DNA from: a virus
Taxonomy: Duplodnaviria; Caudoviricetes
Length of the DNA stretch: 45,525 nt
Direction: 5' to 3' (one strand)
IMG/VR virus record: IMGVR_UViG_3300017700_000628
Location: 1 to 45,525 of that record
Shown here: piece by piece, positions 1-45,525 of the stretch
How positions within the stretch are numbered: the first letter of the stretch is position 1
How the letters are laid out: every line of letters starts with the position of its first letter
Translations under genes and position numbers: made by a program
The notes under the pieces: generated by a model
Told to the model about the DNA's origin: nothing
What the model saw: the letters and a program-made list of their open reading frames with translations, nothing else
The model's database searches: none

Positions 1-123
1 CGCAAGCATACAACCTGCCGGCACCGTGATCGTGGCCAGCGTAGTCTCGACCAACGTGCCGGTGACTGACGCCGCAGTACCGGACTGAGCTAGCGCACGG
101 ACGGGCATGTCACTCCTCCTCTA
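1..123. repeat. Terminal direct repeat, copy 1 (circular assembly overlap)
   Basis: 1-123 is identical to 45403-45525 and falls inside a CDS that reads across the join. Implied unit length is 45402 bp. Confidence 0.95.
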
Positions 124-322
124 CAGGCGGAAGTTCCACAGCCTCGAGAAATTCCGGCGGCACGTACTCCATAACGTTCTCCGGATCAGCGTGCTGCACG
201 CCGAACAGCTGCTTCCGCACTTCCCGTTCATCGAACATCACGCAGCGGACAACCCTGCCCACCTGCTGACTTCTCGTATCCCGGACGATTTCATTCAGCC
301 CGAACTTGAACGTCACTCTCAT
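110..322 (-). CDS. Hypothetical protein, 70 aa
   Basis: Fits tightly between the tailspike stop (324) and the start of the 148-aa gene (108, equivalent to 45510), on the same strand as the late operon. Confidence 0.6.
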   Translation of the reverse strand: MRVTFKFGLNEIVRDTRSQQVGRVVRCVMFDEREVRKQLFGVQHADPENVMEYVPPEFLEAVELPPVEEE

Positions 323-323
323 T

Positions 324-2516
324 TCACTCTCCTAGAATTTGCATGACATACCCGCCTGCGCCGCCATTGGCCGCAGGATCCCAGAAGCCGAGGCAATGAA
401 ACCCGCCGTAGATCGTCAAGTTGCGCGGGATGCCGCCAGGTGTACGGATTTTGTTCGCGTCGTGGATGAAGCTGACGGTTCCTGTTGCCGTCGCCTTTCT
501 GATATAGAATACATCCTCACGAGTGATGCTTTGATCCGGCCAAACGAAGCTGACGACATTGTACGTAGTCAGCGTCGTTATGGAATTGTGACCGTTCAGC
601 AACGTCATGACACCCGCGCCATCCGTCACTGCGACGGTGGGATTTGGCGAGCCAATGCGATCGATGACGGCGAGGGATTTTTCGCTCCGCGTGCTGATGT
701 TCTGGAAGTTGTAACGGTAGGTAACGTCCGTGCCGCCCGAAACTTCCACGACACTGAACAGCGTATCCGCCACCACCACGTTATTCCGCTGGCGGATCAG
801 ATTGTTGTCAGTAGCGTCCTGCGGCTGGTAGCGGATGCCGAAGGTCGACAGCCCGACGCCCTCTGGCATTTCCAGAATGTTGTCGTTGACGTGCATCTTC
901 TGCGCCCGCTGATTGGCCGGAGCAGAAGTCAGCAAGATCGCGGACGAGCCGAAGATGCAAGAGGCGTTGTTCAGATACTTGATCCGGTTCCCCTCGATAG
1001 TCACGTCGCGGCCCGAACCCGAAGACGAGCCGATGCGAATACCAAAGTTCGTCGAGTCGATGATCGTATTGTGATCGATGATGATGTCCTGGACGAACCA
1101 GTTCTGCACGGCCGTCTCGAACCCGCCGACGAGCGTGATGCCACCTACGCCGCCGACACGATCCGCGTAGTAAACATCGGCGTTGACCAGAATGCGTGGA
1201 AGCGCGCCGCTCAACGTAAGCTCGTTGTTCGGCAGATCGATCGAGTTAATCCCGAGGATGACGTGGTTTTCGTCCGTCGTGAACGGATCGATACACACAT
1301 AGCCCGCGACGATGTAGGCCGACGCATCGGCTACCTTCAGCTTGTTCGCCGCGCCAACCACACTGTTACCCGTAGTGTAGCTTTCGCCATTGATCTTCAT
1401 GCCACTGCCGATCAGCGTGCAGTGGTGAATGTGCCCATTGCGGACGCCACGATTGCCGAAGATGCCCGCACCGCCAGAGAACCGCGACATATAGCCGGAA
1501 ATGTCGAAATCGCTCGTGCCCGCGTAGGGGCCGTCTGACCAATCTGACGTAGCTATTGCTTGCAGCCCGGCGGGTACGGCTTCCAACGCAACACAAGTAG
1601 CCGAAAGCGGGGATGCAACGGAAGTCACCCGAACAACTGCAACGTCAGTGCCGCCGCCGGCTCTAAGCGTGATGTTACTATTTTCCTGCTCTTTGTAAAG
1701 AACAGACCCAGTACCGCCGATCGTGAGCGTTAGGATCGACCCTGCCGTGTAAGCCGCGCCCGAGAGCGTAGCCGTGGACGTGACGGCCTGCGTGCGATCG
1801 ACACCGCCGATGAACAGCCCGCCGAACGGGGCGTAGGCAAAGCAGTTCTTGACCGTGACACGGCCGTTCGAGCGCGACACCGACCATGCGTTGTCAGCCG
1901 AGAACCAGCTGTTGCTGTCCGCGATGTGGACGTGGCGGTTGTACAAAATACCTGGGTCTTTGCACTTCCAGAAATCGCACCGCGAAATCAGCACCTTCTT
2001 GCGCATCGACGCAATCCAGAAGGGCAGATCGTTGAAGTTGTTGAACTCGCAGTTGATGACGTTGACGGAGGCTAGCGCATTGTGCGGGCCACGCAGCGTA
2101 AACGCCCGGCCACCGGTCCGGCTGTTTACATACGGCGCCCAGCTTGTCCGAACATTGCCGCCGTCCCAGATGATGTTCTCGAAATGCCCACCGGTGCAGC
2201 GCGTGAAGGTGCTGTCGGCTTCACGATAGTTCTGCAGCCCATTGACGTTGTTGCCAATGTTAATCGTGATCTTTTCGTCAGGGCCAATGACGATCGGCTT
2301 GTGACCGTCTGGCAGCGGCGTCGTGGCTGTGAGCGTGATCGAGTCGCCCCGCAACCGGATCGGAGTCCGGCGTCCCGCAAGTCGCTGGCGGTTCTGCTCA
2401 ATGATCGCCCGAGACCAGGCAAGGTTATGGTTGCCGCCGAGAATATCCCTCTCAGCGTCGATCAGAATTTCGCGGCGCGGAGTCAACGCCAGCATGTCTT
2501 TGGAAAGTGCGGCCAT
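324..2516 (-). CDS. Tailspike / polysaccharide depolymerase-like beta-helix protein, 730 aa
   Basis: Parallel beta-helix-like repeats (VNVINCEF, VLISRCDF, VTVKNC, IIIDHNTI, VTIEGNRI). Lies directly downstream of the tail fibre gene, with a GGAG RBS upstream. Confidence 0.7.
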   Translation of the reverse strand: MAALSKDMLALTPRREILIDAERDILGGNHNLAWSRAIIEQNRQRLAGRRTPIRLRGDSITLTATTPLPDGHKPIVIGPDEKITINIGNNVNGLQNYREADSTFTRCTGGHFENIIWDGGNVRTSWAPYVNSRTGGRAFTLRGPHNALASVNVINCEFNNFNDLPFWIASMRKKVLISRCDFWKCKDPGILYNRHVHIADSNSWFSADNAWSVSRSNGRVTVKNCFAYAPFGGLFIGGVDRTQAVTSTATLSGAAYTAGSILTLTIGGTGSVLYKEQENSNITLRAGGGTDVAVVRVTSVASPLSATCVALEAVPAGLQAIATSDWSDGPYAGTSDFDISGYMSRFSGGAGIFGNRGVRNGHIHHCTLIGSGMKINGESYTTGNSVVGAANKLKVADASAYIVAGYVCIDPFTTDENHVILGINSIDLPNNELTLSGALPRILVNADVYYADRVGGVGGITLVGGFETAVQNWFVQDIIIDHNTIIDSTNFGIRIGSSSGSGRDVTIEGNRIKYLNNASCIFGSSAILLTSAPANQRAQKMHVNDNILEMPEGVGLSTFGIRYQPQDATDNNLIRQRNNVVVADTLFSVVEVSGGTDVTYRYNFQNISTRSEKSLAVIDRIGSPNPTVAVTDGAGVMTLLNGHNSITTLTTYNVVSFVWPDQSITREDVFYIRKATATGTVSFIHDANKIRTPGGIPRNLTIYGGFHCLGFWDPAANGGAGGYVMQILGE

Positions 2517-2526
2517 CGGCGTGCTC

Positions 2527-4533
2527 CTACGGGCGGATCAGATCAAGGTGGCTGAGGTCTTCGAAATCAGCGCCAGTGGCGATCCACCGACGACCCCGTT
2601 GAACTCGATTGTGCGAAGTCACATTGTACCTGCTTTGATGATTGGCAGTGCCAGGCGTCACAAGATTGCTGAAGTTCATGTGAATGTCGCCGTCAGTAAT
2701 CTTGTTGTGGTAGATGTCATTGCCCATCGTAGGAAGGGAAATTTTATCCCCTGTCTCCGAAGCGTAGCTTGTGTCCGCCTCCCATCCACACCCGGCGCGG
2801 AGCCAAATGCCCCAATTGAACCCGCTGCCGGGATCAACCCCGTTGTAGATGATAGTGTTGTTTCCGACGCTGTTGTCGATGCAGAGGTTGTAAAGGGAAA
2901 TTGACCCGCCGACAGTATCGCGTTCAACCGTGTTGCCAAGGACTCTGTTCGACAAGAACGGCGTGCAGATTGTCACCATGTCGCCCGCCTGCAGCAATGC
3001 AAGCGCCGTATCCGACATAGCCCGGAAATGCCCCGTTCGGTTGAACGTGAACTGGCCGGAGTTATTGTTGTAGCTAATCTGGTACACCGCGCTTGTCGCC
3101 AGGCCGGTGAGCACAACCATGTACCCGCCTGCAAAGGCTGCTTCCGATCCAGCCCAGCTTCCGGCGTTCGGGCTCAGCGTGACGAAGCAGGTCGTGGCGT
3201 CGACTGTTCCGGTAGCTGTGATTGTCGAAGTCTCCCTCGCACCTAGCCGCTCCGGGAAGTTTCCAGCAATGTCGAAGATCACCGCCTCTTCTTCAGGATT
3301 GATGAAGGTGTTTTCTTCGACGAGGTTGTACTCCACGCATCCGCTGGTAAAGCGGTGATCGGCAAAGTTGTTAATGAACGTAACGCCTGTTTTGCCGCCG
3401 ATCATTGTGTTCAGCACGACCTTGTTCGCCTGGCCCATGTTGAAGACGACGTTGCCGCCGCTTGCGCCACTGAACCTGTTAAACTTCACGACCCCTTTAG
3501 ACATATAAGTGAACAGTATCGGGTTAGCGACGTTGACAAAATCGTTGTCTTCGACTATCCATGCGTTAGGTTTACGCCCTGCGCCGAAGGTCGAGATGCC
3601 GATGTCGCCGCCTGTGAAGACGCAGCGGCGGATTTCAACTCCGGTAACGTCATTCGATGCAGCTCGGTGCTGCAAGTGATACTGCGGCGTGCCGGTGAAG
3701 CGAACGCCCTCAATCCGGCAGAAGTCAGTCAGCAAGAACGTCGTGCCACCGGCCGGGCCGATGATCGTTGACGTTCGCTCGGCCGAAATACGGGTTCCAG
3801 CCGGGAGGGAAATCGTGCTGTTAATAATCATAGTCCGGCCGGGGGGAAGCCGAACCCCGAGCCCGAGCGCCAGCGAAGCGTTTATCGTAGCAAGCAGCGC
3901 CGCTGAGTCGTCCGTCACGCCATCCATCTTGGCCCCCATGTCGATCGGGGACAGGCCAAGTTCGTCAAGCTTGTTTGAGTACGTCCGAGCGGACGCCCCG
4001 GCGTAGGGGTAGGTGTACGATCCGGGTACAGTTTCAAACTCATACGCCGTCGGATTGCCCAGTGCGTCAAACCCAAGAACGCTGTTTGCCCGGTTTACGA
4101 CCGAAGGAAGCTCAGTGATCGGAAAGCCAAACGGCCCCCGCAGCGACCGGCTCAAGCCTTCCGCAAGCTGCAAATCCTGCATGGCGAACTGGTCAAGCTG
4201 GTACTCAAGGCTCTTCGGATAGAACCCGCCCTGGTTCGACAACGTGATCCGGCTTTCGTAGTCCACGTCACGCCTGATCCGAAGCTCATACGCCGACGAC
4301 AGCGGGACGCCCGAGGGGTTGTACGTAACACTCCCGCCGCTGTAGTTCGTCGTCGAGACGCCGGTGATTGCATAGTCATCCGGCGTCAGCGTGTCAACGA
4401 TTGCCTTCGTCGTATAGTCGAGGATTTCCACCACGACCATTTCATACTCGGGCAGCCGGAACGTGTAGGGAAAGACTGTCGTGACTCCGTTACCCCGGAG
4501 TGTTACGCTGACGTTTGGGTTCTCAACAGTCAT
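2527..4533 (-). CDS. Tail fibre / tailspike with podovirus N-terminal anchor and pectate-lyase-like beta-helix, 668 aa
   Basis: N-terminal GNGVTTVFPYTF resembles a T7 gp17-like anchor. DMGAKMDGVTDDSAAL matches the start of a pectate_lyase_3-type domain, followed by N-rich beta-helix repeats. Confidence 0.8.
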   Translation of the reverse strand: MTVENPNVSVTLRGNGVTTVFPYTFRLPEYEMVVVEILDYTTKAIVDTLTPDDYAITGVSTTNYSGGSVTYNPSGVPLSSAYELRIRRDVDYESRITLSNQGGFYPKSLEYQLDQFAMQDLQLAEGLSRSLRGPFGFPITELPSVVNRANSVLGFDALGNPTAYEFETVPGSYTYPYAGASARTYSNKLDELGLSPIDMGAKMDGVTDDSAALLATINASLALGLGVRLPPGRTMIINSTISLPAGTRISAERTSTIIGPAGGTTFLLTDFCRIEGVRFTGTPQYHLQHRAASNDVTGVEIRRCVFTGGDIGISTFGAGRKPNAWIVEDNDFVNVANPILFTYMSKGVVKFNRFSGASGGNVVFNMGQANKVVLNTMIGGKTGVTFINNFADHRFTSGCVEYNLVEENTFINPEEEAVIFDIAGNFPERLGARETSTITATGTVDATTCFVTLSPNAGSWAGSEAAFAGGYMVVLTGLATSAVYQISYNNNSGQFTFNRTGHFRAMSDTALALLQAGDMVTICTPFLSNRVLGNTVERDTVGGSISLYNLCIDNSVGNNTIIYNGVDPGSGFNWGIWLRAGCGWEADTSYASETGDKISLPTMGNDIYHNKITDGDIHMNFSNLVTPGTANHQSRYNVTSHNRVQRGRRWIATGADFEDLSHLDLIRP

Positions 4534-4550
4534 CTTGCGGTCCTTGAGTT

Positions 4551-4585
4551 GGGTATGTATGTTTCCACGGTGTAAGCATACATAT
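4551..4585. promoter_or_regulatory. Quasi-palindromic phage site, copy A (GGGTATGTATGTTTCC-ACGGT-GTAAGCATACATAT)
   Basis: Intergenic, upstream of the tail fibre gene. 29/35 identical to the reverse complement of 24426-24460. Confidence 0.65.
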
Positions 4586-7041
4586 CACTCTCCAAACACT
4601 TTACTGAAATCAGGCGCTCGTTTCGGACTACGTTCGCCAGCTTTCCACCAAGCATCTTGCCCAGTCTCCTGAATTCTTTTTGCTTCAGTCTTTTTCAATT
4701 TCCTGAACGCAGCTGGATCGGTATACTGCAGAAGTGTATCACGTATGTACCGATCAATCAAGAGCCGGATTTGCCAAGGTTTAGGACCATACGCAGTCAT
4801 GTAATTTATCAATTCGGCTTTAGCATTCGTATCCTTGCCATCGAGAACTTGCTGAATATTCTCAAGCGTAAGTTTTGCTGTGTCAGACGCAAATTGCACA
4901 CCTGGGCCAGCGACTCGTTCTGCGAGAGATTTGCCGGTAAAGTTGCCACCGAAAACAAGATCGCCAGCTAGACCCATGCTTCCGCCATTTAGCGCTGCTT
5001 TACCCCAAAACTCTGGCGTAGCCATATTTTCAGGGTCCTTGCCCTGCAGCACGCTTTTAAGCTGCGTAATCATGGCGCCGCCAATAGTTAGGTACGCCAT
5101 AAACCTGGCCGTCGCTCCGAGCCTACCGACTGCCGTCGGGTTGTCGAGAATTTGCCTCGCTGACATAAGCATGATTGATACAGGAAAAGTAAGCAGCGAT
5201 CCGCCTGTGCGGGTGACTTGCCCAAGAACAGTCGATGACGAGATAAACTTTCCCATAATTGCGTCAAGTTTCGTGCCAGGCGTGAGCACTACTTCTCGCG
5301 TAGTCCCCTGGATAAAATCGAGAAATTTATCCGCAACCCGCTGCTGCCGACCAGAACCGCCCGAGGCTTTCGCCATGTCGATCGGGCGCAAGAACGTCGC
5401 GCCCTGTTCGTCATACAGCTTTGTTTTCCGAAACATATTCCAGTCATCTGACGTCAGGCCGTATTTTTGCATAAGCTCCTTGTACGGCAAATCGTCAAAC
5501 TTAACTTTCGCGTCGTCAGCAAATCGCCCCATCATTTCCATGCCCCAGGCCCACTTCAGCGCTTGCTGGTGCGGGGTCATCCAGGTGAGCCGCATGAGCA
5601 CGTCAGAGTAATTTCGCGCGATACGAGAACCGTCCATTGCACCAAAATACCGCTGATAGGATGACGCATGGGCAGTTGCGCTTTCGGCGATCAACCCCGA
5701 GCGAATGGCAAGCTTGCGTAGCGCTGCATTTTGTTCCGGCGTTTTACCCACCGGATTGAAGAACTTCAAATATGCCTGCGTGATGTTTAAGCCGGGAATT
5801 TTATTTGCGTGTTGATAGTTCTTGACGAACGCAAAATCATTCAGGTTTGAAATGTACGCTCCGGCGAGGAGGTTAGAGTTAATAAATGTGCGAAGGGTGG
5901 CCATGCCCTGCGCCATGAGATTTTCTTCGCCGTTCAACACCCCGAGCGTAAAAATTTCATACTGCTTGTCGAACCGATCGACAGCTTCCTCGGCTCCTTT
6001 TTTGAACTTAGACTTTTTCTTTGTCGTTGATGCTGCGTCTGAAGCAAGGTCAGCGTCACCTGCATTTTTCATTGCTGTATTCCGCAGGTAGCTTTTCATC
6101 CCTGCCGGGTTCGGCCCAAACTTTTCCAGCATCGCGGTGTCTCGCGCCATCGAGTCAATAGACGCGATAGTCTGCTGAAATATGTTACCTGAGCCGTACT
6201 TTTTCTGCATTTCAAGATACGACGCAGCGTCTTTGTAATACAGAAACCGCGAGCGCGACAGTCGGGTCGCAAGCTGATCAGCCGCAGTCTGCCCCGGCTT
6301 TAACCGCGATGCTCCATCAGTCGATATGCCGTCATAAACTGTTTCAAGCACAGACCGGCGAGCAGCAACTGGGATTGGCCTATCGTTCAGCCGCATCAAG
6401 TCCCAGTCAAGCCGGTCAAGATGCTCATTCACCCATTCGTCTCGAGTAACCTGGCGGACTTTCAACCTGTCGTGCGTTTGCGGGAGCCGCCGGTTGGGGT
6501 TTTCCGGAATACTTGCTCCCTCAAGGTTAGCCCGTTTCCGCATGAACTCAAACGTATCATGCAGCGCGTCCGCCATAGCTTTCGCCACGCCATTGCTGAC
6601 TTGTTCACCGTGGGCTGCTCGCGCCACGTCATCCATATCCTGGATAGGGTGCGACAGTCCTGCTGCTCTCGGGCGGTAATGATCGATCATATCCGCCAGC
6701 ATTGCCTGCGACATGCCGACATTACGCTGGTACGCAATTTCAACTTCGTTGAAAAACTTATCCATTTCGAGAGGAATGTCTTTTGTAGTGCTGAACCGCT
6801 CATGAATTGCGTGCGCCTTCCGCATCTCGTTAATCCGCTTCCAACGCTGCTCCGCATTCAGCTTCGCAATAGCATTAACCGCCTCTTGCGTCGCTGCGTC
6901 TCTCGCGGCCGCTTCCGTTGCGCCCGCTGCAATTTGGTCGGCGTAAATTTCGTTAAACGCATCTTCAGCCTTCTGCCCCTTTTCGGCCTTGATCTTGCCG
7001 GTCGTGACAGCGGTGCGAATGCAGTCGATGAACGTAGTCAT
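4585..7041 (-). CDS. Internal virion (ejection) protein, about 818 aa
   Basis: Large helical protein with a hydrophobic C-terminal region, positioned just before the tail fibre as in BPP-1/epsilon15-like podoviruses. ATG at 7041 overlaps the upstream stop. Confidence 0.7.
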   Translation of the reverse strand: MTTFIDCIRTAVTTGKIKAEKGQKAEDAFNEIYADQIAAGATEAAARDAATQEAVNAIAKLNAEQRWKRINEMRKAHAIHERFSTTKDIPLEMDKFFNEVEIAYQRNVGMSQAMLADMIDHYRPRAAGLSHPIQDMDDVARAAHGEQVSNGVAKAMADALHDTFEFMRKRANLEGASIPENPNRRLPQTHDRLKVRQVTRDEWVNEHLDRLDWDLMRLNDRPIPVAARRSVLETVYDGISTDGASRLKPGQTAADQLATRLSRSRFLYYKDAASYLEMQKKYGSGNIFQQTIASIDSMARDTAMLEKFGPNPAGMKSYLRNTAMKNAGDADLASDAASTTKKKSKFKKGAEEAVDRFDKQYEIFTLGVLNGEENLMAQGMATLRTFINSNLLAGAYISNLNDFAFVKNYQHANKIPGLNITQAYLKFFNPVGKTPEQNAALRKLAIRSGLIAESATAHASSYQRYFGAMDGSRIARNYSDVLMRLTWMTPHQQALKWAWGMEMMGRFADDAKVKFDDLPYKELMQKYGLTSDDWNMFRKTKLYDEQGATFLRPIDMAKASGGSGRQQRVADKFLDFIQGTTREVVLTPGTKLDAIMGKFISSSTVLGQVTRTGGSLLTFPVSIMLMSARQILDNPTAVGRLGATARFMAYLTIGGAMITQLKSVLQGKDPENMATPEFWGKAALNGGSMGLAGDLVFGGNFTGKSLAERVAGPGVQFASDTAKLTLENIQQVLDGKDTNAKAELINYMTAYGPKPWQIRLLIDRYIRDTLLQYTDPAAFRKLKKTEAKRIQETGQDAWWKAGERSPKRAPDFSKVFGE

Positions 7042-9269
7042 ATTGCGCAAACTTTCATTGCTTCAAGCAGGGCATCGTCGTCGGCTAGGTCGTCAAGGAT
7101 AGCGGCGACAGTGGAGACTTCGGTATCGGATATTGGTACTTCGAGATCGTTACGGACGAGGACCTCGTCACCGATGTCGGACATGAGATCAGTTGTTTTT
7201 GTTCCCGCTGGAGGTTCCGGCATAAAATCGTCAACAGACATTTCCTGCTGCTCTCGGCGAAACCTTGTTAGGTCATCATACAGCCGCTTCAAATTACCGC
7301 TGTCCATCGATCGGCGATAAGCCATGCTATATTCGAAATCAAGATCGTCAATGGCTTCGTCTGCCGCATTAGCCGCTTCAAACCGCGTAAGATTTGTTTC
7401 AGCAACCATGCGGTTTATTTGCGTTTCAGTGTAAATGTCGGCGCCGGCGGTAGCTTCGCGGTAAGCTTCTGGGGATAGCTGCTTTACGTTAAAAGCAATA
7501 TCCTCCATCGTCAAATCGATGTTTTCTTGCAGCTTGCTTTGCGCATCTTTAAAGCTAGCAAGAGCGCGAGCTTTAGTTTCCTCGTCTATTTTTGGTGCGG
7601 CATTATCGGTAGATTTAACTGGCGGTTCTTTCGCTGCAACCCTTGCCGCAACAATCCGTTCGCCAGTCGGCTCAACCGCCTTAAACTGCAAGTCCACCCC
7701 ACGAGCCATTTCACCCGCAGTCGGCCTCGGCATAAGCTTAAGCTCCAGCCCCGGTTGCGTGATCGCCACGGCCTGGCGTACGGCACTTGCCGCTTTTGCT
7801 TCGCTGACTCGTTTTTCTGAAACCCGTACTGCCCGATCATGGTACTTTTGCGCAACTTCTTGCTGCCGGCGAATATCCTTCATCCGCTTGCGGGTAAGTT
7901 CACGGTATTCTTCCGCAGCTTGCGTGATCCGTTTTGTGCCGATCGTTTCTACGATACCGTCAAGTTCCTGTTCAGCAGCAGCCCGCTCGGCATTGCTCGT
8001 CTGCCTTGACTCAATCTTAGCCTCAAGCTCTTTAACTCGTAGCCCAGTAACTTCGTCAAAGCTTTCGATTGTATCGCCAACTGTCCGTGACGCAAGCTCC
8101 GCATCAAGCTCATCCGCCCGATCCGTGATAACTTTCAGCTGATCTTCCGTCTGCACGAGCCGCTGATGCAGGTCGGGGAATTCTTCTTTCAGAAACTGTC
8201 GGTCAAAGTCAGCTTCCATCCGTGGCAGCGACGTTCCCGGATCGCCGATTGCAGTTGCCGGCGGCGCCCAGGGCTCGTCAAACGCACGACGTGTCGCAGC
8301 CAGTTCATCGAAATACTTTTTTGCTGCCAGTCGATCGTTTCCATAAGGGTTTGTTTCTGCAACTTTTTCTTCGACCTCGAATGCGTAACGTGCCGCACGA
8401 GTTGCCAGTGTGTCGGGCATCGCCGCGAGCGCTTTACGAAACTCAACATTCGACGGAGACAGAAAGTCGGCAACTGCTCGGGCTCGAGCACGTTCCGGCG
8501 CAACAAGCTGCTCAACCCCGCGGTATGTTGGAGCAGCGGCTTCAAATGCCCCGCGCAATATCAGCGCACCCCCTGCTGCATACCCAATCGAGGTCCAGGG
8601 ATTTGTCGGCGCTTCGCCCATTTGCTCTCGGCGGGGCTGAACGAAACCAAACTGCTGCACAGCTTCGGCCCCGCCTGCGAACCCAGCTTCAGACAGCAAC
8701 CTTGCAGCGACAGTACGCCCGGCCCCGCCTACGAACATCGAGCCAAGAAGCACTGGGTCACGCCACGTAAAGCTACCGGCCATGCTTCCGAGCAAATTAC
8801 CAGCATACCCCATCGTAGACGCGCGATCGGCGATGGAGCTATTTTCCCCAGTCACCTCATTTCGCATATTCTTTATGTCAGCCATCATTTCGTCAATGGT
8901 CTGAACTTCCGGGTGGAGAGCTTTAAGCTCCCGGACGCGGGCTTCTCTAGTATCGAACTCACGAAAAATATCAGCGAGTTGCTCGTTGTTATATATAATC
9001 GTGTTCGGGGTGACGCCGAGCTGACGTTCGATAATTGCTGTTGCAGGATCAATGGTGTTATAGGGTAACGAAAGGTCTTCGCCGGTAAGCTCTTTAATCC
9101 TGGCGATGTTTGCGTTGTAACGATTGGCCAGTTCATATTCGACAGAAAACGCCGAGTCAACTTTGTACTGCTGGTCAAACGCAGCGGAAAAGTTTTCGCC
9201 GAATGACGAACTCGGCCCGGCCGAACCTACCGGGTCAGGCAGATGCCCAAAATCGTATTCGTTGCTCAT
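7038..9269 (-). CDS. Internal virion (ejection) protein, 743 aa
   Basis: Gly/Ala hydrophobic segments and long coiled-coil stretches. Translationally coupled within the ejection-protein block. Confidence 0.65.
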   Translation of the reverse strand: MSNEYDFGHLPDPVGSAGPSSSFGENFSAAFDQQYKVDSAFSVEYELANRYNANIARIKELTGEDLSLPYNTIDPATAIIERQLGVTPNTIIYNNEQLADIFREFDTREARVRELKALHPEVQTIDEMMADIKNMRNEVTGENSSIADRASTMGYAGNLLGSMAGSFTWRDPVLLGSMFVGGAGRTVAARLLSEAGFAGGAEAVQQFGFVQPRREQMGEAPTNPWTSIGYAAGGALILRGAFEAAAPTYRGVEQLVAPERARARAVADFLSPSNVEFRKALAAMPDTLATRAARYAFEVEEKVAETNPYGNDRLAAKKYFDELAATRRAFDEPWAPPATAIGDPGTSLPRMEADFDRQFLKEEFPDLHQRLVQTEDQLKVITDRADELDAELASRTVGDTIESFDEVTGLRVKELEAKIESRQTSNAERAAAEQELDGIVETIGTKRITQAAEEYRELTRKRMKDIRRQQEVAQKYHDRAVRVSEKRVSEAKAASAVRQAVAITQPGLELKLMPRPTAGEMARGVDLQFKAVEPTGERIVAARVAAKEPPVKSTDNAAPKIDEETKARALASFKDAQSKLQENIDLTMEDIAFNVKQLSPEAYREATAGADIYTETQINRMVAETNLTRFEAANAADEAIDDLDFEYSMAYRRSMDSGNLKRLYDDLTRFRREQQEMSVDDFMPEPPAGTKTTDLMSDIGDEVLVRNDLEVPISDTEVSTVAAILDDLADDDALLEAMKVCAI

Positions 9270-11710
9270 GGCGTGGCTCCGAAGACTGACGCGGGAAGTT
9301 TCATGTAGTAGTACTTCGGCGGTGCCATTGGGTCAGTGCTATACTGCAGCAACGGTTTATCATCCGACTCCATAAACACAGTGTAAATATCCGGCGCGAC
9401 TTTGTAAAACTTTCCCTCGTCAATTATCTCTTTGGCACTTACTGCAGTGCCATTGCTGTAAACAGGGTAAGTGTTTGTCGCCGACAGTTTAAGCAGGTCG
9501 CCGTCCAAAAGCCCATTTTTCCAGCCGTCAAAAGCTTCTTCTGTGACATTCGGTGGGAGAATGGTAAAGTCATCTGTGATGCCGTCAGCACCGGTTCCAG
9601 GGCGGCCGCCGAGAACCTCTTTTACCGCTGCTTTATACGCAGTTTCGTCAATCTCGCCGCGAGTTACGGGCTTTCCGCTTGCAACGTACAGCGCCGTAGC
9701 CGCCTCATTCATCGCTTGGACCTGCATAGGCGAAAGCATCATTTTCGCTTCGCCCAAAGTTGAATTGAAAATTGCGTTCAAATCTGTGTAATACGGCTGA
9801 ACGCTTTTGTCAGTTTTCAAAATGTCCATCCCGCGCAGCACGGCTTTTGCGGTACTAAAGTGAGCGGGGCTTTCCGTCATTAGCCCGGAAAGGTAGGCTT
9901 CAGTCGGCATTCCGCCTTTGGCAAACTGATCAAGTGCGTTCGGATACAGTTCGCCCATCTGCGATTTCCACGAGGCAATGATGCCAAGGCGCTGCTCCGG
10001 TGTAGCCCGCTGGTACGCGGCCTGAATGTCGGCAAGCTGCTGTTCAGGCATCGGCAAACGGCGGTAGGCCGGAACACCCTGCTTTTCGTATCCTTCTGCC
10101 ATGGCAGCGTATGCGGCGGCAGGATCGCCTGCTGCAAATTTTTCGCCAATCGCAGGGAACGAAGCAATCACAGCCCCCGCCGGGTCAGCCTTACGGGCCG
10201 TACGAACCTGGGCCGCTGCTTGCTGGGCTTCGTTAAATGCCTTGAGGTCCGTGGCGTAAGTCGGTGACGCGGTGTCATTTGGCCGCATCGCCGCAAGCGC
10301 ACTGCTGATTTCAGCTTCCGACGAAGTGGTCATCGTCTGAATGTACCCGCCGACCTGCTTAAGCTTTTTAAGTTCAGCCGCTTTCTGCATCCCGACGATC
10401 GGCCCGTAGCCCTGGACAAGCTGCGCTTCGGTCGGCAGCGGCCCGTCGTATTTGCCCGTCGTAAGGTACGCGGCTGCGGCGTTGTTCGTGATGACTTCCA
10501 GACCGCTCCGCATTTCGACTTCGCGCTGATTTACGATTGTCCGGGCACGAGCGAGAACTTGGTTGCGCTCAACTGGGTCAAGGCCGTCAAGTACGGGGTT
10601 GCCTGTCTTGCCGTCCTTCGGAGCAGCCACAAAGCTTCGAGCAGCGGCCTTACGCGCTGAACGTGACTTTCCGTCTGACCGCTCGTAGTACTGGTCAATA
10701 AGCTCAGCCGCTTCTTCAGGCGACCCGGCGGCAAGAATAGCATCCCGCTGCTTAATAGTCATTCCGGCCGCGCCTGGGTTATCGAGTTCCCAGTTAAGAA
10801 ACTGCGCTTGCTGTTCAATCGTTGACTCAGTTATCGGAACCCCAATAACTTTCTGAAAGTTGTCAACTCGTTCTTTCCGCCACTGAGCAATACCAAACGC
10901 AGTACCATTGTCGCCAACAGCCCCTTGAGGGCGAAACCCGCTTTCATGCTGCAGATTTCCAAGAAATCCTGCGACAACATTATCCGAGCGACCGGCGGCG
11001 CGAAGTGAGTCAGCGATGACTTTTGAATTTCCTTCAATAACTGCTGGCGACAGCGCCTTCACAACCTCATCCGGGGCAATTTCCGCCAGGCCCATTCCGG
11101 CCGCATCCCGGATCATCTTCATTTTGCTTTCGCGCAGAAGCTCCTTGCGGTCAGCGTTGAGGTTCGGAATGCCGTCGATCGCCCTGTTCACTTCATCGAC
11201 CACAGCGTTAACATCATACGGGTTCATCGACGCAAGCTGGGCGCTTGACAGCGACATATCGTCAATGTCTTTGCTGACTTTCGACTCATAAGAGCGGGCT
11301 TCAAAAGTCATCGACTCGCCGACAGCGGACTGGCGCAGCCCCGACAACCGCAGGTCAAGCTCGTTTATCGCATCGTCGGAAAATCCCTCGGCGCGAAGTT
11401 GCGCCAGATATTCCGCATCCTGCTTTGTGTAGTCTTCGTTAACCCGCTTTGTGAAACCATCCGCCCCCAGCGGTTCCACCGCCTGACGCTCTTTCAAATC
11501 TAACTGGCGCGCAGTTGCCTGCTCGATATACCGCTTCGAGATTTCAAACTGCTCTTGCTTGTTTTTCTGCTCTTTGAGCACCTGGCTGAACTGAGCGACT
11601 GCCTGCCCCAGCCCGGCAAACGTAGCGCCGACCGGCATACTGTCCTGCGAATACGCCTGAGCAATGCCGGCAGGCTTTGTGCGCGGGGTGACGAGATACG
11701 GAACTTTCAT
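9266..11710 (-). CDS. Internal virion protein with phage tail lysozyme domain, 814 aa
   Basis: VAGFLGNLQHESGF...GDNGTAFGIAQW...QAQFLNWEL...YYER is a Phage_lysozyme2-type signature at about residues 230-360. Confidence 0.8.
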   Translation of the reverse strand: MKVPYLVTPRTKPAGIAQAYSQDSMPVGATFAGLGQAVAQFSQVLKEQKNKQEQFEISKRYIEQATARQLDLKERQAVEPLGADGFTKRVNEDYTKQDAEYLAQLRAEGFSDDAINELDLRLSGLRQSAVGESMTFEARSYESKVSKDIDDMSLSSAQLASMNPYDVNAVVDEVNRAIDGIPNLNADRKELLRESKMKMIRDAAGMGLAEIAPDEVVKALSPAVIEGNSKVIADSLRAAGRSDNVVAGFLGNLQHESGFRPQGAVGDNGTAFGIAQWRKERVDNFQKVIGVPITESTIEQQAQFLNWELDNPGAAGMTIKQRDAILAAGSPEEAAELIDQYYERSDGKSRSARKAAARSFVAAPKDGKTGNPVLDGLDPVERNQVLARARTIVNQREVEMRSGLEVITNNAAAAYLTTGKYDGPLPTEAQLVQGYGPIVGMQKAAELKKLKQVGGYIQTMTTSSEAEISSALAAMRPNDTASPTYATDLKAFNEAQQAAAQVRTARKADPAGAVIASFPAIGEKFAAGDPAAAYAAMAEGYEKQGVPAYRRLPMPEQQLADIQAAYQRATPEQRLGIIASWKSQMGELYPNALDQFAKGGMPTEAYLSGLMTESPAHFSTAKAVLRGMDILKTDKSVQPYYTDLNAIFNSTLGEAKMMLSPMQVQAMNEAATALYVASGKPVTRGEIDETAYKAAVKEVLGGRPGTGADGITDDFTILPPNVTEEAFDGWKNGLLDGDLLKLSATNTYPVYSNGTAVSAKEIIDEGKFYKVAPDIYTVFMESDDKPLLQYSTDPMAPPKYYYMKLPASVFGATP

Positions 11711-12171
11711 TACCAGCCGCCCTTCGTGATCTTTGAGTCGCCCATCAAGCTGCCGCCGGCGTTAAGCACTCCAGTCAGCGCCGCGAACTTACCCTGCCGC
11801 TTCAGCATCTTGCTCTGCGAAAGGAAGTCGCTCTGCTGCTGCTTGTAGTTCATCGCCTGCTGGTTGCCTTCGCGGATGATATTGCGAGCGTCCTGGCGGC
11901 CGACTTCCTTCGTTCGGTTCTGCACGAGAGCCTGTGTTTTGCCGAACAGCCCGCTTGCGCCAAAGGCTGCGGTCTGCTGGCCCAAAAGATCGGCAAGTTC
12001 CAGGTCCGAGTTCATCGCCTCGACTTGAGCGTTATCGGTCACAAGCTCTGCGTTCTTTCGCGCAATGCCAGCGTTACGCCTGGCGACAGCCGCCCCGTAG
12101 TTCGCCGACTGCTTTTCGCCAAACCCGCTGATAAGCGATCCGGCCGCAGATAGTGCTGATGCAAATGCCAT
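11710..12171 (-). CDS. Small internal virion protein (T7 gp14-like position), 153 aa
   Basis: Ala/Gly-rich N-terminus, QTAAFGASG motif, Gly-rich C-terminus, and synteny. Confidence 0.7.
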   Translation of the reverse strand: MAFASALSAAGSLISGFGEKQSANYGAAVARRNAGIARKNAELVTDNAQVEAMNSDLELADLLGQQTAAFGASGLFGKTQALVQNRTKEVGRQDARNIIREGNQQAMNYKQQQSDFLSQSKMLKRQGKFAALTGVLNAGGSLMGDSKITKGGW

Positions 12172-12588
12172 TTATCTCTCCAGCACCATGTAAGTTACGT
12201 CATTGAAAGAGTAAAGCTGGCCCGTCGGGCGGAAGCCACAGAACCGGGCGAAGCGAAGGCCCACGTCCCAGTCTGCTTGAACGGAAGTCTCAACAGTACC
12301 GTAACGCTTGTCGAGTTCTTTTGTCATCTCGCGGAGCAGCCGAAGGTGCCAGCTGGTGTTGTCCATAAACGATAGAGCAAGAAGGAACCAAAGCCGGGGG
12401 CGTGCAAGCAGCGATGGGCGGATGATCCCAGCCACGAGCAAAGGATCGCCGTTGCTGTCGAGGCTCCAGATGTCTTCGGAGATTTGCTCGATCGAGGCGA
12501 TCTGGCTTTCGGCTTTCTTGTACTCCGCGAAGGAGTATTCAGCAAACCTGATGTTTGGGATTTCTGTCCGACGGTTAAGCTGGATCAT
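12172..12588 (-). CDS. Virion-associated GNAT-fold protein (T7 gp13-like position), 138 aa
   Basis: C-terminal VGLRFARFCGF is typical of this family, and the gene follows the nozzle gene. Confidence 0.6.
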   Translation of the reverse strand: MIQLNRRTEIPNIRFAEYSFAEYKKAESQIASIEQISEDIWSLDSNGDPLLVAGIIRPSLLARPRLWFLLALSFMDNTSWHLRLLREMTKELDKRYGTVETSVQADWDVGLRFARFCGFRPTGQLYSFNDVTYMVLER

Positions 12589-15385
12589 CGCCGACCTCCA
12601 AGTCAGGAATGATGGCGAGGATAGTCACCGGCAGCGGTTCGTCTTGAACGAAGTACGTCTGAGCATTTTCGTCCCAATCCGCCTCCAGGATTTGATACTT
12701 AATCCCGTTGAGCGGGGTGATGGGCGTGCCGAAGCTTTCCGAAGTCCGCTCGCGCAGCGGGTAGAGGTTCGTCGTACTGTATCCGTTTTTCAACCCCCGG
12801 CTCTCGTGCAGCCGAACGCCTATCCCGACGAGGCGTTTGCGCCGAGCTTCGATCACGTTCTGCTGCGACGTGGGCGGAAGGGTTTTTGCAATGCAGGTGT
12901 ACGGGAGGCCGATGATGGCTTTGCTTACCGGATCAGTAAAGGTGTACTGCCCGTCTGTCACGACCTGATCAGGGAATACATTGCCATCGCCGAGGGCGCG
13001 GACAGACATGCCTTCCAAATGCCACAGGCCAGTGACGACGGTGTATTCCGGCCCCATACTCCAGGCGCCTGATCCGACCGGAGCGACTATCGTTGTTTCA
13101 GGAATGTACTGCGTCGGCAGCGTACGGGCGTAGGCTGACGCAGTTGTCGTGCCCACGACTGTGATGACGAAAATGCCGCCAGCGGCCCGAACGATTTGTC
13201 CCACCCGGCCGGGGAATACGGCGGAACCGGCTGTAAGCAAGTACATGTTGTCAGCCGTCGGATCGACCGTAATCGTCAGGAAAGTCGCGATCGACGGCGG
13301 CTCAATCTTCAGCGCCGAGTCAAGGCACCAGGCGTCTTCGACGTGAGTGAAACTGCGGAAGGCGTGACGTTCGACAAACGTACGGAGGCGGCCGTCAATG
13401 TACCGCTGTACCGTCACGTAAGTGCGGTCTTGCTCGGCTTCTTTGGACACAATCAGTGTTCTAAACCGCCCCTGCGTCGTGTAGCGGGTCCAAGCGAAAA
13501 CGTCCTGCTCACGAACGATCGTGAAGACAAGCTGAACTCCATCCTCGCGAACGCACTGAACGAGCTTGGCCGGGTTCTCCATGTAGTCCCAGTCGACGAT
13601 GCTCTTTCCGTACCCGAACAGGTGGCTGGATAGGATGCTTTTGTCCTCTCCGGCGTAGACTTTCGCCAGATCGTTGAAGGACAGAAGCCTGACGGTGTAG
13701 CCTCGGGCATCGACGTAAAGCAGATCAGGGCCGATGCGGAGCGGCGGGATTTTACCAACCCCGGTGAATGTCTGCGGATCGGCAAGGGCGTCCGAGGGGG
13801 TAAGCGCGGCGTTCGCCCCAGACCCGCTAAGCAGCCAAACACCTTCTTCGCTCATCGCCAGCAATCCGCCACGGACTGACAAAAGGTGACGGATGGGCGC
13901 GACGACCTGGCTGTCGATTTCGAACTCGTAGCTATCCGCGTCGGTGATTTGGGGCGAGACGTTGAAGTTGGAAAACTGCCGAACGACAGAGCCGAAAATG
14001 CCGAGGGGCATGTCGGCAGTTGCCCCGTAAACTTGCCGCTGCTGGAAGACCGTGGATACGGCGGGGTAGTTTCCCGTTGCGCTTCCTACAGTGCCAGTGA
14101 TGACTGCGCCCGTGCCTGCGCCAGTTATGCTGATCGTGACCGGGGCGACGTAGCCTGATCCACCGTTGATGATAAAGGTGTTTGTCAGCACGCCAGCATC
14201 ATCAACAAGAGCGAGAGCACGAAAGCCAGTGCCTGAACCGCCAAAGCCAGTGGCGTTAAGGTCGGCGTAAAAGCTGTACCCCGATCCGCCATTCGTGATC
14301 GTCAGCTCTTCAATCGCAGCGGACGCAAAGGGGTTCGCGTGGCGCTTAGGCGCGCGGGTGAAGTCGGGGATGATGTTACTGTCGATGAAGAAGGTGGAGG
14401 TAGTTGTTCCAAGGTAGCCAAGCTGCGCCCCTGCGCTTACGCCAACGCCCTCGGAGTTTATGATTGCGCGATAAAGGACGTAGGACGATGCGCCCGCGAG
14501 GGGATCCCAGCTTATCTTCACGCTTCCCGGATCGACAGCGAAGTTTACGATATTTGCTACTTCCGTCGGCGACCCCGGCGCGCTCTCAACACCATCGGCC
14601 ATGATAGCGGAAACGGCGTAGACTGTCGAAGCATCGCCTGCGGCTGAGGCAACGCACGAGACATTCTGCGGGCCGTAAAAGTAATCGGCGATTGTCTCGG
14701 CAGTGCAGGTCCATGTCGTGTCGGCGAACCGGGTCAGGTTGTAGATCGGGAATGCTGAGTTTGTCAGCCGGATCGTGTCACGGATTTGGTAGCCTTTGAG
14801 GTTAGCGAGGTCTGTCGCGGCGTAGGGCGTGGCTACGGTGTAGACCCGTGCAACGGTGCCGCCACTGACGTAAGTGTCGAATGACGAGGCGTCGACGTAA
14901 GTGAGCGTAAGCGGGTCGAAGAGGCGGAATGTATTCGCGGCGCTGTCGCTCACGATGAACGTGCGAGCGTTAACTTGCGTCATTCCGACTACATCGAAAA
15001 TCTTAACCCAGTCGCCGGTGGCGTATCCGTGCCCGGCACTGGTGACGAGCCCGATGCCGCTAATTGCTGTGATGGCTTTTGACGCCTCGAGCAAATACTG
15101 CCCGTCCTGCAGAAACCGGACGTAGTTTTGCCCGAACAGCAGGACGTAAATGTCTTCGCTGTCAGGCGAAAAACGGAAGTTCATGAACTTCGTGGACTGC
15201 GTGTCGCTTTTGATGTACTCGCAAAACTCCAGTCCCGGCCGGGTGCTCAGCCCGCCCTGATAGTTTACGTACCAGTTCTGCGCTTCGGCCAGTGCAAGAT
15301 CGTACTTTGTTAGGTCCGAGCGGCCAAAGAGTTGCGGGGCAAGCTCGCCAGAGACGAATGCGTACTGAACCTGTTCGTTAGACAT
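12575..15385 (-). CDS. Tail nozzle (tail tubular protein B), 936 aa
   Basis: Q.AFVSGELAPQLFGRSDL start, GGLSTRPG, YPAVSTVFQQR, GLWHLEG and IIGLPY are characteristic of BPP-1/T7 gp12-like nozzle proteins. Confidence 0.85.
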   Translation of the reverse strand: MSNEQVQYAFVSGELAPQLFGRSDLTKYDLALAEAQNWYVNYQGGLSTRPGLEFCEYIKSDTQSTKFMNFRFSPDSEDIYVLLFGQNYVRFLQDGQYLLEASKAITAISGIGLVTSAGHGYATGDWVKIFDVVGMTQVNARTFIVSDSAANTFRLFDPLTLTYVDASSFDTYVSGGTVARVYTVATPYAATDLANLKGYQIRDTIRLTNSAFPIYNLTRFADTTWTCTAETIADYFYGPQNVSCVASAAGDASTVYAVSAIMADGVESAPGSPTEVANIVNFAVDPGSVKISWDPLAGASSYVLYRAIINSEGVGVSAGAQLGYLGTTTSTFFIDSNIIPDFTRAPKRHANPFASAAIEELTITNGGSGYSFYADLNATGFGGSGTGFRALALVDDAGVLTNTFIINGGSGYVAPVTISITGAGTGAVITGTVGSATGNYPAVSTVFQQRQVYGATADMPLGIFGSVVRQFSNFNVSPQITDADSYEFEIDSQVVAPIRHLLSVRGGLLAMSEEGVWLLSGSGANAALTPSDALADPQTFTGVGKIPPLRIGPDLLYVDARGYTVRLLSFNDLAKVYAGEDKSILSSHLFGYGKSIVDWDYMENPAKLVQCVREDGVQLVFTIVREQDVFAWTRYTTQGRFRTLIVSKEAEQDRTYVTVQRYIDGRLRTFVERHAFRSFTHVEDAWCLDSALKIEPPSIATFLTITVDPTADNMYLLTAGSAVFPGRVGQIVRAAGGIFVITVVGTTTASAYARTLPTQYIPETTIVAPVGSGAWSMGPEYTVVTGLWHLEGMSVRALGDGNVFPDQVVTDGQYTFTDPVSKAIIGLPYTCIAKTLPPTSQQNVIEARRKRLVGIGVRLHESRGLKNGYSTTNLYPLRERTSESFGTPITPLNGIKYQILEADWDENAQTYFVQDEPLPVTILAIIPDLEVGDDPA

Positions 15386-16049
15386 TCGGCATACCCAGCA
15401 GATTTCCGTTCGGGTAGAAGTAGCGTATGGTCTGCGGGTTGGTGTACCCCCTGGCCGTTATCCAGTCAGGCAAAGACTCAATCTGCGCGTCATCGAAATT
15501 GCCGGCATCGGCCTGGGCTTGTGCGATCAGGGCGTTTGCCTGCTGGACGAGGTAGCTCGCCCGCTGCGGCTTGCCGGCCAGCGGCATACAAATGTGCGCG
15601 GCCAGCCCGTAGACAAGGGCAAGGGCCAAGGAGTCTTCAAAGCTGCCAACCGCGATCTGCCTCGACGTGTACGTCAGTATGGCGTTCTGCGTATTGGCCA
15701 TCAGCGCCCGGTTGCCTGACCCGTAGCTCGTGATGATGAACCGTTCGTAGGTCGATAGAAAACGGGGATGCAGCATGTCCGAGGGGACAGCGTATGCGTA
15801 GGTGTAGCCGGGTTCGGGCGCCCCAGTTTCCCAGTCCGCCCCGTCCGTATTTTCCGTCAGCACCGCAAGGCGCTTGATCGCGCGGGCAGAAGGCCAAGGG
15901 GCAGCTGACAGTATCGAGTCGCGCACGACCGGATACCACAGGTTACACACCTCGGCCCCCCTGTCCTTATCCGTGGTCGCAGTGAGATTGTCCCGTTTCC
16001 CCACTGCGTTGAGCGCCAGGTTGTAAAGGCTAACTTCATCTGCGACCAC
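15378..16049 (-). CDS. Head-tail adaptor (tail tubular protein A), 223 aa
   Basis: LYNLALNAVG...CNLWYPVVRD..L...PW...YAYAVPSD pattern, and synteny. Confidence 0.8.
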   Translation of the reverse strand: MVADEVSLYNLALNAVGKRDNLTATTDKDRGAEVCNLWYPVVRDSILSAAPWPSARAIKRLAVLTENTDGADWETGAPEPGYTYAYAVPSDMLHPRFLSTYERFIITSYGSGNRALMANTQNAILTYTSRQIAVGSFEDSLALALVYGLAAHICMPLAGKPQRASYLVQQANALIAQAQADAGNFDDAQIESLPDWITARGYTNPQTIRYFYPNGNLLGMPNV

Positions 16050-16059
16050 GGTAAGACTC

Positions 16060-16359
16060 CTAACCGGCCAGGATGGTTTCGATCAGGGCGGCACGTTCAA
16101 CGTCATCATCGTAGATGATGCTGTTGTCGTCGGCGTACTCCTGCAGCTGCTCGAAGGACATTTCTCCGAGCTTCTTTGCAAGAGCGGCTTTGGCGGTCTC
16201 TTCGGCGTCCGCCTCAGCCTCGGTCACTTCTTCCGCGACGATCACGGCGGACTTGGGGAGCTTGTCCGCCCAATCGTCAACGAAAACGTGCGGGTTGTCC
16301 CTGACAGCGAAGAAGCCGCCATCAGGTCCGAACCAGCCATTCTTGAGGTTCACCCTCAC
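16060..16359 (-). CDS. Small acidic protein with C-terminal helix-extension-helix (LEM/Rho-N-like) motif
   Basis: GTG at 16359 overlaps the upstream TGA. C-terminus is MSFEQLQEYADDNSIIY...RAALIETILAG. Confidence 0.55.
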   Translation of the reverse strand: MRVNLKNGWFGPDGGFFAVRDNPHVFVDDWADKLPKSAVIVAEEVTEAEADAEETAKAALAKKLGEMSFEQLQEYADDNSIIYDDDVERAALIETILAG

Positions 16360-16796
16360 GACGTGGCCTTCGCGTAAGCCTTCCATCCCTTCGGATCGAA
16401 CGTCAGGCCGGACGAAACGGCGCCGGTGCCGCTGAACGTGCCGACTGTCGTGCAGATCACGCCGAGATAGCGCAAGTACAGGGAACCTTCCAGCGGGAGG
16501 GCGCCCATGTACAGCATCTTGCCCGCCGGCGTCAGCGTTGCAAGCGCGTAGGTCGGGGTCAGGATGTGCGTATTCGGGGAGGTCAGCGCCGCAGCCGCCG
16601 AAGACTGCAGAGCGAACGTCGCCGAAGTGCCGCCTGCGGCCGCGATGTCAAGGGTCACGTACCAGAAAATGCTCTGGCCGTTGCCGATGTCGCGGCTGGC
16701 AGTGCCGAGATCGATCACGTCGCCCATCAGGGTAGTCGTGGCGGTCTGCGGGATGAGGAGGTCGGTGAAGAACTCCGTACGTTCATCAAGGATCAT
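16356..16796 (-). CDS. Capsid cement / decoration protein (BPP-1 Bbp16-like), 146 aa
   Basis: MILD...DVIDLG...RDIGNG...RYLGV pattern, directly after the major capsid gene. Confidence 0.8.
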   Translation of the reverse strand: MILDERTEFFTDLLIPQTATTTLMGDVIDLGTASRDIGNGQSIFWYVTLDIAAAGGTSATFALQSSAAAALTSPNTHILTPTYALATLTPAGKMLYMGALPLEGSLYLRYLGVICTTVGTFSGTGAVSSGLTFDPKGWKAYAKATS

Positions 16797-16808
16797 TGTT
16801 CGTACTCC

Positions 16809-17807
16809 TTACGAAACGAGGGCTTCGTCGGCGGCGAGCGCGTCGACACGGCGGATGGGAACACCCTGGAAATTCATGACGGGGATGCCGCCAAGCTGTT
16901 CGTAGGTGAGCGTGGAAGTCTTCGTCAGGGCAGCGGACTGCTGACGAAGGATGGTGCGGAGCGCCCGGCTCATGTAGAAGACGGGGCGGCCGCTGACGAG
17001 GTCCTGCACCTGTTCCATGGCCTGGAACATCAGGTCAGGAAGGTTGGCGCCGGTGGCCCCGGAGGCGGTCAGCGTGCTCTTGTCGATGTTGGCGATGCGG
17101 ACGACATAGCGCCAGTCGCGGACCGTCAGGCCAGCATCCCAACGGTAGTGCGTGCGATACGCCTCCATGCGGCCGCCGAGACCATCGGCATTCTCGATCG
17201 TCACCTGGCCTTTGTCGTGGACCTGCCAGCCGGCCATCGAGCCCTTGGGGACGATGCCGAACAGGGTGGACGGACCCCAGACGACGAGCCAGATCGACGC
17301 GTTGTCAGTGCCCGAGCCGCCGCCGGCGATGATGTTCGAGGAGTTCGCGGCCGAAAGAGAATTAAACCGGGGGCTGAGGCCGGTGAAGGCTTCAGGGGTC
17401 GTCCCCTCGTTGCCGTAGAAAATCGTCCGTGCGATTTCCTGGTTCATGCCCTCGCGGTGCGGGGCCTCTTCGGACAGGCGCCATTCAGCGGTGTTGCCGT
17501 TGAGATCGGCCAGCGCCTTGTCAACCTCGGCATATGCTTCGAGCATGCCGGTGTTGTCAGTGATCTGCGCGGTGGTCGACTTCGTGGGCTGCACGCCGCC
17601 GTAGAGCTTGCGCCAGGTGGGGGCGGGGATGCCGGTCCGCTGCGTGGTGCGGTGGCCGGTGAGCAGGTTGCCTTCGACCCAGCTCATATCCTCGAGGACT
17701 TCGTTCGTTGCGTTCAGCAGCTCGACGATCGACGCGATCTTCAGCGTCGGATCGAGGCGCTTGGCCAGGTCCAACAGCGTTGGGTTGAGAGCGGAAAGGG
17801 TAGCCAT
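16809..17807 (-). CDS. Major capsid protein (BPP-1 Bbp17 / epsilon15-like), 332 aa
   Basis: PTLLDLAKRLDP, NEVLEDM.WVEGN, GLTVRDWRYVVRIANID and FQGVPIRRVDAL motifs, with strong codon bias. Confidence 0.9.
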   Translation of the reverse strand: MATLSALNPTLLDLAKRLDPTLKIASIVELLNATNEVLEDMSWVEGNLLTGHRTTQRTGIPAPTWRKLYGGVQPTKSTTAQITDNTGMLEAYAEVDKALADLNGNTAEWRLSEEAPHREGMNQEIARTIFYGNEGTTPEAFTGLSPRFNSLSAANSSNIIAGGGSGTDNASIWLVVWGPSTLFGIVPKGSMAGWQVHDKGQVTIENADGLGGRMEAYRTHYRWDAGLTVRDWRYVVRIANIDKSTLTASGATGANLPDLMFQAMEQVQDLVSGRPVFYMSRALRTILRQQSAALTKTSTLTYEQLGGIPVMNFQGVPIRRVDALAADEALVS

Positions 17808-18419
17808 TTACTTTTTCTCCATTGTCGGGTACATCATTTCAGCGAGAGTGGCTTGGGTTGAAGGCAGGGTGCCTGAAACAGGGCGACCTTCCGTCAACTG
17901 CTTGGCGACGTTGGCCATCATCTTGACGATTGCTGGGTGGTTGCCAGCGCCCGTCAGGTTGAAGGCTTCACGAGCTTCGGGCGATCCGTACTCATCGATC
18001 ACCTTGGCGATGCTGGAAAGCGTGCGGGAAAGGTTCGCCCCTCCGATGTCGGGGTCGGCCTTGACCGCAGCCTGCCAGCCGTCTTGCACCGTCTGCCACT
18101 CTCGGCTACCCGCTTCCGAGGCCTCCTGCGCCAGTTTGGCTTGCAATTCGATCAGCGCCTGGGCGCGCTCGGCCGCAGGCATCTCTTTGTTCATCAGCTC
18201 GATGAAGGAGTCGCGGGACGCCTCATCGACGGTGAAGCCCTCGGGGAACTTCAGCGCCTCGGCCGTGAGCAGAACGGGAGCTTCAGCCTTCGGCTCTTCG
18301 ACTTTCGGCTCTTCAACCGGTGCTTCCACAGGCGCGCCGAGCAGGGTCTCAGGCGGTGGGGTTGCCGTCGTCGCTGCCGTCGTTTCGATTGTCGCCACGC
18401 TCTCGGGCATTCCACTCAT
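17808..18419 (-). CDS. Capsid scaffolding protein, 203 aa
   Basis: Acidic Pro/Glu/Thr-rich N-terminus, GAGNHPAIVK motif and AEMMYP C-terminus. Sits immediately upstream of the capsid gene. Confidence 0.75.
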   Translation of the reverse strand: MSGMPESVATIETTAATTATPPPETLLGAPVEAPVEEPKVEEPKAEAPVLLTAEALKFPEGFTVDEASRDSFIELMNKEMPAAERAQALIELQAKLAQEASEAGSREWQTVQDGWQAAVKADPDIGGANLSRTLSSIAKVIDEYGSPEAREAFNLTGAGNHPAIVKMMANVAKQLTEGRPVSGTLPSTQATLAEMMYPTMEKK

Positions 18420-18687
18420 CTTGCTGTTCCTTCATCATCTGCACGTAACCGGCAGGGTTAATTTCCATCAGGTGGGCTAGGATTTGCTGCCCCACGTTCA
18501 ACTGCCCACAGTTGAAGGAGGTTGTCAGGGCGTTGCTTGCGAAGGGCTGCTGGCCAACGCCCGATATTTCCAGCAGCCACCAAAGGTACTTCCTTCCACC
18601 TGCGTCTGCGAGAAGGGCGCCTACCGCTCCGTCTCGAAGTATCTTGTCCCGTCTGACGTAGGTACGGGCTTTCCTGTCATCGATCAT
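18349..18687 (-). CDS. Bbp19-like protein
   Basis: GRKYLWWLLEISGV...TSFNCGQLNVG pattern, between portal and scaffold. AAGGAAGG RBS upstream. Confidence 0.7.
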   Translation of the reverse strand: MIDDRKARTYVRRDKILRDGAVGALLADAGGRKYLWWLLEISGVGQQPFASNALTTSFNCGQLNVGQQILAHLMEINPAGYVQMMKEQQDEWNARERGDNRNDGSDDGNPTA

Positions 18688-18720
18688 AGCACCTTCCTTT
18701 GGACTTGTCCATAAACCATA

Positions 18721-20388
18721 TCACGCACTGGCCCCGAGGATTTGCTGCAGGGCGTTCGATCCGCCGCCCACGTCAGTCTCGGAAAGAAGCTTGGCGCCCC
18801 CAGCGGCCTGTTGCATCTGGGCCATCGCCTGCTCGTTTTGCGCTGCTTCAGCCCGGCGTGCGGCGTTCTCGGCAATCTGCTCCCGCGTCTTCATGTCTCG
18901 CGCGGGGACTCCGATGGCGTCGCCGTAGTTGCGGACGAGTTCGGGCCAATCAGGAATATCGGCAACCTCGGGGATAAGAGCGGCGATGTTGCCGATAAGT
19001 CCCACCCACCGCTCCGTGGGGATGGCGGCCACGGCACGCTGCGCTGTAGATAGGATTGAGACGTACTGAACTTCGAGCGGGGCACCAGCGATCTCCTCGG
19101 GCGCGGGCGGGAGCATCCCGCTGCGGAGCATGATGTTGAAGATGCGGTTGATGGCTGGGTCGAGGGCTTCGTTTTGGAACCGCTCGAGTACGGAACCCAA
19201 CAGAACCAGCTTTTCTTCCCGGCGCGCATCGATCTCCGTCGCCGAACGAACGGTGTCAAGCTGGGAGATCATGTTGAACAGAGGGTTGTGGAAGATTTCC
19301 CGGATGCGAGCGCGAACGTCCAGGATGTCGGCGGTGATTTCGCCGAGAGGTAGCTGGATTTGGTACGCGGGACGGATCGCAGCATTTTGGTTTTGCCCGG
19401 CCACGAACGTGATACCTCCCGGCATCATGGCGGTGGGCCGATGCTGAAGCTGAATGTCCGCCACCATAGGGGGCCGCATCATGATGTCCAGGCCCTGCGC
19501 TTTGCGTTTCGTTTCGTGCTGAAGCTGGATGACATCGCCCAGGGCGTCACACGCGGGGGAAGTGCCGTAGGCATCGTTGGCCGTAAGCTCCCACCGAGGG
19601 AAGATGCCGGGAATTTCGTTGAACCCGGACTGGTCAAGGACGTTACCGTCGCTGACAGCGGTTTCCCAGTACGTCTCGCGGTAGGCGAACTTCCGGTTGA
19701 CCGTGCTCTGCCCATCGTCGTTCGGCTGAATGAGGTGGCAGATTTCGACCGGGCTGAGAAGCGAGGCGCCGCCTCGTTCCCACTGATTTTTCACTGCGGC
19801 CGAGACGTTCTTGATCCCCCACTGCCGAACGACCTGCCCCACGGTCATTGTGTACTCGCGAGCGAAGGTGTCCACGGAAAGCCGGGGGGACTGGCCCAGG
19901 TAGTATTCCCCCAGCGCGGGGTTGTAGCAACGGAAGACAGACTCTTCGTCTTCGTAAATCAAGTTGGCTGCGGTGCCGAAAACCGACAAGTCGAGGTAAA
20001 CGATGGCGAGGGAGTTGTAGAAGTTGGTCTCGGCCATGACCATGAGCATCCGGCGAGTTACTTCGTCGACCCACAGGCGGGCAGCTGTGTTGGGCGTGTC
20101 GGTAAAGCCAGGGACACGAAGAGAAAACCACGGCCGGCTGGGGGACGTGATGCCGTTCATCATACCTGCGGCAAGGACGCGGGCCGCAGTCGTGCCGGTG
20201 CCGTCGAGGATGTTTGGATTTTTCGCCTCGCGGGTGCGACGTTCTTTGTCCGACTGAAGCCAGACGTACCGCTTCGGGAGGTAGAAGTCGGCAAGTTCGC
20301 GCCACAGCTTCCACCAAGGATAGCGGGCCTGCCGTAGCCCGGCCATCGTCTCGACAAGCTTTTTTGCTTCAGTGTCTTTGATCTTCAC
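18721..20388 (-). CDS. Portal (head-tail connector) protein, 555 aa
   Basis: LAAGMMNGITSPSRPWF, DLSVFGTA, SATEIDARREEKLVLLG and VQYVSILSTAQ are T7/BPP-1-like portal motifs. Confidence 0.92.
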   Translation of the reverse strand: MKIKDTEAKKLVETMAGLRQARYPWWKLWRELADFYLPKRYVWLQSDKERRTREAKNPNILDGTGTTAARVLAAGMMNGITSPSRPWFSLRVPGFTDTPNTAARLWVDEVTRRMLMVMAETNFYNSLAIVYLDLSVFGTAANLIYEDEESVFRCYNPALGEYYLGQSPRLSVDTFAREYTMTVGQVVRQWGIKNVSAAVKNQWERGGASLLSPVEICHLIQPNDDGQSTVNRKFAYRETYWETAVSDGNVLDQSGFNEIPGIFPRWELTANDAYGTSPACDALGDVIQLQHETKRKAQGLDIMMRPPMVADIQLQHRPTAMMPGGITFVAGQNQNAAIRPAYQIQLPLGEITADILDVRARIREIFHNPLFNMISQLDTVRSATEIDARREEKLVLLGSVLERFQNEALDPAINRIFNIMLRSGMLPPAPEEIAGAPLEVQYVSILSTAQRAVAAIPTERWVGLIGNIAALIPEVADIPDWPELVRNYGDAIGVPARDMKTREQIAENAARRAEAAQNEQAMAQMQQAAGGAKLLSETDVGGGSNALQQILGASA

Positions 20389-20576
20389 GACGCACCCCCG
20401 AGGAGAGAAATCTTCGCTGTCTTTGGCTTCCGGGCAAGGCCCTGCGGTCCGGTCATGTTGTAGCTTTCAGCCCCTTTGGGCGTCGAGTCTACGGAGACGG
20501 GGGCGGGCTGCGCAAGCTGAGCGGGCGTCGGTGGCCGAGGGGCCGGCGGGAGTTTGGGGCGGGAGAACAAACTCAT
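20385..20576 (-). CDS. Small Pro-rich virion protein, 63 aa
   Basis: Pro-rich with an SLLG C-terminus, translationally coupled between terminase and portal. Confidence 0.6.
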   Translation of the reverse strand: MSLFSRPKLPPAPRPPTPAQLAQPAPVSVDSTPKGAESYNMTGPQGLARKPKTAKISLLGGAS

Positions 20577-22072
20577 AGCGCAATTCCTTCATACGGGTTG
20601 TAGTCAGGGATGGTGGTTACGGGCTCGATCCCAAGCTGCCTGGCGTAATCATTCTCATCGACGTAATCGTAGTGGGGGTAGGCGAAGGTGCAGGCGAGGG
20701 CGTCAGCTACGTTGGGCGAGGCAACGCCACGGCGACGCATATCTTTTTTGGACTCGAGCTGGATTTCTTCTTTTTGATTAAGGCCGTAGCTTGGGCCGGT
20801 AAGCTCATCGACGAGGGTGACTTTCTCGCCTGTGCTGAGGGCGGGGATGCAGCCGGTGCGGAGCCAATCGCGCATGGCGCCCCAAATCTCGGCCCGCTTG
20901 TTTGCGTACTTCGCTCCGTCGTCCGGGTTAAGCCCGTCAGCTTTTGAACCGAAGTCGACGCCCATGACTGGGATACGGAGCTGCCGCAAGCGGTCAACAA
21001 CGCCACCGCCTACGCCGCCTTCATCGACCATAGCTACGATCGCCCGATTGCGGTGGAAGGACGCTGCGACACGGGCGGCGGTTTCCATAGTCGAAAGGCC
21101 GGGGAGAATTTCGACAGGGCGACTTTTCGCATCCCGGCCGCAGCGCGGGTAGATGACGGAGGGGTCGTCACCGAAACGGCCGACGTCAACTCCGAGGACT
21201 ACGTTGCCCGAGGCGGGGACGATCTCACGATCGACAGCAGTGGACGCAAGGTCGTACGAAATGTAGCTTGTCGCGTCGATGCGAGGGAACACGCCACGGA
21301 CACGGACCCGAACGAAGTCACTGTCTTCGCCGTAGTCGTCCACCCATTTTTGAATGAGCTTTTTGTCCGTGATCGTGACGGACCGGCTGTCAACGGCGTC
21401 GGATAGCCAGCGGTGGGCGAACCGGCCGCCTGGGAAGCATTCACGGAACCGCCCCTTGTTTTTCGTAGGGTTGCCGAAGACGGCCCAAATGATTTGAGTG
21501 TTCTGGTCGGTCAACGCGCCTTCGGTGACCTCCCAAATGATGTCCGGGATGGCCGAGGCCTCGTCGAAGACAATGATGATCCGCTTACCCTGATTGTGCA
21601 GACCAGCGAAGGCTTCCGTGTTACGCTCGCTCCACGGCACCATGTCGATCCGCCAGGTGCGCTCGTGCTCCGGGTCAACGGCGAAAAGGGCGGTGGCGGT
21701 TAGCTTAAATAGGGCTTTACCGATGAAAAGGCGGTGCCACTTGGCAAGCTCGGCCCATGTCTTTGTTTTGAGCTGGTTTTCCGTATTCGCCGTGACTACG
21801 CCCTTTGTGTCCTCGAATGTGCTGATGGCCCAAAGGATGATCCAGCTTACGAGCGCGGACTTGCCGATGCCGTGGCCGGACGTTCGGGCGAGCTGGATGG
21901 CTTCGCTTGCGTTAATCACCCCCCGGCCAAGGTCAATGAGGATCGCCTCCTGCCAAGCTTCGGGGCCAGTCCGACCTGCGAGTTCGCCCGGCTCTCCCCA
22001 GGGGAAGGAGAAAAACACGAACCCGAGGGGGTCGGCCGTGAAGTCGGCAAGCTCTACAATTAGGTCGGTCAT
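20573..22072 (-). CDS. terL: Terminase large subunit, 499 aa
   Basis: Walker A SGHGIGKS, Walker B IIVFDEAS, GNPT, nuclease motif LGVDVGRFGDD, and SPNVADALA. Confidence 0.95.
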   Translation of the reverse strand: MTDLIVELADFTADPLGFVFFSFPWGEPGELAGRTGPEAWQEAILIDLGRGVINASEAIQLARTSGHGIGKSALVSWIILWAISTFEDTKGVVTANTENQLKTKTWAELAKWHRLFIGKALFKLTATALFAVDPEHERTWRIDMVPWSERNTEAFAGLHNQGKRIIIVFDEASAIPDIIWEVTEGALTDQNTQIIWAVFGNPTKNKGRFRECFPGGRFAHRWLSDAVDSRSVTITDKKLIQKWVDDYGEDSDFVRVRVRGVFPRIDATSYISYDLASTAVDREIVPASGNVVLGVDVGRFGDDPSVIYPRCGRDAKSRPVEILPGLSTMETAARVAASFHRNRAIVAMVDEGGVGGGVVDRLRQLRIPVMGVDFGSKADGLNPDDGAKYANKRAEIWGAMRDWLRTGCIPALSTGEKVTLVDELTGPSYGLNQKEEIQLESKKDMRRRGVASPNVADALACTFAYPHYDYVDENDYARQLGIEPVTTIPDYNPYEGIAL

Positions 22073-22623
22073 TCGATAACGAGGGTCCGCTGCTGTACCC
22101 GGCGACGGGCGGCTTCAAGCCTGGAGGCCATGTCGACGTTCAGGTTTACGTTCGTCTGCATGGACTGAGGGCCGTGGCCGGTACGGTCCGCTCCCATCTT
22201 GATGATGTCGAGCAGGGCGTTGGTCGAGACCTTTTCCGGTTCATCTTCGAGCCGGTCCGCCAGCTCGTCAAGGGCCGTGGACGAAATGCCAGCAAGCTTC
22301 TCGTGCATGTCCCGGTAGACCTTCGTCACGTCCTCGCGGTAGAACGAAAGAAGCTCGATGAACGCAGGGTCCGTCATCAGGATGCTGCAGCGGTTGAGGG
22401 TCAGCCCGACCATAACCGCCGCCTCACCGATCGGAGTGCCCGCCGCGAGGTTCCGGGCCAGGGCGTGATGCCGGTCTGTCAACCGCTTGACCGCTGACAC
22501 AGCATTCGCCGCCGGATGGGGCACCGCAGCGAGAAGCTCCAAATCCGCGCGCACCAGCGGCCGGACTACATCGGCCCGCACTGTCGTTCGCGTGTTTCCG
22601 TTCAGGTTGAATATGTCTGCCAT
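22069..22623 (-). CDS. Probable terminase small subunit
   Basis: HTH-like N-terminal half followed by a helical region. Coupled upstream of terL, with ATG at 22623 and a GAGG RBS. Confidence 0.65.
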   Translation of the reverse strand: MADIFNLNGNTRTTVRADVVRPLVRADLELLAAVPHPAANAVSAVKRLTDRHHALARNLAAGTPIGEAAVMVGLTLNRCSILMTDPAFIELLSFYREDVTKVYRDMHEKLAGISSTALDELADRLEDEPEKVSTNALLDIIKMGADRTGHGPQSMQTNVNLNVDMASRLEAARRRVQQRTLVIE

Positions 22624-22672
22624 GTGACCTCTCGCCAGCAGCTTACCACCGGTTCGCGGGGAAGGCAAGGGC

Positions 22673-22702
22673 CATACGCTTACAGCCGGTAAGCATACAT
22701 AC
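22673..22702. promoter_or_regulatory. Quasi-palindromic phage site, copy B (CATACGCTTAC-AGCCG-GTAAGCATACATAC)
   Basis: 50 bp upstream of the first late gene. 26/30 identical to 34455-34484. An extra inverted half-site GTATGTATGC lies at 22722-22731. Confidence 0.7.
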
Positions 22703-22925
22703 TTGCACTGGTACGGATGATGTATGTATGCAGGTTGGAATGGGGTATTTTTGTCGAAGGGCTAAGTATACGCGATGGCCCCCCGGCACCGGCGAAAGGC
22801 CCCCCTCCCCTTCGGGCAAGATTGACGACAGGTCGTGGGGGTGGGTGGGTGACTTGCAGCTGCCGGTGATCTGCCCGCCGATCAGGTCCGGGCGAAAATA
22901 AATGCGGGCAAGGTGAAAATAATTA

Positions 22926-22956
22926 TTGACAAGGCAGCTTGGCCGTGTTTTATGGT
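22926..22956 (+). promoter_or_regulatory. Putative sigma70 promoter for the early arm
   Basis: Perfect TTGACA at 22926 preceded by an AT-rich tract. The -10 is ambiguous (TTTTAT at 16-bp spacing or TATGGT at 19-bp spacing). Confidence 0.55.
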
Positions 22957-22995
22957 GGTCACGGCGCGATTGTGCGGCGGATGATGGAGTCTAAA

Positions 22996-23223
22996 ATGGT
23001 TGAAGTCGCTTTTTGGCTGGTGTCCACGCGCAATTCCACCGCGCAGCCACAACTTGCAATCGCGTTGTTTTCACCGGATTTCAAGGAAGCACGTGCGCAA
23101 GCTGTTAAAACCATGCAAGAAATTCCGGCATGGTCATCGTGGGCGATGATGGAGGCTGATCAGAAAACAGTGATTTGTGAGTGGAAAACAAAAACACCGC
23201 TTGTCGAAGTTATTTCGGTGTGA
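22996..23223 (+). CDS. Early hypothetical protein
   Basis: ATG at 22996 follows the GATGGAGTCT leader. Ends EVISV. Confidence 0.7.
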   Translation: MVEVAFWLVSTRNSTAQPQLAIALFSPDFKEARAQAVKTMQEIPAWSSWAMMEADQKTVICEWKTKTPLVEVISV

Positions 23224-23293
23224 TAATGGTTGTTTGCACCGTACGCGGTGCATTCATCCGCGATCATGCGGAATTTTGAAGATGGAGTCTATC

Positions 23294-23794
23294 ATGTCTG
23301 TTACCCTTCCCACGGCTCTCGAAATTGGCAACGCGATCTTGGCCGCGCAGTTCAGCACGACGATTGCCAAGACTGAAACCCTTCCGATTAACATGAACGA
23401 GTTTCCGCTTGTGGCCATTATGTCCATGCTGTCGCATGGGGCGCAGCGCAAGTTTAACGACGCGACAGGCGGCGCTGACAAGTCGGCGGCGGAAAAGGTC
23501 AGCATTGCCAAGGCCATGATTGCCGACTTCAAAAATGGTGTCGTGGCCAAGCGCGGCGAAGGCGCGACGACGGATCAGCTGGATGCGCGCAAGGCGATGC
23601 GTTCGCTGATGTCGCGGGCAGATGTGAAGACGTTGAACGAGATGGAGCCCGTAGCGCAAATCAAGAAGCTTGACGAATTGATCGCGGCCAATGCCGATAT
23701 CGTGGCTGGCGTCGTGGCTGACAATCGTGCCGAAGCTGCCCGCGTTGCGGCGCGGAATGCCGGACTGGTTGGCAAGGTTAAGATCAGTCTTTAA
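23294..23794 (+). CDS. Early helical hypothetical protein, 166 aa
   Basis: ATG follows the GAAGATGGAGTCTA leader, and a terminator follows the gene. Ends VKISL. Confidence 0.8.
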   Translation: MSVTLPTALEIGNAILAAQFSTTIAKTETLPINMNEFPLVAIMSMLSHGAQRKFNDATGGADKSAAEKVSIAKAMIADFKNGVVAKRGEGATTDQLDARKAMRSLMSRADVKTLNEMEPVAQIKKLDELIAANADIVAGVVADNRAEAARVAARNAGLVGKVKISL

Positions 23795-23800
23795 CCTTTT

Positions 23801-23829
23801 GGGGCGGCGCGAGTCGCCCCTTTCTTTCT
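23801..23829 (+). terminator. Rho-independent terminator
   Basis: GGGGCGGC-GCGA-GTCGCCCC stem-loop followed by TTTCTTTCT. Confidence 0.75.
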
Positions 23830-23847
23830 CAAAAAATGGAGTGTGTC

Positions 23848-24093
23848 ATGAATGAAGTTCAAAAGCTGCGCAATGAAGTCGAGCGGCTGAGTGCGCAAGT
23901 GGCGGATATGAAAGCTGTCGAGATGACTCGCGAAGTCGCGGCTGACATTGCCAATGGGATTATGGTCATCCTCGGTAATACCGCTTATGAAAACTGGCCA
24001 AAAGTGGCCAAGATCGCCGCAAGTTACACAGGGCGTAAAATGCCCGCCAGCTTTTCGGTCTATCTTAACCTACTGCCGCATGCTGATAATTAA
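23848..24093 (+). CDS. Early hypothetical protein with N-terminal coiled coil
   Basis: ATGGAGT leader at 23836, ATG at 23848, terminator downstream. Confidence 0.7.
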   Translation: MNEVQKLRNEVERLSAQVADMKAVEMTREVAADIANGIMVILGNTAYENWPKVAKIAASYTGRKMPASFSVYLNLLPHADN

Positions 24094-24116
24094 CCCCAGC
24101 CACATACGGACAGAAT

Positions 24117-24147
24117 ACCCCGGCGAAAGCTGGGGTTTTTTGTTTTT
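24117..24147 (+). terminator. Rho-independent terminator
   Basis: ACCCCGGC-GAAA-GCTGGGGT stem-loop followed by a T tract. Confidence 0.8.
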
Positions 24148-24310
24148 GGCGTATGGTCCCGCGTGACGGGTGGCAATGCGGCGGGCAATGCGGCGTAAGA
24201 TCGCGCGTGGCGCAAATGCCGGGGGTCAGGACGGCCGAAAGCCTTTCGCCGGTATGCAAACCCACCGCACGCCTTTCGCCCGTCTACGGGCCTTACATCG
24301 CGAGTCCGTG

Positions 24311-24665
24311 ACATCGCCCTATCGATAGCTGCTACCATGCGCGCTACTTTCCGCTACCATGCCCCGAACACCCCTTGCCCCCTCTAACACGTGGTTTGGC
24401 AGAGGACGACCATACCCGGAGTTCGGTATGTATGCTTACACAATGGAGGCGTACATACCCACCTCCTTCGCACTTTTTTCCTTCAGTAGAGATTTTTTTT
24501 TTTAGAAAATTTTGGGGCAAAAAAGGGAGGCGGGGAGGGGCACCCCCCTTGGCAGCGAGGGTATGTACGTCCTCACCCAAACTGCGTAACATACCCCCCA
24601 AGGTGTCCTTTGGGCATGGTAGCGGATTGTAGACGGTACGGCAGCGGCTAAGCGTAGGGCGATGT
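24311..24665. repeat. Long imperfect inverted repeat (107-bp arms) around a T-rich core; candidate replication origin
   Basis: Arms 24311-24417 and 24559-24665 align ungapped about centre 24488. Perfect blocks of 11 bp (24311-24321/24655-24665) and 15 bp (24350-24364/24612-24626). T11 at 24493-24503. No credible CDS. The origin assignment is inference. Confidence 0.75.
24426..24460. promoter_or_regulatory. Quasi-palindromic phage site, copy C (reverse orientation)
   Basis: GTATGTATGCTTAC-ACAAT-GGAGGCGTACATACCC. Its reverse complement matches 4551-4585 at 29/35. Confidence 0.65.
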
Positions 24666-24697
24666 TTCCACCGCGCCGTGTCATCTACATATGGCTG

Positions 24698-24726
24698 TTG
24701 CGGACCTTACCAGTTTGTGATAATAT
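24698..24726 (+). promoter_or_regulatory. Putative sigma70 promoter with extended -10
   Basis: TTGCGG-N17-TAATAT with TG at 24718-24719, upstream of the small-gene cluster. Confidence 0.6.
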
Positions 24727-24800
24727 CCATTTGGGCCGAATTGCGCCCGGACTTTTCCCGTCAACTGGTGGCGCGGAAACCTGAAGATGGAGTCTTCAAA

Positions 24801-24962
24801 ATGACAGTGCGTAAGATGATCGTTACCCTGGCCGTTCTTGGCGTCAGTGTGCGAAGGGAAAGCGGCGGTTTCGCCCTCTACCGTGGCCGGGCACGCCGTT
24901 GGGCCGCTGACCTTGCGTCAGCATTCGACGAAGGCATTGACATGGGAGCAAGCGGGCTGTGA
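24801..24962 (+). CDS. Early hypothetical protein, 53 aa
   Basis: ATG follows the GAAGATGGAGTCT leader and is coupled to the next ORF. Confidence 0.65.
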   Translation: MTVRKMIVTLAVLGVSVRRESGGFALYRGRARRWAADLASAFDEGIDMGASGL

Positions 24963-25192
24963 ACACCAACGGCATTCCTGAATATAAGCTGACGCCGTGT
25001 GAAAGCGTCACGCGTCCGGCCCCGCTGAAGCAGTCCGAAGCTGACCTGATCGAAGCACGCATACTTACTCGGCGGTGGAAAGCGCGGGGTAACAGCATTT
25101 TGCTCAGCGTCGGTCAGCATGTCGCGGTCATGTTGGAAAATGCCCTGACGGTGGCCGAGGCGCGGATTAAGGAATTGGAGAGCAAGCTGTGA
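24959..25192 (+). CDS. Hypothetical protein
   Basis: GTGA start/stop overlaps with both neighbours. Confidence 0.6.
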   Translation: MNTNGIPEYKLTPCESVTRPAPLKQSEADLIEARILTRRWKARGNSILLSVGQHVAVMLENALTVAEARIKELESKL

Positions 25193-25389
25193 GAGCGTTC
25201 CCAACCTACTTGACCTTTGCAGCGATCATCACAACGATCGCGGCCCTGGCCCTGACCTTCATCGACACCTCGCGGTGGGCGGAAGGAAGCAGGGTTCTTT
25301 TCGTCTACGGCACGACCGTAGTGGGGATTTTTGGCCTGCTTTGCTTTTGGCTGGCCCAACTTTTGAAGGACAACGCAGATGAAGGCTAA
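25189..25389 (+). CDS. Small membrane protein (2 TM)
   Basis: Two hydrophobic segments, coupled to neighbours. Confidence 0.6.
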   Translation: MRAFPTYLTFAAIITTIAALALTFIDTSRWAEGSRVLFVYGTTVVGIFGLLCFWLAQLLKDNADEG

Positions 25390-25702
25390 GGAAGTTTTGG
25401 TTCAGGCCAAAAAGCTGATTTCGGACCCCGCGCATTGGACCCAGCGGGTCTCGGCGAGAAATGCCGAAAATGCCGTCTGTCAGACTGACAGCCCCGATGC
25501 TGTATGCTGGTGTTCATACGGTGCAGTCTACAAGATCGGCGGCGAACTTGACAGCTATGAAGCCTACGGCTTGCTCACGCTTGCTGCTGGGAGCATGGGC
25601 AAGGATTGGGTGACTGAGGTCAACGACGACGGCACCCACGCTAACGTCATGCAGATGTTCAGCATCGCAATCGAACTGGCAGGAGCTTCCGATGAAGGTT
25701 AA
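25379..25702 (+). CDS. Paralogue 1 of the WTQ..AR...AVCWC.YGA family (DUF6197-like)
   Basis: LISDPAHWTQ...AVCWCSYGA is shared with the next ORF and with 26990-27304. Confidence 0.75.
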   Translation: MKAKEVLVQAKKLISDPAHWTQRVSARNAENAVCQTDSPDAVCWCSYGAVYKIGGELDSYEAYGLLTLAAGSMGKDWVTEVNDDGTHANVMQMFSIAIELAGASDEG

Positions 25703-26057
25703 AGACGTACTGCTAAAGGCCAAAAGCCTGATCGCCGACCCCGCGCATTGGACGCAGGGCGTTTATGCGAGAGATGCTGAAGGGTTTGACGTCGGCCCAA
25801 ACAGCCCCACGGCCGTATGCTGGTGCAGCTACGGCGCGATCGACGCGACTGCCCCGGACTTCACAGCCGAAAACACAGCGGCGGGGACTTTCCTGAAAGA
25901 CGCAGCCTTGGCGCTGTTCCCCACGTCCGTTCCTTGGCGGGCAGACGCGCCATTCAACGTCTACGGCCCAGTCGACGTGAATGACAAGATGACTCACGCT
26001 GATGTCATGCGTATGTTTGACAAGGCAGCGGAACTGGCAGGAGAAGACAATGCATAA
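25692..26057 (+). CDS. Paralogue 2 of the DUF6197-like family
   Basis: LIADPAHWTQGVYARDA...AVCWCSYGA...VND..THADVM.MF. Confidence 0.75.
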   Translation: MKVKDVLLKAKSLIADPAHWTQGVYARDAEGFDVGPNSPTAVCWCSYGAIDATAPDFTAENTAAGTFLKDAALALFPTSVPWRADAPFNVYGPVDVNDKMTHADVMRMFDKAAELAGEDNA

Positions 26058-26451
26058 CGAACAACTCACCGAGGCCCTTCGGCGGCTGCTTTCTGCGGTC
26101 GAAGGGCTGCAGTATGCCGGGGCGCGGATAGAGCAAGCGGTGATAAACGCCAAAGCAGCCCTCGTGGCGGCAGACGCCGATCGTACCCGCTACCTCGACC
26201 TCACCCCGCTCGCCCAGCCGCCGGTCCCCACGTACAGCGTGGCTGAGCCGGTTGACTTCCCCTTGGGCTGGACCCCTGACAGTCCCCGTTACCTCGCGGC
26301 GGTCGTCCACAACGGCGAGGTCTACGTCTTGCCGAACATCTACCATCTCAGCCGCGCCACGGCCACGTACACTGCGGAAGAAGCCCTCCGCACGGCCAAG
26401 GCATTCGCAGGTTTTCCTCTTTCCAATTGGGTGCGCCGTGTTTCGCTGTGA
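26050..26451 (+). CDS. Hypothetical protein with DFPxGWTP motif
   Basis: ATG at 26050 after GGAG. DFPLGWTPDSPRY resembles 27301-27546. Ends RRVSL. Confidence 0.65.
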   Translation: MHNEQLTEALRRLLSAVEGLQYAGARIEQAVINAKAALVAADADRTRYLDLTPLAQPPVPTYSVAEPVDFPLGWTPDSPRYLAAVVHNGEVYVLPNIYHLSRATATYTAEEALRTAKAFAGFPLSNWVRRVSL

Positions 26452-26674
26452 AACTGTTGAAGATAAGCAGCGAAATTTCGACATCGCTGACATCATGCTG
26501 AACACTGTGCTTGCGGGGGCGGCGCAGGATTGCTGTTGCCTGCCGCATTACTACATGAGCGTCACGCTGCAGGCCGAGAGCATCAAGCGGCTGATGCCGG
26601 AAGACGAACTCCTTCGGGTGGATGCGGAAATCATCCGCCTGCTCTCCAAGGTCAAGGTGGTGGTGGCGAGATGA
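26438..26674 (+). CDS. Hypothetical protein
   Basis: GTG start overlapping the previous gene fills the gap in the operon. The start is uncertain. Confidence 0.5.
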   Translation: MFRCETVEDKQRNFDIADIMLNTVLAGAAQDCCCLPHYYMSVTLQAESIKRLMPEDELLRVDAEIIRLLSKVKVVVAR

Positions 26675-26832
26675 GTGAAAAACCAACGACGACAGCGGTT
26701 AAGGTCGAAGAACTCCTTCGATTGCTGAAGATCGAAGAGGCGGCGAAGAAGTTCCTCGCCCGCTACGAAGTCGATGACACAGCCGGAATACGGCTGGCGT
26801 ATCGGCAGCTGCATTCGGCGTTAAACGAATGA
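26671..26832 (+). CDS. Hypothetical protein, 53 aa
   Basis: ATGA overlaps on both sides. Confidence 0.55.
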   Translation: MSEKPTTTAVKVEELLRLLKIEEAAKKFLARYEVDDTAGIRLAYRQLHSALNE

Positions 26833-26993
26833 CCCAGGCCGAACTTGTTCTCATCTGGTTCGCCGCGTCCCACGCGTTCAGCCATGCCCGGCAACAGCCC
26901 GGCGTGACCTCGTTCAACTTTGTCGTCTTCATCATCCTGCAGTGCATCTGCATCTACATGAGTATCAAAACCCTGATTGGAGCATGGTCATGA
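26829..26993 (+). CDS. Small hydrophobic protein, 54 aa (not in ORF track)
   Basis: Translated by hand: MTQAELVLIWF...FVVFIILQCICIYMSIKTLIGAWS. ATGA overlaps on both sides. Confidence 0.5.
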   Translation: MTQAELVLIWFAASHAFSHARQQPGVTSFNFVVFIILQCICIYMSIKTLIGAWS

Positions 26994-27304
26994 AACCCAG
27001 TGAAAAAATCGAAGCGATTAAATCGCTCATCTCAGACCCGGCAAGGTGGACTCAGCATGTAGCTGCACGAGACGCTCAAGGTCTTGAGACCCATGCAACG
27101 GACGAAAATGCTGTGTGCTGGTGCGTTTACGGCGCGGGAGCAAAGCTTCGTTTCCCGGTGCTGTCGTTTTACACCTACATCGAAGAGGCGGCGAGGGATA
27201 TGGTCGGGATTGGAGGAGTTAGCATGAACGACTCCTTACCGCATGACAAGGTTATGAGCGTTCTCGACCACGCAATCAAACTAGCAAAAGGAAAAGGCGC
27301 ATGA
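26990..27304 (+). CDS. Paralogue 3 of the DUF6197-like family
   Basis: LISDPARWTQHVAARDA...AVCWCVYGA, with GGAG 7 nt upstream of ATG 26990. Confidence 0.75.
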   Translation: MKPSEKIEAIKSLISDPARWTQHVAARDAQGLETHATDENAVCWCVYGAGAKLRFPVLSFYTYIEEAARDMVGIGGVSMNDSLPHDKVMSVLDHAIKLAKGKGA

Positions 27305-27546
27305 AACCTACCTATGTCCGCGCAAGCGACTTCGACTTCCCTACCGGCTGGACCCCGGCTTCCGCTCGTTTTTGCCCGGCGATCGAGGCGAACGGCATCA
27401 CCCTGTACCACAGCAAGATATGGTGCCCGACGCAGCAGTCCGCCAAGCAAATGGCAGCTGACTTCGTTGACCAAGCTGCGACCCTCGGCGTCGGCCTCCG
27501 CATAGCCTTCGCCCTCAACCCCGACTGGAAGCGCTTCACCGAATAA
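27301..27546 (+). CDS. Hypothetical protein with DFPxGWTP motif
   Basis: DFPTGWTPASARF, with an ATGA overlap. Confidence 0.65.
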   Translation: MKPTYVRASDFDFPTGWTPASARFCPAIEANGITLYHSKIWCPTQQSAKQMAADFVDQAATLGVGLRIAFALNPDWKRFTE

Positions 27547-27552
27547 CGCTAC

Positions 27553-27594
27553 CTGCAGGGCTTCGGTCCTGCAGTGAGAGTCATTCGGGCTCAC
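27553..27594 (+). other. Intergenic tandem stem-loops
   Basis: CTGCAGGGC-TTCG-GTCCTGCAG followed by GTGAG...CTCAC just before an RBS. No U tract. Confidence 0.55.
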
Positions 27595-27601
27595 AAGGAA
27601 G

Positions 27602-27856
27602 ATGGAAATGGCGAACTCAAATTTTTACATGCACTGCCGTGGCGAAGACGGCAAGCAGTACATCGTAGGCGATGACTTCAAACTGCCCGTCAGCGTCAGT
27701 CACTCGACAACAATCAGTGACGGCAATATGGGCTCAACGACGCACCTTTTCTTCGACACCCTCGATGAAATGCGGGCATTCGTCGACGCAGCTAACACAG
27801 CCGTCGCCCGCGCCGAACAGCTTTCCGCGAAGGAGGCCGAAAATGCCCAAAACTAA
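27602..27856 (+). CDS. Hypothetical protein
   Basis: AAGGAAGATGGA leader, start at 27602 or 27608. Confidence 0.65.
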   Translation: MEMANSNFYMHCRGEDGKQYIVGDDFKLPVSVSHSTTISDGNMGSTTHLFFDTLDEMRAFVDAANTAVARAEQLSAKEAENAQN

Positions 27857-28058
27857 CGTCGAGTTCGTCACGGAACTCATGGAGTTCAGCAACTTCGGCG
27901 CCCTCGCCCAGCTTTTCGTCATCGACGCGCTCGACAAATGGTCCGCGCGGATAAAAGACGCTGACTTGTCCGACTGGGGCGACGACAGCTTCATCCACCC
28001 CGATGCCTGGAAAGGCGTCGCGGCTGAAATCAACCAAAAGCTCAAGGAGCGGAAATGA
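27843..28058 (+). CDS. Hypothetical protein (MPKTNVEFV...)
   Basis: AAGGAGG RBS and coupling. Confidence 0.65.
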   Translation: MPKTNVEFVTELMEFSNFGALAQLFVIDALDKWSARIKDADLSDWGDDSFIHPDAWKGVAAEINQKLKERK

Positions 28059-28339
28059 CCGTCATCCGCCCCGCTACCATTATTGGCGGGCTCCCGGTCA
28101 TCGTCGAGATAGCATTCGGCGTTGACGACTCGCCAGTGACTGGCCGGGAATATTGGTCAGAGGTCGAAGCCATCTTTTGGCGCAAGCGAGACGGGAGCAA
28201 GGGAAAGGAAATCCCTCAGCACGTTTGGGACAAAGCCGAAAAATACGACTCCGGCTTCTGCAATCTTATTGAGCAAGTCACAGAAGACCTTGCTCACGAA
28301 AACAACCAACCAACCGAGGAAATGGTGCAATTCACATGA
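28055..28339 (+). CDS. Hypothetical protein
   Basis: AAGGAG RBS and ATGA overlaps. Confidence 0.65.
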   Translation: MTVIRPATIIGGLPVIVEIAFGVDDSPVTGREYWSEVEAIFWRKRDGSKGKEIPQHVWDKAEKYDSGFCNLIEQVTEDLAHENNQPTEEMVQFT

Positions 28340-28782
28340 CCGACATCCTATTCGGCCTGCCAGTCGTCCACGTCGAGGAAGTTATCGACCTGCCCGACAA
28401 GATGTCCGACCTGCTTTCCCTCGCCCTCGATGCATTGGAAGCCTGCGAGGCGGACCCGAACTACTTCGTCTACATGGGGGAGTACCACAAGCCAGCCGAT
28501 GACGGCACATGCTCCGTATGCCTCGCCGGCAGCGCCATGGCGAAAGTTCTCGGGGCGGATAAAACTCGCTGGCTCTGGCCGGACAACTTCGACGACCGGC
28601 TGGAAAAGAAACTTCGTGCCATCGACCGGCTGCGCCAGGGTCGGGTGTACGAAGCAGCTAAAGAGCTTGGTATCGCCGCTCCCTTCGATTCCGTTGCTAT
28701 TCCTTATTACAGCGTTTCCCCCGAAGAATTCAAAGCCGTTCTGCGCGGTCTTGCGGCAAAGTTGAAGGAGCTTGGAGCATGA
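28336..28782 (+). CDS. Hypothetical protein with CxxCLAG motif
   Basis: YMGEYH...TCSVCLAG, coupled to neighbours. Confidence 0.65.
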   Translation: MTDILFGLPVVHVEEVIDLPDKMSDLLSLALDALEACEADPNYFVYMGEYHKPADDGTCSVCLAGSAMAKVLGADKTRWLWPDNFDDRLEKKLRAIDRLRQGRVYEAAKELGIAAPFDSVAIPYYSVSPEEFKAVLRGLAAKLKELGA

Positions 28783-29180
28783 GCGACCCCACCCCGGAAG
28801 CCGTCGCGGCGGCGAAGGCCAATGTTGATGCCTATCTGGCGATGATCAAGCCAGACGCCGCCCTCGTGTGGTGGATGAAAGATGCAGTGCCACTGCGAGC
28901 CGCCCTCACCGCGAGCGAGGCGCGGGAGGCTGCACAGGCCGAACGCATCGCCGCCCTGGAGGTCGAGGTGAAGGGGCTGCGGGAGGTGGACGAAGGGGTC
29001 TACGCGGAGGCTGTGGATCTCGCGGTGAAGGACTGTTTTCCGGTCATCGCGTTCATATCCCCCATCGCTTGTAACATGCTTGGCCGCAAGCTGGTCAGGC
29101 GCATCCCCGAAGTCGCCGCTGAATTTGCCGAGAGAGCCAAAGCCCGCGCGGCGCTCGACGGGAAGGCGGTGGGGGGATGA
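28779..29180 (+). CDS. Hypothetical protein (coiled coil)
   Basis: ATGA overlaps. Confidence 0.6.
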   Translation: MSDPTPEAVAAAKANVDAYLAMIKPDAALVWWMKDAVPLRAALTASEAREAAQAERIAALEVEVKGLREVDEGVYAEAVDLAVKDCFPVIAFISPIACNMLGRKLVRRIPEVAAEFAERAKARAALDGKAVGG

Positions 29181-29404
29181 GCGAGCCGTCATTCAAGCGG
29201 ACCCTAAACCAGCACGGCGTCAAGTCATCCTGCGACCAGTGGAGGACCGTCAACGGGCGGCATTTCTCTCACTGGACCTCTGACGGCGTAGAGGAAGCAG
29301 CGGTCGCGCTGAGAAAGGCCGGTGTTCGCTGTCGCAGATTCGGCGGCGAGCTTTACGTCGATCAAGATGACTTAGCCAAAGCAGCGAAAGGCCCCACCCC
29401 ATGA
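29177..29404 (+). CDS. Hypothetical protein
   Basis: ATGA overlaps. Confidence 0.6.
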   Translation: MSEPSFKRTLNQHGVKSSCDQWRTVNGRHFSHWTSDGVEEAAVALRKAGVRCRRFGGELYVDQDDLAKAAKGPTP

Positions 29405-29730
29405 CTGACCTGATCGCCCGGCTGCGGGAAAGTCTGGCTAATGCTGATGAGGCTGCGAAGTGGCCTCACCTGAATGACATGTGCCTTATCGAAAGAGACG
29501 ACTTGCGTGCTGCTCTCGAATTGCTCGACCCCGAGCCCTCCCGCATCCGGGCGGCGGTGGAGGGGGAGACTGAACGGTGCGCGGGGATCGTCAAATCCGT
29601 CGTGGACCACAACGCCCATATCCACACAGTCTATCGCAAGATCGAACTGCCAACAGAAGCCAAAATGGCAGATGGCGTTCGCAAAGTCTGTGAGCGCATT
29701 GAAGCCGCCATCCGAGCGAGGACGCCATGA
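29401..29730 (+). CDS. Hypothetical protein
   Basis: MTDLIARLR start and ERCAGI...IEAAIRAR, typical of phage accessory proteins. ATGA overlaps. Confidence 0.6.
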   Translation: MTDLIARLRESLANADEAAKWPHLNDMCLIERDDLRAALELLDPEPSRIRAAVEGETERCAGIVKSVVDHNAHIHTVYRKIELPTEAKMADGVRKVCERIEAAIRARTP

Positions 29731-29915
29731 GCCAACTGTATGCAGTCAAGCTTGCGAATGGGAATTGGTGGAGACCGCCGGCCGCTACAGTAATTATTTC
29801 CTCGAAAGAGGGATGCTACAGCGCGATTAATGAGTGGAAGTGCTATTTTCCTGAACTCCTTTTATCCGCAAAAGTCGTCCCCATCCGCCTAGAGGAGGCC
29901 CCCGATGCCCGGTGA
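29727..29915 (+). CDS. Hypothetical protein
   Basis: Coupled ORF. Confidence 0.5.
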   Translation: MSQLYAVKLANGNWWRPPAATVIISSKEGCYSAINEWKCYFPELLLSAKVVPIRLEEAPDAR

Positions 29916-30141
29916 CACCGATGACGATTTCTTCGGCCTTCCGTCTGTCGGCTCGCCTGAATGCAGAGCCGCCGTCGAAGCCCGTCACAAGGATTGGACG
30001 CCACGCGCCGGCACAGTCTCCAACCCGCTGCCAAGCCTCGAATGGCCGGGGGATGACAAGCCGTCAAGCTGGTACGGAATAAATCCAAAGGGCCAACTGA
30101 CTAAGGTCTACCGCTCATACGAGGACTATTGCGATGACTGA
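29905..30141 (+). CDS. Hypothetical protein (C-terminal VYRSYEDYCDD)
   Basis: GAGGAGG RBS. Confidence 0.6.
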   Translation: MPGDTDDDFFGLPSVGSPECRAAVEARHKDWTPRAGTVSNPLPSLEWPGDDKPSSWYGINPKGQLTKVYRSYEDYCDD

Positions 30142-30421
30142 CACCCCCGACCTCCGCGCCGCCATCGCCACCGTCAGGGCGGCGGGGTTCAGGGTCGCGC
30201 AATACGATGACGAGCATCTGGCAGCGCTCGGTGTCGAGTTATGGAATTCGCGAGACTACTGGGCGCGACTGAACGGCAACGGGCATATGTACACGGCCTC
30301 TGCCATTGAGCGCGCCAACCTTCGCGTAATCAAAGCGCGCGAATCCTTCAAATCCTATCTGGACGAAGGCGACCCGGAACTGACGCGAGCCGCCATGGTC
30401 GCGGCAGGAGAGGTGAAATGA
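30134..30421 (+). CDS. Hypothetical protein
   Basis: GAGG RBS and coupling. Confidence 0.6.
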   Translation: MTDTPDLRAAIATVRAAGFRVAQYDDEHLAALGVELWNSRDYWARLNGNGHMYTASAIERANLRVIKARESFKSYLDEGDPELTRAAMVAAGEVK

Positions 30422-30609
30422 GCGCCGAGGAAATCGCGATGAAGCTGTGGACGGAACTGCACCGCCAATACCACGATGGCAGCGGCATGACGGCTTATGT
30501 CGAGACATGGCACGACGAGGTCCGCGCCAACCCGCGCGACGTGTGTATCGACGGGCATCTGGACCTCGTCGCCATGGTGGAATTCGTGCTGAAGGAGGGC
30601 GGGAGGTGA
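30418..30609 (+). CDS. Hypothetical protein
   Basis: GGAGAGG RBS and ATGA overlap. Confidence 0.6.
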   Translation: MSAEEIAMKLWTELHRQYHDGSGMTAYVETWHDEVRANPRDVCIDGHLDLVAMVEFVLKEGGR

Positions 30610-30764
30610 TCTGCAAGCTATGCAAGGGTTCCGGCAATCTCGTCTGCAGCGACCACACCGGCCAGCTTCTTTGGTGGCCGTGCGTATCGTGCGGTGCGAC
30701 CGGCGTCACCATTCAACACGGCCCGGCATTGATCGGCCCCGGCACAAGAAAGCGCACCCCATGA
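30606..30764 (+). CDS. Small zinc-finger protein (DnaJ-type CxxCxGxG)
   Basis: CKLCKGSG...CVSCGATG, with a GTGA overlap. Confidence 0.55.
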   Translation: MICKLCKGSGNLVCSDHTGQLLWWPCVSCGATGVTIQHGPALIGPGTRKRTP

Positions 30765-31000
30765 CCGCCCCCGACCCCGCCGTCGAGGCGCTGGCGAATG
30801 TGCTGAAGCCCATAATGGGCAGCATGTTTTTCAAGCTACCGGACATCGACTTCGCAATCATTTCAGATGGCATCCTCGCCGCGATCCGAGCCGGGCAGGT
30901 GCCGGGGGTTGGTGTAGAGTCGCCGACGTTCATTGGCGCAACAATCGGCCCCTCAGATCAGCGGGTTCACTACATACCCGCGCCACCGGAGGCAGAATGA
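30761..31000 (+). CDS. Hypothetical protein
   Basis: ATGA overlaps. Confidence 0.55.
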   Translation: MTAPDPAVEALANVLKPIMGSMFFKLPDIDFAIISDGILAAIRAGQVPGVGVESPTFIGATIGPSDQRVHYIPAPPEAE

Positions 31001-31254
31001 CCTACTTTCGTTCAAAAAAACTCACCAAACAGCAAGTCCAAGAAATCTTCCTCTCAACGGACAAGCTTATCGTCATCGCTAAACAATACAAAATCAGCGA
31101 AGCGACTGTAAGTCTAATCCGCAACAGCAAACGCCACGAGCCTTTCACAAGGAACCTCCCATGTCCAGCTACGACCCCGATCGATCCCGGTTCAACTACA
31201 TCGCCAACCCCGAGCGACTCTTGCTCCACTCCATCACCCCGGCCACCCCGGTGA
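30997..31254 (+). CDS. Small helix-turn-helix DNA-binding protein
   Basis: KLTKQQVQEI...IAKQYKISEATVSLIR, with a GGAGG RBS. Confidence 0.65.
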   Translation: MTYFRSKKLTKQQVQEIFLSTDKLIVIAKQYKISEATVSLIRNSKRHEPFTRNLPCPATTPIDPGSTTSPTPSDSCSTPSPRPPR

Positions 31255-31373
31255 GCGGCCCGCACGAGTTCACCCCCTGGACCTTACGTCCTTCCGTCTG
31301 CAAGCTGTGCCTCCGGCCCAAACACAAATGCACTGCACTCTCCCCTTCCAATCCCGCCGAGGCTGTGGTATAA
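31161..31373 (+). CDS. Hypothetical protein with CxxC..H motif
   Basis: AAGGA RBS. Overlaps the low-complexity tail of the HTH ORF. Confidence 0.4.
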   Translation: MSSYDPDRSRFNYIANPERLLLHSITPATPVSGPHEFTPWTLRPSVCKLCLRPKHKCTALSPSNPAEAVV

Positions 31374-31374
31374 T
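31346..31374 (+). promoter_or_regulatory. Putative sigma70 promoter with extended -10
   Basis: TTCCAA-N17-TATAAT with TG at 31366-31367, and an AAGGAG RBS downstream. Confidence 0.7.
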
Positions 31375-31398
31375 GGCCCCGGCAGCAAGGAGTCCCCA

Positions 31399-31677
31399 AT
31401 GCGTTTAAGCCTCGGCCCGAACGGAGATATGCAGGCGCATATCAAATCCGCCGACTCCGATACGGAGCACGCAGTCCGTGTGCCGCTGACCGAGAACGGC
31501 GTCCGCTTTCTCCATCACCTGCTGGTCCAGCAGACGAAAGCCCCGCAGGCCAAGATCGGCACCCTCGCCTCCCCAACGCAGCAGGACGCCGATCTTTGGC
31601 TCCGTCGCGACGCCGCGAAGAAAGCTGACGCCGCCTATCCCGACATCGATCGCTCAAAGCTGAAAGTATCCCTATGA
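31399..31677 (+). CDS. Hypothetical protein ending LKVSL
   Basis: Promoter and RBS upstream, ATGA coupling downstream. Confidence 0.7.
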   Translation: MRLSLGPNGDMQAHIKSADSDTEHAVRVPLTENGVRFLHHLLVQQTKAPQAKIGTLASPTQQDADLWLRRDAAKKADAAYPDIDRSKLKVSL

Positions 31678-32066
31678 CCTCCCTCGCCATGTTTGAAGAC
31701 GTGAAGGAAATTCTCGACCAGGCGCTTGCCTCGGGCGGCGGCGAAGTCACTCTCGCATCCCCCGGCCAGGCAGTCCGTTGGAGGCAGCGGGCCTACCAGT
31801 TCCGCAAGCTCATGCGGGGCAAGGTGGACTACTCGATCTACGATCGGCTTACGCTGAACAAGCTCGAAGACGGCTCCGCAGTCGTGACGATCAAGGTCAT
31901 TCAGCAGGCAGCCGTCTTTGCACCGGCCGCTGACGGCATCCCGGTGAAACTTCCGGAGCCGACGCTGAAAAAGCCCTCCGCCCGGCTCCGCAAAGTCGCA
32001 ACGACCGACGACCTGCAGGAAGCAGCCGACGCCATCGCGGAGAAGCTGAAGGGGGACATCTTTTGA
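31674..32066 (+). CDS. Hypothetical protein
   Basis: Coupled ORF with phage-like codon usage. Confidence 0.7.
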   Translation: MTSLAMFEDVKEILDQALASGGGEVTLASPGQAVRWRQRAYQFRKLMRGKVDYSIYDRLTLNKLEDGSAVVTIKVIQQAAVFAPAADGIPVKLPEPTLKKPSARLRKVATTDDLQEAADAIAEKLKGDIF

Positions 32067-32335
32067 TTCTTATCTACGACCTTCCTCCCGGCGTCCGCTT
32101 TTATTCCATCCAGCGCCACTACGCCGTCGGCCCCTACCGCGTGGGGCTGATGAAGGAGATCAAACTCCCCAACGGCAAGCTGGGGGAAATCTACGGTCAG
32201 GGGTTTTCAAAAGACCTCACCGAAGCAGCGGCCCTTGCCTTAGCAGACATCGACTTAAGCCTCAGACGGCGGGCATTCATCGAGCGCGGAGAGGCCATCG
32301 ACCCATCGCTTTCCGCAGTTAAAATATCTTTGTGA
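32063..32335 (+). CDS. Hypothetical protein ending VKISL
   Basis: TTGA overlap and G-rich RBS. Confidence 0.6.
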   Translation: MILIYDLPPGVRFYSIQRHYAVGPYRVGLMKEIKLPNGKLGEIYGQGFSKDLTEAAALALADIDLSLRRRAFIERGEAIDPSLSAVKISL

Positions 32336-32341
32336 GGACAT

Positions 32342-32506
32342 ATGGCAGAACCATTGTACTTCAAAGACGGCCTAATCCCCGCTGACCGGGCTTGGGCAAT
32401 ATACGACGGGAAAACTATCCGGGTTTACCTGAAAGGTGAATTGATAGCTGACCTGCCGTTTGAGACTTTCGCCGCACTTCAAAACGCACTGGAGGCAGTA
32501 GAATGA
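32342..32506 (+). CDS. Hypothetical protein, 54 aa (not in ORF track)
   Basis: GAGGA RBS. Translated by hand as MAEPLYFKDG...NALEAVE, with an ATGA overlap to the next gene. Confidence 0.55.
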   Translation: MAEPLYFKDGLIPADRAWAIYDGKTIRVYLKGELIADLPFETFAALQNALEAVE

Positions 32507-32727
32507 CTGGAAGTTCCCGCTACGAAAAACGCTACCTCGGCGACGGCCTGTACGCCGACTACGACGGATACCAAATTCGTCTCTACACTATGGAAGGCGC
32601 CGAGGTCTTTCTCGAACCCTCCACTTACGAAGCGCTGATCCAGTACCAGCGCGGACTGGCCGACCCTATCCACGACGACGCAAACATTATGCTGAGGAGC
32701 ACTTCCGATGAAATCTCGAATAGTTAA
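32503..32727 (+). CDS. Hypothetical protein (YLGDGLYADYDGYQI motif)
   Basis: GGAGG RBS. The motif recurs in small phage proteins. Confidence 0.65.
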   Translation: MTGSSRYEKRYLGDGLYADYDGYQIRLYTMEGAEVFLEPSTYEALIQYQRGLADPIHDDANIMLRSTSDEISNS

Positions 32728-33022
32728 AATAAGAGTTCCGCCCGACCTTGCGGCTGAACTTGATCTAATCCTCAACGAGCGAAAACTTTCCATTGAAGAT
32801 GCAGCTTTGCTGTATCTCCGGTCTATGGTGGCAAACGCCACTCGGGACCGCTGTCTTTTTCTTTCCGACAAAATGCAGTTCGGAAAATTCAAAGGCTCCA
32901 CTCTTGAGACCGTGATAAAAGCACAGCCAGATTACGTGGTCTGGCTTCTGACTAATTCCAAATCCTTCTCAATCGAGATTGAGGCAATGGAATTACTCAA
33001 CGACATTATGTCAGGAGATTAA
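32708..33022 (+). CDS. Ribbon-helix-helix-like domain fused to an FGK.KG...PDY..WL (DUF3820 / ExoX C-terminal-like) domain
   Basis: N-terminal IVKIRVPPDLAAEL and C-terminal MQFGKFKG...QPDYVVWL. Confidence 0.6.
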   Translation: MKSRIVKIRVPPDLAAELDLILNERKLSIEDAALLYLRSMVANATRDRCLFLSDKMQFGKFKGSTLETVIKAQPDYVVWLLTNSKSFSIEIEAMELLNDIMSGD

Positions 33023-33024
33023 AC

Positions 33025-34452
33025 TTGTCCTTCACCCCCACCCTCGAACAGCTTGCCATCGTCGAAGCAGCTGTCTCGTCTTCGGACAACCTCCTCATCG
33101 AGGCCCTCGCAGGCGCGGCCAAGACTTCTACCCTGGTCCTCATCGCGGAAGCCCTGCCCGGCGAGCGCATCCTTTCCCTCGCCTTCAACAAGCGCATCGC
33201 GACGGAAATGACCGCCCGCCTGCCGTCGAACTGCGAGGCCAAAACCCTCAACGGTCTCGGCCACGGCGTTTGGGCTGACGCTATCGGTCGGCGCCTGACC
33301 ATTGACACAGGCAAGGTGTACAAAATACTGTCCACCCTCATCGCCAAGCTGCCGAAAGACCTGCAGTCCGCTGCCTACGCCGCTCTCGCCGAGCTTATCC
33401 AAGCCGTCAGCTTTGGCAAAGCCTGCGGGTACGTCCCTGCCGGCGTCGACAAGATGAAACGCCTCATGGACGATGGCGAGTTCTTCTCCCACCTCGAGGA
33501 AGAACTCGAGCCTTGGAAGCAGGAGCTTATCGCCGAAGCTTCCGCCATCTCCATCAAGCAGGCGTGGCAGGGCCTGTGCGACTTCGACGATCAAATCCTC
33601 ATGCCGACGCTCGCTACCGGCGTCTTTCCCCGATACCCGCTCGTCTTGATCGACGAGGCCCAGGACCTATCCGCCCTCAACCACGCCATGCTGCAGAAGC
33701 TGGTGAAAAAGCGGATCATTGCAGTCGGCGACTCGGCCCAGGCCATCTACGGTTTCCGAGGGGCGCATCAGGACAGTATGTCCTTGCTCGCCCAGCAGTT
33801 CACCATGAAGCGGTTGTCGCTGACAATCTCCTTCCGCTGCCCTCGCGCCGTTGTCGAGGCCGCTCGTTTCCGCGCCCCGATGATGCGCTATCCTGAGTGG
33901 GCGATCGAGGGGGAGGTCGCGCACCTCGGCGAGTGGACGCCCGCTACCATCCCCGACTACGCCTCCGTTCTGTGCCGCAACAACTCCCCGCTCTTCTCCG
34001 TCGCCATCAAGCTGTTGAAGGCCGGCCGCTACCCCGAGCTTATCGGCAACGACATCGGCAAGGGGCTGCTGAAGATCATGTCGAAGTTCGGTCCTCCGAA
34101 AATGCCCAAGGCCGACGTGCTCTCCGCGATCGAAACGTGGCGGTCAGAGAAACTGGAAAAGTCCCGCGCCATCGCCTCCGTCAACGACAAGGCCGACTGC
34201 CTCATCATCTTCGCCTCGATGGGCGACAACCTGGGCGAGGCAATTGCCTACGCCGAGCACATCTTCGCCTCGTCCGGCCCCATCAAACTCATGACTGTCC
34301 ACAAAGCCAAGGGCCTTGAGTTCGATGATGTCTTTTTCCTCGACCACCAACTGATCGGCAAGGAGAAGCAGGAGCCGAACCTGCGTTACGTCGCCATCAC
34401 CCGAGCCAAGAAGCGGCTCACCTACATACGCTCGGACGACTTCAGAGCGTGA
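33025..34452 (+). CDS. Superfamily 1 (UvrD/Rep-like) helicase, 475 aa
   Basis: EALAGAAKT, LAFNK, LIDEAQD, VGDSAQAIYGFRGA, SFRCP, TVHKAKGLEFD and YVAITRAK motifs. Confidence 0.92.
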   Translation: MSFTPTLEQLAIVEAAVSSSDNLLIEALAGAAKTSTLVLIAEALPGERILSLAFNKRIATEMTARLPSNCEAKTLNGLGHGVWADAIGRRLTIDTGKVYKILSTLIAKLPKDLQSAAYAALAELIQAVSFGKACGYVPAGVDKMKRLMDDGEFFSHLEEELEPWKQELIAEASAISIKQAWQGLCDFDDQILMPTLATGVFPRYPLVLIDEAQDLSALNHAMLQKLVKKRIIAVGDSAQAIYGFRGAHQDSMSLLAQQFTMKRLSLTISFRCPRAVVEAARFRAPMMRYPEWAIEGEVAHLGEWTPATIPDYASVLCRNNSPLFSVAIKLLKAGRYPELIGNDIGKGLLKIMSKFGPPKMPKADVLSAIETWRSEKLEKSRAIASVNDKADCLIIFASMGDNLGEAIAYAEHIFASSGPIKLMTVHKAKGLEFDDVFFLDHQLIGKEKQEPNLRYVAITRAKKRLTYIRSDDFRA

Positions 34453-34454
34453 TA

Positions 34455-34484
34455 CATACCCTTACACCCTGTAATCATACATAC
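34455..34484. promoter_or_regulatory. Quasi-palindromic phage site, copy D (CATACCCTTAC-ACCCT-GTAATCATACATAC)
   Basis: 26/30 identical to 22673-22702, and 17 bp upstream of a TTGACA -35 box. Confidence 0.7.
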
Positions 34485-34501
34485 GGGGCTGCAATTACCC
34501 G

Positions 34502-34529
34502 TTGACATTTGGCCACAAAGCCGTAAGAT
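34502..34529 (+). promoter_or_regulatory. Putative sigma70 promoter
   Basis: TTGACA-N16-TAAGAT in an intergenic gap. Confidence 0.7.
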
Positions 34530-34579
34530 CGTCAACGGTTCACCGGGGCATTCCGCCCATCAAGCCAAGGAAACAGACA

Positions 34580-35083
34580 ATGACCACCAAGACCAAGCTG
34601 ATTGCAGGTATCGCCTTCGTCCTTTCGCAGCCATACGCCGCTGGTCACATCGTGACCGACGCCGAAGCCAAGGCGCTCAATCAGGTCCGCTCCGAGAACA
34701 TCGGAAACAACGTGCGCGAAAAGGTGAAGGAGCTGGCCGCTGCCGGCGACGAAGCCGCCGCTCACGCCCTCGTCGCCGAGAAGGACGCCGAGTATGTCTT
34801 CAACTTCTCGGCCGTCAGCGCCGCTCGCAAGCTGGACCCCGAAGAGGCCGAGGCCCGCAAGATCGCCAAGGACCTCATCAAGGCCCACCTGGCCGAGAAC
34901 GGCCGCAAGCTCACCGTCGCCCCCGAGGGCACCACGAAGGAAGAGTGGGAGGAGAAGATCGACGCCGAGATCGATCGCATCGCCGCGACCCCCGAGGTGC
35001 TCAAGGTCGCGAAGAAGAACGTCGCCGACAAGAAGAAGCGTTCGGAGCAGCTGCTCGGCGCCGTCGGCGGAGTTTCCGTCTAA
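34580..35083 (+). CDS. Charged helical protein of unknown function, probably highly expressed, 167 aa
   Basis: Has its own promoter and an AAGGA RBS, with strongly biased codons (GCC, AAG, GAG). Confidence 0.8.
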   Translation: MTTKTKLIAGIAFVLSQPYAAGHIVTDAEAKALNQVRSENIGNNVREKVKELAAAGDEAAAHALVAEKDAEYVFNFSAVSAARKLDPEEAEARKIAKDLIKAHLAENGRKLTVAPEGTTKEEWEEKIDAEIDRIAATPEVLKVAKKNVADKKKRSEQLLGAVGGVSV

Positions 35084-35260
35084 GGTTCTAGACTCCATCT
35101 TCCCTTAGACGGACGGCCCCTGCGTGACCCACCCCCCTCGGCACGCAGGGGCTACCCCCCTCTAAAATGGTTAGAACGGGTGGATTACCCCCAGCAGTGC
35201 CGGGCTAATTAAACGACGACGACTGAAAAAATCGCGTCCATCCGTTCTATCCTTTTCAGA
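35075..35260 (+). ncRNA. Candidate structured RNA of three hairpins; loop 1 is antisense to early-gene RBS leaders
   Basis: Stem 35075-35085/35103-35113 (11 bp perfect), stem 35116-35126/35142-35152 (11 bp perfect) and stem 35161-35184/35237-35260 (24 bp imperfect). Expression has not been shown. Confidence 0.6.
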
Positions 35261-35282
35261 GTGTACCACGAAAGGAAAGAGT

Positions 35283-35567
35283 ATGATCGAGTCAGTTCTA
35301 AACGGCGCAAACTTCCGGCCCGAGTCGGCGCGGAACCTCGTCAAGAAGCTGCAGATCGGCGAGATGCTTGAGCTGAAGCACGAGCCCTTCAACGCCTACG
35401 ACCCCAGCGCCGTTCAGGCCCTGTACGAGGGCATTCACATCGGCTACGTCGCGAAGGCAGACAACGCCGGCATCGCTGCCCACATGGAAGACGGCGGCGA
35501 GGTGACCTGCGAAGTCACCGGCTTCTTCTCCACCCTCAAGCCCACCCTGCGTATCGAGCTTCTCTAA
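35283..35567 (+). CDS. HIRAN domain protein
   Basis: GANFR...LELKHEPFNAYDPSAV...HIGYV signature. Confidence 0.85.
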   Translation: MIESVLNGANFRPESARNLVKKLQIGEMLELKHEPFNAYDPSAVQALYEGIHIGYVAKADNAGIAAHMEDGGEVTCEVTGFFSTLKPTLRIELL

Positions 35568-35755
35568 TGCTGGAGCTTCTCTACGAAGCGTACCACTCCG
35601 AGTACGGTATCGTCGTGGAAACCGATGACGTAGAGAAGCTCCGCCAGAAGCTGTACCAGCTGCGCAAACCGCACAAGGAGCTTGCATGTCTTTCATTCGC
35701 TACTTCCCCGATGCTGCCCAAAACCAACCTCTGGATCGTCCGTCGTCCAGACTAA
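35567..35755 (+). CDS. Hypothetical protein
   Basis: TAATG coupling. Confidence 0.65.
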   Translation: MLELLYEAYHSEYGIVVETDDVEKLRQKLYQLRKPHKELACLSFATSPMLPKTNLWIVRRPD

Positions 35756-35767
35756 CCGGAGCGTTTC

Positions 35768-35959
35768 ATGGCCAAAGCTGAAACCACCCTCGTCAAGCAC
35801 ACGCTGAACCTCCACAAGGGGGATTACCGGCGTGTGCAGGAGCTTTACCCTGACGTAGGCGCCGGTGCCGTCATCCGCCGCCTGCTCCGCAACTTCCTCG
35901 AGCGTGTCGACGCCGCAGGCGGAACGACTGACGAGCTTTCCGAGGAGGTCAAACTTTGA
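35768..35959 (+). CDS. Small protein, possible ribbon-helix-helix DNA binder
   Basis: A strand (KHTLNL) followed by two helices (VIRRLLRNFL), with a GGAG RBS. Confidence 0.55.
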   Translation: MAKAETTLVKHTLNLHKGDYRRVQELYPDVGAGAVIRRLLRNFLERVDAAGGTTDELSEEVKL

Positions 35960-36396
35960 CCGACATTTCCGAACTTGTAAATTTACGTGTAAAATACGAT
36001 CCCATTACAGGTATTTTTACATGGAAAAACTATGGGGCTAAAACCGGAAGAATTGCCGGAACAAGGACTGGTTTAGGCTATATCCGTATAGGCATAGCCG
36101 GTAAAGATTATATGGCGCATCGGCTTGCGTGGCTTATTGTGCATGGAACTTGGCCTAGCAATGTTATTGATCACATTAATGGAGTTGGCACTGATAATCG
36201 CATAGCTAATTTAAGAGATGTGTCTATCAGCGATAACGCAAAAAATCGTCGTGGCGCTAATACAAACAGCAAGACAGGATTAAGGGGCATTACACAGCAT
36301 CAAAACGGTTATATAATTAGAAAAAACGCTAAATATGTAGGAACCTGTACCAGCTTAACCGGCGCAAAAATCATGTGGGAGAACGCAAATGTCTGA
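35956..36396 (+). CDS. HNH homing endonuclease (HNH_3 type)
   Basis: YDPITGIFTW, HRLAW, IDHING..TDNRIANLR, N..SKTG. Visibly AT-rich DNA. Confidence 0.9.
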   Translation: MTDISELVNLRVKYDPITGIFTWKNYGAKTGRIAGTRTGLGYIRIGIAGKDYMAHRLAWLIVHGTWPSNVIDHINGVGTDNRIANLRDVSISDNAKNRRGANTNSKTGLRGITQHQNGYIIRKNAKYVGTCTSLTGAKIMWENANV

Positions 36397-36592
36397 CGTC
36401 CATGAGCTTATGCGGCGTGACCCGCTGAAGCTCACCAAGGCTGACGTTTCGCAGATCGTTCAGGTCATGCGGGAAAACCGGGGCCGCTTCACTGCCGGCA
36501 ATGCCAAGGCCGGGAGCACAAAGCCGCTGACCGAAAAGCAGAAGCAGCTTGGCGGCCTCGCCGAAACCCTCGGGCTGAAGATTTCCCTTTAA
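36389..36592 (+). CDS. Hypothetical protein ending LKISL
   Basis: GGAG RBS lies within the end of the HNH gene. Confidence 0.7.
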   Translation: MSDVHELMRRDPLKLTKADVSQIVQVMRENRGRFTAGNAKAGSTKPLTEKQKQLGGLAETLGLKISL

Positions 36593-36601
36593 GGAGGCCC
36601 A

Positions 36602-37537
36602 ATGGCCGACTCGCCTTACGACGCCCTAGGCCGTCAGTACGCCTGGGACAGCACCTCCATCAAATACGCCGAGGAATGTCTGTACAAGTACAAGCTGGCG
36701 ATGCTTGAAGGATGGCAGCCGGAGTCCAAGTCCGTCCATCTACTTTTTGGCGGCTGGTACGCAACGGCGCTGGAGCATTTCCACAAGCACCGCGCTGCAG
36801 GTATGGAGTGGGTCGACGCGGTTGAGACCGTCGTGCTTGAAGCCCTCGTCAACACATGGGAACATGAGCGGGATGAAGCTGGCGAGCGCCTCCCCGATAC
36901 CGGCTCCGCTTGGGAGTCCGACCACAACACCAAGACTCGCGAGAACCTGATCCGCACGATCATCTGGTACTTGGACCAGTTCGAGGACGACGCTGCGAAG
37001 ACAGTCATCTTGTCGAACGGACAAGCCGCAGTCGAATACTCCTTCACGATCAACGTAGACAACGGCATCACTTTTTCGGGCCACCTCGATCGTCTCGTTG
37101 AGTACGCCGGGCACATCTACGTGCAGGACCAGAAGACAACCGGCAACACGATCACGCAGAAGTTCTTCGAGGGCTTCTCCCCCGACACGCAGATGTCGAT
37201 GTACACTTTCGCCGGAAAGATGCTGTACAACATCCCCGTCCACGGAGTCATCATCGACGGCGCGCAGATCGCTGTAGGCTTCAGCCGTTTCGAGCGCGGC
37301 TTTGCGTGGCGTACGGCGGACCAGCTCGACGAGTGGTACACTGACACCATGTACCACATCGAGGCTGCGCGCAAGGCCGTGGAGGAAAATTACTTCCCCA
37401 TGAACCGCAGCTCATGCGGGAACTACGGCGGGTGCGAGTTTCGTAGCATTTGCTCCAAGTCGCCCGTCGTGCGCCAGCAGTACCTCAAGGGTACGTACGT
37501 TCAGCGCACCCCCTGGAACCCGTTGGAGAAAAGATAA
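36602..37537 (+). CDS. PD-(D/E)XK exonuclease, Cas4/AddB-like with Fe-S cysteines
   Basis: N-terminal Cys (CLYKY), GHLDRLV...VQDQKTT, QMSMY, and C-terminal CGNYGGCEFRSIC. Confidence 0.85.
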   Translation: MADSPYDALGRQYAWDSTSIKYAEECLYKYKLAMLEGWQPESKSVHLLFGGWYATALEHFHKHRAAGMEWVDAVETVVLEALVNTWEHERDEAGERLPDTGSAWESDHNTKTRENLIRTIIWYLDQFEDDAAKTVILSNGQAAVEYSFTINVDNGITFSGHLDRLVEYAGHIYVQDQKTTGNTITQKFFEGFSPDTQMSMYTFAGKMLYNIPVHGVIIDGAQIAVGFSRFERGFAWRTADQLDEWYTDTMYHIEAARKAVEENYFPMNRSSCGNYGGCEFRSICSKSPVVRQQYLKGTYVQRTPWNPLEKR

Positions 37538-38304
37538 TGGCCAGCCTTTCCGACCACGCATCTTCCCGCTTCGCTAAACTTCTCTACATCGGCGACAGCG
37601 GTTCTGGCAAGACCGGCTCTCTTGAGCCATTGCTCCGCGACGGCTATCACATGCGGATCATCGACATGGACAATGGGCTTGACTCCCTCGTCCAGTTCGC
37701 CAAGAAGAACTGCCCGGCCGCCCTTGGCAACGTCGAGTACGAGACCCTGCGCGACGCATACACCTCCACTCGCAGCGGCCCGATCGTCAAGTCAGCGAAA
37801 GCCTTCGTCGCCGCGCTGGAGAAGATGACGGAATGGGCCAAGATCGAGGACGATAACACAATCTTCGTCCTCGACTCCTTGTCCGCTTTCGGCAAGGCAG
37901 CTTTCGAGTGGGCCAAGGGGCTCAACCCTACGGCCAAAGACCCGCGCCAGTGGTACTTCGCCGCACAGCAGGCAGTCGAAAACACACTCGCCTTGCTTAC
38001 CTCCGAAGACTTCAAGATGAACGTGATCGTCATTTCCCACGTCAACTACAAGGAAGTCACCGAGGGAGTCCACAAGGGGTACGCCAACGCTATCGGCGCT
38101 GCCCTCGGCCCCATCATCCCGCGCTACTTCAACACCATGCTTCTCGCCGAGTCGCAGGGCTCCGGCACGAACACGAAGCGCAAGATCAAAACCATGCCCA
38201 CAGGCATCATCGACGTGAAGAACCCTGCGCCGAGCTTGCCTGCGGTACTCGATTTGGAGACGGGTTTGTCCGCCGTCTTCAAAGCCCTGAAGGGGCAAAA
38301 CTAG
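37537..38304 (+). CDS. P-loop ATPase (AAA_24 / Sak4-like recombinase)
   Basis: GDSGSGKT, IIDMDNG, FVLDSLS, VIVISH. Sits between the exonuclease and the SSB-like gene. Confidence 0.8.
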   Translation: MASLSDHASSRFAKLLYIGDSGSGKTGSLEPLLRDGYHMRIIDMDNGLDSLVQFAKKNCPAALGNVEYETLRDAYTSTRSGPIVKSAKAFVAALEKMTEWAKIEDDNTIFVLDSLSAFGKAAFEWAKGLNPTAKDPRQWYFAAQQAVENTLALLTSEDFKMNVIVISHVNYKEVTEGVHKGYANAIGAALGPIIPRYFNTMLLAESQGSGTNTKRKIKTMPTGIIDVKNPAPSLPAVLDLETGLSAVFKALKGQN

Positions 38305-38333
38305 GACTACCAACCTCAACAAGGAACTACAGC

Positions 38334-38792
38334 ATGTCTCTCAATTTCGCCGACCTCGCCAACAAGAAGATGTCCGACATCGAGGCAGTGCCCCTGCCGC
38401 CCGTCGGTCATTACCGCTGGAAGATCACCAAGCTGCCCGAGATCACCACCACTGCCGATGGCAAGTGGGACATCCTCAACATCCCCGTTCGTGCCGTCGA
38501 GGCTGTCGACGTCGAGGACATCGCGGAGTTCAAGGGCAAGCTGACTGACATCATGCAGTCGGTCCGCTTCATGTTCGACAAGAACGACGAGGTCGCCTTC
38601 CTGAAGTCGCTCAACCAGGTGAAGAAGTTCTTCTCCAAGCACGTCCGCTGCTGCGAGGAGGACGACGAAATCAAGATCGCCCTGAACAATTCCGTCGGTC
38701 AGGAGTTCATGGGCCAGATCGCCTGGAAGGCCGACAAGAATGACCCCGAGGTTTTCTTCGCCAACATCAGCAAGACCGGCCCGCTGGATTAA
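38334..38792 (+). CDS. Probable ssDNA-binding protein (DUF669-like)
   Basis: PLPPVGHY..KI motif and a beta-rich sequence. Follows the Sak4-like gene, with an AAGGA RBS and a terminator downstream. Confidence 0.6.
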   Translation: MSLNFADLANKKMSDIEAVPLPPVGHYRWKITKLPEITTTADGKWDILNIPVRAVEAVDVEDIAEFKGKLTDIMQSVRFMFDKNDEVAFLKSLNQVKKFFSKHVRCCEEDDEIKIALNNSVGQEFMGQIAWKADKNDPEVFFANISKTGPLD

Positions 38793-38799
38793 CTGAAGG

Positions 38800-38826
38800 A
38801 GGGGGGCGAAAGCTCCCCTTTTCTTT
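38800..38826 (+). terminator. Rho-independent terminator
   Basis: AGGGGGGC-GAAA-GCTCCCCT followed by TTTCTTT. Confidence 0.8.
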
Positions 38827-38848
38827 CCTCTTTTTCAGGACAGCCGCG

Positions 38849-39052
38849 ATGACCCCGATCTACTTTCTCTACTCCGCCCGTTCTTCCGGCTGGATGACAA
38901 CCTCCGGGATTTACAGCTCCGAAATCAAAGACGCCAAAGAGTTCTCGCAGGCGGAAGCTCTCAAACTCTGCAAGCTCCATTACAAAAATGGAATGTCGGA
39001 GTTCGGGCTTATCCCAGTTTCTTTTTCTGACATCAAGGCAATCCAGTCGTGA
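38849..39052 (+). CDS. Hypothetical protein
   Basis: AGGA RBS, and GTGA overlap with the next gene. Confidence 0.6.
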   Translation: MTPIYFLYSARSSGWMTTSGIYSSEIKDAKEFSQAEALKLCKLHYKNGMSEFGLIPVSFSDIKAIQS

Positions 39053-40371
39053 ATTTCAAAACAGTCCCCATCGACTCCATCACCGTCGATCGCGCGATCC
39101 GGCAGCGGCGCGAGCTGAACAACATCGAAGAACTCGCAGAGTCAATCCGGCGCGTTGGCGACGAGACAGGTGAGTGCGGGCTTATCAACCCCATCACTGT
39201 CAACAAGGACATGGTTCTGATCGCCGGCGAGCGCAGGCTTACCGCGTGCAAGATGCTTGGTTGGACCTCCATTCCCGTCCGCTTTTTTGAGAACCTTCCT
39301 GAACGCGAACAGCGTCTTGTCGAGCTGGAAGAAAACGTCCGGCGCCTCGGTCTTACGTGGCAGGAGGAAGTCAAGGCCGTGCAGGACTACCACAACCTGC
39401 GCAAGTCTTCCGAGCCCGACTGGTCGCAGGAAAAAACCGCCGAGGCCCTCGGCTTCACCGGCGCAACTGCCAACCGTTACCTTGTCGTCGCCTCGAAGAT
39501 GGATGACCCGCAGGTAGCGAAGGCGGACAAGTTTTCCACCGCCTTGGGCCTCGTCACCCGCGCGAGAGAACGTCAGGCTGCAAGCGTGCTCGAGTCCCTT
39601 GACGAGCCCGAAGTCGAAGAACAGGTTGACGGCGAACCTGCGCCCGCAGCGCCTGTCAAGGTCGTCGCAAAAATCCCCCTCATCAATGCAGATTTCATCG
39701 AGTGGTCCGCTGCGTACACCGGCCCGAAGTTCAACTTCCTGCATTGCGACTTTCCCTACGGCGTGAACATGCACGACAGCGGGCAGGGCGCCGGCCAGGG
39801 GTTCGGGACGTATCAGGATAGCCCTGATGTTTACTGGAAATTGCTTGACCATCTCAGCGCCGTCATGGACAAGCTCGTCGCCGACAGCGCTCATATGATC
39901 TTTTGGTTCTCGATGGACTTTTACAGCGACACATTAGTCCGGCTTAAGCTCATGGACTGGAACGTCTCCCCCTTTCCCCTCATCTGGCACAAGTCCGACA
40001 ATACAGGCATCCTACCAGACAGCAAGCGCCAGCCCCGCCGGGTGTACGAAACCGCATTCTTCTGCACTCGCGGCGATCGCTTCCTCGCCACTGGCCCGCA
40101 CGGCCAAGGCCCAGTTGCCAATTCCTTCGCCGCCCCAGGTCGCGACAAGTCGATCCACATGAACGAGAAGCCGGTAGAAATGCTCCGTCACTTCATGCGG
40201 TTGTGCGTTGACGAGTACTCCGTTATGCTTGACCCAACGTGCGGCAGCGGCAACGCGGTGAAAGCTGCAGAACTTCTCGGCGCCCACAGCGTCCTCGGCA
40301 TCGAGCGTGATCCGGAGTTCTACGCCCGCGCTGTTCAAGCCTACCCTGCGACAGGCCCGGTCACGCTCTAA
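39049..40371 (+). CDS. ParB-like N-terminal domain fused to an N6A/N4C DNA methyltransferase
   Basis: GLINPITV...LIAGERRL and ELEEN..R (ParB). Motif IV CDFPYG precedes H.NEKP and motif I LDPTCGSG (beta order). Confidence 0.85.
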   Translation: MNFKTVPIDSITVDRAIRQRRELNNIEELAESIRRVGDETGECGLINPITVNKDMVLIAGERRLTACKMLGWTSIPVRFFENLPEREQRLVELEENVRRLGLTWQEEVKAVQDYHNLRKSSEPDWSQEKTAEALGFTGATANRYLVVASKMDDPQVAKADKFSTALGLVTRARERQAASVLESLDEPEVEEQVDGEPAPAAPVKVVAKIPLINADFIEWSAAYTGPKFNFLHCDFPYGVNMHDSGQGAGQGFGTYQDSPDVYWKLLDHLSAVMDKLVADSAHMIFWFSMDFYSDTLVRLKLMDWNVSPFPLIWHKSDNTGILPDSKRQPRRVYETAFFCTRGDRFLATGPHGQGPVANSFAAPGRDKSIHMNEKPVEMLRHFMRLCVDEYSVMLDPTCGSGNAVKAAELLGAHSVLGIERDPEFYARAVQAYPATGPVTL

Positions 40372-41324
40372 TGTCAATCCTCCTTCTTGACGATTTCTGG
40401 AAAGAGGACGCTACGTCAGTCGAGGACAAGACTTCCTGGATTATCAAAGTTTTGCTTGCGCAGGTAGGCGTGGACATAAAGGACTGCCACAAGCTGTCCG
40501 TGATTAACGAGGAAACAAATGAGTGGAAAGTTCTCGGACCCAAAGCAGAAGGTTTCGGGCCTCAAGTTTCCACAGGAAAGTATGTCCGCAAAACCTTCCA
40601 GCCCGCCCTTGAGCGAACCAAAGAACGCATCGCCAAGCTCAGCCCTAATGTCATCGTCGGACTGGGCCAAATTCCTTCTTGGTTCCTGCTTAACACCGGA
40701 GGAGTTAAAGCGGTACGTGGCGCAGTTGCCGCATCCCCCTACGGAAAAACCATAGTCACCCATTCGGCCTCGGACATTATCCGAGACTGGAAACTTCGGC
40801 CTATCGTCATGAGCGACTTTGCAAAAGCTCGGGCCGAAAGCACCTCCCCTACCCTCGTCCGCCCATCGCGTAAAATCTGGATCGAGCCAACCCTGGCCGA
40901 CCTCGCTGAGTTTGAAGAAAGGTACATTCGCCATGCCGACCTCCTCTCCACCGACATTGAAACAAATGGAGATCAAATTACTTGCATCGGTTTCGCACCG
41001 AGCCCTGACGTGGGAATTGTCATCCCCCTATCTTGTACCTCACCAGCTCGAGGGAACAACTACTGGCCGACGCTCTCCGAAGAACTTGTGGCGTTAAGCT
41101 ACATCCGCCGTTGGTGCCAGCTTCCGGCCCTGTTCCAAAACGGACTGTACGACGTGCAGTTCCTTTGGCGCAGGTATGGCATAGCTGTACCCAACATGGC
41201 CGACGACACCATGCTGCTTCACCACGCGATGCAGCCAGAAATGCAAAAAGGTCTCGGCTTCCTCGGGTCGATCTATTCCAACGAGGCCTCTTGGAAGTTT
41301 ATGCGGAAAGCGAAACACGATTAA
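40371..41324 (+). CDS. Degenerate uracil-DNA-glycosylase-like domain plus N-terminal part of a DEDDy 3'-5' exonuclease
   Basis: PNVIVGLG...RG (family 4 UDG-like), ExoI STDIET, ExoII FQNGLYD, DDTMLLHH. Confidence 0.75.
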   Translation: MSILLLDDFWKEDATSVEDKTSWIIKVLLAQVGVDIKDCHKLSVINEETNEWKVLGPKAEGFGPQVSTGKYVRKTFQPALERTKERIAKLSPNVIVGLGQIPSWFLLNTGGVKAVRGAVAASPYGKTIVTHSASDIIRDWKLRPIVMSDFAKARAESTSPTLVRPSRKIWIEPTLADLAEFEERYIRHADLLSTDIETNGDQITCIGFAPSPDVGIVIPLSCTSPARGNNYWPTLSEELVALSYIRRWCQLPALFQNGLYDVQFLWRRYGIAVPNMADDTMLLHHAMQPEMQKGLGFLGSIYSNEASWKFMRKAKHD

Positions 41325-42842
41325 ATGGCTCGCATCATTGACACCGCCGACGTAGACTTCGCATCGATCCCGAATGCCGACGACCAGCACTGGGTTTACA
41401 ACGGGCTAGATTGCTGCGTCACGCGGGAAATCTTCGACAGCCTTCGCCCCCAGCTTGACGCCACGGCCGCGCAGGTCTACGACCTCTCGCGCGCCTTGCA
41501 AGCCCCGGTGCTGGAAATGTCGATGCGCGGCATAGCCGTTAACAAAGCCCGCCGCATCAAAACCCTCCAGGACATGAGGCGGAAGCTTTCTCTCTTGGAA
41601 GAAAACCTCACCGAAATCATCCGGGACGGTATAGGGATTGACCTTAACTGGCGGTCCCCCGCACAGCTCAACGAGCTATTCTACGACATCATGGGCCTGC
41701 CAGTTCAGAAAAAGAGGAACACAAATGGCGCTTACACTCGAACAAGTGATCGCACCGCTGTCGAAAATCTCAGTCAATATTATATTGCAGAACCCATCTG
41801 CAACCATCTCCTTGCCCTCCGCGACCTCGGAAAGTCGATCGGGTTCCTTGAGACCGGTGTTGATCCAGATGGACGAATGCGGTCAAGTTTCAATATCGCT
41901 GGAACTAACACCTTCCGATTTGCGTCCAGCGCTTCTGACTTCGGCACCGGGACAAACCTACAGAATGTTAACGGAGCTTTACGTTCAGTTTTCGTTGCCG
42001 ACCGGGGGATGAAATTTGCCAACCTCGATCTCGAACAGGCCGACTCGCGGAACGTAGGTGCCGCCTGTTGGAATGCGTTCGTTGAGTCGAGGGGCGAAGC
42101 TTACGCCGGATCGTATCTTGACGCCTGTGAGATTGGCGACCTGCATACGTTCGTTTGCAAGATGGCTAACCCAGGACTTCCGTGGGGCGAGTCGCCGGAT
42201 AAGGTCGTGGCCAAGACAATAGCTTACCGTGACAAAACCTATCGCGACCTGTCAAAAGGGCTCGGCCACGGATCGAACTACCTCGGCACCCCGCCCACAA
42301 TGGCGAAGCAGTCGAAAATCCCGGTCAAGATGGCGGCTGAATTTCAGAAGAAATACTTCGAGACTTTCCCTGTCATTCCCGCATGGCACCAGCTTTCGTT
42401 CGACCAACTCGCGGCGAACAGCATGTTGCACAACGTCTTCGGGTTCCGCCGGTACTTTTGGGACAGGCCGACCGCATCTAACACTCGCCGCGAAGCCATC
42501 GCCTTCATCGGCCAGTCCTCCACCGCTACTCAAATGAACAAAGGTCTCTTAAAACTCTGGCAAGGTCATCGCGTCCAACTTCTCATTCAGGTCCACGACT
42601 CAATCCTCTTTCAATATCCAGAACGCCTCGAAGATGAAATAGTGCCGTGGGCACTCGAAACTCTCCGTGTCCCGCTGCAGCTTGCGCGTGGCCGTGACTT
42701 CGTAGTACCCACAGAAGCAATGACCGGATGGAACTGGGGGTATCACAGTGACGACAATCCCGATGGGCTCAAAAAGTGGGCCGGGGGCGACAGCCGCAAG
42801 CGCCAAGAACTCACGTCCGCCCTATCCATTCTCCAGTTTTAG
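41325..42842 (+). CDS. polA: Family A DNA polymerase (ExoIII plus polymerase domain)
   Basis: YNGLD, NWRSPAQL, GTNLQN, motif A DLEQADSR, motif B RDLSKGLGHGSNY, motif C QVHDS. Confidence 0.92.
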   Translation: MARIIDTADVDFASIPNADDQHWVYNGLDCCVTREIFDSLRPQLDATAAQVYDLSRALQAPVLEMSMRGIAVNKARRIKTLQDMRRKLSLLEENLTEIIRDGIGIDLNWRSPAQLNELFYDIMGLPVQKKRNTNGAYTRTSDRTAVENLSQYYIAEPICNHLLALRDLGKSIGFLETGVDPDGRMRSSFNIAGTNTFRFASSASDFGTGTNLQNVNGALRSVFVADRGMKFANLDLEQADSRNVGAACWNAFVESRGEAYAGSYLDACEIGDLHTFVCKMANPGLPWGESPDKVVAKTIAYRDKTYRDLSKGLGHGSNYLGTPPTMAKQSKIPVKMAAEFQKKYFETFPVIPAWHQLSFDQLAANSMLHNVFGFRRYFWDRPTASNTRREAIAFIGQSSTATQMNKGLLKLWQGHRVQLLIQVHDSILFQYPERLEDEIVPWALETLRVPLQLARGRDFVVPTEAMTGWNWGYHSDDNPDGLKKWAGGDSRKRQELTSALSILQF

Positions 42843-42853
42843 CGTGCGGAAAA

Positions 42854-44062
42854 GTGCGTAAGCTTTCCAACTGGATCGATGGCTTTGTGCAATATACTGA
42901 AGGAAAAGGCAGCCCGCTTATCTGGCGTAAGTGGGCGGCCATCTTCACTATAGCCGCCGCCATCGAACGTAAGCAGTGGCTCGTCACAGCGAAGGGCCGC
43001 CTGTTCCCTAACATGTACGCAGTCATGGTTGGTAACGCCGGGACAGGTAAGTCCCTGGCAACCAACCTTGTCTACGACCTTTTACGCACGCTGGAGGAAA
43101 AGAAGGAACTTCACCTCGCCCCCTCGTCAGTCACCAAGGCGTCTTTGATCGACAAGCTGGCAGAGTCAAACCGCAAGATCGTAAACCTCACGATCACGCC
43201 CCCGATCGTTTCATTCAACTCCCTTGCCGTTGTGCCGAATGAGCTTGGCGTTTTCCTCCCGGCCTACGACAGCGAGTTCATGAACGTCCTCACCGACCTC
43301 TGGGACTGCAAGCAATACTCCGAGACCCGGCGGACGCACAAAATTAGCATCGACATTCCGGCCACGCAGCTGAACATATTTTCCGCTACCACCCCGGCAT
43401 ACCTGAACAACTTCCTCCCCGAAGGCGCCTGGGAGCATGGCTTCATGGCCCGAGTCATCTTGATCTATTCCGGGGCCGCAGAGTACACGGATATGTTCGC
43501 CGAGTTCAATAACGACGAAGAGCTTTACAAGCGCCTTGTCGAAGACCTCGCCTCGATCAACAAACAGTACGGGGAGTTCAAAGTTGACGAAGATGTAAAG
43601 GAGGCTTTGAACGCTTGGGCGCGGACTGGCGGCGAGCCCGCTCCATCTCACCCGAAGATGACCCACTACACCACGCGGCGGGCAGCCCACTTGCTGAAAC
43701 TTTGCATGGTAAGTTGCGTAGCCGCTGGCGAGGGCATGACAATCAGCTTGGAAAATTACGCCGAGGCAATGGACTGGCTGACCGAAGCTGAAAAAGTAAT
43801 GCCCGATATTTTCAAGGCGATGAAGTCAGGCGGCGACGGCCGGACGATCGAAGAGTGCTACCACTTCATCTACGAAATGCATATGAAAAAGCGCCAGCCA
43901 GTGCAGGAACACCGTGTGTACCATTTCCTGCAAGAGCGGACGCCTTCACATAACGTAGGGCGGATTATCGAAGTCATGGAGCGTGCCCGTCTCATAAAGA
44001 AGCAACACACTGACACCGGGATAGGATACGTCCCGATGATAAAGAACTCAGATCACACCTAG
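42854..44062 (+). CDS. DUF3987/YfjI-like AAA+ ATPase, probable replicative helicase
   Basis: PNMYAVMVGNAGTGKS (Walker A), VVPNELG, LTDLWD, ATTP, GFMAR. Directly follows polA, with a GTG start at 42854. Confidence 0.75.
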   Translation: MRKLSNWIDGFVQYTEGKGSPLIWRKWAAIFTIAAAIERKQWLVTAKGRLFPNMYAVMVGNAGTGKSLATNLVYDLLRTLEEKKELHLAPSSVTKASLIDKLAESNRKIVNLTITPPIVSFNSLAVVPNELGVFLPAYDSEFMNVLTDLWDCKQYSETRRTHKISIDIPATQLNIFSATTPAYLNNFLPEGAWEHGFMARVILIYSGAAEYTDMFAEFNNDEELYKRLVEDLASINKQYGEFKVDEDVKEALNAWARTGGEPAPSHPKMTHYTTRRAAHLLKLCMVSCVAAGEGMTISLENYAEAMDWLTEAEKVMPDIFKAMKSGGDGRTIEECYHFIYEMHMKKRQPVQEHRVYHFLQERTPSHNVGRIIEVMERARLIKKQHTDTGIGYVPMIKNSDHT

Positions 44063-44364
44063 AAGTTGCGGATCGCAGCGGTGGCTTCGCTGATTACCTT
44101 GTTACTCGGCGAGGCATTCGCGGTTTTGGCGTCCGTAACAATCGCCTCGACCGCGGGAATTTCCGCAGCCTTCGCGATGTTTGCCTTGTACGTATTCGTG
44201 TACAAGCTCCAGGCGATCGGCGCCGCAGCCATCACGACGCCTGTAATCATGAGCCCGGTGTCTTCGCTCATGTACCCTTTGCCGATCGCCCAGCCAATCA
44301 CCAAGGTAAGCATGGCCTTCAGCGAGCTGATGATCTGTTCCTTGTTAAGCATATCCAACCTCAC
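44059..44364 (-). CDS. Holin-like membrane protein
   Basis: Two TM segments, last gene of the lysis cassette. Alternative start at 44352. Confidence 0.65.
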   Translation of the reverse strand: MRLDMLNKEQIISSLKAMLTLVIGWAIGKGYMSEDTGLMITGVVMAAAPIAWSLYTNTYKANIAKAAEIPAVEAIVTDAKTANASPSNKVISEATAAIRNF

Positions 44365-44645
44365 TTATGTTCGCCGGCAGCTGCTTTTTCAGCATACCGA
44401 TCAAGTTTCGCTTCAATCCGGTTCAGCTGCCCACGAACATCGCCGATCGTGGACTCAAGCACGGCAAGCCGCTCGCCCGCCCGTTGCAGTTCGAGCGTGG
44501 TGATCTTCTGCCCCTGAGCGACAAGGACGGAATTTTGGTCGCTTAGCCACCAAACCCCCCAAGCAGTCTGCAGCACGATAGTTACGATCAACGCCAGCGG
44601 CACGCGCTTATCCACAGTCCAATGTCTTTCTGCCTGGCCTTCCAT
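44361..44645 (-). CDS. Single-TM coiled-coil lysis-cassette protein
   Basis: HWTVDKRVPLALIVTIVLQ...WW followed by a coiled coil ending RIEAKLDR. Confidence 0.6.
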   Translation of the reverse strand: MEGQAERHWTVDKRVPLALIVTIVLQTAWGVWWLSDQNSVLVAQGQKITTLELQRAGERLAVLESTIGDVRGQLNRIEAKLDRYAEKAAAGEHK

Positions 44646-44646
44646 T

Positions 44647-45054
44647 TCAAGCAAGCTCATAATGTGGCGAGTCGCTTTCTTTACGCTCGCGGAGGACACC
44701 GTCCCGATCCCAGTCCATGCCGGAACGGATCGGAATGTTCAGCTCAAACGACGCCCGGATCATCGCGTCGTAGATCGCGTCGAACTTGCTCGGCGTGTTC
44801 CAGTCGAGCGGATACGGCACGAGGTCCACGGCCTCTCCGTCGATGTGCTTGGACTTCAGCGTCCAAGTGACGATCGGGCCAAGACGAGTCCGGCCCTGGG
44901 CGTACAGCCACTTCTGCCGCGACAGCGTGCGGACGCCTTCAAGGACGGAAAAATCCTGTTCCGTTAGCTCGATCGCCCGTTCGACCACTTTGACCAGCCG
45001 AGGGTTTACCCCCTTCAGCTTTTTTCGCGAAGCTTCACCTAAAGAATATGCCAT
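44647..45054 (-). CDS. Endolysin, M15 family L-Ala-D-Glu peptidase
   Basis: EGVRT..RQ..LYAQGRT, SKHIDGEAVD and DSPHYEL zinc-peptidase motifs. Confidence 0.92.
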   Translation of the reverse strand: MAYSLGEASRKKLKGVNPRLVKVVERAIELTEQDFSVLEGVRTLSRQKWLYAQGRTRLGPIVTWTLKSKHIDGEAVDLVPYPLDWNTPSKFDAIYDAMIRASFELNIPIRSGMDWDRDGVLRERKESDSPHYELA

Positions 45055-45063
45055 GTTTCCCTC

Positions 45064-45510
45064 TCAACCAACAACGATAAGTTCGACGCAGTACGCGACT
45101 AGGGTGATCGTCTCGCCTGTGTTGGCGAGCGTCCCTTGAATGGTAATGTCCTGGGCCACGGCCGTGTTAATCGCAGCCGTCATGTTGGCCGTTGACGTGA
45201 CCGAGGCTCGCGTGGTGATCGGGGCGCCCGAAGCTACCTGTGCGGCCACGGCCGTATTGTAGATCATCGTCTTGGTTTCGAGCGTAGCCGAAGTCGTAAC
45301 CGTGCCCTCGTCCATCGACGTACCGCCAAAGCGAACTCGAAGCGTCTTCGTGTTTGCTGAGTTCGTGTACGCCCAAAGGCACGTTATCCTCAGTGCCCCG
45401 CCCGCAAGCATACAACCTGCCGGCACCGTGATCGTGGCCAGCGTAGTCTCGACCAACGTGCCGGTGACTGACGCCGCAGTACCGGACTGAGCTAGCGCAC
45501 GGACGGGCAT
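45064..45510 (-). CDS. Thr/Ala-rich beta-strand protein, possibly virion-associated, 148 aa
   Basis: Its start lies in the terminal repeat (position 108), with a GAGGAG RBS, between the tailspike region and the endolysin. Confidence 0.65.
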   Translation of the reverse strand: MPVRALAQSGTAASVTGTLVETTLATITVPAGCMLAGGALRITCLWAYTNSANTKTLRVRFGGTSMDEGTVTTSATLETKTMIYNTAVAAQVASGAPITTRASVTSTANMTAAINTAVAQDITIQGTLANTGETITLVAYCVELIVVG

Positions 45511-45525
45511 GTCACTCCTCCTCTA
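45403..45525. repeat. Terminal direct repeat, copy 2
   Basis: Identical to 1-123. Confidence 0.95.

Follow-up and report, generated by a model that had tools for sequence, protein, structure and literature searches.

The window analysed, i.e., the whole stretch of 45,525 nucleotides, represents an entire virus record (45.5 kb) with direct terminal repeats. Structural genes of the podophage type are located on its - strand, and the + strand contains small unknown genes, followed by genes of a helicase, an exonuclease, Sak4, a polymerase and a primase. The capsid protein is nearest to those of Burkholderia and Bordetella podophages, and the polymerase to that of Caulobacter phage Kuura (38.7%). 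No close copy was found in any cultured phage by megablast of positions 22000-40000 or by tblastn of g167, two relatives and gene 23294. The organism labels of four GTDB matches were mutually inconsistent, and accordingly no host was assigned. Several other features were annotated in the window: an early family (phrog_762) represented by three paralogs at 25379-27304, the first of which also matches DUF6197; a non-coding region between early units that contains long runs of T and of A (24440-24620), possibly an origin or a regulatory site; a fusion of a ParB-like domain with a region resembling DNA methyltransferases (39049-40371); and a conserved 63-aa gene at 35768-35959, the family of which is present in at least 15 genomes and has no Pfam match. 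We take the product of the latter gene to resemble a ribbon-helix-helix DNA-binding protein, judging by the pattern of its sequence.

The conserved gene g167 is followed by a tail of predicted RNA hairpins (Table 1). The 5' arm of hairpin 1 overlaps the stop codon of the reading frame, and we infer that the tail is transcribed as the 3' UTR of the g167 mRNA, directly at the stop codon. Inside the loop of hairpin 1 an inner 3-bp stem is predicted, which leaves the pentaloop CUCCA exposed at 35093-35097. For the region 35075-35261 three domains were predicted, with a folding energy of -82.1 kcal/mol (z -7.33; 0 of 200 shuffles as low). The loop of hairpin 2 has no RBS target of at least 9 bases within the window, and the U run closing the third domain was not called as a terminator by terminator prediction. 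A hairpin with the same loop core, carried on other stem arms, occupies the same position in the relative L082.

Table 1. Coordinates of the g167 locus, its tail and the early leaders matched by the loop of hairpin 1
Feature	Positions	Strand	Remarks
RBS target of the first early gene (22996-23223)	22983..22993	+	11-nt antisense match
RBS target of gene 23294	23278..23291	+	14-nt antisense match; conserved target across the family
Gene 23294 (fam15)	23294..23794	+	conserved 166-aa early gene, function unassigned; in 29/38 genomes, one weakly
Terminator-like hairpin 3' of gene 23294	23801..23820	+	terminator prediction
Weak candidate target, gene 23848-24093	23836..23842	+	7-nt match, -11.3
RBS target of gene 24801-24962	24783..24795	+	13-nt match
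Candidate target, gene 27608-27856	27597..27606	+	10-nt match
Sigma70-like promoter of the 167-aa gene	34502..34529	+	TTGACA-16-TAAGAT
g167	34580..35083	+	conserved 167-aa gene, function unassigned; 3' UTR holds the putative RNA; 176 homologs
Hairpin 1	35075..35113	+	perfect 11-bp stem (35075-35085/35103-35113); 17-nt loop 35086-35102 carrying the seed
Hairpin 2	35115..35153	+	C-rich loop
Predicted third RNA domain	35160..35261	+	branched long stem, short U run at the end

The sequence-only reading had described the stem and loop of hairpin 1 and five antisense matches of 14, 13, 11, 10 and 7 nt to leaders of early genes; all these coordinates were reproduced. A single contig was compared with the window and no differences were found, although this contig may itself represent the origin of the sequence. 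All five matches are on the + strand, immediately 5' of start codons. Six matches to the 13-mer motif are present in the window at up to two mismatches, against 0.92 expected, and this number was reached in none of 100 shuffles. A tag copy with two mismatches is also located inside gene 22996 (23145-23157), with no in-frame start codon noted. Among 69 hand-listed start regions of the window, the three best duplexes with the loop are those of genes 22996 (-24.0), 23294 (-23.8) and 24801 (-22.2 kcal/mol), the median being -8.9. Of the five matches, that of 7 nt is weak. For the leader of a late tail gene (16049, - strand), pairing with the loop scores -16.4. The leader at 24783..24795 is predicted to form a small hairpin of its own around the Shine-Dalgarno (SD) sequence. 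Given the terminator-like hairpin at 23801, the main target would probably be on a separate transcript; such a hairpin is present 3' of the gene 23294 ortholog in 11 of 28 genomes, and an early promoter consensus 5' of the fam15 gene in only 5 of 28.

Tails were analysed for 80 of 124 viral and 80 of 85 metagenome g167 loci; 145 of the tails were at least 150 nt long, and dereplication reduced them to 112. At least one strong hairpin was found in 103 of the 112 related tails and at least two strict hairpins in 41, and the fold z was below -3 (base shuffles) in 43 of the first 60. Stem sequences are not common across the tails. The loops contain TCC/CTC in 100 cases of 155, versus GGA/GAG in 20. 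Single stem mismatches are represented by 50 G-U and 11 A-C pairs (P 4.6e-7), an excess that favours an RNA of the + strand and, at the level of sequence, agrees with the earlier assumption that this strand is transcribed. Accessible UCC was found in 93 of the 112 tails on the + strand versus 30 on the - strand; folding energy did not separate the strands (+ lower in 48/112, P 0.10). The G-U bias also speaks against a CsrA-type sponge encoded on the - strand, an alternative that was therefore rejected. A U run after the stem is present in just 31 of the 112 tails, which gives no support for a defined 3' end. A sigma70-like site upstream of g167 was found in 72 of 105 related loci, the numbers in the two control sets being 7 and 2. 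In the cultured Caulobacter phage Kuura, a distant relative, gene 050 (L266:38290-39282) is a distant homolog of g167 (HMM E 3.3e-8). A promoter-like site is present, and the gene is followed by a structured tail of 230 nt, in which no clear seed matching loop to leader was found.

Covariation of tails with leaders was analysed in relatives of the virus, 37 of 45 being taken in, one only partly, with eight records of 19-26 kb left out. The matrix of all leaders included 35 genomes, the window among them, after removal of the near-duplicates G013, G028 and G036. Leaders adjoining the tail were kept out of it, as their inclusion gave a false opposite-strand signal. The leader filter missed the 23294 and 24801 leaders of the window in the matrix, in the loop-exposed counts and in the gene-family counts, which makes these counts conservative. 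Tails matched leaders of the + arm of their own genome 115 times at 8 nt, against 52.9 expected from cross-genome pairs, and 53 times against 15.3 at 9 nt (P 5e-5, the permutation floor). For opposite-strand leaders the excess was marginal at 8 nt (62 versus 49.4, P 0.049), and at 9 nt 18 matches were found versus 14.4 (P 0.2). Sense and unreversed controls were null at 9 nt in the 35-genome matrix, and random windows of the own genome gave 10.4 +/- 3.2 matches at this length. Among the matches listed, examples are G004 with five matched leaders, G034 with six and G015 with several, each of these genomes having a tag of its own. Among candidate leaders, a loop-exposed match was found for 58 of 629 upstream and 32 of 469 downstream ones, for 6 of 250 others on the same strand and for 43 of 1209 on the opposite strand. 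The sequence-only reading had limited the regulon to the earliest genes; early-gene leaders are indeed matched, but across the family so are leaders of the replication region, above background (32/469 vs 43/1209, P 0.005).

A further test was made with the orthologs of a single gene, fam15, in 28 genomes, the weak match in G035 being dropped from the 29 genomes of 38. The match between tail and leader of the same genome averaged 7.8 nt, versus 5.4 nt between genomes (P 2e-5), and the accessibility-corrected energy -11.4 versus -7.7 (P 2e-5). Own matches of at least 8 nt were found in 15 of the 28 genomes and in 5.2% of cross pairs; with the window removed, 14 of 27 remained (P 2e-5). The 15 matching genomes contain 12 different tags, and in 14 of them the matched segment is mostly unpaired. 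In comparison with the nearest relative on a six-marker tree, the own match is longer than that with the relative's leader (7.8 vs 5.9, P 7e-4) or tail (5.8, P 0.0012), and on the same tree the cross-genome match length does not follow distance. Of 25 conserved gene families, fam15 is the only one with a distinct signal (P 1e-4, in the 22 genomes that passed the filter); three other families were marginal before correction, and the leaders of capsid, tail and g167 genes were null. The leader of g167 itself has a match of at least 8 bases in 0 of 25 genomes (P 0.32), and some leaders downstream of g167 are marginal (P 0.012 and 0.031 before correction). Loops and leaders had been expected to covary in relatives, and this was found both with all leaders and with fam15, but the correspondence is incomplete: a specific match of at least 8 bases is absent from 13 of the 28 genomes, including the whole clade of G003, G005, G006 and G008. 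In the genomes G001, G016, G024 and G031, fam15 is located on the strand opposite to g167 owing to a rearrangement of the early region, and in two of these four the loop is still antisense to the fam15 mRNA.

The proteins encoded by g167 and fam15 are likely distant paralogs, as indicated by comparison of their profiles (probability 84%, E 7e-6, 51 columns). Among 26,737 reading frames, the ten best outside matches of the fam15 profile were all g167, and the six best of the g167 profile were all fam15. The predicted secondary structures follow the same order. The relationship was not detected by BLASTP or by a narrower alignment. Kuura contains one detectable copy of the g167/fam15 family. No convincing family or fold was found for either protein: Foldseek gave no match at E 0.001, the best VIA Z values were 5.4 and 5.8, the Atlas gave only hypothetical viral clusters, and PHROGs only weak unnamed or single-member matches. 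An HMG-box-like identity, appearing only in weak structure rows, was not trusted.

Taken together, the RNA element is real, conserved and covarying. Since loop and RBS change together across relatives, the RNA likely pairs with early messages and would switch early translation off. Judging from sequence, the tail is probably a trans-acting anti-Shine-Dalgarno RNA damping early translation (probability about 0.7). In the proposed mechanism, host polymerase would transcribe g167 together with the tail from the promoter at 34502, and the RNA would either be released or act as part of the g167 mRNA. Being stable, it would accumulate during infection; its exposed CUCCA loop would nucleate on the GGAG of an early leader, and the duplex would zip over the SD and the spacer, excluding the 30S subunit and repressing translation. 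The role of the element would be that of a delay or a dosage brake on early genes. As the main target is an apparent distant paralog of g167, the circuit would switch from an early copy of the protein family to a second one. The timing, which is the weakest step, could come from accumulation of the RNA and the copy number of the template, not from promoter class: the g167 promoter looks sigma70-type, and therefore neither a delay at the promoter level nor the original claim of a later-expressed RNA is supported.

The same pairing may serve another purpose, namely c4-like immunity or superinfection exclusion, by which early genes would be kept off in a carrier state or incoming phages with the same tag would be blocked, but we consider this unlikely. 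The difference of tags between lineages (12 in 15 genomes) resembles the target-specifying loops of c4 (PMC5320573), and the promoter needs only host polymerase. However, tyrosine integrase and serine recombinase domains were found in none of the 34 genomes searched and an HTH_3 domain in only three, which favours a lytic role over immunity; a plasmid-like state is compatible with these data. Rather improbable is the reverse or outward direction of the effect, in which early mRNAs would titrate the RNA and its main job would be blocking host RBSs or controlling the stability or read-through of the replication operon. Many loops are indeed generic C-rich anti-SD sequences, including that of hairpin 2 in the window and those of the clade without matches, and clear terminators are few, but the private extensions beyond the SD core change in step with one phage gene, and the predicted hairpins are mutually independent, with no evident alternative fold.

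Motifs repeated 5' of early genes may represent operators or protein-binding sites, and for the start-associated sequences (SAS) of mycobacteriophages the protein-site option was left open in the sections cited (PMC3203893), but it is very improbable that the tags are DNA or protein-binding sites and the inverted copy merely a further site with no RNA pairing: this copy is located in unpaired parts of stems with a G-U bias, the sense controls were null, and the motif varies freely by lineage yet stays complementary. It is least probable that the match arose by chance or as an inverted RBS copy that is neutral. The first match was noticed post hoc and C-rich loops match any SD by 5-6 bases (off-diagonal mean 5.4), but this reading is already disfavoured by the permutation, nearest-neighbour, strand and gene-family controls.

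A trans-acting anti-SD RNA of this kind has several known counterparts, repression of initiation by SD-covering sRNAs being established (PMC4615179). The c4 RNA of phages P1 and P7 is likewise a phage RNA, the loops of which occlude RBSs and contain variable specificity bases; it is processed from a longer transcript and serves lysogeny and immunity (PMC5320573). The loops here are likewise complementary to RBS regions and vary in the bases that would set specificity. However, c4 is described as a three-stem unit of about 77 nt with RNase P cleavage at stem P1, whereas the element of the window is predicted to consist of hairpins in series, about 190 nt long, in a 3' UTR; unlike c4, it has candidate targets 7-12 kb away in several early units, and no integrase was found. 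Rfam covariance models at E up to 1 gave only a weak unrelated match in the window (24067-24148) and none in 12 related loci.

In the cuckoo/RSs0680 (CcsR)/alpha-r14 sRNAs of Alphaproteobacteria, too, hairpins are located side by side, the stems vary and the loops are C-rich anti-SD sequences; these sRNAs are co-transcribed behind a small gene (PMC4615179, PMC8034643), and the tail here likewise follows a small gene. Two to four adjacent variable-stem hairpins are typical for that group, and three domains are predicted in the window. Their loop motif CCUCCUCCC was absent from the loops of the window and was found in 8 of the 112 tails; it is described as invariant, whereas here each lineage has private loops that follow the phage leaders. 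The CcsR type is described with an upstream DUF1127 gene, whereas no DUF1127 was detected in the 167-aa protein by a Pfam scan. Accordingly, the element works like the c4 and cuckoo RNAs, yet some defining features of each are absent from it.

The OppZ and CarZ RNAs also originate from mRNA 3' UTRs, are released by RNase E and inhibit translation by pairing (PMC7398697); they are described as repressing their own operon, whereas here the own leader is unmatched and pairing would be with a likely paralog at another locus. Most known cases of early-gene shut-off in lytic phages involve proteins, e.g., RegB of T4, an endoribonuclease inactivating early phage mRNAs at GGAG SD sites, for which context bases 3' of the motif matter as well (PMC3014915); in the family studied here, RNA pairing would do the job of RegB. 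The phage RNAs treated in the cited part of a 2025 review either target the host or overlapping genes or function in lysogeny (PMC12197685); sources cited for comparison with known systems also include PMC9959647 and bioRxiv 2022.04.08.487710. In agreement with the sequence-only reading, which knew of no such system, none was described in the literature searched, largely without subscription papers.

Cluster K mycobacteriophages likewise contain a private extended RBS motif at non-structural genes, the SAS, together with a single reversed copy (PMC3203893). A motif of one orientation at RBSs of non-structural genes was also found in the window, but those phages are unrelated and the consensus is different: the 13-bp SAS consensus has no matches at up to two mismatches on either strand of the window. 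In the sections of PMC3203893 cited here, the function of SAS is left open and no RNA is proposed for the reversed copy. A scan that covered the right half of each of four Cluster K genomes placed the reversed SAS in the apical loop of a long stem predicted on the + strand in two of the four, Anaya (L267:31871-31883) and Angelica (L268:30635-30647), the unpaired values of the site being 0.75 and 0.77. No such hairpin with a reversed SAS was found in the halves of TM4 and Pixie examined.

These data lead to a broader proposal, which is possible but to which we give less than even odds. In it, an integrase-less podophage family would time infection by RNA barcodes: the tail of one paralog would read the lineage-private RBS tag of the early paralog and of co-regulated genes, and the tags would diverge into mutually orthogonal codes. 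The same design would explain the SAS of Cluster K1, and would represent a general layer of temporal control in phages. If true, a dispersed early regulon would be silenced by a trans-acting RNA via a private RBS tag, unlike protein-based shut-off. The natural swaps in 15 lineages represent ready-made compensatory pairs for a reporter test, and the tails would constitute a natural set of orthogonal translational repressors. For the cultured mycobacteriophages Anaya and Angelica, the same arrangement may offer a possible answer to the question of SAS function.
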